A stretch of DNA of 64,000 nt from an uncultured Planctomycetota bacterium. Its GTDB lineage: Bacteria > Planctomycetota > PLA2 > JAEUHO01. The notes beneath the pieces were generated by a model. The model did no database searches. It worked only from the letters and a program-made list of their open reading frames with translations, and was not told where the DNA came from. The stretch spans positions 275,375-339,374 of the forward strand of contig CAVYXV010000004.1 of assembly GCA_963772585.1 (NCBI GenBank), in the 5' to 3' direction. Each line of letters begins with the position of its first letter. The first letter of the stretch is position 1. The translations under genes and the position numbers were made by a program. This document shows positions 1-64,000 of the stretch, one piece after another.

Positions 1-331
1 GAGGTAGGCCAAGGCCCCGGCCGCCCAGCTGGCGTACTCGAGCTTGCTCGGCCCCCGGCCGTCGTGGGAGGCGTAGCCCATGGACTCGCTCGCGTCGATG
101 ACGAGATGGGCCTCGAGGTTGGTCTCCTCCTCGTATCGCTTGATGTAGAGGCGGTCCGTCCGTCCGTAGACCCGCCAGTCCAGGAAGCGGAGGTCGTCGC
201 CCGGGACGTATTCCCTGTGCTCGGCGAACTCCACGGAGAACCCGTGGAAGGGGCTCCGGTGCAGGCCCGAGACGTAGCCCTCGACGATGCGCTTCGCCTT
301 GAGCTCGAGCCCCGAGACCTGATCGAGGACC

Positions 332-361
<30 letters not shown>
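1..361 (-). CDS. DUF58-domain protein, partial (3' end runs off the window start)
   Basis: Reverse-strand translation of 1-361 reads ...[86 protein letters not shown]..., the hallmark DUF58 motif. It lies immediately downstream of MoxR on the same strand, and a candidate GTG start at 359-361 overlaps the MoxR stop. It is absent from the ORF track because it has no stop inside the window. Confidence 0.6.
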
Positions 362-1399
<1,038 letters not shown>

Positions 1400-1452
1400 C
1401 GAGGAGGTCTCCAGAGGGCGACGGGGAGGTCAGAAGGGCATTGAACCAGGGG

Positions 1453-3722
1453 TCACCGGGGGGGTTCGGCGGGTTGCCGGTGCCAGAGGGCGATCCGGTC
1501 CTCGCCGACGGCGAGGATGCCGCGGTCCGGCACGGGGATCAGGTTCCCGAAGGGGCCGGGCCCCGGCGCGAACCCCGTTCGGAACGTCTCGGGAACGACG
1601 CTCGCATCGGCCGTCTGCAGCACCTTCCCGCCGAGGAGATCGTAGACGACGAGGGCGTACGCCGTCGGTACCACCACCTCGTGCGCGGTGAGCAGCGCCC
1701 GGCCGTACGTCTCCGCGCCCTGTCCGGTCGTGGACACGCCGCGCCACAGCTCTCCGCCCAGCGGGGCGAGGGCGTCGAGCACGACCACCATGGGCGGCGG
1801 CCGTTCGCCCTCGGGACTCGCGCCCTTGCCGGCCAGGACGAGGCGCGCCACGCCGTCCTCGGCCGAGGCGTCGAGCCCCACGACCTGCTCCACCGCGAAG
1901 AGGGGGAAGTCGAAGCGCCGGTGGAGGCGCCACAGGACCAGGGCGCGGTCCCGCCCGCGCGGGCGGTCGAAGAGGAAGAGGAGATGCGGGCCGTCGGTGG
2001 GCGCAACGAACACCCGCTGGAGCGCGAGAAGGGGCGGCTGGTTGTCGAAGCCGCTCTGCCGCGGCGTGCCGTCGCGCAGGCCCTCGAGCCGGCGTGGGCG
2101 GCCGCTCGACACGGCGCCGCGATCGTAGCGGAAGGCCCAGTGCACGCGCCCGTGCCGGGCGTCCACGGCGACCACCGTGCCGAGAGACGTGGCCACGACC
2201 ACCCGCCCCGCCGCGCCGGCGGGGGAGGAGGGGATCGCCTCGTCCGGCCGCCCGCCCCGGACCGGCGGGCCCGCCCCGAGCCACGTCTTGACCGCCACGG
2301 AGCCGTCCTCGGGATCCAGGCCGAGCAGCCACGCCTCCGCCTGGTCCACGGAGCCTTCCAACGGTCGGATCCCCGCGACCCACAGCCGGCCGCGGTAGAG
2401 CAGCGGGGCGCCGTAGAGACGGATCCTCCCGGGCAGGCCCTCCCGGTCGTGGTCCATGTCCAGGCGCCACGCGATCTCGAGCCGCCGGCCGTCCCACACG
2501 AGCGCGACGATCGCGTCGCTGCGGTCCCCGGCGTACGACCACGCGTCCCCGCCGGTGCCGTGGAAGGAGTACGCGGCGAAGCCGTCGCTCCCCGGGATCG
2601 CGGCGTAGAGCAGGCGTGTGTCGCTCGTCGCGGGGCCGAGCGTCAGGGCGTAGCCTTCCAGCAAGCCCAGCACGGCCACCGGCTCCTCGTCGGGACCGGG
2701 TTCGGGCAGGGGTTCGAACGGGACCCCGTCCAGACGCTTGCCGCTCGCCGCGTCGAAGGCCTGGACCGAGGCCCCGTCGTTCACGAACACGGTCCGACCG
2801 TCCGTGACCGCGCGGGGGGGGATCCACGGACTCGGGCGTCCGTCCGCGTGGACGTCGATGCGCGGGAGGGCGTCGGGATCCGCGTGGAGCACCGCCTGCC
2901 AGGCGGGGACGAGATCGCCGTCCACCGGGGGAGCGACGGCGGCGCGGTCGGCCGCCCCGCCGGTCGTGGGCCACGAGCGCGCGCGGGCCCGCGGAGGGCG
3001 CAGGGCGGGGGGAACGGTGGGCGACGGACCGCCGTCGGCCGAGGCCTTCGCGAGGAACGCCCGGACCTCCTCCTCGCGGCCGGGAGCCGCCAGCGCCGCC
3101 GCCATCCGGGCGATCCGGGCATCGCGCCAGGGGGCGAGGGCCGCCGGATCCTCCGCCGTCACCTCTTCGACGTCCTCGAGGCGTTCGAGCCAGATCATCG
3201 CGCCGTCGCGATCCCCCCGCTCCAGGGCGAGATCGGCGAGGTAGAGCGCGGCGCGACGTCCCTCGGCGAGCGGCAGGAAGCGATCGACGACCCGGGCCAG
3301 CATCCCCCGGTCGCGACGCTGGAGCGCGCGGCGCAGCAGGGTGGAGGCGAGGTCGCCGTACTCCCGCCGGTACGCCTCCAGGGCGGGGGCGCCCGCCTCG
3401 AGGATCCGGTGGTGGGCGACGCGCCACGCACCCTCGTAGACCGCCGTCCCGCGAACGGGGCAGACGTAGGGCGCGGCGGCACCGGGGTCGTCCTCGCTCG
3501 TCCACCGATCGGCCACGGCCTGCCACGCCCGCACGAACGCGTTCCAGTCCTCCGCCTCCTTCGCGCGGTCGGCCTCGCGCATGGCGGTGAGGATCGGCGG
3601 CGCCTGGTCCTGCAGGAAGGAGGTGTTCTGTTCGGGGGCGTCCCCGGTCTGCCGGCCGACGGCCGCCCCGGGCATCGCGCACAGCACCGGGAGCAGGAGC
3701 GGGAGAACGAGGCCGACCTTCA
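1453..3722 (-). CDS. secreted hypothetical protein (helical/TPR-like N-terminal region plus a Trp/Gly-rich probable beta-rich region)
   Basis: Long reverse ORF (1453-3867). The likely start is the internal MKVGLVLPLLLPVLCAMPGAAVG signal peptide at about 3722. No recognisable catalytic motif. It is upstream of moxR on the same strand. Confidence 0.55.
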
Positions 3723-3796
3723 TGGCCGGATCTTCCCACGGCTTCGCCGGTCGCGGGTGCCTCGCGCGCGGCGCCGTCTCTCCGGCCGGCCGCGCG

Positions 3797-4090
3797 CTAC
3801 CGATGCGTCGGGGCGAGAAGGAGCCGGCGGAGCGCGCGTTCCCGCGAGAAGCGCCCCGCGCGGGCATCCCGGATGGCCTGTCCGAGCTCCAGCAGGTGGT
3901 CCTCCTGGGCGGCGGTCTCGCGCCGAAGCGTCGCGAGGTCCCCCGCGAGGGCGCTGCGGCGCCACGCGGCCGGCACGGTGGAGAGCCCCAGGACGCCGAT
4001 CCCGAGCAGGGCGACGAGTCCGACCCAGGCGGGAAGGGGCCGCGGCCGCCCGCCTGCCGGGGGAAGGAGCACGGGATCCGTCCTGTTCAA
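3797..4090 (-). CDS. small membrane-anchored coiled-coil protein (hypothetical)
   Basis: Tail of ORF 3797-4276(-). Reading from a TTG at 4090 gives LNRTDPVLLPPAGGRPRPLPAWVGLVALLGIGVLGLSTVPAAW (one transmembrane segment) followed by a charged helical segment. It fits the gap between the divergent pssA gene and the secreted-protein gene. The start is uncertain. Confidence 0.25.
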   Translation of the reverse strand: MNRTDPVLLPPAGGRPRPLPAWVGLVALLGIGVLGLSTVPAAWRRSALAGDLATLRRETAAQEDHLLELGQAIRDARAGRFSRERALRRLLLAPTHR

Positions 4091-4208
4091 GCCGCCTCCC
4101 GGAGGCCGGATCCACGCTGATCGCGGCCCCCCTGTCCCCCTGGATCGGACCGGGACGCGCCCGGCTTTCGGCCCGGCCGCCGCCAGGGAGGCCCGTACCC
4201 TGGCGCCT

Positions 4209-5261
4209 GTGAAGCCGCACTTGCCGAGGGCGCGCCGGCGCCGACCGCGCATCCGGTCGATTCTCGTCCTCCCCACGTACGTGACGATGGGGAACCTGCT
4301 GGCCGGGCTCCTGGGGATCGTCTACCTCCAGGACGCCGCCCGGGCCGAGGACCCGACCCCGCTGTGGGTCAAGGCCGCCTGGATGATCTTCCTCGGCATG
4401 CTCTGCGACGCGCTGGACGGTCGCGTCGCCCGTTGGACCCGCAGCAGCAGTCCGTTCGGGGCCCAGCTCGACAGCCTGGCGGACGTCGTCACCTTCGGCA
4501 TCCTCCCGGCCCTCCTCGCCCGGTCGATCCTGGGCCAGGCGTTCCCCCACGTCGGGGGGCGTCTCCTCCTCGGCGTCGTGGCCGTCTACGTCGTCGGCGC
4601 GACGCTCCGCCTCGCCCGCTACAACGTCGAGTCCGCGCGGGTGACCTCCGACGGCAGCCAGCACGTGACGATGATGTTCCGCGGGCTCCCCAGCCCCGCC
4701 GCCGCCGGCACGATCGCGAGCCTGGTCCTGCTCTACGAGTCGTACGACCTGAAGGGGCTGGAGATCGCCCTCCTCCTGATCACGCCGGCGCTGGGCCTGG
4801 TCATGATCAGTCGCTTCCCCTACCCGCACCTGGCGAACCGGCTGCTCGAGGGCCACCGCGGCCTGCCGACCGTCGTCGTCCTGATCTGCGCGACCTTCCT
4901 GGGGATGGTGCACTTCGTCGAGACGATCGCCGCCGTGTTCTTCCTCTACGCGGCGTCGGGCGCCGTCACGTGGCTCGTGGCCCGGATGACCGGTTGGCCC
5001 TCCTGGGGCTTCCACGAAGGGAAGGACGAGGCGCCGGCCCCGGCCATCGACGACGAGGACGACGACCTCGACGACCTCGACGACGAGGACGACATCGACG
5101 ACATCGACGACGACCACGACGACGAGGACGACATCGACCACGAGGACGACATCGACGACAACGACGACGACCACGACGACGAGGACGACATCGACGACGA
5201 CGACGAGCACGCTGCCGACGATGCCTCCGCGGGGCGCGGCCGGGACACCGACGAACGGTGA
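4209..5261 (+). CDS. pssA: CDP-alcohol phosphatidyltransferase, PssA-like phosphatidylserine synthase, with a long poly-Asp/Glu C-terminal tail
   Basis: Contains the CDP-OH phosphatidyltransferase signature DG(x2)AR...G(x3)D(x3)D in ...MLCDALDGRVARWTRSSSPFGAQLDSLADVVTFG..., and the N-terminal ILVLPTYVTMGNLLAGLLGI typical of PssA. GTG at 4209 is chosen as the start; the ORF-track ATG at 3873 would add about 110 residues of GC-junk-like sequence. The C-terminus is about 70 residues of repetitive DDEDDIDD-type acidic sequence. Confidence 0.75.
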   Translation: MKPHLPRARRRRPRIRSILVLPTYVTMGNLLAGLLGIVYLQDAARAEDPTPLWVKAAWMIFLGMLCDALDGRVARWTRSSSPFGAQLDSLADVVTFGILPALLARSILGQAFPHVGGRLLLGVVAVYVVGATLRLARYNVESARVTSDGSQHVTMMFRGLPSPAAAGTIASLVLLYESYDLKGLEIALLLITPALGLVMISRFPYPHLANRLLEGHRGLPTVVVLICATFLGMVHFVETIAAVFFLYAASGAVTWLVARMTGWPSWGFHEGKDEAPAPAIDDEDDDLDDLDDEDDIDDIDDDHDDEDDIDHEDDIDDNDDDHDDEDDIDDDDEHAADDASAGRGRDTDER

Positions 5262-6664
5262 GCGCCTCGCGGGACACCACCCCGGCGTTCGTGGCGTTGG
5301 GATCGAACGCCGCCGACGCGCGGGGTGCGCTCGAACGCGGGCTCGCCGGACTGGTCGAGGGAGGGGACGAGGTGGCCGCCGTCTCCCAACCCGTCCTCGC
5401 GCCGTACGAAACCGCGCCGGGCCGCCCCACCGACGCGGTCGCCCCCGTGCTCGACGTCGTCGTCCGGGTGGCGACGCGCCGCTCGGCCGAGGATCTCCTC
5501 GCGCGCCTCGGTGAGCTGGAGGACGCCGCCGGGCGCGTGCGCGACGGCCGCGGGGAGCGGACCCTCGACGCGGACCTCCTCGCCTACGGCGACCGCATCG
5601 CCGACGGGACGCCGACGCTCCCGCATCCCCGCGCGCTCGCGCGGGCCTTCGTGCTCGCGCCCTGGTCGGAGCTCGACCCGCTCTACCCCGTGCCCGGCAC
5701 GGGTGCGCGCGTCGTCGAGCACGAGCTGTCGCTCAAGGCGCGCCACCCGGAGCGCTTTGCCGCGCTCTCGTTCGAAGCGAGGCTCGCCCTGCCCGCGCGG
5801 GGCGCGCGACCGCTTCTCCTCCGGTACCGGGCGGCGCGCGAGGCATGGCGGCGAAACGTCAGGGGACCGGTGGGCGTGGTGCCCACGATGGGCGCGCTGC
5901 ACGAGGGCCACGCCTCGCTCCTTCGCCGGGCGCGGGCCGAGTGCGAGGCCGTCGCCGCGACGATCTTCGTGAACCCGATGCAGTTCGGACCCGCGGAGGA
6001 TCTGGAACGGTACCCGCGCACCCTGGAGGCGGACCTGGACGTGCTCGCGCGGGCGGGTGCGGATGCCGTCTACCTGCCGGCCGTCCCGGAGGTCTACCCC
6101 CCGGGGTTCGCCACGCGCGTCGTCCCCGAGGGACCGGCGGAGGGGCTCGAAGGGAACCGGCGGCCGGGCCATTTCGCGGGCGTGGCCACCGTCGTGCTGA
6201 AGCTGTGGTTGGCCATGAGACCCGACCGCATCTACTTCGGGAGGAAGGACGCCCAGCAGGTCGCCGTCGTCCGGCGGATGGCCCGCGACCTGGATCTCCC
6301 CGGCCGGATCGTGGTCGGGCCGACGGTCCGGGATCCGGACGGACTGGCGCTCTCGTCCCGCAACCGGTATCTCACACCGCCCGAGCGGGAGCAGGCGCTG
6401 GCCCTGCCCCGCGCCCTGGAGGCCCTGGTGCTCGAGGCATGGACGACGCCCGATGACGCCGAGGCCCCCGTGGCGAGGGCCCGTTCCGAGATGGAAGCGT
6501 GCGGGCTCGACGTGGACTACGTGGCGCTGGTGGACCCGGACACGATGCGCCCGGCCGCGGCGTCGGGGGATCCCGAGCTGGCCGTCGCCGCGGCCCGCAT
6601 CGGCAGGACGCGCCTGCTCGACAACCGGTGGGTGATCCGCCGTCCCGCGGGAGGCGCGCCGTGA
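5258..6664 (+). CDS. folK-panC: bifunctional 6-hydroxymethyl-dihydropterin pyrophosphokinase (FolK) / pantoate--beta-alanine ligase (PanC) fusion
   Basis: N-terminal part FVALGSNAADARGALERG...TLDADLLAYGDRIADGTPTLPHPRALARAFVLAPWSEL matches HPPK. C-terminal part ...RPLLLRYRAAREAWRRNVRGPVGVVPTMGALHEGHASLLRRA...FVNPMQFGPAEDLERYPR...GHFAGVATVVLKL...FGRKDAQQ... matches PanC. One continuous frame 5258-6664 with no stop and no plausible internal start ahead of the PanC module. The GTG start overlaps the pssA stop (GTGA). Confidence 0.8.
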   Translation: MSASRDTTPAFVALGSNAADARGALERGLAGLVEGGDEVAAVSQPVLAPYETAPGRPTDAVAPVLDVVVRVATRRSAEDLLARLGELEDAAGRVRDGRGERTLDADLLAYGDRIADGTPTLPHPRALARAFVLAPWSELDPLYPVPGTGARVVEHELSLKARHPERFAALSFEARLALPARGARPLLLRYRAAREAWRRNVRGPVGVVPTMGALHEGHASLLRRARAECEAVAATIFVNPMQFGPAEDLERYPRTLEADLDVLARAGADAVYLPAVPEVYPPGFATRVVPEGPAEGLEGNRRPGHFAGVATVVLKLWLAMRPDRIYFGRKDAQQVAVVRRMARDLDLPGRIVVGPTVRDPDGLALSSRNRYLTPPEREQALALPRALEALVLEAWTTPDDAEAPVARARSEMEACGLDVDYVALVDPDTMRPAAASGDPELAVAAARIGRTRLLDNRWVIRRPAGGAP

Positions 6665-9309
6665 CGCCCCGGGCCCCCTCCCTCGCGCTCGCCGCCCTCG
6701 TGCTGTTCCTCGCCGCGCCCCGGACCCCTGCGGCGGAGGAGCTCGCCGAGGCCCGGCACCGCTTCCTTTCCACGCGGGACGTGGCCGCCCTCCAGGCCGC
6801 CTTCGCGGGGAGCGCGCCTCGCGAGCCGGACGCCGTGACGGATGCACGCCTCGTGGGCCTCGCATCGCTCCCCGATGCGGAGGTGGCCGCGACCGGTGGC
6901 ACGGGCTACGCGGCCGTACCCGACGTGGTGACCGCGCTCCGGCGTCTCGACCCGACCGAGGCCGAAGGGGCGCTCACCCGCGTCCGCCAGCAAGCCCGCG
7001 TGTTCGAGCTCGACGGGTGGCTGGGCGCGCTGCTGGCCGCGCGGCGCGGCCGGGACGCGGACGCCGAGCAGACCCTGCGGTCGCTCGGCGCCTCGCCGGC
7101 ACCCGCGGAGGAGGCGGCCTTCCGTCTGGCGCTCGTGGGGGCGGCCCTCCCCGAAGACGACCGCCTCCTGCTCGCGGGAACGGCGCGCGAGGCGCTCCTC
7201 GCCGCCGCGACCGACGGCGACCTCGCCGCCGCCGAGGGCATCGGCCGGCGCCTGGCCGGCCTCGACCCGGGCTTCGGCGCCGAGGCGATCGGCCTCGCCG
7301 CCTTCGCGTGGACGCGGGCCGGTCGGCCCGAGCGAGGAGCGACGCTGTTCGAGGGCGCCGAGTCGCGCTGGGTGACGCCCGACGCGTCGGCCTTGCTGGC
7401 GCACGCCGCGTGGGCGTGGCGGCGGGGACGGCGGGCGGAAGCCTCCCGGCTCGTCGGCGACCGCGACATGCCCGCGGGGCTCGCGCCCATCGCGCAAGCC
7501 CTCGTGCGGGGCGGCGGTTCGCCCTCGTCTCCCGTGCCGGACGGTCCCGTCCACCTGCCTCCGGATCGCCGCGTGCCGGCGCTGGTCGCCGAGCTGGCGA
7601 GCGATCTGGGCGTCGCGACCACCCCGGCGGAGGTGGACGCGCGCGCCGTCGCGCTCGACCGGCAGAGCGACGAACTCGGCTTCGTCAAGCGCTTCCTCGA
7701 GGAGCGCGGCCTCGCCGTCCGCTGCTCGGCGGGCACGGATGCGGGGCTCGCCGGCGCCCTCGAGCGCGGGTACGCGGCCTTCCTGCTCCACCTGGAGGCG
7801 CCGCGGGACGGCTTCGAGTGGACATGGCGGCTGGTCCGGGCCCGGGACGCGGAGACCGGTCTGTGGATCGCCGAGACCGCGAACCTGGGGGATCCCGGTC
7901 TCCTCGCGCCCAACCTGCCGCGCGAGTCGCTGATGCTGCTCGTCGCTCCGGCGAAGGACGCGGACGGACTCGACGCCGTCGTGTCGGACGCGGAGAAGCG
8001 GCTCGGAACGGTCCTTCTCGACGCGATCTCGGACGCCGACGCCGGCCATCTGCGAGCCGGCGCCAACCGGATCCGCTCCGCCTACGAGGGAACGCCGCCG
8101 TACGTGGCCGCGGTTGCCGCGGCGTGGCTGCTCTACCAGCGATACGTCGAGACGCAGCCCAACTCCCCCGCGAACCAGGACCGCGTCGCCATCGCCGAGT
8201 GCCGCGACCTGCTCCAGCCGCTGTTGGGTGCCGGCGGCCTCTGCGCGTTCGTGCCGTACGGGTACGGTACGGCCACGCTGCTGGCCCCGGGAACGCGCGA
8301 ACCGGGCAAGGAGGCGGCCGCCGCCCTCGACCGCGCCCGCGACCTCGCGCCCGCCTCCGCCCAGGTGGCGCTTGCCGGCTCCGACGCGCACATCATCGCC
8401 GGGGACCGCGACGTCGCGTTTCGCGCCATCGAGCGCGCGCGGCGGCTCGACCCGCTCGACGTCCGCGCGCTCTTCAAGCGCGCCCTCATGCGGGACGCCC
8501 TCGGCGACACGGAGCGCGCCCGGGCCGACCTCCTCCGCGTCTTCGATCGCCGGCCCGATTGGGTTCGCGGAGCCATGGCGCTCACGCTGCTCGAGTTGAA
8601 CGCCGGCCTCCCGCGCGAGGCGCTCGCCCACCTCGACCGGCTCGTCGCGGCGGTGCCCGAGGTCGGTCAGGAGGAAGCCGTAAGACACCAGCGCGGCCGC
8701 GCCGAGGCCATGCTCCTGCAGCGCGCTTCCTCCGCGGACGAGGTCGAGCCGCTGCTCGCGAGCTCGCTACCGCAGACGAGGCGGTTGATCGCGTTCGCCC
8801 TCGCCCGGTGGGAGACGAACGAGTCCGAGGCGTTGATGCGCCGGCTCCTGCACGACGAGAACGAGGGCGTGCGCGGTACGGCGTTGAAGGTGTACATGCG
8901 TCCGTGGCTCCGCGCGCGCGTCGAGCAGGACACCGCGCTCGGGCGCACGATCCAGGATCTCCTCCACACGGACGAGTCGGAACTCGTCCGCGGAGCCGCC
9001 GCCGGCCTGCTCGGGCTCGTCGAGGCGACGTGGGCCGGACGCGAGCTCGCCAGCGCGCTGATCGGCAATCGCCGGGACGACTCGCCCTACGTCCGCGCGG
9101 AGGTGGCCAACGCCCTTACCCGCCACGACGGACCTCTCGCCCGCAAGAGCCTGGTCGCGGCGCTCGACGATCCCGACGCCGACGTTCGACGGGCCGCGAT
9201 CGACGCCCTGTTCCGGGTCGCCGCCACGTACCGGGGCTACGACCCCGACGCCTCCGCCGAGGCCCGGGCCGAAGCCGTCGCCCGCTGGCGGGCCTGGGCG
9301 GAACGGTAG
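6661..9309 (+). CDS. secreted TPR/HEAT-repeat protein (hypothetical)
   Basis: The GTG at 6661 overlaps the panC stop. N-terminal signal peptide (SLALAALVLFLAAPRTPAAEE), TPR-like helical repeats, and C-terminal HEAT/PBS-lyase-like repeats (DENEGVRGTAL..., DESELVRGAAAGLL..., DDSPYVRAEVANAL..., DPDADVRRAAIDAL). Confidence 0.6.
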   Translation: MTPRAPSLALAALVLFLAAPRTPAAEELAEARHRFLSTRDVAALQAAFAGSAPREPDAVTDARLVGLASLPDAEVAATGGTGYAAVPDVVTALRRLDPTEAEGALTRVRQQARVFELDGWLGALLAARRGRDADAEQTLRSLGASPAPAEEAAFRLALVGAALPEDDRLLLAGTAREALLAAATDGDLAAAEGIGRRLAGLDPGFGAEAIGLAAFAWTRAGRPERGATLFEGAESRWVTPDASALLAHAAWAWRRGRRAEASRLVGDRDMPAGLAPIAQALVRGGGSPSSPVPDGPVHLPPDRRVPALVAELASDLGVATTPAEVDARAVALDRQSDELGFVKRFLEERGLAVRCSAGTDAGLAGALERGYAAFLLHLEAPRDGFEWTWRLVRARDAETGLWIAETANLGDPGLLAPNLPRESLMLLVAPAKDADGLDAVVSDAEKRLGTVLLDAISDADAGHLRAGANRIRSAYEGTPPYVAAVAAAWLLYQRYVETQPNSPANQDRVAIAECRDLLQPLLGAGGLCAFVPYGYGTATLLAPGTREPGKEAAAALDRARDLAPASAQVALAGSDAHIIAGDRDVAFRAIERARRLDPLDVRALFKRALMRDALGDTERARADLLRVFDRRPDWVRGAMALTLLELNAGLPREALAHLDRLVAAVPEVGQEEAVRHQRGRAEAMLLQRASSADEVEPLLASSLPQTRRLIAFALARWETNESEALMRRLLHDENEGVRGTALKVYMRPWLRARVEQDTALGRTIQDLLHTDESELVRGAAAGLLGLVEATWAGRELASALIGNRRDDSPYVRAEVANALTRHDGPLARKSLVAALDDPDADVRRAAIDALFRVAATYRGYDPDASAEARAEAVARWRAWAER

Positions 9310-9347
9310 TCGCCGCCCGCGGCGGCGCGTGCCAAGATGGGGGGATC

Positions 9348-9710
9348 ATGCAGCGTTTCATGCTCCGCTCCAAGATCCACGGCGCCCGGGTCACCGAGGC
9401 CGACCTCCACTACGTCGGCAGCATCACGATCGACCGCGACCTGCTCGACGCGGCCGACCTCCTCCCCGGCGAGAAGGTCCTCGTCATCGACCTGGAGAGC
9501 GGCGCGCGACTGGAGACGTACGTCTTCGAAGGCGCCCGCGGCTCCGGCGTGATCGGCGTGAACGGGGGCGCGGCGCGCCATTGCCAGGTCGGCGACCGCC
9601 TGCTGATCATGGCGTTCGCCGCCCTCGAGGAGCACGAGTTGGCAGGGCACCGGCCCCGGCTCGTCTTCGTGGACGAGAACAACGCCGTCGGCTCTGCCGT
9701 CCGGTCCTGA
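9348..9710 (+). CDS. panD: aspartate 1-decarboxylase
   Basis: 120 aa: MQRFMLRSKIHGARVTEADLHYVGSITIDRDLLDAADLLPGEKVLVIDLESGARLETYVFEGARGSGVIGVNGGAARHC... is a textbook PanD, including the pyruvoyl-forming G-S site. It is buried inside spurious ORF 7017-9710 in the ORF track. Confidence 0.9.
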   Translation: MQRFMLRSKIHGARVTEADLHYVGSITIDRDLLDAADLLPGEKVLVIDLESGARLETYVFEGARGSGVIGVNGGAARHCQVGDRLLIMAFAALEEHELAGHRPRLVFVDENNAVGSAVRS

Positions 9711-9726
9711 AGGGCCGGGGCGGGAC

Positions 9727-11685
9727 GTGCTCCGGGTCGTCGTCGCCGCGCCGCCCTTCGTCGCCGACCCCGACGACCTCGCGCGCCTGCCGGCCGCGGC
9801 CGACATCGTCGAGCTCCGGCTCGACCTCCTGGAGGACGCCGCGCGCCGACCCGACGCCTGGGTCGAGCGCTCGCCACGCCCGGTGATGGCCACCGTGCGC
9901 CGTCGCGTCGAGGGCGGCGCCTTCGTCGGCACGCCCGAGGAGGCCGCGCGCATCCTCGAGCGCGCCGCCGCGGCCGGTGCGGCGTACCTCGACGTCGAGC
10001 AGGGCGTGGGGGACTACCTCGCGGCCCTCCCGGCGGGGGTCCGCCTCGTGGCGTCCCGGCACGGCGACGGGCCCTTCTCGTTCCGTCCTCCGGCGAGGAT
10101 CGCCGGTCGCGCGCCCGCCTTCGCGAAGCACGCGTGGCGCGTGGCCTCCCGCGCGGACCTCGAGGCAATGGAGCGGATCGTGTCGGGCGATGCCGCCGCA
10201 GGCGGCCCGGGCACCGTCGCCGTCCCGTTCGGTCCCCTCGGGGCGTTGAGGGCCGCGCTCTCCCGCGGCCTGCTCTACGGCGGCGCCGACGAGGCGGGCG
10301 TAGGCGTCGTCGAAGGCCAGCCTGCGCTGCGGGTCCTGCTCGACGAGCTGCGCGCCGGCGAGGTCACCCCCGGCGCCCGCCGCTTCGGCCTCCTGGGCCG
10401 CCCGCCCTCGCGATCGCCCTCGCCTGCGATGCACAACGCGGCCTTTCGTCACCACGATCTCGACGCGATCTACGTCCCGCTTCCCGGGCTCGACCCCGCG
10501 AGCGCCCTCGAGCTGGGCTTCGCGGGCTTCAGCGTCACGACGCCCTACAAGGCGGCCGCGCTCGCCGTGGCGTCCGAGGCGGACGCCACGGCCCGCGAGA
10601 CCGGGGCGGCGAACACCCTCGTCCTCGTCCCCGGCGGCTACCGCGCCTCGAACACGGACGTCGATGCCGTCGAGGCCGCGCTCCCGCCCGCCTCCCCCGG
10701 AGCGTCCGGCGCGTACGTCCACGGTGCCGGCGGGTACGCCCGGGCCGCGATCGTGGCCCTTCGCCGCCGCGGGTACGCGGTGCGCGTCGGCGCCCGGCGT
10801 GCCGAGGCCGCACGCGCGCTCGCCGATGCGTTCGGCATCGAGGGCGACGGCGGGATCTGGCGGCGGCGACGCGAGGATGCCGTCCTCGTGAACGCCACGC
10901 CGCTCGGCACCGACGGGACGCGTCCCGCGCCCCTCGCGGAGGGATCCCTGGAGGGTCTGTGGATCCTCGACGCGCCCTACGCCGCGGCGGGGAAGCGCAC
11001 CGGTCTCGAGGCGGCCGGGTCGGCCGAGGGAGCACGCGTCGTGGGCGGTCGCGCGCTCCTCCGTCTCCAGGCAAGGGCGCAGGCGGCCCTGTTCTGCGGA
11101 CGCGCCGTGCCTGACTTCGTGCTCGATCTCGCGCTGCGCTCGCTGCGCCCGCTGTGTCTGCTCGGGCTCCGTGGCGCCGGGAAGACGACGGCGGGGCGCC
11201 TCGTTGCCCGGCTCGCCGGCCGTCCCTTCCTCGACCTCGACGACGAGGTCGAACGCATCACGGGACGCACGCCGGCAACGTGGATCGAGACCGAGGGCGA
11301 AGCGGCGTTCCGGCGCGTCGAGGCGGACGCCCTCTCGCGGGTCGCCGGCCGGCGCGGTCTCGTCGTCGCGTGCGGCGGCGGCGTCCTCGAGCACCCGTCG
11401 TCCCGAACGATCATCGAGACGCAGGCGGATGCGGTGTGGCTCTCCCTACCGCCGGCGACGGCGGCGCGGCGCATGCGGGGGGACGCGCGACGGCGTCCCC
11501 CTCTCGTCGAGGGCGCCGGTGCCGAGGAGGAGGCACGCCTCCTCCTCCGGCGCCGCGAAGACGCCTGGCGGAGCGTGGCGGGGCAGATCGTCGACGCGTC
11601 CCGGGAGGGCGAAGCCGTCGCCCGCGACGTGCTCGAAGCATGGACCGGCATCCGCCTCGACGAATGCGCGAATCGCGCCCCCTGA
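9727..11685 (+). CDS. aroDEK: trifunctional shikimate-pathway fusion: type I 3-dehydroquinate dehydratase (AroD) - shikimate dehydrogenase (AroE) - shikimate kinase (AroK)
   Basis: N-terminal RVVVAAPPF...IVELRLDLLE...LVASRHG (type I DHQase-like). Middle RRFGLLGRPPSRSPSPAMHNAAFRHHDLDAIYVPL...FAGFSVTTPYKAAA...GAANTLV...GYRASNTDVDAV (AroE). C-terminal LCLLGLRGAGKTTAGRLVARLAGRPFLDLDDEVERITGRTPATWIETEGEAAFRRVEADAL...VVACGGGV (AroK P-loop). One 652-aa frame; GTG start 17 nt after panD. Confidence 0.8.
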   Translation: MLRVVVAAPPFVADPDDLARLPAAADIVELRLDLLEDAARRPDAWVERSPRPVMATVRRRVEGGAFVGTPEEAARILERAAAAGAAYLDVEQGVGDYLAALPAGVRLVASRHGDGPFSFRPPARIAGRAPAFAKHAWRVASRADLEAMERIVSGDAAAGGPGTVAVPFGPLGALRAALSRGLLYGGADEAGVGVVEGQPALRVLLDELRAGEVTPGARRFGLLGRPPSRSPSPAMHNAAFRHHDLDAIYVPLPGLDPASALELGFAGFSVTTPYKAAALAVASEADATARETGAANTLVLVPGGYRASNTDVDAVEAALPPASPGASGAYVHGAGGYARAAIVALRRRGYAVRVGARRAEAARALADAFGIEGDGGIWRRRREDAVLVNATPLGTDGTRPAPLAEGSLEGLWILDAPYAAAGKRTGLEAAGSAEGARVVGGRALLRLQARAQAALFCGRAVPDFVLDLALRSLRPLCLLGLRGAGKTTAGRLVARLAGRPFLDLDDEVERITGRTPATWIETEGEAAFRRVEADALSRVAGRRGLVVACGGGVLEHPSSRTIIETQADAVWLSLPPATAARRMRGDARRRPPLVEGAGAEEEARLLLRRREDAWRSVAGQIVDASREGEAVARDVLEAWTGIRLDECANRAP

Positions 11686-11701
11686 GGCGTTTCTCCGCGT
11701 C

Positions 11702-11729
11702 TTGACGGTTCGGTGGGGCGGCGTAGACT
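11702..11729 (+). promoter_or_regulatory. candidate sigma70-type promoter for the downstream HEAT-repeat gene
   Basis: TTGACG (11702-11707), a 16-nt spacer, then TAGACT (11724-11729), in the 156-bp gap after aroDEK and about 110 nt upstream of the 11842 start. Confidence 0.3.
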
Positions 11730-11841
11730 TCGCGTGGACCGCACTCCGGATGCGGGTTCGGCGGCGAGTCGATCCGGCAACTCCCTCCCTTGAGCCCCGG
11801 GCTCGTTCCGGATTCGGCCACCAGCCCCCGAGCCGATAGCC

Positions 11842-14472
11842 ATGACCGTGCATGTTCCTCTTCTTTCGCCGCTCCCGCCGAGGCGGCGAACTGCGACTGG
11901 GGTGCTCGCGTTCCTCGGCGTGCTCCTGGCGTGCCTGACCCTCGTCGCCACCGCGGTCGCCGGGGACCCCAAGGAGGACCCGGCCGACCCGCCCGGGCGG
12001 GAGCAACCTGCGCCGGAGACGCCGAACCCCGACCCGCCCCCGCCCCCTCCCCCGAAGGTGCCGGGAGGCCCCGTCGTCCCGCCGCCGGGACCGGGGCAGC
12101 CGGTCGAACCCGGCGCCGTCGAGCCGCCGCCGCCGCCGGAGGAGGACCTCTTCGCGGACCTGCTGGCGGGCAAGACGGACGGCGAGTGGCGCGGCGTGCT
12201 CAATCGCATCCGCAAGGAGAAGGACGCCACCTGGATCGGGAGGGAGCTCGGGCAGCTCTTCCGCGACCGCGCGCGCTTCGCCGATCGCGCCGACCTCGTG
12301 GCGTTCGCGGCGGCGTACCTGGCCGACAACCACAACGACGGGAAGGTGCTGCTCGCCGGCGACATCCTCCGTCGTGCGTACGGCGACGACGCGTTCCTGG
12401 AAGCGCTGCGGCGCCACATCACGGCGGGCGAAGGCGGCTGGGCCCGGCTTCTCGACGCGGCGCGCGCGATGCTCGCGTCCGAAGATCCCGAGAGCCGTGC
12501 CGTGGGCGCGTGGTTCCTCTGCCGCGAGGACGGGGAGCAGCGGGAGCGGGTCCGTCGCGACCTCCTCCAGCAGGCGCGCGCCGACCTGCCGTGGCTCGAA
12601 CAGGGCGGCGAGGCGGCCCGCGGTCTCGCCCGCGCCTACCTGGACGCCTTCGCGACGCTCCTCCAGTACCGCTTCCCGACGGTCGAGGAGGCCGTGGCCA
12701 CGCTGGAGAAGCTCGACGACCTCGACCTCGCCGCGCTCATCCGCGAGTTGTCCCGCCTGAAGGACGCTCCCACGTCGCCCCTCGCGAAGAAGACGCTGGA
12801 GTACGGCAAGCGCCTCGTCGATGCGGCCGTGGCCGCGGGCAAGGTCGAGGATCTCGAGGAGTTCCTGGACCCGGCACGGACGCCCATGGCCGCGGTTCGG
12901 CGCTACGCCATGCTGAAGGCCCCCTCGCTCGCGCCGTCCAACAACGCGGCGTGGGCCCGCATCCTGGAGAGGATCTTCCGGCGGGAGGACGACGCCGAGG
13001 TCCTGGGAGGGGCCCTGAACCTGCTCTCGCAGGTTCGTTTCGCCGAGCAGCCCGACCACGCCCTCGCGCTCTCCTCGGCGATCGCGCGCCGCCTGCTCGC
13101 CCACGGCGCGGTCGGCGGAGCCGCGCGCGATCGGACGGAGGACCGCGTGCGCATGGCGCAGGCCATCGCCTCACTCCGGGCGAGGACCGAGGAGTTCCGG
13201 ACCCTGCTCGACCACTCGGCCGAGCTCGAGACGCCGGTCCTGGCCGAGCTCGTCCGCGCGCTCGGGCGCATCGACGGGGCGAGCACGATGGAGATCCTCG
13301 GGTACTTCCGACAGGGAGACGACGGCAGCGACCGCGGCCGCGAGATCCGGATCGCCGCGGTGGACGCACTGGGCCGTCCCGGCCTGGGGGCGGCAGGGCA
13401 GGACGGCGACCGCGCCGGCGCCGCCCTGCGCGAGATGCTCGGCGGCGAAGGCGACCTGGGCATCGGCCGCGTGGACGATCCTCGCGTGCGGCTCAACGCC
13501 CTGCGGAGCCTGGGGAACCATCCGGGCGAGGCCACGGCCGACCTGCTGCGCCGGCTCGCGCTCGGAAGCGACGAGGCCGAGGCGAAGGTCGCCATCGTCG
13601 TGCTGCGCAAGATCGCCGTGTCGGGCGCCAACGCCGTGGGGGCGCTGGCGGAGATCGTGATCGACGAGACCGCCGCCACGCCGCGGCGGATCGAGGCCCT
13701 GCAGGCGCTTGCGGGGATGAAGGGGGCCGCGCAGGAAGACGCCGTCGTGCGGGCCCGCGGGACGGCGCGTCGCGTGCTCGAGTCGAAAGCCGATGTCGAG
13801 GTACGCAAGGAGGCCGCGCGGACCGCGGCGGCGCTCGCCGACCCCACGGCGCTCGACGCCGTCGCCGGCTTCTGGCTGGAGGCCCCCGCCGACGAGGACC
13901 GCCGCATCGCCTTCCGCGACTTGATCGACGCGGTCGCCTCCACCGGAGAGGGGCAGGACGTGGCGATCGCCCGCACGCTCGACGGGCTCCGCGGAAAGGC
14001 CCCGAAGGCGGGACTCGAGGCCCTCACGCGCTCGCTCCTCGAACGCCATCCCCGAAATCCCTTCCGGCGCGTCATGTGCCTGATCCTGCTCGACCGCGCG
14101 CAGGAGGAGGGCACTCCCCCCGACGCCGCCAGGGCCGCGCTGGAGGAGGCCGACCTGCTTCTCCAGGCCATCCTGGGCCCGGAGCCGCAGGACGACGAGT
14201 ACGGCGCCCTCGGCCTGCGCGTCCGGGTGAAGGCCCTGCTCGGGGATCTGGCGAAGGACGCCGCGGCGAAGAAGACGCACTGGCTGGAGGCGGTCCGCCT
14301 CGCGGCCCGGAGCACCGACCCCGAGGTCGCGACCGAGGGACGCGCCGTCGCGGAGCACTTCGACGATCCGAAGCTCTCCAAGGCGTTGACGCCCGACGAG
14401 CGGCGTCGACTGGGGGAGGATCGCGCGGCGCTCGAGAAGGTGCTCGTGGGGCGAACGCCGCCGGACCGGTAA
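11842..14472 (+). CDS. membrane-anchored or secreted HEAT-repeat protein with a proline-rich linker (hypothetical)
   Basis: ATG at 11842 (MTVHVPLLSPLP...). Hydrophobic segment VLAFLGVLLACLTLVATAVAG, then a PPPPPPPKVPGGPVVPPPGPG linker, then about 750 aa of regular ARM/HEAT-like helical repeats. The opposite-strand ORFs here are Ser/Arg/Ala junk. Confidence 0.55.
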   Translation: MTVHVPLLSPLPPRRRTATGVLAFLGVLLACLTLVATAVAGDPKEDPADPPGREQPAPETPNPDPPPPPPPKVPGGPVVPPPGPGQPVEPGAVEPPPPPEEDLFADLLAGKTDGEWRGVLNRIRKEKDATWIGRELGQLFRDRARFADRADLVAFAAAYLADNHNDGKVLLAGDILRRAYGDDAFLEALRRHITAGEGGWARLLDAARAMLASEDPESRAVGAWFLCREDGEQRERVRRDLLQQARADLPWLEQGGEAARGLARAYLDAFATLLQYRFPTVEEAVATLEKLDDLDLAALIRELSRLKDAPTSPLAKKTLEYGKRLVDAAVAAGKVEDLEEFLDPARTPMAAVRRYAMLKAPSLAPSNNAAWARILERIFRREDDAEVLGGALNLLSQVRFAEQPDHALALSSAIARRLLAHGAVGGAARDRTEDRVRMAQAIASLRARTEEFRTLLDHSAELETPVLAELVRALGRIDGASTMEILGYFRQGDDGSDRGREIRIAAVDALGRPGLGAAGQDGDRAGAALREMLGGEGDLGIGRVDDPRVRLNALRSLGNHPGEATADLLRRLALGSDEAEAKVAIVVLRKIAVSGANAVGALAEIVIDETAATPRRIEALQALAGMKGAAQEDAVVRARGTARRVLESKADVEVRKEAARTAAALADPTALDAVAGFWLEAPADEDRRIAFRDLIDAVASTGEGQDVAIARTLDGLRGKAPKAGLEALTRSLLERHPRNPFRRVMCLILLDRAQEEGTPPDAARAALEEADLLLQAILGPEPQDDEYGALGLRVRVKALLGDLAKDAAAKKTHWLEAVRLAARSTDPEVATEGRAVAEHFDDPKLSKALTPDERRRLGEDRAALEKVLVGRTPPDR

Positions 14473-14498
14473 CCCCGCGAACCCGCCGCGCCGCTGGT

Positions 14499-15116
14499 TC
14501 AGCGTCCGCCGTCGTCGCCGGACGGCGGCGGGCAGGGGTAGCGGCCGATCCCCCGCAGGTACTTCGACACGTCGTGCATGCGCGCCCGGTAGCGGTACGG
14601 CGCCTCGAAGGGCACGGGACCCGCGGCCTTGGCGGCGGCCAGTACTTCGGCCGCGGGTTCCTTCAATCCGTTGTCGCCGAAGTGGCTGACCGTCTCGACG
14701 GCGAGGCCCGCGGCGACGACGAGCACCGAGTAGTTCCGCCCGTCGAGGTACAGGTAGCCGAGCGTGCGTCCGTACGGGTCCTTCTGGCCGGAGCGCAGGA
14801 GCTCGACCTTGTCGGTGACGGCGAGGCACCCTCGGAGGAACGCCGTGGCGGCGTCGCCGAACGGCTGGGCGTACGGAAGGTCGTGCTCGGGATGGAAGAT
14901 CTCCGGCGTGTCGATGCCCAGGACCCGGACGGTCTCGTGGCCCGCGGGCCAGCGCAGCAGGACGGAGTCGCCGTCGTCCACCGTCACGAGATCCAGCGGC
15001 ACCCGGACCCGCTCCCGGCCGTCGTCGGCCCGCGGCCGGCGGGCCGGCGGGCCGGCCAGGAGGAGCGCGAGGGCGAGGAGGAACAGCGGGGGGCGGAGGA
15101 TGAGGCGCTGGCGCAT
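14499..15116 (-). CDS. secreted thermonuclease (SNase-like)
   Basis: MRQRLILRPPLFLLALALLLAGPPARR signal peptide, then ...LLRWPAGHETVRVLGIDTPEIFHPE...GRTLGYLYLDGRNYSVLVVAAGLA..., the staphylococcal-nuclease fold signature. This is the C-terminal part of long ORF 14499-16355(-). Confidence 0.7.
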   Translation of the reverse strand: MRQRLILRPPLFLLALALLLAGPPARRPRADDGRERVRVPLDLVTVDDGDSVLLRWPAGHETVRVLGIDTPEIFHPEHDLPYAQPFGDAATAFLRGCLAVTDKVELLRSGQKDPYGRTLGYLYLDGRNYSVLVVAAGLAVETVSHFGDNGLKEPAAEVLAAAKAAGPVPFEAPYRYRARMHDVSKYLRGIGRYPCPPPSGDDGGR

Positions 15117-15263
15117 CGCGGTCTCCGGGGGGTCGTGGCCGTGCCAGTATCCCCACGGTCCGGACGGCGATTCGCCGTCGCCCCCTGCTGGCGGTCGCCT
15201 CCGTCCTCGCGTAGCCTCCGCCCGCGCACGGTCCCGAGTCCCGGGCGGACGCGTGGAGGCCCC

Positions 15264-15536
15264 ATGGCGGCGCCGAAGATCTACGAGGTCGACCTTCCCG
15301 AGGGCGTGACGCCCGCCGAAGGCCTCGATCAGGCCCGCGCGAAGGCGCGCGGTGCCGGGATCCGCATCGAGGGCGACGAGTCGGGAGGGACCTTTGGCGG
15401 GACCGCCGAGGGGCGCTACACCGTCTCCGAACGGCGCCTCCGGCTCGAAGTGCGGAAGAAGCCGGCGTTCGTCCCGTGGAGCCTCGTGGAGAAGGGGCTC
15501 CGGCAGGTCTTCGGGGACGTCCGTACGGTCGCGTAG
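15264..15536 (+). CDS. hypothetical 90-aa protein
   Basis: ATG preceded by GTGGAGG (Shine-Dalgarno, 4-nt spacer): MAAPKIYEVDLPEGVTPAEGLDQARAKARGAGIRIEGDESGGTFGGTAEGRYTVSERRLRLEVRKKPAFVPWSLVEKGLRQVF. Sits directly upstream of the M64 peptidase gene. No family recognised. Confidence 0.4.
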   Translation: MAAPKIYEVDLPEGVTPAEGLDQARAKARGAGIRIEGDESGGTFGGTAEGRYTVSERRLRLEVRKKPAFVPWSLVEKGLRQVFGDVRTVA

Positions 15537-15563
15537 AGCCGGCCGCGGGTAGAATGGGGGGCG

Positions 15564-17183
15564 ATGCGCTTCTCGCGCTTCCCCGCGCTGCTTCTGCTGG
15601 CCGCCCTGCTGCCCGTGGGGGGCCTTCCGCTCGGTCGGGCGGGGGAATCGGCGGACGACGGCCACGTCGCGCCGTTCGCGCGGGCCCCGGACGCGGCGAC
15701 CCACCCCGGGCCCGACGCGGACCTCTTCGCGGAGGGCGTCGCGCTGCAGGCGAAGGGGCGCTACGTGGGCGCGCGCCGCGTCTTCTGGCGGTTGCTGGAC
15801 GAGTACCCCGACTCGCCATTCGCTCCCGAGGCGCGCGACCGCTCCGACGAGAACGCCTTCCTCGGCTACAGCCCGATGCGGGCGCCGGAGCCCTCCGCCC
15901 ATCGCATCGACGTGGCCCTGATGGGGGACGGGTACCGCATCCAGGATCAGCGTTCCTTCGACAAGGCCGCCGTCGGCCACCTCGAGGTCCTGTTGCGCGA
16001 ACCCGCGCTGAAGGAGTACCAGGACTACTTCCTGTTCTGGCGCTTCAACCTCGCCAGCAAGGAGAGGGGCGTCGACGACGTCGACCGTTCGCCGCCCGAC
16101 GAGGAACTCGATGCGCGCAAGAGGCGGCGCCACGGGCCCAAGGTGAGGGAGTACTCCACGGCGCTCGACTGCAAGGCGGCCGGTCCCCAGGGCCAGGTGA
16201 TGGCCGATCCGGAACGGGTCTGGCACTACCTCTCCTACCTCGCCGAGAACGACGGCCAGGCCGTGGTGTTCGCCAAGAGGGGCGCGCTCGGCATGGGCGG
16301 AATGGGAATCGCCACGACCGGCCCGAGGGGCGTCGTCGTGCACGAGTTCGGCCACGCCTTCACCGGGTTGCTCGACGAGTACGCCATCTACGACGAGGAA
16401 CCCTCAGGCAACGTGGAGTCGGTGAACACGACCACCCACCCGGACCACCCGCCCTGGCAGCACTTCCTGGACGCCAAGGTGCCCGGCGTCGGCGTCTACG
16501 AGGGCGGCGCCACGTACGTGAAGGGCGTCTGGCGGCCCGCCCAGGGCTGCGCCATGAACACGGGGGGCAACGTCTACTGCCCCGTCTGCCGGGAAGCGAC
16601 GATCCTCGCCATCTACAGCTACGTGAGCCCGATCGACGAGGTCCGTCCCCCCGAGCGGGAGATCCAGGCGGCGCCGGACGACCTCCCGGAGTTGGCCGTC
16701 GTCCCGATGCAGCCGCAGACGCACGATCTCGACGTCGCCTTCTACCTGGACGACCATCCGCCCGAGACGACCCCCACGGAGGGGGAGGAGACCGCCGAGG
16801 ACCGCTTCGGCGAGGACATGCTCTCTCCCGCCGACCGCGAGATCTGGGAGAAGATCAAGAAACGCCGGGAGGCCGAGGGAAAGCTCACGCCGTTGCCGTC
16901 CTTCCTGCCCGAGGGGGCGGGAGGCGCGCGGCGACACGAGGGCACCGGCCGATGGGCGAAGCCGCGGGGCGAGGAGATCCGGGCCAGGCGCCGGAAACAG
17001 GAGGGCCACAGGGTCTGGACGGCGGCGCTCCCCTCGACCCTTCCGCCGGGGCGTTACCGGGTCACGGCCGTCGTCCGGGACGACACGTTGGTCCGTGGCG
17101 AACGGTTCCCCTGGGTGCTGCGGGATCCGCAGGGACTCCTGGAGGACCGGTGGGTCTGGACGATCGTCGTGTCGGGCCCCTGA
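15564..17183 (+). CDS. secreted zinc metallopeptidase, M64 (IgA-peptidase-like) family
   Basis: Signal peptide MRFSRFPALLLLAALLPVGG, then HEFGHAFTGLLDEY (HExxH plus a downstream Glu/Asp) in the context VVVHEFGHAFTGLLDEYAIYDEEP typical of peptidase M64. Confidence 0.7.
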   Translation: MRFSRFPALLLLAALLPVGGLPLGRAGESADDGHVAPFARAPDAATHPGPDADLFAEGVALQAKGRYVGARRVFWRLLDEYPDSPFAPEARDRSDENAFLGYSPMRAPEPSAHRIDVALMGDGYRIQDQRSFDKAAVGHLEVLLREPALKEYQDYFLFWRFNLASKERGVDDVDRSPPDEELDARKRRRHGPKVREYSTALDCKAAGPQGQVMADPERVWHYLSYLAENDGQAVVFAKRGALGMGGMGIATTGPRGVVVHEFGHAFTGLLDEYAIYDEEPSGNVESVNTTTHPDHPPWQHFLDAKVPGVGVYEGGATYVKGVWRPAQGCAMNTGGNVYCPVCREATILAIYSYVSPIDEVRPPEREIQAAPDDLPELAVVPMQPQTHDLDVAFYLDDHPPETTPTEGEETAEDRFGEDMLSPADREIWEKIKKRREAEGKLTPLPSFLPEGAGGARRHEGTGRWAKPRGEEIRARRRKQEGHRVWTAALPSTLPPGRYRVTAVVRDDTLVRGERFPWVLRDPQGLLEDRWVWTIVVSGP

Positions 17184-17222
17184 ACCTCGAAGGAACCCCT
17201 GACCACGAACAGGAGAAGAGCC

Positions 17223-17456
17223 ATGACCGAGGAGTCGCAGGAACAAGGCGGTCGCGTTTGCCTGAAGACCTTGCGGTGTCGTCGCACGGGGCAGATGTAC
17301 CGCGTCGAGCAGCACGTCGAGTGCCCCTATTGCTCGGGCGACGAGGAGACCGTCCGCCGAGGCGGCAGCTACAAGAACTTCTGCGAGTTCCGCCCCGGGG
17401 AGGATCCGGTGGACTTCGGGTTTCCGCCCGACACCGACCGCTTGCGCCACGGGTAG
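17223..17456 (+). CDS. small zinc-ribbon protein (hypothetical)
   Basis: 77 aa with CLKTLRC ... CPYC (four Cys in a 2+2 arrangement), preceded by GGAGAAG about 5 nt upstream of the ATG. In the 40-bp gap after the M64 gene. Confidence 0.4.
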   Translation: MTEESQEQGGRVCLKTLRCRRTGQMYRVEQHVECPYCSGDEETVRRGGSYKNFCEFRPGEDPVDFGFPPDTDRLRHG

Positions 17457-17474
17457 ACCGACGACGGAGGCCTC

Positions 17475-17681
17475 ATGAAGCGACTGATCCTGACGATCCT
17501 CGCCTGCCTGCTCGTCGGGCTGGCGTCCGCCGACGGCTTTGCGCGTGGAGGCCGAGGCTCCTTCGGGGGGGGACGGGCCCGGCGTACCAAGAGCAAGAAG
17601 AACGAAGCCCGCGTGCGGGAGCGCAAGGAGGCCCAGCTTCGAGACAGCCTGCGCGTCGAAGCGGCTCGCGACCGTACCTGA
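17475..17681 (+). CDS. small secreted basic protein (hypothetical)
   Basis: 68 aa: signal peptide MKRLILTILACLLVGLASADG, then an Arg/Lys-rich tail. GGAGG Shine-Dalgarno 4-5 nt upstream. Its stop TGA overlaps the ATG of the next gene (TGATG). Confidence 0.35.
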   Translation: MKRLILTILACLLVGLASADGFARGGRGSFGGGRARRTKSKKNEARVRERKEAQLRDSLRVEAARDRT

Positions 17682-24335: not shown

Positions 24336-25352
24336 CTAGGGCTGTACGTCGGGCGGCTTCTCGTGTGGGTTCTTCGGGCGGGCGTGGGGGTTGGGGCCTG
24401 CGGGTCGGTTCGTCGTCGGCGGCGGGACCTTCAGGACGGCGTCGCCCGTTCCGCGATCGTCCGCGGTGAAGGGAAGCGACGGGTCGTCGTCCGCTTGCAT
24501 CTCCAGGATCAGGACGCGGTCGGAGGGGCGGCGTGCGCGGTACTTCGCGACCGTGCCCATGCCGCTTTGCACGTGGAAGCCGCCCACGACGAGCATCACG
24601 CGCGCGTCGGGGTGCTCCTCGCGGAAGTCGGCGATGCTCTCGGCCATCGCGTCGTCCCAGAGCGACTGGGCGCGGAAGAACTTCGCGCTCATCTCGCCTT
24701 CGCCCATCAGTTTCTCGAAGTGGTGCCAGTACTCGTTTTCGGGAGTGCTCGTTCGCTTCGGAAGCCAGGAGCGTTCCTCCTCGCTCAACGAGGCCAGGAA
24801 CTTGCTGTACGGGCCGTCGTACTTGCGGTAGTCGCTGACGAGGTGGCGGGGCGCGTTCGCGGCGATGACGGGCGCGCCGTGCTCCTTCGCCCACTCGATG
24901 AGCGGACCGTGCATCCTCGCGTAGGTCGGGCCGCGGTGGGTCTGCTTGATGAACGCGTCGCGGTCGAGGTCGCCGGCGAGGTAGGCGTCGAGGGCCTTCT
25001 GCTGGTCCGCCTCGAGGAACTCCATGGCCAGCGCGACCGGTCGATCGCCGCTCCCCAACGTCTCGAGGAGTTCCTTCTCGTAGCGGGCGGCGACGGCGTC
25101 GTCGTGGATCTCACCGAACACGACGAGGTCGGCGTCCGCGGCGCGACCGGTGAAGTCGTCGAGCGTGACGGGACGCCCGGTCCTGCCGTCGTAGAGCGCT
25201 TCGTCGCGCGGCGCGGCGGGCACGGCGGGGGTGGGCCTTTCCACCGGGGTCGGCGGCCGCCGCACGACCGTCGTCCGGGGTCGGGCGTAGGTGACGCAGC
25301 CCCCGAGCACGACGGCGGCGGCGGAGAGCAGGAGGAGAGTGTATGCGCGCAT
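24336..25352 (-). CDS. ChaN-family (haem-binding / Tiki-like) lipoprotein
   Basis: MRAYTLLLLSAAAVVLGGC lipobox, then ...LVVFGEIHDDAVAARYEKELLETL...VALAMEFLEADQQKALDAYLAG...PLIEWAKEHGAPVIAANAPRHLV..., matching the ChaN/PF04187 architecture. Confidence 0.65.
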   Translation of the reverse strand: MRAYTLLLLSAAAVVLGGCVTYARPRTTVVRRPPTPVERPTPAVPAAPRDEALYDGRTGRPVTLDDFTGRAADADLVVFGEIHDDAVAARYEKELLETLGSGDRPVALAMEFLEADQQKALDAYLAGDLDRDAFIKQTHRGPTYARMHGPLIEWAKEHGAPVIAANAPRHLVSDYRKYDGPYSKFLASLSEEERSWLPKRTSTPENEYWHHFEKLMGEGEMSAKFFRAQSLWDDAMAESIADFREEHPDARVMLVVGGFHVQSGMGTVAKYRARRPSDRVLILEMQADDDPSLPFTADDRGTGDAVLKVPPPTTNRPAGPNPHARPKNPHEKPPDVQP

Positions 25353-25453
25353 GGGCCGAGGATCGCAGGCGACGGCCGCCATGGCCAGCTTGCCGGGAGC
25401 CGGGCCCGGCACGGTGGGCGCTGCCCCGCGCCCGCGCCAGAGGCCCGATCTAT

Positions 25454-25954
25454 GCTCTCGACGTGAGTTCCCTCGCGCTCATCGACGCCTACAACGTCAT
25501 GTTCCGCCGCTGGGGATCCGTGCCCGAGGATCGGGACGCGTCACGAACACGTCTCCTGCGCGAGACGGCCGCCGCGCTCGGGCGTTCGCCGCGGGCCGAC
25601 CGGGCCCACCTGGTCTTCGACACGTGGCAGGGGGCGGCCCGCGCGGGCCTGCGCGGCCGCGATGGGCGGGTGTCCTGGCACTACGCGCACGGCTCCGCCG
25701 ACGAGGCGATCCTCGACCACCTGCGCGGGCACGAAGGCCGGCCCCACGGCGCGCGCCTCCTCGTGGTCACCGACGACCGGGAACTGGCCGGACGCGCGCG
25801 CCAGTTGGGCGCACGGACGATCGGCGTCGTCGCGTTCTACGCGGACACGGGCGATCGACCCTCCCCACGCCGTCGCGGCGTGATCCTCGACGGCCCCCCG
25901 TTCACCGCGCGGGACTTCGACCTGCCGGACGGCCCGATCGATCTCACCGAGTGA
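25454..25954 (+). CDS. NYN/YacP-like PIN-domain protein (putative RNase)
   Basis: VSSLALIDAYNVMFRRWG... then ...ARLLVVTDDRELAGRARQLGARTIGV at the C-terminus, the typical YacP-like NYN arrangement. The GTG at 25454 is chosen because the ORF-track ATG at 25343 would overlap the divergent chaN start. Confidence 0.5.
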   Translation, partial: ALDVSSLALIDAYNVMFRRWGSVPEDRDASRTRLLRETAAALGRSPRADRAHLVFDTWQGAARAGLRGRDGRVSWHYAHGSADEAILDHLRGHEGRPHGARLLVVTDDRELAGRARQLGARTIGVVAFYADTGDRPSPRRRGVILDGPPFTARDFDLPDGPIDLTE

Positions 25955-25972
25955 TCCGGCGGGGGGCCGGGA

Positions 25973-27343
25973 TCACGCCGGGGCGAGCCGCGATGTGAAG
26001 TGCCTGAGCTGCGGCGGCTCCTCGACGATCGTGAAGCCCCGGAGCTCCTCCTTCTTCTGCACCACCGCCGCGGCGACCTCCAGGACGTAGTCGATGTGGC
26101 TTTGCGTGTAGACGCGACGGGGGATGGCGAGGCGGAGCAGCTCCAACATCGCGAAGCGCTCCTCTCCCGTACGCGGGTCCTTACCGCCGAACATCAGCGA
26201 GCCGATCTCGACGCCTCGGACGCCGCCCTCCTCGTAGAACGCGCAGGCCAGCGCCTGCCCCGGGAAGCGACCCCGCGGGACGTGGGGGAGGAAGGCGCCC
26301 GCGTCGATGTAGATCGCGTGGCCACCGGGGGGCTGGACGATCGGGATCCCCAACTTCAGGAGTCCCTCCCCGAGATAGCGCGTGGAGGCGATGCGGTAAT
26401 TCAGGTAGTCCTCGTCGACGACCTCGGTGAGCCCTACGGCGATCGCCTCGAGATCCCGGCCGGCGAGGCCCCCGTACGTGGGGAATCCCTCGGTCAGGAT
26501 CAGGAGGTTCTCCTCCTGCTGCGCGAGCGTGTCGTCGTTCGTGGCGAGGAAGCCGCCGATGTTGGCGAGGCCGTCCTTCTTCGCGCTGAAGGTGGCTCCG
26601 TCGGCGAGCGAGAACATCTCCCGCGCGATCGACTCGACCGTGCGCTCCGCGTACCCCTCCTCGCGCAGCTTGATGAAGTATGCGTTCTCCGCGAAGCGGC
26701 AGGCGTCGAGGTAGAAGGGGACGCCGTGCCGGTGCGCCACGTCGCTGGCGCCCCTCAAGTTCGCCATCGACACCGGCTGGCCGCCGCCGGAGTTGTTCGT
26801 CACCGTGGCGATGACGCAGGCGATCTCGCCGGGGTTCTCGACGAGCATGGTCTCGAGGCGCTCGAGGTCGATGTTGCCCTTGAAGGGGTGGCGGTTCGCC
26901 GGCTCGCGGGCCTCGGGGATGGGGATGTCGATCGCCGTGCCGCCCGGGTACTCCACGTTCGCCCGGGTCGTGTCGAAGTGGGTGTTCGCCAGGACCGTCT
27001 TCCCCTTCACGTCCAGACAGGCGAAGAGGATCCGCTCCGCGGCCCGACCCTGGTGGGTGGGGATGATGTGCTTGAAGCCCGTGAGTTCCTCGGTGCGGGC
27101 CTTGAACCGGAACCAGGAGCGTGCCCCGGCGTAGGACTCGTCCCCCCGCATGATGCCCGCCCACTGTTCGGACGACATCGCTCCGGTGCCCGAGTCCGTC
27201 AGGAGGTCGATGAGGATGTCCTCGGCACGGATCCGGAAGAGGTTCCAGTCGGCCGCCTCGAGGATGCGCCGGCGCTCCTCCTTCGTCGTCATCCGGAGCG
27301 GTTCGACGCTCTTGATCCGGAAGGGTTCGATGATGGTGGCCAC
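25973..27343 (-). CDS. beta-eliminating lyase, tyrosine phenol-lyase / tryptophanase family
   Basis: ...IEPFRIKSVEP...DLLTDSGTGAMSSEQWAGIMRGDESYAGARS...FKHIIPTHQGRAAE...GGQPVSMANLRG...ENAYFIKLREEGY...SAKKDGLANIGGFLA...YGGLAGRD...PRRVYTQSHIDYV... aligns residue-by-residue with TPL/TnaA (PLP Lys in SAKKD). The GTG start at 27343 has a perfect AGGAGG 4 nt upstream; the ORF-track start at 27373 is a TTG. Confidence 0.85.
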   Translation of the reverse strand: MATIIEPFRIKSVEPLRMTTKEERRRILEAADWNLFRIRAEDILIDLLTDSGTGAMSSEQWAGIMRGDESYAGARSWFRFKARTEELTGFKHIIPTHQGRAAERILFACLDVKGKTVLANTHFDTTRANVEYPGGTAIDIPIPEAREPANRHPFKGNIDLERLETMLVENPGEIACVIATVTNNSGGGQPVSMANLRGASDVAHRHGVPFYLDACRFAENAYFIKLREEGYAERTVESIAREMFSLADGATFSAKKDGLANIGGFLATNDDTLAQQEENLLILTEGFPTYGGLAGRDLEAIAVGLTEVVDEDYLNYRIASTRYLGEGLLKLGIPIVQPPGGHAIYIDAGAFLPHVPRGRFPGQALACAFYEEGGVRGVEIGSLMFGGKDPRTGEERFAMLELLRLAIPRRVYTQSHIDYVLEVAAAVVQKKEELRGFTIVEEPPQLRHFTSRLAPA

Positions 27344-27451
27344 GGTGCCTCCTGGTCGCGGGACGTGCTTCAAGAGGCATCATCAGGGGGGACCGCGCCC
27401 GTGGCCAACCTGGGCGGCAGTGGGTAGGGTGGGCGGATCCGGAGTCCCCGC

Positions 27452-29164
27452 ATGAGCACGAAAAAGCAGGAACTGACCCGCCGCATCGACGTGGCCCTCG
27501 GGCGCGAGCCCGCGGATCTCGTCGTCAAGGGCACGCGCTTCCTCGACGTGGCGACGGGCGCGCTGGAGCGGGGGGACATCGCCGTCGCCGGCGACCGGAT
27601 CGCCGGCACGTTCGAGAGCTACCGCGGACGCGTCGAGATCGACGGGCGCGACCTGGTCGTGGTGCCCGGCTTCATCGACACGCACGTCCACGTCGAGAGC
27701 ACGCTGGTTCCGCCGGGCGAGTTCGACCGGTGCGTCCTCCCCCGCGGCACCACGACGGCGATCTGCGACCCCCACGAGATCGCCAACGTCCTCGGCGTGC
27801 CCGGGCTGCGGTACTTCCTCGACAGCTCCCCGGCCCTGGTCATGGACCTGAGGGTACAGCTCTCCTCCTGCGTGCCCGCGACCCACCTCGAGACCTCGGG
27901 CGCGCGCCTCTCGGCCGACGACCTCGTCGCCCTCCGGGACCACCCCTCCGTCCTCGGTCTCGCCGAGATGATGAACTTCCCCGGCGTTTTCCACCACGAC
28001 GACGAGGTGATCGACAAGCTGGTCGCCTTCGACGGCTGGCACGTGGACGGCCACTGTCCGCTCGTCCGCGGCTACGACCTGAACGCCTACGCCTCCTGCG
28101 GGATCCGCAACTGCCACGAGAGCACGAGCGTTGCCGAGGCGCGCGAGAAGCTCCAGAAAGGCATGCAGGTCCTGCTGAGGGACGGAAGCGTCTCGAAGGA
28201 CGTCGCCACGCTGAGTCCCCTCCTCACCGAGGCGACGTGGCCGTTCCTGGCGTTTTGCACGGACGACCGCAATCCCCTCGACATCGCCGAGGAGGGGCAC
28301 ATCGACCACTGCATCCGGCACGCGATCCGGCACGGGGCTCCCGCGGCCGCCGCCTACCGTGCCGGCACGTGGGCGGCCGCCAACGCCTTCGGGCTGAGGG
28401 ACCGCGGCCTCGTCGCGCCGGGGTACCGGGCCGACCTCGTCCTGCTCTCCGACTTCGAGACCGTCGCGGTCGATCGCGTGATCAAGAACGGCCGGCTCGT
28501 GGACGACGCCTCGTTCGAGGGCCGCCGCCTCCCCGTGCCCGTCGGGCGTCGGTCGGTCCGGCTCGAGCGCGTGGACCCGTCCGCGCTGCGCGTGCCGGGA
28601 CCGGCCGCAACGACATCCGTCATCGGGCTGATCCCGGGCAGCATCCTGACGGAGCACCTCCGCGAGGACGTGCCGGCCCGCGACGGTGCGCGCGTCGCCG
28701 ACCCGGCGCGCGACCTCCTGAAGGTGGCCGTCTTCGCCCGGCACGGTTCCAACCGCAACGTCGGCCGAGGTTTCGTGAAGGGATTCGGTCTTCGACACGG
28801 CGCGCTCGCCTCGAGCGTCGGCCACGACAGCCACAATGTGATCGTGGTCGGGGCCGACGACGGGGAGATGGCGCGGGCGGTGAACCGTCTGATCGAGCTG
28901 GAAGGGGGGTTCGTGGCCGTTCGGGGGGAGCAGGTCGTTGCGGAGCTTCCGCTGCCGATCGCGGGGTTGATGACGGAGGTGCCCTTCCCCGAGGTCCGGG
29001 AGGGCCTCGTCCGGCTGCGGCGCGCCGTGAAGGACCTCGGTTGCCCGCTACAGGAGGCGTTCCTCCAACTCGCCTTCCTTCCGCTCCCGGTGATCCCGCA
29101 CCTGAAGATCACCGACCACGGCCTCGTGGACGTCGATCGCTTCGAGGTGCTCCCCGCGGCGTAG
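27452..29164 (+). CDS. ade: adenine deaminase
   Basis: 570 aa with ...VVPGFIDTHVHVESTLV...TTAICDPHEIANV...GLAEMMNFPGV...DGHCP...SVGHDSHNVIVVGADDGEMA...: the metal-binding HxH, the DPHE motif and the C-terminal Ade-specific domain. Confidence 0.85.
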   Translation: MSTKKQELTRRIDVALGREPADLVVKGTRFLDVATGALERGDIAVAGDRIAGTFESYRGRVEIDGRDLVVVPGFIDTHVHVESTLVPPGEFDRCVLPRGTTTAICDPHEIANVLGVPGLRYFLDSSPALVMDLRVQLSSCVPATHLETSGARLSADDLVALRDHPSVLGLAEMMNFPGVFHHDDEVIDKLVAFDGWHVDGHCPLVRGYDLNAYASCGIRNCHESTSVAEAREKLQKGMQVLLRDGSVSKDVATLSPLLTEATWPFLAFCTDDRNPLDIAEEGHIDHCIRHAIRHGAPAAAAYRAGTWAAANAFGLRDRGLVAPGYRADLVLLSDFETVAVDRVIKNGRLVDDASFEGRRLPVPVGRRSVRLERVDPSALRVPGPAATTSVIGLIPGSILTEHLREDVPARDGARVADPARDLLKVAVFARHGSNRNVGRGFVKGFGLRHGALASSVGHDSHNVIVVGADDGEMARAVNRLIELEGGFVAVRGEQVVAELPLPIAGLMTEVPFPEVREGLVRLRRAVKDLGCPLQEAFLQLAFLPLPVIPHLKITDHGLVDVDRFEVLPAA

Positions 29165-29192
29165 GCCGTTCTTCGACCTTGCCCGCGTCGTT

Positions 29193-29287
29193 CACGAACG
29201 GACGCCCCATCGCGCGGCCCGGGGAACGGGGAGCGGGACCCGCGGGGCCCTGGTGCTCCTTCACGGTCCACGACCCAGGGCTGTCCC
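29193..29287 (+). repeat. dispersed structured intergenic repeat, copy D (internally deleted, about 95 bp)
   Basis: cacgaacggacgccccatcgcgcggccc...gctccttcacggtccacgacccagggctgtccc retains the 5' 25 bp and 3' 45 bp of the family and lacks the middle. Begins 29 nt after the ade stop, between convergent genes. Confidence 0.5.
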
Positions 29288-29365
29288 TCCGTGGTGTTCG
29301 CTTCCGATCACCGCCAGGCCAGCGCGCCGCACGGCCGCATGGATGGGAGCTTGCGGCACGGCACG

Positions 29366-30136
29366 CTAGAACCGCCAGACCCCGGAGATGGGGAGGAGGA
29401 GGAGGAGGATCGCCGCCAGCCCGAGGCTGATCCAGCGTGCGAGCGACACGAAGCTCCCGTCCTCCCGGAGCAGGACCCTCGCCCACGAGCTCTCGAGATC
29501 GGGTCGGACGCCGGCCGGCAGGTCGATGCGTTCGAGGCGCAGCCAGGCGTCGAGGATCCCGACCGCCCCGACGAAGAGCAGCGCCGGGCCCATGCGTCCG
29601 ATCAGCGCTCCGAGGAGGAGGATGGTCAGGCGATCGGACCTCGTCCACAAGCCCGAGGTGTCGGCGAGGCGCAGGGGGCCGCCGATGGCGCGGAGCATGG
29701 GCAACCACGCTTCGAGCACGAAGACGACGAGGGCCAGGAAGAGGACGAAGGGGGCGCTCCGTCCGGCGACGTCGCCCACGACACCCGCGACGAAGAGCAG
29801 GTCCACGAGCGGAACCACGGCGCGGGCGAGCGTTCGCGTGTCCCGGTAGACGGCCCCGGCGGGGACGCGGGCGAGCTCCGAGGCGCCCAGGGCGACGAAG
29901 CCCAGCACCGCGGCGATGCCCGGGTGATGGGCGAGGAGCACGAGGGCCGCCGTGACGGCGAAGACCAGCGAGAAGACGAGCAGCGCGCCGGGGCTTACGC
30001 CCTGGGCGTGCATCCAGTGGGCGAGGCGGATCCGGATCGGGACGGCGGGTTGGGCGGTCGCCGGCGGTGCCCCCTCGGGCGGCGCGATCTCGGCGACACG
30101 GGGTTCCCGGGAGGGGGCGAGGACATCGGTGGACAT
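29366..30136 (-). CDS. polytopic membrane protein (hypothetical; possibly CDP-alcohol-transferase-like)
   Basis: Start MSTDVLAPS... at 30136 with AGGAGG 7 nt upstream. About 7 predicted transmembrane helices (LLVFSLVFAVTAALVLLAHH, LVDLLFVAGVVGDVAG, FVLFLALVVFVLEAWL, ...). Confidence 0.5.
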   Translation of the reverse strand: MSTDVLAPSREPRVAEIAPPEGAPPATAQPAVPIRIRLAHWMHAQGVSPGALLVFSLVFAVTAALVLLAHHPGIAAVLGFVALGASELARVPAGAVYRDTRTLARAVVPLVDLLFVAGVVGDVAGRSAPFVLFLALVVFVLEAWLPMLRAIGGPLRLADTSGLWTRSDRLTILLLGALIGRMGPALLFVGAVGILDAWLRLERIDLPAGVRPDLESSWARVLLREDGSFVSLARWISLGLAAILLLLLPISGVWRF

Positions 30137-30218
30137 GGCAGCCTCCTGCAATCGGAGAGTAGCCCTGTCCTCTCCGGATGTCCGCCCGGCATGAAGACCG
30201 CGTTGCGACGGTCCCCGT

Positions 30219-30767
30219 TCAGGAGTCGCCGGCACCGACGACCGCCCCGATCCAGGGGAGGTGGCGGTAGCTCTCCGCCCAGTCGATGCCGTAGCCCACC
30301 AGGAACTCGTTCGCCACGCGGAATCCGACGTAGTCGCCCTCGCACGCCACGACCCGACGGCTCGGCTTGTCGAGCAGCACGCAGGTCTCGATGCTCGCGG
30401 CGCCGCGGGCGAGCAGCAGGCGGCGGGCTTCGTCCAGCGAACGACCGCTGTCCAGGATGTCGTCGATCACGAGCACCATGCGCCCCGTCAGGTCCGTCGT
30501 CGGTTCGGCGCGGACGTCCACGACGCCGCGGCTCTTCGTGCCCGCGCCGTAGCTGGCGAGCGAGAGGAAGTCGATCTGGGGGCGCAGGCCGTGGCGATGG
30601 AGCGCCCGGACCAGATCGGCCGCGAAGACGAAGGCGCCCTTGAGAAGGACGATCAGCACGGGCGGCGGCGCCGGACCGGGGGGATGCGCGGCCGCGATCT
30701 CCTCTGCCAGGCGTTCGACGCCGGCGGCGATCTCTTCTTCGGAGATTCTCGGCGAGACGTCGGCCAA
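30219..30767 (-). CDS. hpt: hypoxanthine-guanine phosphoribosyltransferase
   Basis: ISEEEIAAGVERLAEEI...VLIVLLKGAFVFAADLVRAL...IDFLSLASYGAGTKSRGVV...GRMVLVIDDILDSGRSL... gives the PRPP-binding VLVIDDILDSG motif and Hpt order. TTG start with GGAGGA upstream. This is the real C-terminal part of the 1355-aa shadow ORF 30219-34286(-). Confidence 0.85.
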   Translation of the reverse strand: MADVSPRISEEEIAAGVERLAEEIAAAHPPGPAPPPVLIVLLKGAFVFAADLVRALHRHGLRPQIDFLSLASYGAGTKSRGVVDVRAEPTTDLTGRMVLVIDDILDSGRSLDEARRLLLARGAASIETCVLLDKPSRRVVACEGDYVGFRVANEFLVGYGIDWAESYRHLPWIGAVVGAGDS

Positions 30768-30836
30768 CGCGCGTCCTCCCACGCCCACGGGGGAATCGCG
30801 TATCCTATGCCGGCGTCCCCGGGGAGTGCAGCAACC

Positions 30837-33422
30837 ATGCGCGTGCACACCGCCACGGTCCGGCTGGCTCTCGTTCTCGCGCTGCTCCTGCCGGCGGCGC
30901 CGCTCCTCGCCGCGGAGCGGGAGGTCGCGAGGGACGACGGGGAGCAGGCGGGCAAGCAGAGCATCGCGGGCACCGGGCACGGGATCCTCTTCGACGCGCC
31001 GAAGCGCGAGCGTTGGATCACCGCCGTCCGCGTCCACGGCGCGCGCTACGGCGGAGGCTACGACCCCGCGACCGCCACCTTCCACGTCGCCGTCTGCGAC
31101 CAGCACCTCGCCGTCCTTCACGAGATCGAGGCGCCGTACTCCCTCTTCGCCGCGGGGCGTTTCGGGTGGGTGGATGTCCCGCTCGACGTCGCCCTCGAAG
31201 TTCCGGACCGTTTCGCCGTGGTCGTGGCGTTCGATCCCACGGCATCGCGCGGCGTGTTCGTGGGGTGGGCGCACACGGAAGGCAGCCACTCGTTCCAGGG
31301 CCTCCCCGGCGGCGAGAGGCGTCCCGTGGCGACGGACCGCGAGTGGATGATCCGCGCGGTGCTCGCGAGCCGGCCGCCGCGCGACCTGCCGCGCGTGGTC
31401 GAGGTGGCGGTCGAGGACGGGGAGAAGATCGGGGAGAAGAGCCTCGGCGGGAGCGCCCACACCGTCCTCCTGCGCCGACCGTCCGGATCGTGGTGGGTGA
31501 CGACGGTCCGGGTGTACGGACGGCGCTACGGCGGCGGTTACGACCCGGCGAAGACGACCTTCTCGGTCGTCCTCCGCGACCGGCGCGGCAGGGTGCTCGG
31601 CGAGGCCGAGGCGCCGTACGGCGCGTTCGGGACGGGCGGCTTCTCGTGGGTGGACGTGCCGATCCCGAAGGCCCTCGAGATCCCGTCGCGCTTCCTCGGC
31701 ACGGTGGACTTCGAGCCCACCCGCACGAAGGGGGTCTACGTCGCCTACGCGAAGCCGACCGCCAAGGGCGCGGCGTTCACCGGCCGTGCCGACGAGGAGC
31801 CCCGCGACTTCGGCGACGGCGCCTGGATGATCCGTGCGCGCCTCGTGGACCGCGAGCCGCAGCCGCCGGAAGCGATGCCCGAGCCGACGGCCGATCCGGC
31901 GCGCTACCTCGACGACCTCCGTGCCGTCGGGAGGATCGTGGCGAAGAACTTCCCCGTCTTCGAGAAGAAAGGCATCGACTGGAAGACGGTCCTCGACGAG
32001 TTCGAGGCGAGGGTCCGCGACGTCCACGACGACGCGGCGTACGTCCTGGAGATCCACCGCCTCCTGGCGCGGCTCGACGACGTCCACTCGGGCGTGCTCG
32101 ACGCGAAGGTCGACGTGCACGTCCCGTCCTTCGACGGGCTCTACGGCGCGGGACTGTGGATCGCACGCGACCGGGGCCGCCTGCTGCTCCGCGCGGCCAC
32201 GCCGGGCCATCCGCTGCTCGACCGCGTGCCGCCGGGTTCGCTCCTCTTGCGGGTCGGCGGCCGCCCTGCGGGCGTCGTGCTCGCGGAGACGCGCCGCCGC
32301 CTGCACACGTGGCACGGTTGGTCGTCGGACGCCTTCCTCGACGCGCGCCTGTCCTTCCAGTTCTTCCCCTTCGGGGAGGCGAAGACCCTGGAGGCGACGT
32401 TCCTTCCGCTGTCGGGCGGGAGGGCCGTGACGGTGGACCTCGCCCGATGGGGACCCGGGGGCCGGGGGCTCTCGCGCCAGGCGGCGACGATGCCGGACGG
32501 CGTTCCGGCCGAAGGGCCCGTCGCCTCGGCGAAGCTGGCGGGGGAGATCGGCTACCTCCGCATCCTCGGCGGGATGGACGAGCGGACGGAGAAGGCCTTC
32601 TTCGAGGCCGTGGACGGTCTGAAGGGCGTGAAGGGGATCCTGCTGGACGCTCGCGGCATGGGCGGGGGATCGGACCGCCCCGCCTGGCGGATGGCGGGGC
32701 GCTTCTTCTCGAAGCGCCGTCGTCTGCCCAACGATCCCGACCTCGAGCCCACCGGCGACTGGCCGTTCGACGGCCCCGTCGTGATGCTCCAGGACGAACG
32801 CATGGTCTCCTCCGCGGAGACGTTCACGTGGGCCATGGTCGAGACGGATCGCGCGCTGTCGGTGGGGCGTCCGACCGGCGGCGGCACGATCATCCCCCGC
32901 GTGTTCGACGACCCCGCGGGCCTGTTCCGGTTCCGCCTGGGCTGCGTCGATCGCGAGACGTCCGTGGAGGGCGTCCACCCCGAAGGCGTGGGTACGGCGC
33001 CGGACGTGTTCGTGCCCTACGACGCGTGGCTGCTCGCGCTCCACCCCGACCCCGTGCGCGCGGTGGGCCTCGACGTCCTGCGGCGCCTCGTCCAAGGCCA
33101 GCCCGCCGAGGTCGTGGCCGCGGGGTACGGCGGCGTGCTGGGCGCGGCGCCCGACCGTCTGGGAGACGGCGCGTGGAAGGCGTTCGCCGCCCTCGCCGAG
33201 CCCGCGGGCCTCGACCTCCCGGGGCTCTGCCCCCATGCGGCCCGGCGCATGATCGACGAGGAGATCCGCGTCCACGACGCCGAGGCCGACCCGGTGCCGG
33301 ACGGGGGCGGGTCTTCGGAGCGGCTCGCCGCCCTCGCCCGCGTGGCGGACGCGGTGGGGCTCGAGGACGCGGCGCGCCGTGCGCGCGAAGCTCTCGAGGC
33401 CTGGCTCTCGGAGGGCCGGTGA
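30837..33422 (+). CDS. secreted S41-family serine peptidase with two tandem-duplicated N-terminal domains
   Basis: Signal peptide MRVHTATVRLALVLALLLPAAPLLAAE. Two homologous modules of about 100 aa (RWITAVRVHGARYGGGYDPATATF...GRFGWVDVPLDVALEVPDRF... and WWVTTVRVYGRRYGGGYDPAKTTF...GGFSWVDVPIPKALEIPSRF...). The C-terminal part has ...GYLRILGGMDE...GILLDARGMGGGSDRPAWRMAGRF...VVMLQDERMVSSAETF..., matching the S41 Ser/Lys-dyad region. Confidence 0.7.
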   Translation: MRVHTATVRLALVLALLLPAAPLLAAEREVARDDGEQAGKQSIAGTGHGILFDAPKRERWITAVRVHGARYGGGYDPATATFHVAVCDQHLAVLHEIEAPYSLFAAGRFGWVDVPLDVALEVPDRFAVVVAFDPTASRGVFVGWAHTEGSHSFQGLPGGERRPVATDREWMIRAVLASRPPRDLPRVVEVAVEDGEKIGEKSLGGSAHTVLLRRPSGSWWVTTVRVYGRRYGGGYDPAKTTFSVVLRDRRGRVLGEAEAPYGAFGTGGFSWVDVPIPKALEIPSRFLGTVDFEPTRTKGVYVAYAKPTAKGAAFTGRADEEPRDFGDGAWMIRARLVDREPQPPEAMPEPTADPARYLDDLRAVGRIVAKNFPVFEKKGIDWKTVLDEFEARVRDVHDDAAYVLEIHRLLARLDDVHSGVLDAKVDVHVPSFDGLYGAGLWIARDRGRLLLRAATPGHPLLDRVPPGSLLLRVGGRPAGVVLAETRRRLHTWHGWSSDAFLDARLSFQFFPFGEAKTLEATFLPLSGGRAVTVDLARWGPGGRGLSRQAATMPDGVPAEGPVASAKLAGEIGYLRILGGMDERTEKAFFEAVDGLKGVKGILLDARGMGGGSDRPAWRMAGRFFSKRRRLPNDPDLEPTGDWPFDGPVVMLQDERMVSSAETFTWAMVETDRALSVGRPTGGGTIIPRVFDDPAGLFRFRLGCVDRETSVEGVHPEGVGTAPDVFVPYDAWLLALHPDPVRAVGLDVLRRLVQGQPAEVVAAGYGGVLGAAPDRLGDGAWKAFAALAEPAGLDLPGLCPHAARRMIDEEIRVHDAEADPVPDGGGSSERLAALARVADAVGLEDAARRAREALEAWLSEGR

Positions 33423-33426
33423 TCGC

Positions 33427-35526
33427 GTGCGGCGCCTGGGTGTCCCCGTCGCCGTGCTCCTCTTCCTCGCCCTCACCGGTTGGTGGACCTGGCGGGCCGT
33501 CGTCCGCCCGACGCCCCCCGCCGTGGACGAGACGCCGGAGATCCCGCCGCGGCCCCCCGCGCCGCCGGAGCCCCCCAAGCCCCGCGGACCCCGCTCGCGG
33601 GTCCGCCCCGCCGCGCCGCCGCCGGCGCGGCCCCCGACGGGAACCCGGGGCACCACGACCACCTCCGGCGCCGCCGCGCAGGACGAGACGGAGCCGCAGG
33701 GCGACGCCGGGGACACGGAGGCGCCCGAGCCCCCGCCCCAGGTCCAACTCGTCCAACCGCCCCCCCTCCCCGCGGCGGGCGCCGGCACCGGCACGGGCGA
33801 GACGGTCACGGTGTCCAACACGGGCGCGACGGGGCCCGAGGCCACCGTCGGGGTGGAAGGTGGGTACGGCTGGATCGGCACGCCCGGCGGGAAGGTGGCC
33901 GGGTGGTCGCGAACGCCGGGGGCCCGCGCGGTGGAGGGGCTCGCCCACGAGGCGCCGAACCACCGGGTCTTCTTCGAGCCGTTCCTGATCCAGCGATTCG
34001 AGGTGGACAACCGGACGTGGCGCCGCTTCCTCAGGGAGACGGCGGAGGTGGACATCCCGGTGCCGTTTGGAGAGGCGCGGACACTGGAGGCGATCGTGAG
34101 GGCTCTCGCCGCCGCGCGCGCTCCCGACGACTGGGTCGTGGCCGCCACCGTGCGGCAGATGTACGAGGCGAATCGCGCCGTCCTCCAGCAGCAGTTCCGC
34201 GCCCTCGTGGTCGAGAACGCCGACGGGACGATCGACGAGGCCAAGACGTTCGAGCGGATCGCCGACCGGACGCTGCCCCGCGGCATGATCCTCCACTTCT
34301 ACGACCGCCCGCCGCCTCGCCACTGGCCGGACATGAACTTCCCGGCCGGCGAGCCCGACCATCCGGTGCGCGACCTCTCGCCCGCCGATGCCGTGGCGTT
34401 CGCGTACTGGGCCGGGGTCCACCTTCCGTCCGAGGAGGAGTGGGAGTACGCCTGCCGAGGTCCGAACGGTTGGGACTACCCGTGGGGGAACGGCGGATCG
34501 GACTTCGACGCGCGCGTGAACGGGGGAACCCGGCTGGCGGAAGGGGAGGAGCCGCACACGGTTTCCGTGCGCGCCCTCGCGGCGGGCGCCTCCTGGGTCG
34601 GGGCGCTCAACACGCTGGGCAACGTCTCCGAGTGGACGTCCTCGTGGCTCGATCCGTATCCCGGAAGCTCCCTTCCGCCTCGGCTCGTTCCGGTCTTCCG
34701 CGGCGGGAGTGCCGCCGACGAGGAGGCGCTCCTCGTCCGTCCCGCCTTCCGCGGCTGGCCGGCCACGGACCGCGCACCGGCCTGGCGACTGCGCCGTCCG
34801 TGGACGGGCGTCCGCCTCGCCGCGCGCCCCGACGTGCCGGGCTACAGCCTCGCGGAGAACCTCGGCATGGAGGCGCGCGCCGCCGCCGTCCCCGCCGGGC
34901 TGCTGCAGTGGACGGTGTACGCGGGCCGGACCGGGTTCATCGGTACGCGGCTCCTTGACGCCGCCGCCCGGCGGTGGCTCCGACCCGGTCACAAGGCGCT
35001 CTTCGTGATGCCGCTGGCCGAGGTCGCCACGCTCCGGGGCGGCGTCCCCGTGGGCGGTCTGCCGGGCGACCTCGACGAGGGGAAGGACGTCCTCGCGCTC
35101 AGCGCCGCGGGCGTGCCCGTCGTGCTCGCCGCGATGCACGTCGACCTGCCCCTGATCGATGCATGGCAGGCGCGAGCCGGCCGCCGGGGGCGTCCGGGGG
35201 ATCCGGTGCTCGATCCCGCCCAGGTGGAGCCCGGCACCTGGTGGCTCGCGCTCGTGGACGGGTATCTCGCGGCGGTGTCGCTGGACCTCGATGCGGTGCG
35301 CTACCTCGGCCGGAGGCCCCTCGCCGTAAGCGCGCTGTCGCTCCACCCGTGGAGAGGCGGGGCGGGGGACGCCCGGGTGGACCTGGACCCCGCCTCGGGC
35401 GCGCTCGACACCTACGTCGAGGTCCGCGCCGGCGACGCGGCGGTGCTCCGCCTGGGAGTACGGCTCCAGGCCGAGCCGGACGGCGTGCAACGCGCCGCTC
35501 CCTGGACGGCGGTCGAGGCCCGGTGA
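33427..35526 (+). CDS. membrane-anchored formylglycine-generating-enzyme (FGE/SUMF1)-domain protein
   Basis: N-terminal VAVLLFLALTGWWTWRAVV transmembrane segment, a Pro-rich linker, then ...HEAPNHRVFFEPFLIQRFEVDNRTWRRFL...SPADAVAFAYWAGVHLPSEEEWEYACRG...DYPWGN...GNVSEWTSSW...VFRGGSAAD..., the FGE-sulfatase fold. GTG start 4 nt after the S41 gene stop. Confidence 0.7.
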   Translation: MRRLGVPVAVLLFLALTGWWTWRAVVRPTPPAVDETPEIPPRPPAPPEPPKPRGPRSRVRPAAPPPARPPTGTRGTTTTSGAAAQDETEPQGDAGDTEAPEPPPQVQLVQPPPLPAAGAGTGTGETVTVSNTGATGPEATVGVEGGYGWIGTPGGKVAGWSRTPGARAVEGLAHEAPNHRVFFEPFLIQRFEVDNRTWRRFLRETAEVDIPVPFGEARTLEAIVRALAAARAPDDWVVAATVRQMYEANRAVLQQQFRALVVENADGTIDEAKTFERIADRTLPRGMILHFYDRPPPRHWPDMNFPAGEPDHPVRDLSPADAVAFAYWAGVHLPSEEEWEYACRGPNGWDYPWGNGGSDFDARVNGGTRLAEGEEPHTVSVRALAAGASWVGALNTLGNVSEWTSSWLDPYPGSSLPPRLVPVFRGGSAADEEALLVRPAFRGWPATDRAPAWRLRRPWTGVRLAARPDVPGYSLAENLGMEARAAAVPAGLLQWTVYAGRTGFIGTRLLDAAARRWLRPGHKALFVMPLAEVATLRGGVPVGGLPGDLDEGKDVLALSAAGVPVVLAAMHVDLPLIDAWQARAGRRGRPGDPVLDPAQVEPGTWWLALVDGYLAAVSLDLDAVRYLGRRPLAVSALSLHPWRGGAGDARVDLDPASGALDTYVEVRAGDAAVLRLGVRLQAEPDGVQRAAPWTAVEAR

Positions 35527-35554
35527 GCGGGTTGCGCGGCGCGCGAGCCGCGCG

Positions 35555-38101
35555 CTACGAGCGGAAGGGTCGTTCTTCGCGGTAGCGGTCGCGGCGCGCC
35601 TGGATGGCCTTGCGGAGGCCGCCGTCCTCGTCGCGGACGTGGCCGAGCGCCTCCTCGGCGACCTTGACGGCATCCGGGTACCGCCCGACCTCCGCGTAGG
35701 CGGCAGCGAGCGTGTCGAGGACGTTGGCGTCGCGGCGGCCCGTCTTCTCGGCGAGCTCCTCCGCGAGGCGGACGGCGCGCTCCCCGTCCCGGTAGGCGGG
35801 GTCGCGGAAGGTGGCGAGAACCCATGCCAGCGTGTTCTTGGCCTGGACGTCGCCCGGGTCGGAGGAGACGGCCAACTCGAGCTCCTTCATCGCCTCGGCC
35901 GGCCGTCCGAGGCGGAACAGGATGGAGCTCATGGACCCGTGCGCGGGGGCGTTTCGCGGCTCGCGCTGGACGATCTCGACGTAGGCGGCGAGGGCCTCGT
36001 CCAGCCGGTCCATGCGGTAGAGGGCGTAGGCGAGGTTGCGGCGCGCCCGCATGAGGGTCGGGTCGAGCTCCAGGGCCTTCCGGAAGAGATCCAGCGCGCG
36101 GTGGAGGTCCTCCGGGCCCGCGTTCCGCTCCATCAACGCGTTCCCGAGGTTGTTGCAGGCGAGGCCGTACTCCGGGTCGAGCGCGACGGCCTGCTCGTAG
36201 GCCCGCAGGGCGTCGGCGTCACGCCCCTTCGCCGCGAGGGCCCAGCCCAGGTTCAGGTGGGCCCTGGCATCGCGCGGGTTGAGGCGGATGGCCTCCTGGA
36301 AGAGCTTCAGCGCGTCGTCCACCTGTCCCTCGCCCATCAGGGCGTAGCCCTTCATGGTCTTGCGGCGGTGGTCCACGCCCGGCACCTCGATCGACTCCAG
36401 CGCGTCGTAGGGCCGGTTCATGAACTCGGGGATGTTCACGGCCCGGTTGGCCGCCGTGGCGTTGGGGACGAGGATCGGCGGCGTGTCGTTCCCGTCCTCG
36501 TCGAGGTGCGTGAGGAACATCTGCGTGTAGGGCGTGTTGGCCTTGGAGGAGAAGACCAGCCACCGGCCGTTGGGCGAGAAGCTGTGCCAGGAGTTCATCC
36601 GCCACGTGTTGCAGCGCATCTCCCGCGGCTCGCCGCCCTCGAACGGGAGGATGAACAGCTTCCCGTCGGGCCGCATGAGCTGGCCGTTCTTGCAACGGAC
36701 GAAGACGATCCACTTGCCGTCGGGGGAGACCTTGGGGAAGGTGTTGCTCCAGCCGTTCTCGTAGGCGCCGGGAATCGGTTCCGGCGTGCCGCCCTTCCCG
36801 TCGTTGAACGGCATGCGGACGAGGTTGTACTGGATGGGCGTCTCGTTCGGGTCGTTCGGGAACTTCGCCAGGGGGCGTCCCGGGATGTAGGGATCGCGCG
36901 CCTTGGCCCGCGAGAACACGATGGTCTTCCCGTCCGGCGTCCAGACCGGGTTCGTGTGGACGTAGTCGGGGTCGTCGGCGCCGGGAAGCGCGGTCATCTT
37001 CTCCGTCTTGCGGTCGTAGAGCGCGAAGATCCCCCGCGTGGGATAGAAGACCTGCAGGAACTCGTAGTTCGTGAAATTGGCGACGTAGAGCGCCTCGTTC
37101 ACGGTGGACAGGACATAGCGCCCCGTCGGCGACACGCGGGAGAGGAAGCCGAGGGTGTTCTGTCCCTTGTTCTTCCCGGGGAAGTCGTTCCACGTGATGA
37201 TGTCGTCGTAGCCGATGGACAGGTTCTTCGCCACGGGAAGGATCGCGTAGGTCCCCTTGTCGCCCTGCGGTCCGTCCACGTCCATGCCGAACGTGGAACC
37301 GTCGTTCGAGAAGGAGTGGCAGTTCGCGCAGGTCGGCATGTGCTCCAGCACGACGCGGCTCTCGGGCTTGGAGACGTCGCGCAGCCGCCACTTGATGAGG
37401 CCGACGGCGCTCTCGGCGAGCGGCTTGATGGTCCCCTTCTGCGTCTCGGCCGGGGCCAGCGGCACGTCGCGGTAGAAGATCGGCGCACCCACCGGATCCT
37501 TCGAAGTCCTGATGCGGGCCTCGGCCCGCGAGAACGCCCGGTCGGGAGCCGCCGGGTCGAAGCCGGTGAGCGTGAGCGTCGCCCACCGCTCGCTCGTGCG
37601 CTCCTTGATGGCGGTCCAGAGCGCCGGGGGTACCGTCCACGCGTGGTCGTAGGCCCCGGGGGGATCGGGCAGCTCGTTGGTGGGGGCGATGCAGGTGGGG
37701 TCGATCTCGCCGACGCGCGGCGGCAGGCCCTCGAGGTAGGCCTCCAGGGGGGCCGCATCGTCCTCCGGTCGGATGCGGAGCAGCCACGCCTTGGCCTCCG
37801 GCGTGGAGTCGGTCCAGCGGATCGTCGGAGCGGTGATGTCGGGAGGGAAGACCGAGCCGTCCTGCGGGTCGTGGAGCGCGAGGGACGCCGTGGCCTTCGC
37901 GGCCTCGAGGGTCTTCGCCGCGCGCGTCCGCGCGGGCGTGTCCGCGCTCTCGACGCCCCAGCCGGGGGTGATCACGACCTGCTCGACCTCGGCGGGGAGG
38001 AGCGGGCCCTCGGCCACCGGCGCCCGGTCCCCGCAGGACGCGAGGAGGGCCACCGACGTGGCGAGGAGGAGGACGGCGGGCCAGGCAGGAGAGGAACGCA
38101 A
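35555..38101 (-). CDS. lipoprotein with a CxxCH motif, a TolB-like beta-propeller region and C-terminal TPR repeats
   Basis: Lipobox LLASCG. A single CANCH (CxxCH haem-c motif) in ...LEHMPTCANCHSFSNDG.... Repeated TolB-type blades (TPDGKTIVFSR, SPDGKWIVFVR, SPNGRWLVFSS). Then at least 6 TPR units (...AHLNLGWALAAKGRDADALRAYEQAVALDPEY...). Confidence 0.65.
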   Translation of the reverse strand: MRSSPAWPAVLLLATSVALLASCGDRAPVAEGPLLPAEVEQVVITPGWGVESADTPARTRAAKTLEAAKATASLALHDPQDGSVFPPDITAPTIRWTDSTPEAKAWLLRIRPEDDAAPLEAYLEGLPPRVGEIDPTCIAPTNELPDPPGAYDHAWTVPPALWTAIKERTSERWATLTLTGFDPAAPDRAFSRAEARIRTSKDPVGAPIFYRDVPLAPAETQKGTIKPLAESAVGLIKWRLRDVSKPESRVVLEHMPTCANCHSFSNDGSTFGMDVDGPQGDKGTYAILPVAKNLSIGYDDIITWNDFPGKNKGQNTLGFLSRVSPTGRYVLSTVNEALYVANFTNYEFLQVFYPTRGIFALYDRKTEKMTALPGADDPDYVHTNPVWTPDGKTIVFSRAKARDPYIPGRPLAKFPNDPNETPIQYNLVRMPFNDGKGGTPEPIPGAYENGWSNTFPKVSPDGKWIVFVRCKNGQLMRPDGKLFILPFEGGEPREMRCNTWRMNSWHSFSPNGRWLVFSSKANTPYTQMFLTHLDEDGNDTPPILVPNATAANRAVNIPEFMNRPYDALESIEVPGVDHRRKTMKGYALMGEGQVDDALKLFQEAIRLNPRDARAHLNLGWALAAKGRDADALRAYEQAVALDPEYGLACNNLGNALMERNAGPEDLHRALDLFRKALELDPTLMRARRNLAYALYRMDRLDEALAAYVEIVQREPRNAPAHGSMSSILFRLGRPAEAMKELELAVSSDPGDVQAKNTLAWVLATFRDPAYRDGERAVRLAEELAEKTGRRDANVLDTLAAAYAEVGRYPDAVKVAEEALGHVRDEDGGLRKAIQARRDRYREERPFRS

Positions 38102-38218
38102 GACGGAGACTCCCGGCGGTCACGGAGACGAGGGAGCCTCCCATGGTAGCCACGACACCTCGGTGCGTCGGGGCTCCGCGCGGGCCGAATGCCCCATCCA
38201 GGGCCCCGGGTGCGCGGA

Positions 38219-41200
38219 TCAGGCGGGAACGGTCTCCTCGCACCAGCGGCGGGCGTTCTGGAACATCCGCAGCCACGGCGAGGCCCGGAGCTCCTGCTCG
38301 AGGTCCCGCGGCATCCAGCCCCACTGCCACGTGAGGAACGCCCGCTCCGGGTGCGGCATCATCGCGAGGTGCCGCCCGTCGGCCGAGCAGAGACCGGCGA
38401 CGCCGCCGGGCGATCCGTTGGGGTTCATCGGGTAGCGCTCGGTCGGCCGGCCGTCGTCGTCGGCGTAGCGCAACGGCGCCAGGCCCTCCGTCTCGATCCG
38501 CGCCCGGACGGCCGGGTCGGGGAAGAGGACCCGTCCCTCGCCGTGCGCGACCCAGACGCCGAGCACCGAGCCGGCCATCCCTTCCAGGAGGAGCGACGGA
38601 CTGTCGTCGATGCGGACGTTGGAGAAGCGCGACTCGAAGCGGCCCGAACGGTTGCGCACGAACCGCACCTGCTTCTCGTCGGCCAGGCCCTCCCAGGGCA
38701 CCCAGCCGAGCAGGGCGAGCAGTTGGCACCCGTTGCAGACCCCGAGGCTGAAGGTGTCGGGGCGGGCCTGGAATGCGTCGAACTGCCGGCGGACGTCCTC
38801 GTGGAAACGGATGACGCCCGCCCAGCCCTTCGCCGCGTCGAGCACGTCGGCATAGCTGAAGCCCCCGACGGCGACGAGGCCGCGGAAGGACTCCAGGTCC
38901 ACCCGGCCTTCCACCAGGTCCGACATGGTGACGTCCCACGGCTCGAATCCGGCCAGGTAGAAGGCGGAGGTCATCTCCCGGTCGCCGTTGCTGCCCTCCT
39001 CCCGGAGGATCGCGACGCGGGGCTTGCCCTCGCGCGCGAGGAGGGACGCCGGCGTGGGCGCCGGCGCGAAGGACACGACGAAGGACGGCCCCTTGCGATC
39101 GCGGAGTCCGCGCTGCTCCTCCTCGACGCACTCCGCGTCGGCCTGGAGGCGATCGAGGCGGAAGCTCGTCTCCTCCCACAGGTCTCTCAGGTTGCGTACG
39201 TCGTCGTCGAGGACGACCCGGGAGCCGTGGCGGACCACGACCGACGTGTCCTCGCGCGTCCGGCCGATCGCGACGCAGGGGACGTCCCGGCCTCCGTAGG
39301 CATCGAGCGCCGCCGGCACGTCCGCCTCGTCCACTTCGAGCACGAGGCCGAGTTCCTCGGCGAAGAGCCGGGGGAGGATCTCGCTGTCCGCGTCGAGGTC
39401 GAGCTCCAGCCCCGTATTCCCCGCGAAGCCCATCTCGAGCACCGTGGTCAGGAGGCCGCCGTCGCTGCGGTCGTGGCCCGCGGACACGAGGCCCCGCCCG
39501 AGCAGGTCCTGGGTGACGGCGAAGGCGCGTGCGAGCCGCGCGGGGTCGTCCACGTCCGGCGGGACGTCACCGACCTGGCCGTGGACCTGCGCGAGGGCGC
39601 TGCCCCCGAGGCGATCGCGGCCGCCGCCGAGGTCCACGAAGAGGAGACGCCCGCGGCCGGGCAACGCGAGCGCGGGGGTCGCTACCTGGCGGACGTCGGG
39701 GCAGGGGCCGTAGGCCGAGACGACGAGGGCTCCCGGCGCCTTGACCATCTCCTCACCGCCCCGACCGTCGGGCGCGCGGGCGGCCATGGACAGGCTGTCC
39801 TTCCCTCCGTCCACCGCGATCCCGAGGGCGAGCATCGCGTCCTTCATGGCGACGGCCGCGTCGTGGAGCGCCGCGCCCTCGCCGGGCAGCTTGGCGGCCC
39901 ACATCCAGTTGGCCGAGCATCGCACGTCCTCGAGGGCGGTCACCTTCGCCCAGACGAGATTCGTGAGCGCCTCGCCCACGGCGAGGCGGGCCATCGCCGC
40001 CGGATCCAGGAGCCCCTTGATCGGTTGTTCGCCGATCGCCGTGGCGGCTCCCGTGGTCGCGAAGTGGCTCTGGGCGATCACGGCCACGTCGGCCACGGTG
40101 ACCTGGAGCGGTCCCACGCACTGCTGCCGCGCGACGAGCCCGGTCACGCTGCGGTCCACCTTCGTGGTCAGGAAGCGTTTGGAGCCGACCGACAGGAGAC
40201 GCAGCACGCGCTCCAGCGCGTCGCGCGGCTCGAGGCCCTCCGGCAGCCGCAGGGGGCGGAGCGTCGGGGCCGCGCGCTCGAGCTCGAACGTCTTCTGGGG
40301 CATGTCGCCGAGGACCTGCTCCAGCGCGAGGTCCACGGGCGTGGTGTCGTCGCGGTCGTCGTGGACGACGATCCGGCCGTCGCCCGTGACCTCGCCCACG
40401 AAGGCGAACGGCACCTTCTCGCGCCGGCAGAGGGAGGCGAAGAGGTCGGCGTGCTCCGGCCTCAGCAGCAGGGCGTCGTTCTCCTGGTACTCGGCGCCCC
40501 AGATCTCCAGGACGGAGAGGGTCTCGTCGCCCAGGGGGACGCCCCGGATCTCGATCCGGGCTCCGGCCGGATCGACGACTTCCTTGAGCACGTTGCAGTT
40601 TCCCCCGGCGCCCTGGTCGTGGATGCTGACGATCGGGTTCGCCTCGCCCATCTCCACGCACGCTCGGATCACGCGGTTGACCTTCTGCTCCATCTCCGCG
40701 TCGCCGCGCTGGACCGCGTTGAAGTCGAGCTCGGCCACGTTCTCGCCCTGGACCATGCTCGACGCGGCCCCGCCGCCCATGCCGATCCGGTAGGCCGGGC
40801 CGCCGATCTTGGTGACGAGCATGCGCGGCTCGGGCGCGCCCTTCTCGCTGTGGCGCGCGTCGATCTGGCCGAGGCCGCCCGTGAACATGATGGGCTTGAT
40901 CCACTCGCGGCGTTCGCCCCCGGGAAGCCGGAGGCCGAAGGAGCGCGTGTAGCCCTGGATCACGGGTTCTCCGAACTTGTTCCCGTAGTCCGAGGCGCCG
41001 TTGCTGGCCTCGATCTCGATCCGGAGCGGCCGGGCGAGGTTCTCTGGATAACCGAAGGCGTCGTCCTCCCAGGGGAGGGCGTAGCCCGGCACGTGGAGGT
41101 TCCCGACGCAGTAGGCGGCCGTGCCCGCGACGACCAGCGAGCCGCGCCCCGTCGCGTGGGTGTCGCGGATGCGGCCGCCCGTCCCGGTCTCGGCGCCCGG

Positions 41201-42145
41201 GAAGGGGGCGACGCCCGAGGGGAAGTTGTGCGTTTCCGCCGTGAAGAGGACGTCGTGGTCCGCCTCCACCGCGCAGAAGGGCGACGGCCGCCCCGGGCGC
41301 GAGGGGTGGATCGTGCGGACCCCGAACCCGCGGATCGTGCTGGAGTTGTCCGCGAAGGCGATGACGCTGCGCCCCCGTCGGGCACGGAGCGGGGCGCGCA
41401 CGACGTCGAGCAGGTGCTCGGGCTGCACCTCGCCGTCGATCACCAGGCGGCCCCTGAAGAACCAGTGCCGGGAGTGTTCGCTGTTCGACTGGGCGATGTC
41501 GAAACACTCGACCGTGGTGGGATTGCGGCCCACGCGATTCACGAAGAGATCCGTGTAGTAGTCGAGATCCCAGGCGTCGAACGCGAGGCCCATCTCCCGG
41601 CTGATGCGTTCGAGGGCCGCGCGGCCCTCGTCCATGAGGGCAACCTCGCGGACGGGGTCGGGCGCCAGGCCGCTTTCGAAGCTCCGGAGCGGCTCGGGGT
41701 AGGGGCACTCCGTCATGCGGTCGTGGACGAGGGCGAGGAAGGCGTCGCGACCCGCGGCGTCGAGCGGTTCCGCAAGGTCCAGGCGGTAGCGTCGGGAGCG
41801 TTCGATGCGCCGGATGCCGTCGAGGCCGCACGCTCGCGTGATCGCGACGGCGTTCGTGCACCACGCCGTCGTGAAGTTCATGCGCGGTCCCACCTCGATC
41901 ACCGCGGGGCCGTGGCCGAGGAAGCTCTCCGGCCGCAGACGGTCGGGCTCGAAGGTCTCGGCCAGCAGCCATCGGAGCACCCCGTGCTCGGCGGGCGAGA
42001 GCGGCCGCACCGTCGCGACGTTGAAGCAGGACTCCGTGTCGAGATCCCGCAGGCCGGGCAGGGCGCCCCTCCGTGCGTTCTCGACGAGCCCGCGCCGGGC
42101 CCCTTCCGAGAGACCCGGCGCGCGGTAGAGGTGGAGAAGGCTCAT
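38219..42145 (-). CDS. purL: phosphoribosylformylglycinamidine synthase (single-chain large PurL)
   Basis: 1308 aa with the N-terminal domain, two AIR-synthase-like repeats (...GGPAYRIGMGGGAASS..., ...DSLSMAA...) and a C-terminal class I glutaminase domain (...GVCNGCQLL... with catalytic Cys and His). Confidence 0.9.
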   Translation of the reverse strand: MSLLHLYRAPGLSEGARRGLVENARRGALPGLRDLDTESCFNVATVRPLSPAEHGVLRWLLAETFEPDRLRPESFLGHGPAVIEVGPRMNFTTAWCTNAVAITRACGLDGIRRIERSRRYRLDLAEPLDAAGRDAFLALVHDRMTECPYPEPLRSFESGLAPDPVREVALMDEGRAALERISREMGLAFDAWDLDYYTDLFVNRVGRNPTTVECFDIAQSNSEHSRHWFFRGRLVIDGEVQPEHLLDVVRAPLRARRGRSVIAFADNSSTIRGFGVRTIHPSRPGRPSPFCAVEADHDVLFTAETHNFPSGVAPFPGAETGTGGRIRDTHATGRGSLVVAGTAAYCVGNLHVPGYALPWEDDAFGYPENLARPLRIEIEASNGASDYGNKFGEPVIQGYTRSFGLRLPGGERREWIKPIMFTGGLGQIDARHSEKGAPEPRMLVTKIGGPAYRIGMGGGAASSMVQGENVAELDFNAVQRGDAEMEQKVNRVIRACVEMGEANPIVSIHDQGAGGNCNVLKEVVDPAGARIEIRGVPLGDETLSVLEIWGAEYQENDALLLRPEHADLFASLCRREKVPFAFVGEVTGDGRIVVHDDRDDTTPVDLALEQVLGDMPQKTFELERAAPTLRPLRLPEGLEPRDALERVLRLLSVGSKRFLTTKVDRSVTGLVARQQCVGPLQVTVADVAVIAQSHFATTGAATAIGEQPIKGLLDPAAMARLAVGEALTNLVWAKVTALEDVRCSANWMWAAKLPGEGAALHDAAVAMKDAMLALGIAVDGGKDSLSMAARAPDGRGGEEMVKAPGALVVSAYGPCPDVRQVATPALALPGRGRLLFVDLGGGRDRLGGSALAQVHGQVGDVPPDVDDPARLARAFAVTQDLLGRGLVSAGHDRSDGGLLTTVLEMGFAGNTGLELDLDADSEILPRLFAEELGLVLEVDEADVPAALDAYGGRDVPCVAIGRTREDTSVVVRHGSRVVLDDDVRNLRDLWEETSFRLDRLQADAECVEEEQRGLRDRKGPSFVVSFAPAPTPASLLAREGKPRVAILREEGSNGDREMTSAFYLAGFEPWDVTMSDLVEGRVDLESFRGLVAVGGFSYADVLDAAKGWAGVIRFHEDVRRQFDAFQARPDTFSLGVCNGCQLLALLGWVPWEGLADEKQVRFVRNRSGRFESRFSNVRIDDSPSLLLEGMAGSVLGVWVAHGEGRVLFPDPAVRARIETEGLAPLRYADDDGRPTERYPMNPNGSPGGVAGLCSADGRHLAMMPHPERAFLTWQWGWMPRDLEQELRASPWLRMFQNARRWCEETVPA

Positions 42146-42172
42146 CGGCCGGTCTCTCCGGTGGTGGGCGGC

Positions 42173-44320
42173 TCACTGGAACAGCATCTGGTGGTACGTC
42201 GGATAGGGCCAGCGCGTCGCATCGCAGCGGCGCTCGATCGCGTCGCAGGCCTCGCGGAGCTCCGCCATGGCCGGGACCAGACGGTCCGCGATGTACCGCG
42301 CCGTCTCCGGCGCGCCCTCCTCCTCGGGCATCTCCTTCAGCGCCGACCGCACGACGTTCAGCCCGCGGAACGCCGCGTTCACCGCGTCCACGTAGTGGGC
42401 CAGTTCCGCCTTCTGGTCGGCGACGGCGAGCCCCAGTTGCTCCGCCTCGCGGATGGCCTCCGCCATGGCCTGCTGGTAGGCGAGCGCCGCCGGGATCGCC
42501 CCCGTCTTGGCCATGCGGAGCATCTGGACGGCCTCGATGACGAGCTGGCGGCAGTAGCTTTCGAGCGAGATGCGGTAGCGGGCCTTCAGTTCACGCTCGC
42601 CGAACACGCCGTGGCGGTCGAGCAGGGCAGCGGCCTCGGCCGTACCGAGAAACGCCAGGGCCGACGGCGTGTCCTTGGCGTTCGGCAGCCCGCGGCGCTC
42701 GGCCTCCTCGATCCACTCGGCGCTGTAGTTGTTGCCGTTGAACACGACCGGGCGGGCCGCGATGTAGGTGTCGCGCACGACGCCGAGGATGGCGTCCACG
42801 CGGGGCTCCCCCGCGTCGAGCCGCTTCGCGAGGGCGTCGCACAGGTTCCCGAGCGCCTCGGTCACGGCGATGTTCAGGTACGTGATCGGCATCGCCAGCG
42901 ACTGGGAGGCGCCGACCGCGCGGAACTCGAACTTGTTGCCCGTGAAGGCGAACGGGGACGTGCGGTTGCGGTCGGTGTTGTCGCGCTTGACGGCCGGCAG
43001 CACCTGGAGCCCGGTCTGGAGGACCTCGTCCTTGACGTCCTCGACGGTGCGGCCCTCGGCGAGGGTCTCCAGGATGTCCGTGAGCCGGTCGCCGAGGAAC
43101 ACGCTGATGATCGCGGGCGGGGCCTCGTTCGCGCCGAGGCGGTGGTCGTTGCCGGAGTGCGCGATCGACGCCCTCAGCAGCGCCGCGCGGCGGTGGACGC
43201 CCTGCAGGACCGCGCAAAGGAAGAAGAGGAACTCCACGTTCTCGTGGGGCGTCTCGCCCGGGTCGAGGAGGTTCCGTCCCTGCTCGTCCTGCATGGCCCA
43301 GTTGCTGTGCTTCCCGGATCCGTTCACGCCGGCGAACGGCTTCTCGTGGAAGAGGACCGCCAGGCCACGGCGCCGGGCGACCCGCCGCATCGTCTCCATG
43401 AGGAGCTGGTTCTGGTCCACCGCGATGTGGGCGGGGCCGAAGATCGGCGCCGCCTCGTACTGGTGCGGGGCGACCTCGTTGTGGCGCGTCTTGACCGGGA
43501 TCCCGAGCTTCCAGGCTTCGCCCTCCACCTCGGACATGAAGCCCAGCGCGACCTGGTCGATGGCGCCGAAGTAGTGGTCCTCGAGCTGCTGCCCCTTGGG
43601 CGGCGCGGCGCCCAGGACGGTGCGTCCCGTCACCTGGAGATCGGGTCGGCTGTCGTAGTACTCGCCCCGGATCAGGAAGTACTCCTGCTCCGCCCCCAGG
43701 GTGGGGACGACGCGGCGGGCGGCGCTCCCCATGAGTTCCAGGGCGCGCACGGCCTCCCGGGAGAGGCGGTCCATGGACCGCAGGAGTGGGGTCTTCTTGT
43801 CGAGCGCCTCGCCCGTGTAGGAGAGGAAGACGGAGGGGATCGTGAGGGTGCAGCCGCCTTCGTGGAACACGAGGAAGGCCGGCGAGGTGGGATCCCAGGC
43901 GGTGTAGCCGCGCGCCTCGAACGTGGAGCGCATGCCGCCGCTGGGGAACGACGACGCATCCGGTTCCGCCTGGATGAGCTGCGAGCCGGTGAACGACTCG
44001 ATCGCCGGCCCCTCGCCGATCGCGAGGAAGGCGTCGTGCTTCTCCGCCGTGGCGCCGGTCAGGGGCTGGAACCAGTGGGTGAAGTGGGTCGCCCCGTGTT
44101 CGACGGCCCAGTCCTTCATCGCGCCGGCGACGACGTCGGCGACGCCCACGTCCAACGGCTCGCCGCGGGAGACGGTGGCCTGGATCGCCTCGAAGGCCGG
44201 ACGCGGAAGGCGTCGCTTCATCGTCTCGAGGTCGAAGATGTGCTCGCCGTAGCGCCGCGACGCGGTCAGGGGCTCCGAGGTCGTGGTGGGGGGGCGGGGC
44301 AAGGTGTCGGCTTGGGGCAT
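42173..44320 (-). CDS. glnN: glutamine synthetase type III
   Basis: 715 aa: ...HFTHWFQPLTGATAEKHDAFL... N-domain, ...NEVAPHQYEAAPIFG...FHEKPFAGVNGSGKHSNWA... catalytic region, and the long GSIII C-terminal extension. Collinear with Bacteroides-type GlnN. Confidence 0.85.
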   Translation of the reverse strand: MPQADTLPRPPTTTSEPLTASRRYGEHIFDLETMKRRLPRPAFEAIQATVSRGEPLDVGVADVVAGAMKDWAVEHGATHFTHWFQPLTGATAEKHDAFLAIGEGPAIESFTGSQLIQAEPDASSFPSGGMRSTFEARGYTAWDPTSPAFLVFHEGGCTLTIPSVFLSYTGEALDKKTPLLRSMDRLSREAVRALELMGSAARRVVPTLGAEQEYFLIRGEYYDSRPDLQVTGRTVLGAAPPKGQQLEDHYFGAIDQVALGFMSEVEGEAWKLGIPVKTRHNEVAPHQYEAAPIFGPAHIAVDQNQLLMETMRRVARRRGLAVLFHEKPFAGVNGSGKHSNWAMQDEQGRNLLDPGETPHENVEFLFFLCAVLQGVHRRAALLRASIAHSGNDHRLGANEAPPAIISVFLGDRLTDILETLAEGRTVEDVKDEVLQTGLQVLPAVKRDNTDRNRTSPFAFTGNKFEFRAVGASQSLAMPITYLNIAVTEALGNLCDALAKRLDAGEPRVDAILGVVRDTYIAARPVVFNGNNYSAEWIEEAERRGLPNAKDTPSALAFLGTAEAAALLDRHGVFGERELKARYRISLESYCRQLVIEAVQMLRMAKTGAIPAALAYQQAMAEAIREAEQLGLAVADQKAELAHYVDAVNAAFRGLNVVRSALKEMPEEEGAPETARYIADRLVPAMAELREACDAIERRCDATRWPYPTYHQMLFQ

Positions 44321-44399
44321 GGGCGGCTCCGTCTCGCGTTCGGGCCGATTCTGGCACCGCCCGCGACCCCGGAGAGCCCAAGAAGCGCTGATGGGGGCA

Positions 44400-45707
44400 T
44401 CAGCGATCGTAGAGGACGAGGATGCGGCACCCCTGTACGAGGGGGTGGAAGAAGATCGGGTTGCCCAAGGCGGGGTCCATCAGGGGGCCCCGCTCGACGG
44501 CGAAGTCCCTCATCGCCTTCACGATGTCGTCCCGGGCCGCCGCGTCGCCCCGGCGGAGCCGGATGGCCCCCGACAGCAGGCGGTCCACCGCGTCCTTCGG
44601 GTTCGTGGCGAGATCCTTCTCCATCTCGGCGAGGGGCCCGTTCGCCGCGGGCATCCCGTCCCGGAGGTAGAGGGCCCGGACGGCCTTGGCTCGGAAGGCG
44701 TACGGTCCGCCCGTCGGCGCCTGCTGCCACCAGGCGAGAAGCCGCTTCGACGCCTCCTCGTCACCGAGGTGCCAGCGATGGACCAGGACCTGCAGGTAGG
44801 CCTCCACGAAGAACGGACCCATTCCGTCGCTCTTCAGGACCTCCTTCGCGGCCGCCAGCGCCTCCCAGCGACCGCCGGCCGCCTCGCCGATGGCGGCCAT
44901 GGCGACGTCGCCCGGGGAGATCTGCTTGTCGCCGTCTGCCGCCCGACGGATCACGTCGGCGAGCACGGCCATTCCCGCCGGGTCCTCCATGCGCCCGAGG
45001 GAGCGGCACGCGATGCTCCAGATGAGCCGCTGGTTCGGAGCGACCGGCTTGCCGACGACGGTCCGGAGGATCTCCAGGTCGTGATCCCGTTCGGGGTAGG
45101 GGTCCTTCGAGGCGGCGAGGATCGCCGCCCCGAGGTCGCCCTCCGCGTCGTCGCGGGCGCGGAGCGCGTCGATCATCGCCGTGCGGACGTGATCCGTGCC
45201 GAAGGTCTGCGTGGCGAGGAAGATGTCCTGGATCGCCTCCCAGGGCTCGTCCTCGACCCGGCTCGCCAGGAGTTCCTCGGCGCGGGGGTCGCCGCCGTCG
45301 GCGAGGATGGAGAGCACCACGTTCTGGGGCCCGCGCGGCTGTTCGAGGGTCTCGTCCTCGCCCCATGCGCTGGTCTCCAGGATCGCCGTTGCGAGCCTCC
45401 GCCCGCTTCCCACCTGCTTGCGGAGGGTGGGGTCGTCCCAGACGGCATCGATGGCCATCGCCGGAATGCCGGACTTGAGGAGGGAGCGCACGGCGAACCA
45501 GCGGGCCTCGGCGAGGTGGCCGTAGAGGTCCAGGTAGCGCTTGTGGGCCTCGACGGCCTTCACCTGGGCCTCGGGATCGGGCTCCTGCATGCGCCAGTAG
45601 ATGCGGAGTTGGTTCTCCTCGACGCTCCGGCGATCGCCGGTGGATGCCCTCCAGACGACGACGCCGAGCAGGATGACGACCACGAGAGGGGGGAGCAGAC
45701 GCATCAT
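44400..45707 (-). CDS. membrane-anchored hypothetical protein
   Basis: Start MMRLLPPLVVVILLGVVVWRAS (a single N-terminal transmembrane segment), then about 410 aa of helical sequence with no recognised motif. It lies in a tandem arrangement upstream of glnN. Confidence 0.5.
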   Translation of the reverse strand: MMRLLPPLVVVILLGVVVWRASTGDRRSVEENQLRIYWRMQEPDPEAQVKAVEAHKRYLDLYGHLAEARWFAVRSLLKSGIPAMAIDAVWDDPTLRKQVGSGRRLATAILETSAWGEDETLEQPRGPQNVVLSILADGGDPRAEELLASRVEDEPWEAIQDIFLATQTFGTDHVRTAMIDALRARDDAEGDLGAAILAASKDPYPERDHDLEILRTVVGKPVAPNQRLIWSIACRSLGRMEDPAGMAVLADVIRRAADGDKQISPGDVAMAAIGEAAGGRWEALAAAKEVLKSDGMGPFFVEAYLQVLVHRWHLGDEEASKRLLAWWQQAPTGGPYAFRAKAVRALYLRDGMPAANGPLAEMEKDLATNPKDAVDRLLSGAIRLRRGDAAARDDIVKAMRDFAVERGPLMDPALGNPIFFHPLVQGCRILVLYDR

Positions 45708-45824
45708 GGGCGAAGGGACCTGGGCTTGGGAAGAAGCCGTGTGGATTCCGTACTCGATCGTGGCCCGCAGCCCGCGGGAGCCTACCATGGGGCTTCCGGA
45801 GACAAGACCCCGGGAGGAGTCGAC

Positions 45825-46232
45825 ATGCGCGTATCCCTAGCCCTCGTGCTGCTGGCCGTCCTGGGCTTCGGCCTGAGCACCCTCGCCCGGACCATCCCTG
45901 CCCGGGCCGAGGACGCCGACCAGGAGCAGAACCGGTTGCTGAAGAAGCGGATCGAGATCCTGGAGCTCCAGGTCGCCTACCTGCTCGACCGGGAGCAGGA
46001 CCTGACGACCTACGCGACCCTGCACACCCCCCGAGCCAGGAACCTGTCGGACAGCCTCCACCGCTCCCGCGCCGAGGGCTTCACGCAGGCGGCGATCTCC
46101 TCGACGTCGCGGGAGCTCCTCCTGGGCGGCCTCGAAGCCGAGGCCCGCGCCATGCAGGAGAAGGTGCCGGTGGTGACAAAGGAGCAGCAGCGCCTCCTGA
46201 AGGAAGTCGACGCCCGCAAGCGCGCTCCCTAG
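45825..46232 (+). CDS. small secreted coiled-coil protein (hypothetical)
   Basis: GGGAGGAG Shine-Dalgarno 6 nt before the ATG. MRVSLALVLLAVLGFGLSTLARTIPARA signal peptide, then heptad-like EQNRLLKKRIEILELQVAYLLDREQDL.... Confidence 0.45.
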   Translation: MRVSLALVLLAVLGFGLSTLARTIPARAEDADQEQNRLLKKRIEILELQVAYLLDREQDLTTYATLHTPRARNLSDSLHRSRAEGFTQAAISSTSRELLLGGLEAEARAMQEKVPVVTKEQQRLLKEVDARKRAP

Positions 46233-46254
46233 CCGGCACGGCAGCCCGCACGAC

Positions 46255-46548
46255 CCACGAACGGACGTCGAATCGCGCGGCCCTCGTGTCCGGGGCCGGG
46301 GAGGGCTCCCAGGAGGCGAGTGCGGCGGGCGAGAGGGATCCCGCCCGGCGTCTTGTCGTTGGCCTCTCACGCCCGGAGCCTCGGTTGCTCGTCGTCGGCG
46401 ACCCCAAGGGGTCGCCTCCTCCTCGCGCCTCGGCCTCGACCCCGAGCGATGCGCCCGGGCACCCCGTGGACGGGGAACGAGACCCGCAGGGCCCCGTCGC
46501 TCCTTGACGGTCCACGACGTCGGGCTGTCCCGTCGCGCGCGTCGCGGG
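46255..46548 (+). repeat. dispersed structured intergenic repeat, copy B (full length)
   Basis: Collinear with copy A, with several indels including a 1-nt length difference, so it cannot be a conserved CDS. Hairpin GGCGACCC-caa-GGGTCGCC at 46397-46416 (same stem as copy A, different loop). Starts 23 nt after the stop of the 45825-46232 gene and ends about 90 nt before the stop of the convergent exonuclease gene. Confidence 0.7.
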
Positions 46549-46636
46549 TAGACGTACGGAAGCCAGGACAGGAACCGCGGCGATGTCGCACCGCGGGTGC
46601 GGGCGAGCCGCCCGAGGGGCACGCTCGCACCCCGTC

Positions 46637-47749
46637 CTACGCCGGCTTCCCCACCCTCCGCCGCCGGAGTCTCGCCTCGCGGTGGCGCAGCGCTTCCTCC
46701 GCGCGGCTCCCGCGCGGCACCTGCTCCAGGGCGCGTTCGACCCAGACGAGCGCGCCCTCGTAGTCGCGCCGGCGGTGTTCGAGGAGCTTCGCCACGTGCT
46801 CGTGCGCCTCCAGGTGGAAGCGGCCGTCGAGCGTCGCCAGCCGTTCGAAGCACGCGAGCGCGCGGTCGAAGACGCCGGTCCGGCGGTACTGGTGGGCGAG
46901 CGCCTCCAGGACGCGGCGGAGGTCGTCGCCGCCGGCCCGGTCGGCGGCGTCCTCCAGGCAGGCCAAGGCGTCGTCGGGGCGATCCAGGTCGAGCAGCAAC
47001 CGCGCCGTCGAGGGGGCGTCGCCGGGGCACGTGTCCCTGCGCCCGTCGGTCCCGTCCAGCACCCGGGCGATCCGTCCCATCAGGGCGACCATGCTGATCA
47101 CGTCGTCGGCGTTGTGCACGAAGGCCCGGGCGACCTCGCGCGGGTCTCCGGTCCGGAGGTAGTCGAAGTACGCCTGCGGGACGAGTTCGCTCGGGAGGTC
47201 GTCCTTCCGGACGAAGCCGAGGACCTCGCGCTCCAGGGCGCCCAGGCGGTGCGACGCGAGGCTCCGGGCCCACAGTCGCCGCGCCGGGACGAGCAGGTCG
47301 AGGTGCGCGCGCGGCGCGGGTTCGATCCGCTTCATGCGGAAGCGCGTGACGAGGAGGGGCCAGTCGAACGTTCGTCCGTTGAACGTGACGAGGGGGTGGT
47401 CGGCGAGGTCCTCGGCGAGCGCCTCGAGCATCGCGTCCTCTTCCGGATAGTCGCGGATGCCGTACTGGCGGATGACGAGGTCGTCGCTTTCGACGCGCCC
47501 CGTGCCGACGAGGAACGCGACGGTGCCCGTCCCGCCGGCGAGGCCCGTGGTCTCCGTGTCGAGGAAGAGCGCGTCCCGGGGGGAGAGAGCGACCCGCCCG
47601 CCGTTCCCCCGCTCCGCGCCGCGGAGCGGAACCGAGTGGCGGATCGCCTCGGCGAGCCGTCCGGTTCCGTGGAGACGATCGAGCGGGACGCGCCGCTCCG
47701 CCTGCAGGAACGGTCCACGGCTCGTCGAGCGCAGGCTTCCCCCGACCAT
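46637..47749 (-). CDS. DEDD-type 3'-5' exonuclease (RNase H-like, YprB/MrfB-like) with a C-terminal helical/TPR-like region
   Basis: ...ALFLDTETTGLAGGTGTVAFLVG... (Exo I motif DxE), ...LVTFNGRTFDWPLL... (Exo II), ...FVHNADDVISM... (Exo III). This is the real C-terminal portion of the 1478-aa shadow ORF 46637-51073(-). Confidence 0.65.
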   Translation of the reverse strand: MVGGSLRSTSRGPFLQAERRVPLDRLHGTGRLAEAIRHSVPLRGAERGNGGRVALSPRDALFLDTETTGLAGGTGTVAFLVGTGRVESDDLVIRQYGIRDYPEEDAMLEALAEDLADHPLVTFNGRTFDWPLLVTRFRMKRIEPAPRAHLDLLVPARRLWARSLASHRLGALEREVLGFVRKDDLPSELVPQAYFDYLRTGDPREVARAFVHNADDVISMVALMGRIARVLDGTDGRRDTCPGDAPSTARLLLDLDRPDDALACLEDAADRAGGDDLRRVLEALAHQYRRTGVFDRALACFERLATLDGRFHLEAHEHVAKLLEHRRRDYEGALVWVERALEQVPRGSRAEEALRHREARLRRRRVGKPA

Positions 47750-48061
47750 CGAACCCAGGTCCGGTCCCTGCCATCGAGGCGGACGGGGGGCCGGCGGTTC
47801 GGCTCCCCGCTGGACGGCCAGCGCCCGGAGTCGCTCGCGGACGCCGGGTCGGCCCGGCCCGTCCTCGGCGACCACGGGCCGGGGATCGCCCCGACCGTCT
47901 CCGAGCGTCGATCGGATGAGGGAACGGCGCACGGTCACACCCGGGATTCTACGCGTCGGCTCCCCCGGGGACGCGGGCGCGGGCGATCCGCGCGTAGACT
48001 CTCGCGCCTGGCCGCGTCCGTGCCGGTCGAGCGGAGTGCAGGGCGGGGCCCGGAGGTCTCC

Positions 48062-51000
48062 ATGCGCGGATGGTTCTGGGGCGTCCTGCTCCTGCTCCTG
48101 CTCTGGGCGGCGGGAATTGCCCAGGCGGCCGAGGAGGCGACGTGGGTGCGCTACCCCGTCCTCTCGCCGGACGGGCAGCGGATCGTGTTCACGTACCGGG
48201 GCGACCTCTGGACCGTGCCCGTGGTCGGCGGGGAGGCCGCGAGGCTCACGAGCCACGAGGGCGTCGAGACCCGTCCGGTCTGGTCCCACGACGGGACCCG
48301 CATCGCCTTCGCCTCGGACCGCCACGGCGACTTCGACGTCTTCGTCGTCCCCTCGACCGGAGGGCGCGCCGTCCGGCTGACGTGGCACTCCGCCGCCGAC
48401 TTTCCCTGCGACTTCGACGAGGCGGACACGCGGGTCCTCTTCACCAGCGCCCGCCAGGACGCCGTGGAGGCCCTTCTCCCGAGCCACCGCATCCCCGAGC
48501 TCTGGTCCGTGCCGGTCGAGGGGGGGCGCCCTCGCCGCGAGTTGACGACGCCCGCCGCGTGGGCACGCGTCTCGCCCGACGGCAAGCGTCTCGCGTACGA
48601 GGACCGCAAGGGATACGAGAACACATGGAGGAAACACCACGTGTCTCCCGTCGCCCGCGACGTCTGGATCTACGACCGCGAGACGGGTCACCACCGGCGG
48701 CTGACGGACTTCGGGGGCGAGGATCGCAATCCGGTGTGGCTTCCCGACGGCACCTCGATCGCGTACCTGAGCGAGCGCGACGGGAGCTTCAACGTCTACC
48801 GGGAGGGCCCGGACGGTCGCGAGCAACTGACGTCGCACGACACGAATCCCGTCCGCTTCCTGTCCGCCGCCCGCGACGGGACCCTCGGATACGGCTGGAA
48901 CGGCACCGTCTGGGTCCGACCCCCGGAGGGCCCATCCCGGCGGGTGCCGATCCTGGTCGCCACCGACGATCGGAAGAACGACATCGAGCGCGAGACCCTC
49001 GAAGGCGAAGCGACGGACATGGCCGTCTCGCCCGACGGCGAGGAGGTCGCCTTCGTCGTCCACGGGGAGGTCTTCGTCGCCTCGGTCGAGTACGGAGCGA
49101 CGAAGCGGATCACCTCCACGGTGGAGCAGGAGCGCTCGGTGGCCTGGGCGCCGGATGGAAAGACCCTCTACTACGCGTCCGAGCGGCATCGCGACGGGTC
49201 CGACCTCCCCTCCTGGAACATCTACAAGGCATCCCTGGCCCGCGAGGACGACGAGCAGCTGCACCGCGCGACGCTCGTCCACGAGGAAGCCGTCCTGGAG
49301 GACGCCCGCGAGAGCTTCCAGCCCGTGCCGTCCCCGGATGGCAAGCACCTGGCGTTCCTGCGCGACCGCGACGAGATCTGCGACCTCGACCTCGGCACGG
49401 GCGAGATCCGCACGCTCGTGCCGTCCCGGGAGAACTACTCCTACGCCGACGGCGACATCGACTACTCGTGGTCGCCCGACTCGCGGTGGCTCGCGGTGAT
49501 CTACCTGCCCAACCACCGCTGGATCGAGCAGGTGGGCGTCGTCGAGGTCGCGACCGGGACCGTCCGGGACGTCACGTTCTCCGGCTACTACGAGGCCGAG
49601 CCCCGGTGGTCCCCGGACGGCCGGGCGCTCGCCTTCCGCTCGAACCGCTACGGGCGCCGCAGCCACGGCTCGTGGGGGAGCGACGAGGACGTCCTGGCGA
49701 TCTACCTCACCCAGGCGGCCTACGACCGCGCGACGCTCTCCGAGGAGGACTTCGACCGGCAGCGGGACAAGGAGGACGAGGAACGGGAGAAGAAGGAGAA
49801 GGAGCGCGAGGAAGAGGGGGCCGAGGGGGAGACAGAGGACGGCGGCGAAAGCCCTCCGCCCCCGCCCGTCGCCATCGACTTCACGCGGGTCGATCGGCGG
49901 CTTCGCCGCCTCACGCTCCACTCCGCGCCCATCTCCGACTTCGTGATCTCCAACGACGGCGAGGCCTGTCTCTACACCGCCGAGATGGACGGTCGGTGGG
50001 ACGTGTGGATGGCGCGTCCGCGGGAAGGCGAGACCCGTCGGGTGGTGCGCCTGGGCGACCGGGGCGGGCCGTCGATCGAGCTCTCCCAGGACGGGGAGAC
50101 CCTCTTCATCCGGCGGGAGGACGGGCGCATCGCGACGGCCGACGTGGGCGGCCTCCTCGAGGACGACGAGCGCCGCGGCCGGGACGACGAGGACGAGAAC
50201 CGCGACTCCGGGGGGCGCTCCGCTCGCGCGGAGCCCGTCGACTTCCGGGCGCGGCTGGAAATCGACCGCCTTGCCGAACGCAAACACCTCTTCGAGCACA
50301 TCTGGCGGCAGGTCAGCGAGAAGTTCTACCGCCCGGACCTCCACGGGGTGGACTGGCCGGCGATGCGGGCGAACTACGAGCGGTTCCTGGATCAGGTCGA
50401 CAACGGCTACGAGTTCGCCGAGCTGGTGAGCGAGATGCTCGGCGAGCTGAACGCCTCGCACACCGGCTGCTACTTCCGCCCGGATCCCGACGAGAAGGAC
50501 GCGACCGCCTCGCTGGGCCTCCTCTTCGGGGACGGTCGCGAGGGAGAAGTCGGCATGCCCGTGGCCGAGGTCCTGGAGGGAGGACCCGCCGCCGAGGCCG
50601 ACTGCCCGCTCCGGGCGGGCCACGTGCTGCGGGCGATCGACGGGGAGCGTCTCGAGCCCGCCGTGAACCCCTGGCGCCTGCTGGAGGGCAAGGCCGACCG
50701 CCGCGTCCGGCTCTCCCTCCAGGACGACAAGGGCGGGGCCTACGAGTGCGTGGTCCGTCCGATCACGCTCCGCGAGGAGTCGGACCTCCTGTACCGCCGC
50801 CTGATCGAGCGCCGGCGGGCGATCGTCGACCAGGCCTCGCACGGGCGCATCGGCTACGTGCACGTCGCGGGCATGAACGACCAGAGCTTCCGCGAGACCT
50901 TCCGCGAGACCTTGGGCCGCGACGCGGACCGGGAGGCCCTCATCGTGGACACCCGCTACAACGGCGGCGGCTGGCTGCACGACGAGCTCGTGGTCTTCCT

Positions 51001-51409
51001 CTCGGGCCGGCACTACATGGACTTCGTCCCGCGCGGCAAGAAGCCGGGCGATCTGGGCGGCGAGCCGCTGCATCGCTGGGACAGGCCGTCATGCGTGCTC
51101 GTGAGCGAGGGGAACTACTCCGACGCCCACCTCTTTCCGGAGGCCTACCGCATGCACGGCATCGGCAAGATCGTCGGGGCTCCCGTCGCCGGGACCGGCA
51201 CCGCCGTGTGGTGGGAACACCTGATGGACCCGCGCTTCGTGTTCGGGATCCCCCAGGTCGGCATGATGGACGCGCAGGGCCGGTACATGGAGAACCACAC
51301 GCTCGTGCCCGACGTGCTCGTCCTGACCGATCCCGAGAAGATCGCCGCCGGCACGGACGAACAACTCCTGGCCGCCGTCAGCGTCCTCCTCGACGAACTC
51401 GACCGCTGA
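48062..51409 (+). CDS. tricorn-protease-like S41 peptidase (TolB-type beta-propellers + PDZ-like + S41 catalytic domain)
   Basis: Signal peptide MRGWFWGVLLLLLLWAAGIAQA. Repeated ...SPDGQRIVFTYRGDLW..., ...SHDGTRIAFASDRHGDFDVF..., ...SPDGKRLAY... blades. C-terminal ...IGYVHVAGMNDQSF...LIVDTRYNGGGWLHDELV...CVLVSEGNYSDAHLFP... S41 core. Two acidic low-complexity inserts. Confidence 0.8.
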   Translation: MRGWFWGVLLLLLLWAAGIAQAAEEATWVRYPVLSPDGQRIVFTYRGDLWTVPVVGGEAARLTSHEGVETRPVWSHDGTRIAFASDRHGDFDVFVVPSTGGRAVRLTWHSAADFPCDFDEADTRVLFTSARQDAVEALLPSHRIPELWSVPVEGGRPRRELTTPAAWARVSPDGKRLAYEDRKGYENTWRKHHVSPVARDVWIYDRETGHHRRLTDFGGEDRNPVWLPDGTSIAYLSERDGSFNVYREGPDGREQLTSHDTNPVRFLSAARDGTLGYGWNGTVWVRPPEGPSRRVPILVATDDRKNDIERETLEGEATDMAVSPDGEEVAFVVHGEVFVASVEYGATKRITSTVEQERSVAWAPDGKTLYYASERHRDGSDLPSWNIYKASLAREDDEQLHRATLVHEEAVLEDARESFQPVPSPDGKHLAFLRDRDEICDLDLGTGEIRTLVPSRENYSYADGDIDYSWSPDSRWLAVIYLPNHRWIEQVGVVEVATGTVRDVTFSGYYEAEPRWSPDGRALAFRSNRYGRRSHGSWGSDEDVLAIYLTQAAYDRATLSEEDFDRQRDKEDEEREKKEKEREEEGAEGETEDGGESPPPPPVAIDFTRVDRRLRRLTLHSAPISDFVISNDGEACLYTAEMDGRWDVWMARPREGETRRVVRLGDRGGPSIELSQDGETLFIRREDGRIATADVGGLLEDDERRGRDDEDENRDSGGRSARAEPVDFRARLEIDRLAERKHLFEHIWRQVSEKFYRPDLHGVDWPAMRANYERFLDQVDNGYEFAELVSEMLGELNASHTGCYFRPDPDEKDATASLGLLFGDGREGEVGMPVAEVLEGGPAAEADCPLRAGHVLRAIDGERLEPAVNPWRLLEGKADRRVRLSLQDDKGGAYECVVRPITLREESDLLYRRLIERRRAIVDQASHGRIGYVHVAGMNDQSFRETFRETLGRDADREALIVDTRYNGGGWLHDELVVFLSGRHYMDFVPRGKKPGDLGGEPLHRWDRPSCVLVSEGNYSDAHLFPEAYRMHGIGKIVGAPVAGTGTAVWWEHLMDPRFVFGIPQVGMMDAQGRYMENHTLVPDVLVLTDPEKIAAGTDEQLLAAVSVLLDELDR

Positions 51410-51412
51410 CGA

Positions 51413-51548
51413 CGACCGCAGGCTCCGCGCGCGAGAGGCGGACGACCGATGGGTCGGGCGGGATCCCTCTCGCCCGCCGGACTCGCCTCCTTGGAGCCCT
51501 CGCGGCCCCGGACACGGGGGCCGCGCGATTCCACGTCCGTTCGTGGGT
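51413..51548 (-). repeat. dispersed structured intergenic repeat, copy C (5' about 110 bp of the family plus divergent remainder, reverse orientation)
   Basis: The reverse complement reads ccacgaacggacgtggaatcgcgcggcccccgtgtccggggccgcgagggctccaaggaggcgagtccggcgggcgagagggatcccgcccg.... Its 5' end is 31 nt after the helicase stop (co-oriented), and it fills the gap to the tricorn stop. Confidence 0.55.
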
Positions 51549-51578
51549 CGTGCCCGCTGGATCCGCGGCGTTCCCCGC

Positions 51579-53957
51579 CTACGCGGGGCCGGCGATCGCG
51601 TCGAGGATCCGGCCGGCGACGGCCTTGGCCCGTTCGCCCACCTCGCCACGTGGGCCGACGCAGCTCGGACAGCCGTCCGGGCAGGGACACGCGGCCAGCC
51701 GCCGCCGGGCGCCGCGGAGCAGGTCGCCCATCCGCGGATGGAGGGCCTCGGCGAGGCCGATGCCGCCCGAGTACTGGTCGTAGAGGAACACCGTCGGCTC
51801 GAAGCGGTCCAGGGCCGGCGGCTCGGGGGAGGGGTGGCCCGGGTAGGGCGGCCGCGAGAACCACTCGCGGGAGCGGTCGCCGATGACGACGCCGAGATCG
51901 CGTCCGTCGCACATGAGCAGGAGCGAGGCGAGGCCGTGCGCCAGGTGGGCCATCCCGTGCAACGCGTCCTGCACGTCGCTGGCCGACACGCCGAGCTCGC
52001 GGATGACCCCGTTCGGAACGGTGAACCACGCGGCCTGGGTGTGGTAGGTGTCTTCGGGGAGCAGGACGTCGCCCCAGCCGAGGTTCTCCTGCGTGTAGAA
52101 CTTGATCTTCTTGTAGCCCACGGCCTTGCGGACGACCTGCACCTCGCCGTACTCGACGGGCGCGGCGTCGTCTTCGCGGGCGTCCCGCAGGACGTGAAGG
52201 ATCTTGACCTGGGCGTAGCTCAGCGCGTCCGTGTAGTACTCGGAGTCCACGCGGCGGACGAAGGCCTTGCGGCGCTCCCAGTCGAGCTTGTCCACGTGGT
52301 ACTGCTCGGACTGCACCATGTAGATGGCGCCCTCGTGGATCGTCGTGAAGGCCCAGGCGTAGTCCACTTCGGCGATGACCTCGTTCCGGTCGTTCGTGGT
52401 GTCCACGACGACGAAGTTCGTGGAGGTGACGCTCCGCAACGACAGGTCGTTGGCGGGGTAGGCGTCGGCCGACCAGTGCCAGCGTCCCCCGGTGTGCCGT
52501 AGGCGCCCCTCCTCCTCCAGGTAGGCGAGGATCTCGGGGACGTCCTCGGCCCCCTCGCCCTCGGCGTAGCGCTCGCCGTCCTCCACGGGAAGCTCGAACG
52601 CGGCGCACTTGAGGTGGCTCGCCAGGATCTGGAGGTTGTTCGGGTTGACCTGCGCGCACTCCGGCGAGGCGTCGAGGAGGAAGCCGGGATGGTCCGCGAG
52701 GTACTGGTCGAGCGGGTGGCTCCGCAGCACGAGGACGGCGGCGCTGGCGCCCTGCCGGCGCCCCGCGCGGCCGGCCTGCTGGCGGGTGCTCGCCACGGTG
52801 CCGGGGTAGCCCGCGATGACGCAGGCGTCGAGGGATCCGATGTCGATCCCGAGCTCCAGGGCGTTCGTGGACACGACGCCGAGGATCGACCCGTCGCGCA
52901 GGCCCCGCTCGATGGCCCGGCGCTCCCGAGGGAGGTACCCGCCGCGGTAGCCGACGACCCTCGGATGCGGGTCGATGTCGCGTCGGAAGAGGTCCTTCAG
53001 GTACTTCGTCATGACCTCGGTCGTGGTGCGCGCGCCGGCGAAGACGATCGTGTGGATCCGCGAGGACAGGAACCGTGTTGCGACCTCGCGGGCAACGCGC
53101 AGGTACGAGGCCCTCAAGCCCAACGCGGGATTGACGAGCGGGGGATTCACGATGAGGACGTGGCGCTCTCCGAGCGGCGCGCCGTTCTCCTCGACCACGG
53201 AGACCGGACGTTCGAGCAGACGCTCGGCGAGCTCCCGCGCGTTGCCGATGGTGGCGCTGGTCGCGACGAAGAGGGGGTCCGACCCGTGGAAGCGGCAGAT
53301 GCGCCGAAGCCTCCTCAGGACGTTCGCGAGGTGGCTGCCGAAGACCCCGCGGTAGGTGTGGAGTTCGTCGAGCACCACCATCTCGAGGTTCTCGAAGAGA
53401 CGCATCCACCGGGCGTGGTGGGGCAGGACGGCCGTGTGGAGCATGTCCGGGTTGGAGATCACGACCTGGGCGCGGTCGCGGATCACGCGGCGCTCACCCG
53501 GGGGGGTGTCGCCGTCGTAGACGGCCGCGGCGAGATCGCCGGTTGCCGCCTCCATGAGCGCCTGCAACTCCGCCGCCTGGTCGCGGGCCAGGGCTTTCGT
53601 CGGGAAGAGGTAGAGCGCCCGGGCCCCCGGGCGTCGGACGAGCGCCTCGAGGACCGGGAGGTTGTAGCAGAGGGTCTTCCCGCTCGCCGTGGGCGTGACG
53701 ACGACGGTATCGCGGCTCGCGGCGATCCCGTCGTAGGCCTCCCTCTGGTGGCGGTAGAGCCGCTCGATGCCGCGCGAGGCCAACGCGGCCCGCAAGCGCT
53801 CGTCGAGGCCCTCGGGCAGGTCCGCCCAGACGGCTTCGGTGGCCGGCTCCACGCGGTGGACGACCACCCCTTCGCCCAGGAAGGGGTCCCCGAGGATGGT
53901 CTCGACGACCCGGCGGACGTCCTTCGCGGCGACCGGGCCGGACGCGGCCTTCGCCAT
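51579..53957 (-). CDS. DEAD/DEAH-box helicase of the YprA/MrfA type with a C-terminal DUF1998-like four-Cys module
   Basis: Motif I TPTASGKT, DEAD-like VVLDELH, motif III SAT, motif VI QQAGRAGRR, and a C-terminal CPCPDGCPSCV cysteine cluster after ...LYDQYSGGIGLAE.... ATG start at 53957 (MAKAASGPVAAKDV...). Confidence 0.8.
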   Translation of the reverse strand: MAKAASGPVAAKDVRRVVETILGDPFLGEGVVVHRVEPATEAVWADLPEGLDERLRAALASRGIERLYRHQREAYDGIAASRDTVVVTPTASGKTLCYNLPVLEALVRRPGARALYLFPTKALARDQAAELQALMEAATGDLAAAVYDGDTPPGERRVIRDRAQVVISNPDMLHTAVLPHHARWMRLFENLEMVVLDELHTYRGVFGSHLANVLRRLRRICRFHGSDPLFVATSATIGNARELAERLLERPVSVVEENGAPLGERHVLIVNPPLVNPALGLRASYLRVAREVATRFLSSRIHTIVFAGARTTTEVMTKYLKDLFRRDIDPHPRVVGYRGGYLPRERRAIERGLRDGSILGVVSTNALELGIDIGSLDACVIAGYPGTVASTRQQAGRAGRRQGASAAVLVLRSHPLDQYLADHPGFLLDASPECAQVNPNNLQILASHLKCAAFELPVEDGERYAEGEGAEDVPEILAYLEEEGRLRHTGGRWHWSADAYPANDLSLRSVTSTNFVVVDTTNDRNEVIAEVDYAWAFTTIHEGAIYMVQSEQYHVDKLDWERRKAFVRRVDSEYYTDALSYAQVKILHVLRDAREDDAAPVEYGEVQVVRKAVGYKKIKFYTQENLGWGDVLLPEDTYHTQAAWFTVPNGVIRELGVSASDVQDALHGMAHLAHGLASLLLMCDGRDLGVVIGDRSREWFSRPPYPGHPSPEPPALDRFEPTVFLYDQYSGGIGLAEALHPRMGDLLRGARRRLAACPCPDGCPSCVGPRGEVGERAKAVAGRILDAIAGPA

Positions 53958-54093
53958 CGGCGCTCCCGGCACGGGTCCCCGGGTGCGGACCTTCCGCCCC
54001 CGTTGGTCCCGGTCACCCGAGCATACGGGCTGGTGGGGACGCCCCCGACGCCCGTGAGGAACCCTGCCGGCCCGTGGTATCACCCCCGGACGC

Positions 54094-54912
54094 ATGGTTC
54101 GTAGCAAACGCCGCCGCACCGCCTCCGCCGTCTTCCTGCGTCCCGAGGAGATCGAGCGGATGCGGGTGGTCGGCCGGCTCGCCGCCGACATCCTGGCCGC
54201 GATCGAGCCGATGGTCCGGCCCGGAGTCAGCACCGAGGAGATCGACGTGGAGGTCGATGCCCTCACCCGCGCCGCCGGCGCCGTCAGCGCCCCGATGAAC
54301 TATCCCTACGGTGGACCGAACCCGTTCCCGAAGCACTGCTGCACCTCGGTCAACGAGGTCGTCTGCCACGGCATCCCGGACCCCAACCACCTCCTCCGGG
54401 AGGGCGACATCGTCAACGTGGACGTCACGCCCCGCCTGGGCGGCTACCACGGCGACACGTCGAAGACCTTCCTGGTGGGCGAGGTGGATCCGGAGACGCG
54501 CGCGCTCGTCGAGGACACCTTCGAGGCGATGCGCCGCGGCATCGCCATGGTCCGCCCGGGCAACCGGCTCGGCGACATCGGCTACGCGATCCAGAGCTTC
54601 GCGGAGTCGAAGGGCCACTCCGTGGTGCGCCAGTTCGCCGGCCACGGCATCGGCAAGATCTTCCACGGCCCGCCGACCATCTCGCACACCGGTCTGCCGG
54701 GGACGGGGCTCGAGCTGGAGCCCGGGATGACGTTCACGATCGAGCCCATGATCAACCAGGGGCACTGGCGCTGCGAGGTGCTGCCCGATCACTGGACGGC
54801 GATCACCTGCGACCACTCGCTCTCCGCCCAGTTCGAGCACACCGTGGTGGTGACGGAGGACGGCGTGGACGTGCTCACGCTGAGGGACGGCGAGACGTTC
54901 GATCTCGACTGA
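54094..54912 (+). CDS. map: type I methionine aminopeptidase
   Basis: ...EEIERMRVVGRLAADIL... and metal ligands in ...DIVNVDVT...GYHGD...HGIGK...TFTIEPMI...QFEHTVVVTEDG...: pita-bread fold with a complete D, D, H, E, E ligand set. Confidence 0.85.
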   Translation: MVRSKRRRTASAVFLRPEEIERMRVVGRLAADILAAIEPMVRPGVSTEEIDVEVDALTRAAGAVSAPMNYPYGGPNPFPKHCCTSVNEVVCHGIPDPNHLLREGDIVNVDVTPRLGGYHGDTSKTFLVGEVDPETRALVEDTFEAMRRGIAMVRPGNRLGDIGYAIQSFAESKGHSVVRQFAGHGIGKIFHGPPTISHTGLPGTGLELEPGMTFTIEPMINQGHWRCEVLPDHWTAITCDHSLSAQFEHTVVVTEDGVDVLTLRDGETFDLD

Positions 54913-54960
54913 CGGCGGCTCCCCGCATACCCTGCGGGCTTCTCTCCGCCGGAGCGGCCG

Positions 54961-56478
54961 ATGTTCGACGAGTTGCGCGAGATCCGGATCGAGAAGCTCG
55001 AGGCCATGCGGGCCGCCGGGATCCGGCCCTACGCCGAGCGCTTTCCCCGCACCCACACGCTGGCCCAGGCGGGGGCCCTCGCGGAGAAGGCCGGCGGTGG
55101 GGAGGGCCCCGAGACCGTGCGCGTGGCCGGCCGGGTGCTGACGATCCGGTCCTTCGGGAAGCTCTGCTTCTTCCACCTCCAGGACGCATCCGGCCGCCTG
55201 CAGGTCGCGCTGGACGCCCGGCGCGTCGGCCCCGAGGTGATGGAGTCCTTCGCCCGCTTCGTGGACATGGGCGACCACGTCGGCGTCGAAGGCGAGCCCG
55301 GCACGACCCGCAAGGGCGAGCCCACGGTCTGGGCCGACTCGTGGACGTTCCTCTCCAAGGCGCTCCGCCCGCTGCCCGAGAAGTGGCGCGGCCTCAAGGA
55401 CGTCGAGGCACGCCAGCGCGACCGCGTGCTCGACCTCGTCAGCAACCCGGCCACGCGGGAGCGGTTCCGGCTGCGCTCGCGCCTCGTCCGCGAGCTGCGC
55501 GCGTACCTCGACGACCACGACTTCGAGGAGGTGGAGACCCCCATCCTCCAGACGAAGGCGTCGGGGGCTCTCGCCCGCCCGTTCCTGACCCATCACAACG
55601 CCCTCGACATCGGGCTCGTGCTCCGCATCGCGCCCGAGACGTGGCTGAAGCAGTGCGTCGCCGGCGGCATGGACCGCGTGTACGAGGTGGCCCGGTGCTT
55701 CCGCAACGAGGGCATGGACCCTTCGCATCTCCAGGATTTCACGATGGTGGAGTGGTACGCGGCCTACTGGAACTTCGAGGACAACATGGCGTTCACGGAG
55801 GGTCTCCTGCTCCACCTCCTCGATACGGTCGTGGGCGCGCGGACGATCGTCCACGGCGGAACGACGATCGACTTCACGCCCCCGTGGCCGCGACGGACCA
55901 TGCGCGAGGTGATCCTGCAGGACTCCGGGATCGACTACGAGGCGCACCCCGACGCCGCGTCGCTCCTCGCCAGGATCCGGGAGCAGGGCATCGAGCTGGA
56001 GCGGGGGGACGTGGCGACGATGTCCCGCGGTTCCCTGATCGACCAGCTCTACAAGAAGGTCTCCCGGCCCCGGCTCGTGGACCCCGTGTTCCTCACCGGC
56101 CACCCCCTCGATCTCTCCCCCCTCGCCCGCCGCAGTGACGAGGACCCCGGCCGCGTGGATCGCTACCAGCTCGTGGCGCGCGGCTGGGAGATCGTCAACG
56201 CCTACTCCGAGCTGGTGGACCCCCTCGACCAGCGGGCGCGCTTCGAGGCGCAGGCCGCGGCGAGGGCCGCCGGGGACGAGGAGGCGCTCGAGGTGGACGA
56301 GGACTACCTCCGGACGATGGAGTACGGCATGCCTCCGATGAGCGGCTGGGGCATGGGGGTCGATCGCCTCGTCGCGCTGCTGACCGACCAGGACAACCTG
56401 CGCGAGACCGTGCTCTTCCCCCTCCTGAAGCCCATCGAGGGCGAGCCGGAGGCCGACGAGTACGACGGATCGGCGTGA
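54961..56478 (+). CDS. lysS: lysine--tRNA ligase (class II)
   Basis: N-terminal OB anticodon-binding domain (...VRVAGRVLTIRSFGKLCFFHLQD...), class II motif 1 (...DFEEVETPILQ...), motif 2 (...FRNEGMDPSHLQDFTMVEWY...), motif 3 (...GWGMGVDRLVALL...). Confidence 0.9.
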   Translation: MFDELREIRIEKLEAMRAAGIRPYAERFPRTHTLAQAGALAEKAGGGEGPETVRVAGRVLTIRSFGKLCFFHLQDASGRLQVALDARRVGPEVMESFARFVDMGDHVGVEGEPGTTRKGEPTVWADSWTFLSKALRPLPEKWRGLKDVEARQRDRVLDLVSNPATRERFRLRSRLVRELRAYLDDHDFEEVETPILQTKASGALARPFLTHHNALDIGLVLRIAPETWLKQCVAGGMDRVYEVARCFRNEGMDPSHLQDFTMVEWYAAYWNFEDNMAFTEGLLLHLLDTVVGARTIVHGGTTIDFTPPWPRRTMREVILQDSGIDYEAHPDAASLLARIREQGIELERGDVATMSRGSLIDQLYKKVSRPRLVDPVFLTGHPLDLSPLARRSDEDPGRVDRYQLVARGWEIVNAYSELVDPLDQRARFEAQAAARAAGDEEALEVDEDYLRTMEYGMPPMSGWGMGVDRLVALLTDQDNLRETVLFPLLKPIEGEPEADEYDGSA

Positions 56479-57188
56479 CCACGAAGCCCCGTCGCGATCC
56501 GACCGTCCGACCCGCGGGCACGGTCGTCCTCGTGCACGGGATCTGGATGAGCGGGCTCGACCTCTGGCCGCTGAGGTGGCGCCTGGCTCGCGCGGGCTTT
56601 CGCACGCACGTGTTCCGGTATCCGAGTCTGCGGCGGACGCCCGCGGCGAACGCCCGGAGGCTCTCGACCTTCGTGCGCTCGCTCGCGACCTCTCCCGTGC
56701 ACCTGCTGGGGCACAGCCTGGGCGGCATCGTGATCCTCCACGCCCTCGCGCACCCGGGGCCGGCGCCCTCGGAACCGCTGCCGCCCGGGCGGATCGCCCT
56801 CCTCGGGAGCCCGGTCCGCGGAAGCGCGGTCGCGCGGGCCCTGGCCCGGCATCCCTTCGTCCGGCCCTGGTCGCTTGGGCGGAGCGTCGAGCGCGGTCTG
56901 CTGGGCGGCGCGCCGCTCGACGCCGCCGGTCGCGACGTGCTGACGATCGCGGGCGCGCGGCCGTACGGCATCGGACGCTTCCTCGCGCACCTTCCCGAGC
57001 CGCACGACGGCACGGTCGGCGTCGCGGAGACCCGCCTCGCGTGCCCGGCCGCGGCTCGCGTCCTGGACGTGACGCACACGGGTCTCCTCGTCTCGCAGGC
57101 GGTCGCCGCGCTCGTCGCCGCCTTCTTCGCGGGCGGCGCGGCGGAGGCCGTCCACCTCGGCAGAAGCAGGACCGCCCCGGCTCCGTGA
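56475..57188 (+). CDS. alpha/beta-fold hydrolase (putative esterase/lipase)
   Basis: The GTG start overlaps the lysS stop. ...VVLVHGIWMSG... and the nucleophile elbow LLGHSLGG, with downstream Asp/His candidates. 237 aa. Confidence 0.6.
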   Translation: MTTKPRRDPTVRPAGTVVLVHGIWMSGLDLWPLRWRLARAGFRTHVFRYPSLRRTPAANARRLSTFVRSLATSPVHLLGHSLGGIVILHALAHPGPAPSEPLPPGRIALLGSPVRGSAVARALARHPFVRPWSLGRSVERGLLGGAPLDAAGRDVLTIAGARPYGIGRFLAHLPEPHDGTVGVAETRLACPAAARVLDVTHTGLLVSQAVAALVAAFFAGGAAEAVHLGRSRTAPAP

Positions 57189-57350
57189 GCCCACCGCCGG
57201 TCAACGGCCACCGCTCCCGCTCCCCGAAGGCGGATGCGGCGAACGACGACCGGGCCCGGCGCCAGCCGGCACAGCGGCTGCCGGTCGGGATGCCCCGCTC
57301 GCGCGGCCGCTCCCCACCGTCGAGGGTCGCCTCGTCCCTATCATGCGCCG

Positions 57351-58991
57351 GTGTCCCGCGGCGCCCTCCCGTCGGCTTCCCCGCGAAGGAACGGCCTCCG
57401 GTTGCTCCTCCTCGCACTCCTCCTCGCCGCGCTCGCCATCCCGGTCCTCCGGGGCTTGGGCCGGCAGGATGGGGGCCTGTCGCATGCCGTCTCCCCCGAG
57501 GCGGGGACCTCGTCCACCGGGGCCCCTCCCGAGACGGGAGCGGGGCACCTCGTCGGCCTTGCGGAGAAGCCGGCTCCCGTCGCCCCGAGGTCCACGGAGG
57601 GCTCACCAAGCGCGAGGGACGCCGTCCTCGTCGAGGTCGTGGACGAGGACGGGAAGGCCCTCGCGGGGGTCGAGGTCTTCGAGGCCGATCTCGACGCCCG
57701 CGTGGTCGCTCGCCGGGGCGAGGCGGCGGCGACCGACGCGCACGGCCTCGCCCGCGTGACCCTCGCCGCCGGGGACGGCGGCGGCCAGCAACCCCGCTTC
57801 GTCGCGGTGGCACCGCCGCCGCCTTGGTACGCGCCGTTCCCCCTGTCGGCCGCCCCCGGCGCACGCGTCCGCTTCGTCGTGCACCGGGGGCAGGACCTCG
57901 CCCTCCGCTTCGAGGACGCCGAGGGCGATCCGGTCGCCGGCCATGACGTGGTCGCGAAGTGGACCGGCGCCCACCTCGATGGCCAGCGCTTCGGCCACAC
58001 GGACGCCGAGGGCCGTGTCCGGCTCCGCTTCCCCGGCGAGGCCACGGACGTCGTCGTGGCCGTGAATCCACGTGGCACCGTGGTCTGGTGGGCGGAACCT
58101 CGTACGTTCCGGCTTCCGGTGCCGAAGGAAGCGATCGTGCGGTTGAGGGCGCGCGGGCCCATCTCGGGTCGCGTCGTCGGACCGGGGGGGCGTCGGGCAT
58201 GGGCCGTCGAGGCCCGTGTCGACGGATCCCCCTGGTCTCCCGACTCTCCCCTGGCGGCCTTCACGGACCAGGGGTGGGTTCCCGCCATCTTCCTGTCGAC
58301 CGACGACGACGGCACGTTCCGCTTCGGGGACCTTCCCGGCGTAGCCCACAGCCTCCGGGTCGTCCATCTCGATCCCGCCGTCTTCCGTTCCGAGCCGGTC
58401 CACGCACGGCCGCCCGATGCGGACGTCACCCTCCGCGTCGTCGCCGTGCCCGAATCGGAACGTAGGGATCTGGTCGTCGACACGAGTCCCCCCGCCGAAG
58501 GACCCTACTGGCGCGCCGCATGGTACGGCGCGGACGGTGCCGAACAGCACACCGGGGCCTACGAGGGGCGCTTCACCTTCCGCGGGCTCGCCTCCTCCGG
58601 CCAGGGCACGGTGGTGGTCCTCCGCCGCAACCGCCCCGAGGCCCCGATGGCCCTGCGCACACCCGTGGACGCGGCCGCCGGCACCGTCCGCCTGTATCTG
58701 GAGTCGCCCTGCGTCATCCGCGGGCGCATCCGCGGACAACCTCCGCTCCCGGGCTACGACGGTTGGGTCGAGGCCCGCGGCCCCCATGGCTTCGAGCGGC
58801 ACACCGCGAGCCGCCCGGACGGCGGCTTTTCGATCGAGGGTCTGCCGCGGGGCACGTACGCGATCGTCGCGCACCTGCGGCGCACCTACCCCAAGGGGCA
58901 GCACACCCTCCGGGAGACCCGCATCGAGAGCGTGCCGGCGGGCACGGACGACCTCGTCGTGGACCTCCGGCTCGCGGCCGATGCCGAGTGA
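57351..58991 (+). CDS. secreted protein with repeated carboxypeptidase-regulatory-like / Ig-like beta-sandwich modules (hypothetical)
   Basis: Hydrophobic LRLLLLALLLAALAIPVL near the N-terminus, then repeating ...VVDEDGKALAGVEVF..., ...FEDAEGDPVAGHDVV..., ...GRVVGPGG..., ...TDDDGTFRFGDLP..., ...SRPDGGFSIEGLPRGTY... blocks typical of CarboxypepD_reg/Cna-B-like domains. The start (GTG 57351) is uncertain. Confidence 0.5.
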   Translation: MSRGALPSASPRRNGLRLLLLALLLAALAIPVLRGLGRQDGGLSHAVSPEAGTSSTGAPPETGAGHLVGLAEKPAPVAPRSTEGSPSARDAVLVEVVDEDGKALAGVEVFEADLDARVVARRGEAAATDAHGLARVTLAAGDGGGQQPRFVAVAPPPPWYAPFPLSAAPGARVRFVVHRGQDLALRFEDAEGDPVAGHDVVAKWTGAHLDGQRFGHTDAEGRVRLRFPGEATDVVVAVNPRGTVVWWAEPRTFRLPVPKEAIVRLRARGPISGRVVGPGGRRAWAVEARVDGSPWSPDSPLAAFTDQGWVPAIFLSTDDDGTFRFGDLPGVAHSLRVVHLDPAVFRSEPVHARPPDADVTLRVVAVPESERRDLVVDTSPPAEGPYWRAAWYGADGAEQHTGAYEGRFTFRGLASSGQGTVVVLRRNRPEAPMALRTPVDAAAGTVRLYLESPCVIRGRIRGQPPLPGYDGWVEARGPHGFERHTASRPDGGFSIEGLPRGTYAIVAHLRRTYPKGQHTLRETRIESVPAGTDDLVVDLRLAADAE

Positions 58992-59026
58992 GGTACGCGG
59001 CGGAGGGGGCGGGTAGGCTCGGCCGC

Positions 59027-60733
59027 GTGGCGGGAGGACGCGACCCTGGTCCGGACGAGCGAGGACGCCGATGGCGCGCGGGGGCGGGCGTCTCTGTCGG
59101 GCTCGCCCTTCTCGCCTACGCCGCCGGGCTCGGCGGCCTCCACATCCCGCACATCGGCGACGAGGCGGTCTACCTGGCCATCGCCCGGAAGACCGCCGCG
59201 AGCGGGCACTGGCTCCCGCTGGAGACCGTCCAGGGGCTGGGGCAGACGAAGCCGCCGCTCCTCTTCTGGACGGGGATGGTCGCCGGCGCCTGGGGGGCGG
59301 CCTGGGACCTCTTCCGGCTCCGGCTTCCGATCGTCCTCTTCACCTTCGCCACGGCCGCGCTCGCCGGGTGGACGGCGGGGCGGGTCGCGAGGAGCGCGCG
59401 CGCGGGCGTTCTCGCCGCGTTCTCGTTCCTCGCGTTCTGGTCCACGTTCCAGTACGGGCGCCCCTTCCTCACGAACCTCCCGGAGACGTTCTTCGTCTTC
59501 CTCCCGTTCGCGGTGGCCCTCTCGAAGCCAACGCGTCTCGACGGCTGGCCCTTCTGGGTCCTCGCCGGCGTGTCCACGGGGCTCGCGTGCCTCGTGAAGT
59601 CGTTCGCGCTGGTTGTTCCTGTCGCCGTCGGCTTCGGGGCGTGGTTGCTGGTCCGGCGCCGCGGATCGTTCGCCGCGTTCCTCCGGCGGGACCTGGCGAA
59701 GGGGATCCTCGCGGCGGCGATCGCCCTCGGCCTCTTCGCGCTCTGGCCGCTCCTCGACCCGCACCCAAGGGCGATCCTCGACCAGTTCGTCCTGGGGGAA
59801 AACGTGGGGAAGGTCGGCGGCGGGTGGCTCCCGGGGCTGGTTTCACCGAGCCACGGCGCCTGGACGACGCTCCTCGGCGTCTTCTTCAACGCCGGCTTCC
59901 TCGCGCCCGCCGTCGTGTGGCTCGCGTGGGACGCGTGGCGGCGGCGGAGGGGGTGGAGCGAGGTCGAGACGGCGTGCTGGTTGCTCGTCCTCGCCTTCGT
60001 CGTCGTATTCACGCTTCCGAGCCACCGCCAGTCGAACTACCTGCTCCCCGCGATGCCCGCCGTCGCCGTGCTGCTGGCGCTCTCGTGGGAGCGGATCCCG
60101 ACGCCCTGGCTCGGCGCCACGGCGTTCGCCTCGGCGGTGGCGGCGCTCCTCGCGCTCCTCTTCCAGGTGGGCATCGCCGGCAGCGTCCTGCCCGCGGGCG
60201 CCTACGCCGGGTGGCAGATCGCCATTCCCGCGGCGACCGTCCTCCTCGCGGGCGCCGTCGCGATCCGGCCGCGCTTCGCTCCGCGCACCGTCCACGCGAT
60301 CGTCTTCCTCGTCTACCTCTCCATCGGAGCGGCGATCGCCCCCTTCGACGGGGACCTCGGGCGCTACGCCCCCGCCGAACTCCGGCGCGTGGCCGGCGCG
60401 ACGGTCTGGGTCCCGTCGAACTTCCGGGCGCGGGAGGAGCGCCACCGCTTCCTCCTGCCCGGCGCCGACGTGAAGCCCTATCCCGCGGACCGGGACGACA
60501 TCGCCCGCCGTCTCCTCGCGGAGGGGAAGACGGTCGCGTGGTCGGCCCCGGTAGGGGAGGCGCCGCCCGCGGGGACGGACGTTCTCGGCGGTCGCTTCGA
60601 CCTCCGCTCGCGGCAGACGCCGGAGGAGATCCGCGAGCTCGTCCTCGAACGGCGCTTCGGCGTGCTCGTCCAGCGTGAGATGCTGCTTCGCCGCGCCGAC
60701 GCGGGGGAGGACGCGCCCGGGGGGCCGCGATGA
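59027..60733 (+). CDS. GT39/GT83-type membrane glycosyltransferase (ArnT / PMT-like)
   Basis: ...HIPHIGDEAVYLAIARKTAASGHW...QTKPPLLFW... (the conserved DE loop-1 motif of ArnT/PMT enzymes), then 10 or more transmembrane helices and a C-terminal periplasmic domain. The start is tentative, at a GTG 36 nt after the previous stop. Confidence 0.65.
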   Translation: MAGGRDPGPDERGRRWRAGAGVSVGLALLAYAAGLGGLHIPHIGDEAVYLAIARKTAASGHWLPLETVQGLGQTKPPLLFWTGMVAGAWGAAWDLFRLRLPIVLFTFATAALAGWTAGRVARSARAGVLAAFSFLAFWSTFQYGRPFLTNLPETFFVFLPFAVALSKPTRLDGWPFWVLAGVSTGLACLVKSFALVVPVAVGFGAWLLVRRRGSFAAFLRRDLAKGILAAAIALGLFALWPLLDPHPRAILDQFVLGENVGKVGGGWLPGLVSPSHGAWTTLLGVFFNAGFLAPAVVWLAWDAWRRRRGWSEVETACWLLVLAFVVVFTLPSHRQSNYLLPAMPAVAVLLALSWERIPTPWLGATAFASAVAALLALLFQVGIAGSVLPAGAYAGWQIAIPAATVLLAGAVAIRPRFAPRTVHAIVFLVYLSIGAAIAPFDGDLGRYAPAELRRVAGATVWVPSNFRAREERHRFLLPGADVKPYPADRDDIARRLLAEGKTVAWSAPVGEAPPAGTDVLGGRFDLRSRQTPEEIRELVLERRFGVLVQREMLLRRADAGEDAPGGPR

Positions 60734-61956
60734 GGGTCGCCACCCAACGCCGGATCGACCGTCTCGCCGGCGGGCTCCTCTGCGGGATGACCACGTGGAG
60801 GGCACGGCTCCTGCCCCGTCCGGAGGGCGACGGGCCCATCCGTCACGTCGCGGTGATCCTCCTCTCGGAGATGGGCAGCCTCGTCCTCGCGCGTCCCATG
60901 TTCGACCGCCTCCGCGAGCGCTACCCCGACGCCACCCTCCATGCGGTCGTGTTCGAGCAGAACCGCGAGGTGCTCGATCTCCAGGGCGTCGTGCCCCCGG
61001 AGAACGTCCTGACGCTGAGGAACGACCGCTTCGGCCACCTCGCTCACGACGCGCGCGCCGCCACGAGGCGCCTGCGCGCGCTCCCGCTCGACGTCTCGGT
61101 CGATTGCGAGCTCTTCGCGCGGGTGAGCGCCCTCCTCTCGTGGATGAGCGGGGCGCGGATCCGGGTCGGGTTCGACCGCCACACCCAGGAGGGGCTCTAC
61201 CGCGGAGACCTGCTCAACCGGAAGGTCCTGTACAACCCCTACCAGCACATCGCCCACCAGTTCGTGACGCTGGCCGAGGCGATCGAAGCGAAGGGAACCC
61301 CCCGCGTGAAGCGCGTGGTACCCGACGCCCCCCCTGTCCTCGAGCGCCTTTCCCTGCCCGCGGCCGACGTGGAGGCCCTCGGCCGACGGCTCCTCGGCGA
61401 CCGGCCCGCGCTCGCCGGGCGGCGCCTCGTCCTGCTCTCGCCTTCCGGCGGCCTCCTCCCGATCCGCGCGTGGCCCATGGAGCATTGGATCGACCTCGGG
61501 CGGACGCTCCTGGACGACGGGTACGCCCTCGGGGTGATCGGCCTGGAGCGCGACCGTCCGGTCGCGCGCCGGCTCCTGGGCGCCCTGGACGACCCTCACG
61601 CCGCGGACCTCACCGGGTGGACGCGGAGCGTCGCGGAGGTGCTCCTGCTCTTCCACCACGCCGCGCTCCTCGTCGCGAACGACGGGGGGCCGGGGCACTT
61701 CGCCGCCCTGACCCCGATGCCCGCCGTCGTGCTGTTCGGCCCCGAGACGCCGGTGCTCTACGGCACGCTGGACGACAAGTCCGTGAACCTGAGGACGAAC
61801 CTCTCCTGCTCGCCCTGCCTCACGGCGTACAACCATCGCAACTCCCCGTGCGACGGCGACAACGTCTGCCTGGCACTCCTCGACCCGACGCGCGTGCTCG
61901 CCGCCGCCCGGGACCTCCTCGCGCGCCACGCCGCCGGGTCCCTGGGGGCCTCGTAG
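60730..61956 (+). CDS. glycosyltransferase family 9 (LPS heptosyltransferase-like)
   Basis: The ATG overlaps the stop of the GT39 gene (ATGA). ...HVAVILLSEMGSLVLARPMFDRLRERYPDATLHAVV... N-domain, and ...RLVLLSPSGGLLPIRAWPMEHW...LLVANDGGPGHFAALTPMPAVVLFGPETP... C-domain, typical of RfaF/WaaC-type GT9 enzymes. Confidence 0.75.
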   Translation: MRVATQRRIDRLAGGLLCGMTTWRARLLPRPEGDGPIRHVAVILLSEMGSLVLARPMFDRLRERYPDATLHAVVFEQNREVLDLQGVVPPENVLTLRNDRFGHLAHDARAATRRLRALPLDVSVDCELFARVSALLSWMSGARIRVGFDRHTQEGLYRGDLLNRKVLYNPYQHIAHQFVTLAEAIEAKGTPRVKRVVPDAPPVLERLSLPAADVEALGRRLLGDRPALAGRRLVLLSPSGGLLPIRAWPMEHWIDLGRTLLDDGYALGVIGLERDRPVARRLLGALDDPHAADLTGWTRSVAEVLLLFHHAALLVANDGGPGHFAALTPMPAVVLFGPETPVLYGTLDDKSVNLRTNLSCSPCLTAYNHRNSPCDGDNVCLALLDPTRVLAAARDLLARHAAGSLGAS

Positions 61957-61984
61957 CATCGCGGCCTTCCCTGCGAGAGCTCCC

Positions 61985-63361
61985 ATGGTGCGCACGTGGC
62001 TCCGACCGCTGTCCGTCCTCCTCCTGGCCGCCGCCCTGCTGCTCCCGGCCCGCGCGGGGGAGGAGGCGGAAGCGCAGCCCCCGCTCCGGCACGTGATCCT
62101 CCTGATCGCCGACGGGGCGGGCTTCGCCCACTTCGAGGCCGCGAGCCTCTACCGGACGGGCCGCCGGGGAACGCAGGCCTGCTACGCCTTCCCCGTGCGT
62201 CTGGCCATGAGCAACTACCCGGCTGGCGGGAGCTACGACCCCGTGAGGGCTGTCGCCGCCGCGGACACCGTCCGGCGGGGCGCGACGGATTCCGCCGCGG
62301 CGATCACGGCGATGCTCTGCGGCGTCAAGACGAAGAACGGCGTGCTCGGTCTGGACGCCGCGGGCCGGCGGCAGGAGAGCGTCGTCGAGCGGATGGATGC
62401 CCGCGGGATGGCGACAGGGGTGGTCACGACCGTTCCCTTCACGCACGCGACGCCCGCGGGGGCCGTCGCGCACGTCGCCTCGCGGAACGACTACGGCACG
62501 ATCGCGCGGCAGATGCTCTTCGAGAGCGGCCTCGACGTGGTGATGGGCGCCGGCCACCCGGACTTCGACGACGACGGGAAGCGCCGGGAGGGCGCCCCGG
62601 ATCTTCGCTATCTCGGGGACGAGGCGACCTGGGAGCGCGCCCGGGACGGCGGTCGCTGGACCCTCGTCACCTCGCGCGACGGCATCCGCGCGCTCGCGGA
62701 GGGACCGGCGCCGAAGCGCCTGCTGGGGATCGCCCCGGTCGCGGCCACCTTGCAGGAGCGGCGGAGCGGGAACCCGATCGCGCCACCGTTCGCCGTCCCC
62801 GCGACGCCCGGCCTCCCGACGCTCGCGGAGATGACCGCGGCGGCCCTGAACGTCCTCGACGACGATTCCGACGGCTTCTTCCTCATGGTGGAGGGAGGCG
62901 CCGTCGACTGGGCGGCTCACCAGGGCCGCCTCGGGCGCCTCATCGAGGAGCAGATCGACTTCGACGCCGCGACGGACACCGTCCTCGCGTGGGTCGAGGA
63001 CCACGAGGCGTGGTCGGACACGCTCGTGATCGTGACCGCCGACCACGAGTGCGGCTTCCTCACGGGCCCCGAGCAGCCGGCGAAGGAGGGGGCGCCCCCC
63101 TGGTGGCTGGCGCCGATCGAGTCGAACGGCGCGGGCCGCCTGCCGCACGCGACGCTGCGCTCCAAGGGACACACGAACCAGCTCGTGCCGTTCTTCGCGA
63201 AGGGAGCCTTCGCCGACCGGTTCGCCCGTCTCGCGGCCGGGACGCACGATCCCGTGCGCGGGCCGTACTTCGACAACGTCGCCGTGGCGCGTGTCATCGA
63301 GGCGGCGCTCGACGAGTCCCCGACCGGGAACTCCCGGGGGGGGGAAGCCGGCCAACGGTAG
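61985..63361 (+). CDS. alkaline phosphatase (PhoA family), secreted
   Basis: Signal peptide MVRTWLRPLSVLLLAAALLLPARAGEE. ...ILLIADGAGFAH... with the phospho-Ser context, ...VTDSAAAITAMLCGVKT..., ...FFLMVEGGAVDWAAHQ..., ...IVTADHECG...: metal-ligand pattern of PhoA/PhoD-unrelated classic alkaline phosphatases. Confidence 0.8.
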   Translation: MVRTWLRPLSVLLLAAALLLPARAGEEAEAQPPLRHVILLIADGAGFAHFEAASLYRTGRRGTQACYAFPVRLAMSNYPAGGSYDPVRAVAAADTVRRGATDSAAAITAMLCGVKTKNGVLGLDAAGRRQESVVERMDARGMATGVVTTVPFTHATPAGAVAHVASRNDYGTIARQMLFESGLDVVMGAGHPDFDDDGKRREGAPDLRYLGDEATWERARDGGRWTLVTSRDGIRALAEGPAPKRLLGIAPVAATLQERRSGNPIAPPFAVPATPGLPTLAEMTAAALNVLDDDSDGFFLMVEGGAVDWAAHQGRLGRLIEEQIDFDAATDTVLAWVEDHEAWSDTLVIVTADHECGFLTGPEQPAKEGAPPWWLAPIESNGAGRLPHATLRSKGHTNQLVPFFAKGAFADRFARLAAGTHDPVRGPYFDNVAVARVIEAALDESPTGNSRGGEAGQR

Positions 63362-63371
63362 ACTCGCTCCA

Positions 63372-64000
63372 ATGAGCGAACAAACCATCGGGAGCGAGGC
63401 GCGCCCCTTGCGGGTCGCGGTCGTGGGGGCGGGGCCCAGCGGCTTCTACATCGTGCAGGGCCTCCTGAAGGCGAAGGACCTCGCCGTTTCCGTCGACCTG
63501 TTCGACCGTCTCCCGGCGCCCTACGGACTCGTGCGCTACGGCGTGGCGCCGGATCACCAGAACATCAAGGCCGTCACGAAAGTGTACGCGCGTCTCGCGA
63601 GCGACCCGTCGGTGCGCTTCTTCGGTGGCGTGGGCATCGGCACGGACCTGCACCTCGAGGACCTGGAGTCGCTCTACGACGAGATCGTGTTCTGCTCGGG
63701 TGCGCAGACGGACCGCCGTCTGGGCATCGAGGGCGAGGACCTCCAGGGGAGCCACCCCGCCACGTCGTTCGTGGCCTGGTACAACGGCCATCCCGACTAC
63801 AAGGACCTCACCTTCGAGTTGGACGCGGAGCGCGCCGTCGTCGTGGGCGTGGGCAACGTGGCCCTCGACGTCGCGCGCATGCTCTGCCGGACCCCGGAGG
63901 AGCTCGAGAAGACGGACATCGCCGACCACGCCCTCGCGGCGCTGCGCCGCAGTCGCGTGCGCGAGGTCGTCGTCCTGGGACGCCGGGGACCGGCGCAGGC
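63372..64000 (+). CDS. FAD-dependent NADPH:ferredoxin(adrenodoxin)-reductase-like oxidoreductase (FprA type), 5' partial (runs off window end)
   Basis: MSEQTIGSEARPLRVAVVGAGPSGFYIVQGLLKA...VDLFDRLPAPYGLVRYGVAPDHQ...VVVGVGNVALDVARML...: two Rossmann GxGxxG/A sites in the FprA/adrenodoxin-reductase order. No stop before position 64000. Confidence 0.7.
   Translation, partial: MSEQTIGSEARPLRVAVVGAGPSGFYIVQGLLKAKDLAVSVDLFDRLPAPYGLVRYGVAPDHQNIKAVTKVYARLASDPSVRFFGGVGIGTDLHLEDLESLYDEIVFCSGAQTDRRLGIEGEDLQGSHPATSFVAWYNGHPDYKDLTFELDAERAVVVGVGNVALDVARMLCRTPEELEKTDIADHALAALRRSRVREVVVLGRRGPAQ

Follow-up and report, generated by a model that had tools for sequence, protein, structure and literature searches.

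A probable trifunctional dehydroquinase, shikimate dehydrogenase and shikimate kinase fusion in an uncultured Planctomycetota genome

A single open reading frame in the genome of an uncultured Planctomycetota bacterium very probably encodes a genuine trifunctional shikimate-pathway enzyme, in which a type I dehydroquinase (D), a shikimate dehydrogenase (E) and a shikimate kinase (K) are carried on one chain and would convert dehydroquinate to shikimate-3-phosphate. This view is based on the sequence of the gene, its homologs and a predicted structure; the features concerned are given in Table 1, with positions in the 64,000-nucleotide stretch of DNA that was analyzed (the window). The three activities are steps 3, 4 and 5 of the pathway and are strictly consecutive, where an earlier note on this DNA had spoken of consecutive or near-consecutive steps.

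Table 1. Features of the fusion gene and of the gene directly upstream, with positions in the window
Feature	Position	Strand	Basis or context
panD (aspartate 1-decarboxylase)	9348..9710	+	Asp_decarbox, 157.3 bits; directly upstream of the fusion
aroD-aroE-aroK fusion CDS	9727..11685	+	GTG start, 652 codons plus stop
Predicted type I 3-dehydroquinate dehydratase domain (D), residues ~1-207	9727..10347	+	PF01487, phmmer, residue mapping
Predicted catalytic His112	10060-10062	+	D domain
Predicted Schiff-base Lys134	10126-10128	+	D domain
D-to-E connector, residues ~208-216	10348..10374	+	Between the end of the D alignment (~207) and the start of E (217-222)
Predicted AroE-type shikimate dehydrogenase domain (E), residues ~217-472	10375..11142	+	PF08501, NCBIfam aroE, residues
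Predicted catalytic Lys275	10549-10551	+	E domain
Predicted catalytic Asp311	10657-10659	+	E domain
Rossmann motif GAGGYAR	residues 333-339	+	E domain
Predicted shikimate kinase domain (K), residues ~473-640	11143..11646	+	PF01202, solved kinases, residues
Walker A G480-T487	11164-11187	+	K domain

Reading frame and assembly

The 652-aa frame with three modules that the earlier note had described is an uninterrupted ORF, and the motifs quoted for the dehydrogenase and for the kinase P-loop are all located in it (SRSPSPAMHNAAF, SVTTPYK, SNTD and GLRGAGKTT). The GTG is the furthest-upstream start in frame, and homologs align from residues 1-3. No stops or frameshifts, which according to the earlier note would have spoken against the fusion, are present at the domain boundaries, and homologs are colinear over both junctions. 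An identical protein is present in NCBI/ENA (P0001).

In a window of ~73% GC, rich in long shadow ORFs, a frame of this length could be a high-GC chance ORF, or could result from an assembly or frameshift error merging adjacent aroDE and aroK genes, which are truly separate neighbors in several other lineages. This explanation is already effectively refuted: the codon-position GC of the frame (0.82/0.59/0.90) is of the coding type, as in the true genes of the window, the same 652-aa protein is encoded, without any difference, in a second, independent assembly (Logan ERR11594398), the same junction is read through in ~38 relatives from different samples, at least 86 clusters (50% identity) are colinear D-E-K, and the junction is ordered in the predicted AlphaFold2 model. 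A minus-strand ORF that overlaps the fusion (9607..11394) fails the codon-position GC filter and appears to be a shadow ORF resulting from the high GC content.

The dehydroquinase domain

A domain search placed all three modules above the Pfam gathering thresholds in the order D-E-K. For the D domain the match to DHquinase_I (PF01487) spans residues 19-112 with 43.5 bits (cut-off 22.2) and covers the profile from 14 to 125 of 230 only. Among solved structures, the DHQ half of the Arabidopsis DHQ-SDH enzyme is the best match (phmmer, E=1e-08, residues 23-207). Residues E29, R31, R58, E62, H112 and K134 correspond to E46, R48, R82, E86, H143 and K170 of E. coli AroD; His112 and Lys134 are each kept in 36 of the 37 close relatives, and E29, R31 and R58 are invariant. 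The automated alignment with E. coli AroD is unreliable for the C-terminal third of the domain, which affects R213 (whose equivalent is misplaced), F225 and S232, and family invariance (R175, Q198) was used in its place. R175, invariant in the family and situated in a GxLxxLR segment, is the likely equivalent of E. coli R213, as assigned by inspection.

In the AlphaFold2 model the domain is folded as a compact, high-confidence barrel with eight strands within residues 2-186 (block pLDDT at least 86, except ~67 at residues 151-160), and the eight strands together with the superposition on the Arabidopsis DHQ-SDH structures are consistent with a (beta/alpha)8 barrel. Judged by its sequence, the domain is a divergent, short type I dehydroquinase that lacks ~45 residues in comparison with E. 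coli AroD.

The weak and partial Pfam match and the missing ~45 residues could also mean that one module, most likely this one, is catalytically dead or structural, so that the protein would be only bifunctional and the missing step would fall to a separate enzyme, for instance a type II dehydroquinase, encoded elsewhere in the genome. There is a precedent in Candida albicans, where the DHQase domain of Aro1 is inactive and the type II enzyme Dqd1 takes over (PMC9074039). We consider this quite improbable for the present protein, as the predicted barrel is complete, R175 is invariant along with E29, R31 and R58, and the retention of His112 and Lys134 in the close relatives extends to invariance of the equivalent His and Lys across D-E-K proteins with a mean column identity of 32%. 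Moreover, neither aroQ nor aroD is present in the 64-kb window, which is a small fraction of the genome. An active, if divergent, dehydroquinase remains the preferred reading of the D domain.

The shikimate dehydrogenase domain

The central domain matches Shikimate_dh_N (PF08501) over residues 222-298 with 53.5 bits (cut-off 27), and the NCBIfam aroE models align over residues 220-463. The scores of the latter are below the equivalog cut-offs (NF001319, 128.5 against 252; TIGR00507, 99.4 against 200.2), and the assignment therefore relies on residues and context and not on a curated threshold. S230, S232, T271, K275, N296, T310, D311, Y418 and Q448 correspond to S14, S16, T61, K65, N86, T101, D102, Y215 and Q244 of E. 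coli AroE, and these nine catalytic or binding residues are invariant or nearly so among the 37 close relatives. When the predicted model was compared using Foldseek, AroE structures matched the domain at a target-normalized TM of 0.7-0.84. On the basis of its sequence, the E domain is a divergent AroE-like shikimate dehydrogenase.

The cofactor pocket differs from that of E. coli AroE: where the latter has NRT (N149-R150-T151), the window has ARR and most relatives have ARD. R357 is invariant and flanked by A356 and R358, the position after it being Asp in 22 of the 37 relatives, and R154 of E. coli AroE corresponds to A361.

Quinate and aminoshikimate dehydrogenases belong to the shikimate dehydrogenase superfamily, quinate dehydrogenases are also among the Foldseek matches, and every NCBIfam aroE equivalog cut-off is missed, all of which would fit an enzyme that serves another pathway (quinate/shikimate catabolism or a secondary-metabolite branch) through an E domain resembling YdiB, RifI or quinate dehydrogenase. 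It is nevertheless very improbable that the fusion does so: the top NCBIfam matches are aroE models and not ydiB, the product is directed into biosynthesis by a kinase in which all shikimate-binding residues are present, and the neighboring genes in the window are of the housekeeping type, without a catabolic or secondary-metabolite cluster. In addition, 36 of the 37 relatives keep Thr271, which precedes the catalytic Lys by four residues. The equivalent position carries Gly in the T381G structure from Arabidopsis (6bmb), a substitution linked to quinate use. Biosynthetic reduction of dehydroshikimate is the function that we favor for the E domain.

The shikimate kinase domain

The strongest Pfam match is that of the C-terminal module, which aligns with SKI (PF01202) over residues 482-638 at 120.4 bits (cut-off 22.1), covering the profile from 1 to 157 of 159. 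Solved shikimate kinases match it with E-values ranging from 5e-24 to 1e-18 (4y0a, 5.4e-24; 1shk, 1.1e-21), and the NCBIfam scores are below the equivalog cut-offs here as well (NF002988 (AroL), 89.9 against 161; NF010552, 88.2 against 186). The Walker A, DxD, FRxxE, GGG, lid Arg-Pro and late Arg motifs are all kept. The residues concerned (G480, G485, K486, T487, D503/D505, R529/E532, G550-552, R590/P591 and R610) are conserved in at least 35 of the 37 relatives, and the kinase motif residues are invariant also in the diverse D-E-K set. The earlier concern that the kinase-like C-terminus might be a degenerate P-loop domain is not borne out, as the catalytic residues are all present and conserved.

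Proposed function of the fusion protein

Every catalytic or substrate-binding residue that can be mapped from E. coli AroD, AroE and AroK is present in the fusion and conserved among the 37 close relatives. In a set of 36 diverse D-E-K proteins the catalytic residues are invariant at a mean column identity of only 32%, pointing to purifying selection at each of the three active sites. Taken at the level of sequence, all three modules appear catalytically intact.

The structural prediction that had been proposed for the linkers yielded one compact body (pLDDT 94.6, pTM 0.94) in which both are well ordered. Blocks covering the two junctions have a pLDDT of at least 86 (86-97 in the block around the D-to-E connector), and the predicted E-K connector is short and ordered and leads from the last dehydrogenase helix (463-470) to the first kinase strand (476-479).

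From these data we infer the catalytic activities and the cofactor of the fusion. The N-terminal domain would dehydrate 3-dehydroquinate to 3-dehydroshikimate via a Schiff base on Lys134, with His112 as the general base. In the central domain, 3-dehydroshikimate would be reduced to shikimate by means of the Lys275/Asp311 pair, with a nicotinamide cofactor that is probably NADPH. Finally, the P-loop kinase would convert shikimate and ATP to shikimate-3-phosphate, a step expected to involve Walker A Lys486, Asp503/Asp505, Arg529, the GGG loop, lid Arg590 and Arg610. We infer that the most likely benefit of the fusion is that the three activities are always produced at 1:1:1 and held close together, the irreversible kinase step drawing the reversible reduction forward.

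Comparison with known shikimate fusions

In the plant DHQ-SDH enzyme (Arabidopsis thaliana; 2gpt, 2o7q, 2o7s, 6bmb) a type I dehydroquinase is likewise located N-terminal to the dehydrogenase, and the catalytic His/Lys and Lys/Asp residues are the same as in the fusion. Foldseek superposition of the predicted D-E unit on the crystal structures 2o7q, 2gpt and 6bmb gives a target-normalized TM of 0.69-0.71 and an rmsd of 5.1-5.3 A over ~513 columns, at 26-27% identity, consistent with a plant-like relative orientation of D and E in the model. The plant enzyme differs in ending after the dehydrogenase, whereas the fusion adds a complete shikimate kinase of ~170 residues, and in having a longer DHQase domain. 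The plant DHQ-SDH may be related to planctomycete enzymes, in line with the structural and sequence similarity seen here.

The D-E core is also common to the AroD-AroE fusions of bacteria and archaea (Planctomycetes, Acidobacteria and some archaea), which have been reported from 198 assemblies of Planctomycetes and 88 of Acidobacteria (PMC11237513). These proteins are ~490-520 aa long and carry no kinase, in contrast to the clade of the window in which the kinase is fused; in several AroD-AroE lineages aroK is a separate gene immediately downstream. AroE-AroK fusions, described in Methanomicrobiales and two bacterial assemblies (PMC11237513), have the same E-to-K junction order but lack the dehydroquinase domain.

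The AROM/Aro1 proteins of fungi and apicomplexans (6hqv, 7u5s, 7tbv) also combine several consecutive activities on one chain, including a type I DHQase, a shikimate dehydrogenase (SDH) and a shikimate kinase (SK), and these segments of AROM are among the sequence matches to the fusion. AROM consists of five domains in the order DHQS-EPSPS-SK-DHQase-SDH, whereas the fusion has three, DHQase-SDH-SK, and lacks DHQS and EPSPS. The domain order is thus unlike that of fungal AROM, where SK precedes DHQase-SDH, in agreement with the earlier note. Its term AROM-like is appropriate for the function, but not for the arrangement of D and E, which in the model is plant-like (TM 0.70) and differs from AROM in the placement of the two domains (rmsd ~18 A, TM ~0.33, Foldseek). 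Among metagenomic proteins, the K-D-E type (P0098) contains the same three families with the kinase N-terminal, an AROM-like order, and an EPSPS-K-D-E protein (P0114) has the kinase before D-E and an additional EPSP synthase.

Distribution and origin of the fusion

The D-E-K architecture is not rare, and is much commoner than the earlier note implied: the phylogenetic-distribution survey that it had called for found the architecture to be common in uncultured Planctomycetota genomes. The ~38 relatives with the same architecture are 42-58% identical to the protein, and at least 86 of the top 150 clusters from a library of 1.84 billion proteins are colinear D-E-K. Those members that carry a name come mostly from MAGs of Planctomycetota or Phycisphaerales, and the architecture recurs in a Phycisphaerales/Planctomycetota clade. 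As the same fusion is common in these uncultured genomes, the finding is well founded but not very unusual. A literature search for a D-E-K trifunctional protein or Planctomycetes shikimate fusions returned no description of D-E-K, an absence that is not proof, and no D-E-K enzymology was found in the literature.

Other combinations of the domains were also recovered. DE-only relatives are 29-39% identical, E-K proteins account for 16 of the top 150 representatives, and loci from Sutterella, Olsenella, Atopobiaceae and Coprovicinus match the E-K part only. The loci L012, L017, L037, L058, L065 and L072, which had looked like full-length D-E-K in tblastn, were found upon ORF inspection to have DE and K as separate adjacent genes. 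The idea that anammox and Calditrichaceae MAGs carry the fusion was dropped on these grounds.

Fused and split forms interleave in a neighbor-joining tree. As adjacent split genes exist in some lineages and the junction sequences differ among the fused clades, fusion at the aroDE/aroK junction seems to be recurrent. It probably originated when an existing aroDE gene and an adjacent downstream aroK lost the stop codon and the intergenic spacer that separated them; the layout of aroDE followed by aroK is still present in other lineages.

A more far-reaching interpretation holds that D-E-K is a rigid machine with three active sites that truly channels dehydroquinate to shikimate-3-phosphate, unlike AROM, and that repeated independent aroDE/aroK fusion in Planctomycetota and other phyla reflects selection for channeling; we regard this as unlikely. 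A pTM of 0.94 and a connector between E and K that is short and ordered in the predicted model would suggest rigidity of this kind. For the AROM protein of C. thermophilum, throughput is no better than that of the isolated domains (PMC9074039).

Genomic neighborhood

The fusion lies directly after panD, as had been noted earlier, with 16 nt between the end of panD and the GTG, and no terminator-like site was found in 9200..12000. It is plausible that the two genes belong to the same transcription unit. Also in the loci L007-L011 and L013 panD is found upstream of the fusion; in relatives, another gene is located between the two. No other aro genes, and no standalone aroD, aroQ, aroE or aroK, were identified among the 30 genes called in the 64-kb window.

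Implications

Shikimate-enzyme fusions are a classic test case for the question why metabolic enzymes fuse, with channeling, stoichiometry and co-regulation as possible answers. The D-E-K proteins would offer a convenient comparative system in this respect: they are compact, cover three strictly consecutive steps, have a plant-like D-E core and have natural split counterparts in related lineages. If channeling were true, no natural system would be simpler for testing the reasons behind shikimate-enzyme fusion, and D-E-K would be closely analogous, among prokaryotes, to plant DHQ-SDH. In other respects, D-E-K has a housekeeping role in a pathway that is to be expected. The product names of D-E-K proteins at NCBI usually cover only one or two of the activities (e.g. 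'type I 3-dehydroquinate dehydratase' or 'shikimate dehydrogenase'). Consequently, metabolic reconstructions based on names that give a single activity could wrongly call aroE and aroK missing in Planctomycetota MAGs.

Reading frame and domain composition

The earlier note had read one frame of the window as an AroD-AroE-AroK fusion, and that frame is free of stops and carries the motifs quoted for it (SRSPSPAMHNAAF, SVTTPYK, SNTD and GLRGAGKTT). GTG 9727 is the earliest start possible downstream of the preceding stop, and alignments with homologues begin at residues 1-3 (consensus MLxVVVAAPP). Long chance ORFs occur in all frames of the window due to its high GC content (~70-77%). GC at the three codon positions of the fusion frame (0.82/0.59/0.90) resembles that of genuine genes elsewhere in the window; a 595-aa opposite-strand ORF failed this codon-position test and appears to be a shadow ORF. 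A second, independent assembly (Logan, ERR11594398) encodes the same protein, flanked by the same genes, and its exact sequence also has an NCBI/ENA entry (P0001). The gene is real and, judged from its sequence, almost certainly functional.

Three domains exceed their Pfam gathering cut-offs (see table). The NCBIfam aroE models span residues 220-463, indicating that the dehydrogenase is complete and includes its Rossmann half, and the AroK/AroL models span residues 474-639. The chain thus carries its modules in the proposed order, dehydroquinase (D), shikimate dehydrogenase (E) and shikimate kinase (K). The NCBIfam scores for the E and K domains all lie under the curated equivalog cut-offs, which marks the domains as divergent. 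For the N-terminal 215 residues, the best match of known structure is the dehydroquinase half of the bifunctional Arabidopsis DHQ-SDH (E=1e-08, residues 23-207); the remainder matches the bacterial shikimate kinases 4y0a (5.4e-24) and 1shk (1.1e-21), along with AROM proteins, numerous AroE structures and again Arabidopsis DHQ-SDH.

Features of the window, the fusion protein and loci of relatives
Location	Feature	Position	Strand	Remarks
Window	MoxR-type AAA+ ATPase, then DUF58 protein	1..1399	-	AAA_3, 212 bits; DUF58 protein truncated by window edge
Window	HEAT-repeat protein	6499..9309	+	~880-936 aa; upstream flank of panD-aroDEK
Window	panD	9348..9710	+	aspartate 1-decarboxylase
Window	aroD-aroE-aroK fusion	9727..11685	+	GTG start, 652 codons, no internal stops
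Window	sigma-70-like promoter match	11702..11729	+	TTGACG, 16-nt spacer, TAGACT
Window	876-aa protein	11842..14472	+	downstream flank; no Pfam match
Window	beta-eliminating lyase	25973..27373	-	tryptophanase / tyrosine phenol-lyase family, 251 bits
Window	tricorn-like protease	30261..33422	+	Peptidase_S41 + Tricorn_C1
Window	tricorn-like protease	46583..51409	+	Peptidase_S41 + Tricorn_C1, PD40 beta-propeller repeats; 1608 aa
Fusion	DHquinase_I	residues 19-112		43.5 bits; N-terminal half of profile only
Fusion	Shikimate_dh_N	residues 222-298		53.5 bits
Fusion	SKI	residues 482-638		120.4 bits; nearly entire profile
L009	ORF with PanC-like motif	6368..8665	+	upstream of panD
L009	ORF with IspE-like N-terminus	9126..10001		291 aa
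L012	aroDE + aroK	9890..11980		parted by single in-frame stop
L017	aroDE, aroK	9950..12139		separate adjacent ORFs
L037 (anammox MAG)	aroDE, aroK	9860..12039		separate adjacent ORFs
L058 (Calditrichaceae MAG)	aroDE, aroK	5366..7495		separate adjacent ORFs
L065	aroDE, aroK	2288..4404		separate adjacent ORFs
L072	aroDE, aroK	1405..3613		separate adjacent ORFs

Active-site residues

E. coli AroD, AroE and AroK were added to an alignment of the fusion with 36 relatives, and the known functional positions were read off. In the dehydroquinase, AroD E46/R48/R82/E86/H143/K170 correspond to E29/R31/R58/E62/H112/K134, with H112 and K134 each present in 36 of the 37 sequences. The C-terminal third of this module aligned poorly to AroD by automated means; the invariant R175, together with Q198, is the likely equivalent of AroD R213 and Q236. 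AroE S14/S16/T61/K65/N86/T101/D102/Y215/Q244 are matched by S230/S232/T271/K275/N296/T310/D311/Y418/Q448, all nine invariant or almost so, and the cofactor pocket reads A-R-R in the fusion and A-R-D in most relatives, versus N-R-T in E. coli AroE. The kinase conserves Walker A (G480..G485-K486-T487), D503/D505, R529/E532, G550-552, R590-P591 and R610.

When 36 D-E-K proteins of far greater diversity were aligned (mean column identity 32%), the catalytic residues of all three modules were invariant. Judged by its residues, the kinase is therefore not a degenerate P-loop domain, the alternative that the earlier note had raised against its own reading. In Candida albicans Aro1 the fused dehydroquinase is dead through active-site substitutions (PMC9074039), whereas the dehydroquinase of the fusion has no substitutions of this type.

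Predicted structure

An AlphaFold2 model built with the 37-sequence alignment has a mean pLDDT of 94.6 and a pTM of 0.94, values that for a 652-residue, three-domain chain also imply confidence in how the domains are placed relative to one another. Residues 2-186 of the model contain eight strands, as expected of a compact barrel, and the predicted dehydroquinase is ~45 residues shorter than E. coli AroD. About 9 residues connect D to E; between E and K, a short ordered connector runs from the last dehydrogenase helix (463-470) to the first kinase strand (476-479).

In a Foldseek comparison with the PDB, Arabidopsis DHQ-SDH structures rank first and the D-E unit of the model superposes on them whole (target-normalised TM 0.70-0.71, rmsd ~5 A, ~513 columns), in contrast to fungal AROM/Aro1, which align only at an rmsd of ~18 A (TM ~0.33). 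The D-E core is thus predicted to be plant-like in arrangement, and the description of the protein as AROM-like holds for its function but not for this arrangement.

Distribution and related architectures

In a word-indexed search, ~38 proteins shared the three Pfam domains with the fusion, at 42-58% identity and lengths of 600-680 aa; the named ones come from Planctomycetota or Planctomycetia MAGs. NCBI names such relatives "type I 3-dehydroquinate dehydratase"; some carry the JGI name [quoted passage not shown]. An exhaustive profile search covered 1.84 billion representatives at 50% identity; among the best 150, at least 86 matched in one stretch from dehydroquinase through kinase, and 16 E-K, 16 D-E and 6 K-D-E proteins were also present, with domain orders checked. 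With a profile of the diverse D-E-K proteins we found a further clade of ~30 proteins (690-750 aa) labelled Phycisphaerales or Planctomycetota. Single members are labelled as Deltaproteobacteria and Parvarchaeota MAGs, labels that are uncertain given MAG binning. All D-E-K sequences found are from uncultured material. The survey that the earlier note had suggested thus reveals an abundant architecture, which is not rare and would not surprise a specialist.

Several loci from the species-level genome collection that tblastn had indicated as full-length fusions (L012, L017, L037, L058, L065 and L072) were rejected as such; their ORFs show an aroDE gene of ~500 aa followed by a separate, adjacent aroK of ~180 aa. 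A rough neighbour-joining tree built on the D-E region, without support values, places the window's fusion in a compact clade of ~19 representatives, every one fused, and outside it fused and split forms occur as sister pairs (L072/P0085, L065/P0080 and L017/P0082). The sequence and length of the junction vary among fused clades. The simplest reading is that a conserved aroDE-aroK pair was fused, or split, more than once.

Other combinations were also encountered. P0121 (1016 aa, Planctomycetota MAG; cluster members P0209, P0211 and P0213) has four modules, with ~300 N-terminal residues of F420_oxidored and DUF2520, a predicted NADP oxidoreductase, preceding D-E-K. DUF2520 proteins have been linked to ketopantoate reductase (PanG), a link that would fit the panD neighbourhood. 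The representative library also holds the metagenomic proteins P0098 (663 aa, SK-DHQase-SDH) and P0114 (1086 aa, EPSPS-SK-DHQase-SDH, equal to AROM minus DHQS), P0165 (DHQase-SDH-ThiF), and P0109 and P0119 (SK, then two Shikimate_dh_N stretches); P0099 bears the name of an AROM fragment from a dinoflagellate.

Genomic neighbourhood

The fusion directly follows panD, as the earlier note had stated, at a gap of 16 nt. This gap, together with the lack of any terminator-like site in 9200..12000, makes cotranscription with panD plausible. The sigma-70-like promoter match lies between the fusion stop and the 876-aa ORF. Several relatives (L006-L011) keep the flanking HEAT-repeat and 876-aa proteins in synteny with the fusion. 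L007-L011 and L013 likewise have panD upstream of the fusion, at a larger distance of 0.9-3.1 kb. In L009 an ORF abutting the D-E-K start lies in this interval; its GHMP-kinase N-terminus (AKLNLWLDVLGRRPDGYHD) suggests, from the motif only, an IspE-like kinase. The gaps in L007, L008, L010, L011 and L013 are likewise the site of such a putative IspE-like ORF, which is missing from this position in the window. The ORF preceding panD in L009 has a PanC-like motif (LVPTMGALHAGH, read by eye) behind a long N-terminal extension, possibly FolK-like, and may be another fusion among the pantothenate genes, though at this high-GC locus the extension itself could be spurious.

Among the 30 called genes of the 64-kb window we found no other shikimate-pathway gene and no standalone aroD/Q/E/K. 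The beta-eliminating lyase, not adjacent to the fusion, is the only other gene of the window for which a link to aromatic amino-acid metabolism is possible. Elsewhere the window encodes two very large tricorn-like proteases and a MoxR-DUF58 pair, a usual pairing.

Proposed function and relation to known fusions

Plants are known to carry D-E fusions, and AROM is well characterised. For D-E fusions, the recorded tally is 198 assemblies of Planctomycetes and 88 of Acidobacteria; E-K fusions are recorded in Methanomicrobiales (PMC11237513). The window's protein is not a member of AROM, nor is it simply a plant-type DHQ-SDH. Our literature search turned up no publication on the D-E-K order; the family is catalogued in databases and uncharacterised.

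Fusing the three enzymes would ensure their equimolar synthesis and would place the irreversible kinase beside the reversible reduction. A stronger proposal is that the fused domains form a rigid unit with genuine channelling of intermediates, and that this unit has been repeatedly selected. Implications for metabolic channelling feature in the title of the paper on the Arabidopsis DHQ-SDH structure, as cited in PMC11237513; throughput of the C. thermophilum AROM is not above that of the isolated domains (PMC9074039). We regard the stronger proposal, taken as a whole, as improbable.

The earlier interpretation of a D-E-K protein proved correct, with a stop-free ORF, three domains and conserved catalytic residues. 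D-E-K proteins are abundant in public sequence collections, where the JGI pipeline had already named all three functions, and the window gene belongs among the multifunctional shikimate-pathway fusion proteins. With the domains, frame, residues and predicted fold described here, the protein is best read as a trifunctional enzyme of steps 3-5 of chorismate biosynthesis, and its activities, cofactor and any advantage of fusion are proposed on that basis: a single chain would convert dehydroquinate to dehydroshikimate, shikimate and shikimate-3-phosphate.

Follow-up and report, generated by a model that had tools for sequence, protein, structure and literature searches.

Four copies of one non-coding repeat family, about 310 nt long, were identified in the window (the whole stretch of 64 kb analyzed, G+C content 72.7%) by a repeat search combined with profile searches. 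The family is multi-copy and non-coding, it is represented by full-length, truncated and internally deleted forms, and its copies are enriched in gaps between convergent genes. These copies are probably lineage-restricted, dispersed intergenic repeats, that is, a non-autonomous selfish element of the MITE/REP-like type that survives at the 3' ends of genes. The family is best read as a new one, specific to this lineage, within a class of dispersed intergenic repeats that is already known (MITE, REP, SPRITE-like), with copies that have been inserted recently, as with the selfish intergenic repeats of many bacteria. A mobile element residing at gene ends was one of the proposals of the earlier note on this DNA, and it is supported by an empty site orthologous to that of copy B, by the derivative forms, by contig breaks within copies, and by the placement statistics, all described below.

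The copies are the following.

Copy A, 24018-24326, plus strand: full length; between tRNA-Met and the chaN stop (24336), antisense to both.
Copy B, 46242-46548, plus strand: full length; in a convergent gap with stops at 46232 (gene for a 135-aa protein) and 46637 (exonuclease gene).
Copy C, 51403-51561, minus strand: 5' half only, ~159 nt; in a convergent gap with stops at 51409 (tricorn-like protease) and 51579 (MrfA-like helicase).
Copy D, 29179-29301, plus strand: internally deleted; in a convergent gap with stops at 29164 (adenine deaminase) and 29366 (261-aa gene).

The existence of a four-copy family, claimed earlier from inspection of the sequence, is confirmed by the nhmmer E-values, which range from 1e-104 to 2e-9, and by the occurrence of the anchor sequences (see below). 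The copies are 123-309 nt in size and share 84-90% overall identity. In particular, A and B are 85.9% identical over 305 nt, with three small indels, and copy C shares 90.2% of positions with B over 153 nt and 83.6% with A. Copy D, which is 84% identical to B across the 3' module and has an identical 5' anchor, consists of the 5' 42 nt fused to the 3' 84 nt at a CCC microhomology, with ~179 nt of the middle gone; the central hairpin is lost together with it. Copy C has neither the central hairpin nor the 3' module, and its truncated end lies against the stop codon of the protease gene or overlaps with it. Judging by sequence, this combination of full, truncated and internally deleted forms appears typical of decaying mobile repeats.

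The similarity between the copies begins ~14 nt 5' of the anchor, that is, upstream of the start assumed in the earlier note. The right edge of the repeat is fuzzy, with weak similarity continuing for ~20 nt, which in copy A covers the chaN stop, and in copy B weak similarity to A and D may extend to ~46572. The size of a complete copy is about 310-330 nt. No further copies, even degenerate ones, were found in the window by nhmmer with the whole-element, 5', middle and 3' profiles.

Three blocks stand out within the repeat, and copy B is followed by a separate spacer.

5' anchor, 46256-46283 in copy B, plus strand: CACGAACGGACG-N4-ATCGCGCGGCCC, the most conserved block.
Central hairpin, 46397-46416 in copy B, plus strand: GGCGACCC-CAAG-GGGTCGCC, with an 8-bp stem.
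3' module, 46462-46548 in copy B, plus strand: common to A, B and D; includes GCTCCTTSACGGTCCACGAC.
Spacer from copy B to the exonuclease stop, 46549-46636, no strand: 88 nt, missing in relatives.

The 5' anchor is invariant in all four copies, the 4-nt spacer excepted, and its pattern has four matches in the window with 0 expected. The 3' anchor, GCTCCTTSACGGTCCACGAC, occurs three times (in A, B and D) at 0.01 expected matches, and the pattern of the central hairpin, GGCGACCC-N4-GGGTCGCC, occurs twice at 0.07 expected, only within A and B. The stems of the two central hairpins are identical, while three of the four loop bases differ, which suggests that the 8-bp stem is important at the DNA or the RNA level. 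Base pairing is predicted between the 5' and 3' ends of the repeat, and it is exactly these ends that copy D retains. Still, the 3' partner of the anchor helix is changed in D at 5 of 8 positions, breaking three of the eight pairs, and there is no compensation on the 5' side. As the end pairing is not kept in D, the 5' anchor looks conserved at the sequence level, for instance as a putative protein-binding site, rather than as a helix.

The gene layout around the copies was established by GC3 / codon-position GC frame analysis, and the identities of the genes were assigned with Pfam.

tRNA-Met, 23853-23929, minus strand: flank of copy A.
chaN (ChaN), 24336-25412, minus strand: flank of copy A.
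Adenine deaminase (ade), 27452-29164, plus strand: flank of copy D.
261-aa membrane-like gene, 29366-30151, minus strand: flank of copy D.
135-aa gene, 45825-46232, plus strand: secreted coiled-coil-like protein, no Pfam match; upstream flank of copy B.
Exonuclease gene, 46637-47749, minus strand: RNase_H_2 (DEDD-type) with a C-terminal TPR region, YprB/MrfB-like; convergent flank of copy B.
Tricorn-like protease gene, 48062-51409, plus strand: flank of copy C.
DEAD/MZB helicase gene (MrfA-like), 51579-54266, minus strand: flank of copy C.

The names chaN, ade and helicase, given to flanking genes in the earlier note, agree with these assignments (ChaN, adenine deaminase and DEAD/MZB helicase, respectively). 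Relatives of the tricorn-like protease in GTDB are only ~41% identical to it, with no useful synteny.

The copies had been reported to occupy convergent or gene-end gaps, none of them in a promoter region. B, C and D do lie in convergent gaps. Copy A is located in a same-strand gap 88 nt upstream of tRNA-Met, near the expected place of the tRNA promoter. A copy is present in three of the six convergent gaps, in one of the 24 tandem gaps, and in none of the 6-7 divergent ones. Three of the four copies falling into six of 36 gaps corresponds to a hypergeometric P of ~0.01, and this enrichment in convergent gaps is the non-trivial part of the placement observation. The repeat-free convergent gaps are 18, 28 and 50 nt long, and the occupied ones are 404 (B), 201 (D) and 169 (C) nt long, of which 97, 78 and ~10 nt, respectively, are left when the repeat is subtracted.

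The regular distance of 23-31 nt from a stop codon, on which the earlier note relied, holds only for the anchor. Read from the sequence, the stop and the 5' anchor are separated by 23 nt in B, exactly as claimed, by 28 nt in D (29 claimed) and by 33 nt in C (31 claimed); the true start of the repeat is 9, 14 and 17 nt after the stop in B, D and C, respectively. Convergent spacers being short, any insert in them falls within tens of nucleotides of a stop, and the regularity of the stop distances follows mostly from this geometry. For copy A, the stated distance of 9 nt between its end and the chaN stop, on the antisense strand, is accurate. In the orientation chosen in the earlier note three of the four copies follow a co-oriented stop, and for the reverse orientation of the repeat this is true of all four, at 9, 88, 0 and 64 nt. 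Each of B, C and D has one neighbour to which it is sense and another to which it is antisense; a convergent gap gives a co-oriented stop on either strand, and thus the orientation of the element is not assignable from four copies.

The comparison with orthologous loci, made between species and for copy B only, shows the state of the site lacking the repeat. The 135-aa protein encoded upstream of B was used as the query, and four relatives were found in public assemblies, with identities of 66, 64, 50 and 46%. In all four contigs the homologue is followed by a convergent exonuclease gene, and in an 891-kb contig of one relative the order GS-III, HEAT protein, small gene, exonuclease is syntenic. 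The stop-to-stop distance is 19 nt in one relative (L180) and 7 nt in another (L185), and in the remaining two (L182 and L184) the exonuclease frame reaches or overruns the stop of the small gene, compared with 404 nt in the window. No similarity to the repeat was detected at the four orthologous loci, and 20 kb of one related genome are also free of it. Copy B accounts for 307 nt of the 404-nt gap, and a further 88 nt are likewise missing in the relatives. Since the site is empty in four relatives, copy B is a lineage-specific insertion at a place where the genes once abutted, and not an ancestral 3'-UTR.

Indirect evidence for further copies beyond the window comes from three short-read contigs from two other samples, which are 100% identical to the window and break inside the repeat. 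One of them (L001) ends at 46299 and another (L002) at 46523, both in copy B; the third (L183) spans positions 46511 (within B) to 51487 (within C), having both ends inside copies. Breaks of this kind are typical assembler behaviour at multi-copy sequences. Scaled up from four copies in 64 kb, the number in the whole genome would run into the hundreds.

The hallmarks of particular transposition mechanisms were sought at the copy ends and among the neighbouring genes. There are no clear terminal inverted repeats, but only two imperfect complementary blocks of 8-9 nt, CCC[A/G]CGAA and GCGCGCGG, one of which is a self-complementary CGCGCG run; the blocks are degenerate in D. No target-site duplication was seen at A, B or D with any plausible boundary, the edges being fuzzy by about ±10 nt, and no target motif is shared by the four left junctions (..GCTC, ..ACGG, ..GATC, ..CCTT). 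Transposase, RAYT and integrase families had no match among the 29 window proteins scanned, a set that covers the genes up to about 54 kb.

In public collections, an exact-pattern scan for the 5' anchor yielded no matches in 185,579 GTDB species genomes, JGI metagenome contigs and IMG/VR, and blastn of copy B produced no match among PLSDB plasmids and INPHARED phages. The 3' anchor has 96 matches in metagenome contigs, all of them in unrelated coding sequences, mostly in one conserved membrane-protein gene, with no flanking similarity to the repeat. As far as can be seen from these searches, which relied on exact matches or blastn and may miss divergent relatives, the repeat family appears to be confined to this uncultured lineage.

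Several classes of known genetic elements were considered as identities for the repeat. A small protein-coding gene was rejected, as 1-nt indels among A, B and C shift every reading frame; the six-frame query of copy B against 5.8 billion proteins had no match. With Rfam 15, the only hit in the window reaching the gathering score is the tRNA, and no family matches the region of B (the best hit has 23 bits, below the gathering score of 50, and E = 0.38). A group II intron fragment, an integron attC site, a CRISPR and a riboswitch were set aside, given no Rfam signal and the wrong context. The anchors contain no convincing match to a sigma-70, ECF or sigma-54 promoter, and a Rho-utilisation site was discarded as there is no C>G skew on either strand.

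The other main proposal of the earlier note was a terminator or 3'-UTR module. It can be formulated as a terminator lacking a U-tract, maybe bidirectional, or an mRNA-stabilising 3' module, either original or co-opted, whose GC hairpins would arrest RNA polymerase or make it pause, or would hold back 3' exonucleases, where convergent genes end. Such a role would be compatible with a mobile origin as well, SPRITE and REP being examples: mRNA upstream of REP/BIME elements can be stabilised by them, and SPRITE resembles a Rho-independent terminator (PMC3184786, PMC10969869). Consistent with it, all four copies are located where genes end, and three have convergent neighbours, a setting in which collisions caused by read-through would matter; the stem of the central hairpin is also conserved, with a variable loop. 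Moreover, U-tract terminators are indeed scarce in the window, as had been asserted, with 10 combinations of a hairpin and a U-tract against ~14 expected by chance, none at gene ends. The consensus fold of A and B also scores better than column shuffles, a lenient type of control, on the plus strand (z = -2.8, 1 of 100; z = -1.5 on the minus strand), and this leaves room for a possible function at the RNA level. However, the hairpins described earlier as strong do not exceed what is expected from composition. The minimum free energy of the plus strand of copy B is -163.7 kcal/mol, with a mean of -169.9 for dinucleotide shuffles (z = +1.0), and z is -0.7 for the minus strand, so that single-sequence folding is no better than in shuffles on both strands; according to these predictions, the GC hairpins of copy B are what any 75% GC sequence would yield. 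The covariation between A and B is not significant, with three double changes against 1.5 ± 0.9, a value reached in 64 of 500 shuffles of an alignment of two full-length sequences only. Neither copy B nor its surroundings contain terminator-like sites (no hairpin with a U-tract on either strand of 45700-46800), and the sequences that come after the central hairpin, TCCTCCTCGC on the plus and GACGACGAGC on the minus strand, are not U-tracts. Copy A is antisense to the sole gene that ends beside it; copies C and D persist despite missing the central hairpin; and the C-over-G skew of a Rho-utilisation site is missing. Finally, the element is missing from three of the six convergent gaps (the ones of 18, 28 and 50 nt), and the gene pair that flanks copy B lacks it in four relatives as well (0-19 nt between stops); hence the repeat is not a general means of 3'-end formation, contrary to the suggestion of a lineage-specific solution in a genome poor in U-tracts. 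Overall, a terminating or stabilising module is unlikely. A combined possibility is a mobile, self-spreading terminator cassette, inserted at abutting or overlapping convergent genes and serving there as a U-tract-less bidirectional stop or insulator. Here the 8-bp GC hairpin and the flanking structure would act as the stop or insulator in a 73% GC lineage that would have almost no canonical intrinsic terminators, and gene ends that collide in relatives would become parted by a structured spacer of 170-400 nt; we consider this version quite unlikely.

Two further explanations were weighed. The copies might be paralogous genes for a structured non-coding RNA of ~300 nt outside Rfam, with their own promoters in the gaps, the 5' anchor serving as a promoter or a 5' domain and the paired ends closing the fold. 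The predicted pairing of the ends, just those retained by copy D, the better consensus fold on the plus than on the minus strand (z values given above), and the blocky conservation, with invariant anchors and variable loops, point in this direction. On the other hand, there is no Rfam match near the gathering score in a search with a cut-off of E <= 10, copy B contains no sigma-70-like promoter and no terminator, copy C is devoid of the entire 3' half, three of the eight pairs of the anchor helix are broken in D and remain uncompensated, and the covariation is not significant. The family is also missing in the relatives, the site of B being empty in four of them, which is unusual for functional RNA genes, and this explanation is very unlikely. 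Alternatively, the copies could be scars of site-specific or homologous recombination, such as att-like sites or the ends of larger segments. Two pairs of copies, A and D in direct and B and C in inverted orientation, each bracket ~4.85 kb (4852 nt separate the end of A and the start of D, and 4854 nt separate the end of B and the truncated end of C), and copy A is situated 88 nt from tRNA-Met, beside a perfect tandem array (183 nt x 2.8) that repeats the tRNA 3' end. Against this, the equality of the spacings rests on the arbitrary truncation point of C, and the bracketed genes are ordinary chromosomal ones (chaN, beta-eliminating lyase, ade, exonuclease, protease), with no integrase or recombinase among them. 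Moreover, the exonuclease gene is syntenic in the repeat-free relatives, and the B-C segment therefore was not acquired as one piece. Scars of this sort are highly improbable. A composite transposon made of B and C was excluded on the same synteny.

The reading that we favor, a selfish dispersed repeat, suggests the following course of events. The element would have spread within the genome and would remain mainly in short spacers at gene 3' ends, above all between convergent genes. Its mobilisation may depend in trans on an enzyme whose gene lies elsewhere in the genome, and the bipartite 5' anchor together with the 8-bp hairpin are the likeliest candidates for the recognition sites. The bias towards gene ends could result from purifying selection against hits in genes and promoters, to which a preference for terminator-like DNA possibly adds, and the proximity to stop codons would be a by-product of landing in gaps of 0-50 nt. 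Termination, mRNA stabilisation or antisense insulation by the repeat, possible but unsupported, would be secondary.

The family has many features in common with described systems, and the bias towards convergent gene ends is known for the REP elements of P. syringae and for pneumococcal SPRITE (PMC3184786). Like REP/BIME elements, the repeat is GC-rich, hairpin-forming, non-coding and extragenic, and it prefers convergent gaps (three of six here, against one of ~30 other gaps). However, REPs are imperfect palindromes of 20-40 nt, often clustered, with a conserved 5' tetranucleotide and a link to RAYT, while the repeat is a mosaic of ~310 nt with one strong 8-bp hairpin, and no RAYT is found among the 29 window proteins scanned. 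SPRITE matches in concept the proposal of the earlier note, but it is ~105 nt long and AT-rich, with a hairpin and a U-tract, whereas the repeat is three times longer, has no U-tract and shares no sequence with it. Bacterial MITEs (Correia/CREE of Neisseria, ERIC/IRU, RUP, RIME of Rhizobium) are likewise short, non-coding, multi-copy intergenic insertions with full and internally deleted variants and empty sites in relatives, and they can be transcribed into stable structures; still, the classical ones carry distinct terminal inverted repeats and are flanked by target-site duplications (TA for Correia), whereas in the repeat the former are not clear and the latter were not seen. The IS200/IS605-derived PATEs, and other elements that lack both terminal inverted repeats and duplications, resemble the repeat in having hairpins close to their ends and no duplication. 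PATEs, however, insert 3' of a fixed target of 4-5 nt, giving a shared motif at the left junction, while the four left junctions here differ, and neither TnpA nor TnpB is present among the 29 proteins scanned. Hence, the repeat has the defining features of none of these systems, being too long for a REP and lacking the U-tract of SPRITE, the clear inverted repeats and the target duplications of MITEs, and the target of IS200/IS605 derivatives.

If the repeat is indeed a selfish dispersed element, it adds one more lineage-specific family of intergenic repeats, explains the fragmentation of short-read assemblies of this organism, provides a marker for strain typing, and cautions annotators against reading function into the position of a repeat. 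It would matter more if the copies truly terminate or insulate convergent transcription, as it is understood only in part how 3' ends are defined in bacteria of very high GC content that lack U-tract terminators; if a mobile element installed these signals, it would link genome parasitism with the way in which the boundaries of transcription units evolve.

The 46549-46636 spacer between copy B and the exonuclease stop, which is not clearly part of the repeat family, has a hairpin of its own at 46595-46632, with 15-nt arms that are 87% complementary.

The genes for an MrfA-like helicase and a YprB/MrfB-like exonuclease normally form one operon. In the window (at 46637-54266) they are split by a gene for a tricorn-like protease lying on the opposite strand, and copies B and C of the dispersed non-coding repeat (A to D being the copies in the window) are found on the outer sides. 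The features of this region, together with the corresponding segment of L180, one of the four relatives that carry the gene pair of copy B and lack the repeat, are as follows.

46549-46636: 88-nt spacer separating copy B from the stop of the exonuclease gene
46637-47749, minus strand: YprB/MrfB-like RNase_H_2/TPR exonuclease
48062-51409, strand opposite to that of the helicase and exonuclease genes: tricorn-like protease
51579-54266, minus strand: MrfA-like helicase with DEAD and MZB domains
L180 (ENA ERZ25039514 contig_4483), 12524-17464: mobile-element genes directly after the exonuclease gene

The exonuclease comprises 370 aa in the window vs. 689 aa in L180, where its gene is followed by two IS91-family (Y2 transposase) copies, a DDE transposase gene and an IS21 IstB gene. 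Since these mobile-element genes come directly after the exonuclease gene, its neighbourhood is a mobile-DNA hotspot in the relative as well, the elements being different from those in the window. The spacer next to copy B is missing in all four relatives and contains a separate hairpin (arms 46595-46609 and 46618-46632, 87% complementary); it could have come in by a second insertion, or belong to the element in a longer form.

The distance from the end of copy A to the start of copy D, which are in direct orientation, is 4852 nt (24327-29178), and that from the end of copy B to the truncated end of copy C, in inverted orientation, is 4854 nt (46549-51402). The near-equality of these lengths is probably a coincidence, as the end of copy C is a truncation point. 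Two large tricorn/S41-type protease genes, 30261-33422 and 48062-51409, are observed less than 20 kb apart, and the gap beside each of them holds a repeat copy: copy D upstream of the former, and copy C at the 3' end of the latter.

Copy A is located beside a tRNA gene with a tandem array.

23379-23929: tandem array and tRNA-Met, 183-nt unit repeated 2.8 times at 100% identity

The tRNA-Met(CAT) gene occupies 23853-23929 on the minus strand, with the 183-nt units directly downstream, each of them containing a copy of the final ~32 nt of tRNA-Met and of the subsequent GC hairpin (GCCCCCTCTCGGCCGGAGGGGGC). The array could have arisen by recent tandem duplication; alternatively, it could be an artefact of assembly, or the att-like footprint left by an integrative element. 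In the adjacent region of about 1.7 kb (21624-23378) long ORFs are present on both strands, while GC3 scoring gave no confident coding signal and Pfam no match; the DNA here, upstream of the tRNA tandem array, may be non-coding or may be a gene that evolves rapidly.

Inside the gene of a TPR protein (17681-19303), ARAGORN calls a 95-nt tRNA-Phe (18403-18497, minus strand), which is not reported by the Rfam tRNA model and is likely to be a false positive. GAC/GAG repeats of 9-nt periodicity, forming a long run at 5009-5254, encode the extremely acidic (Asp/Glu-rich) C-terminal tail of the following protein.

3873-5261: CDP-alcohol phosphatidyltransferase-domain protein with an acidic C-terminal tail
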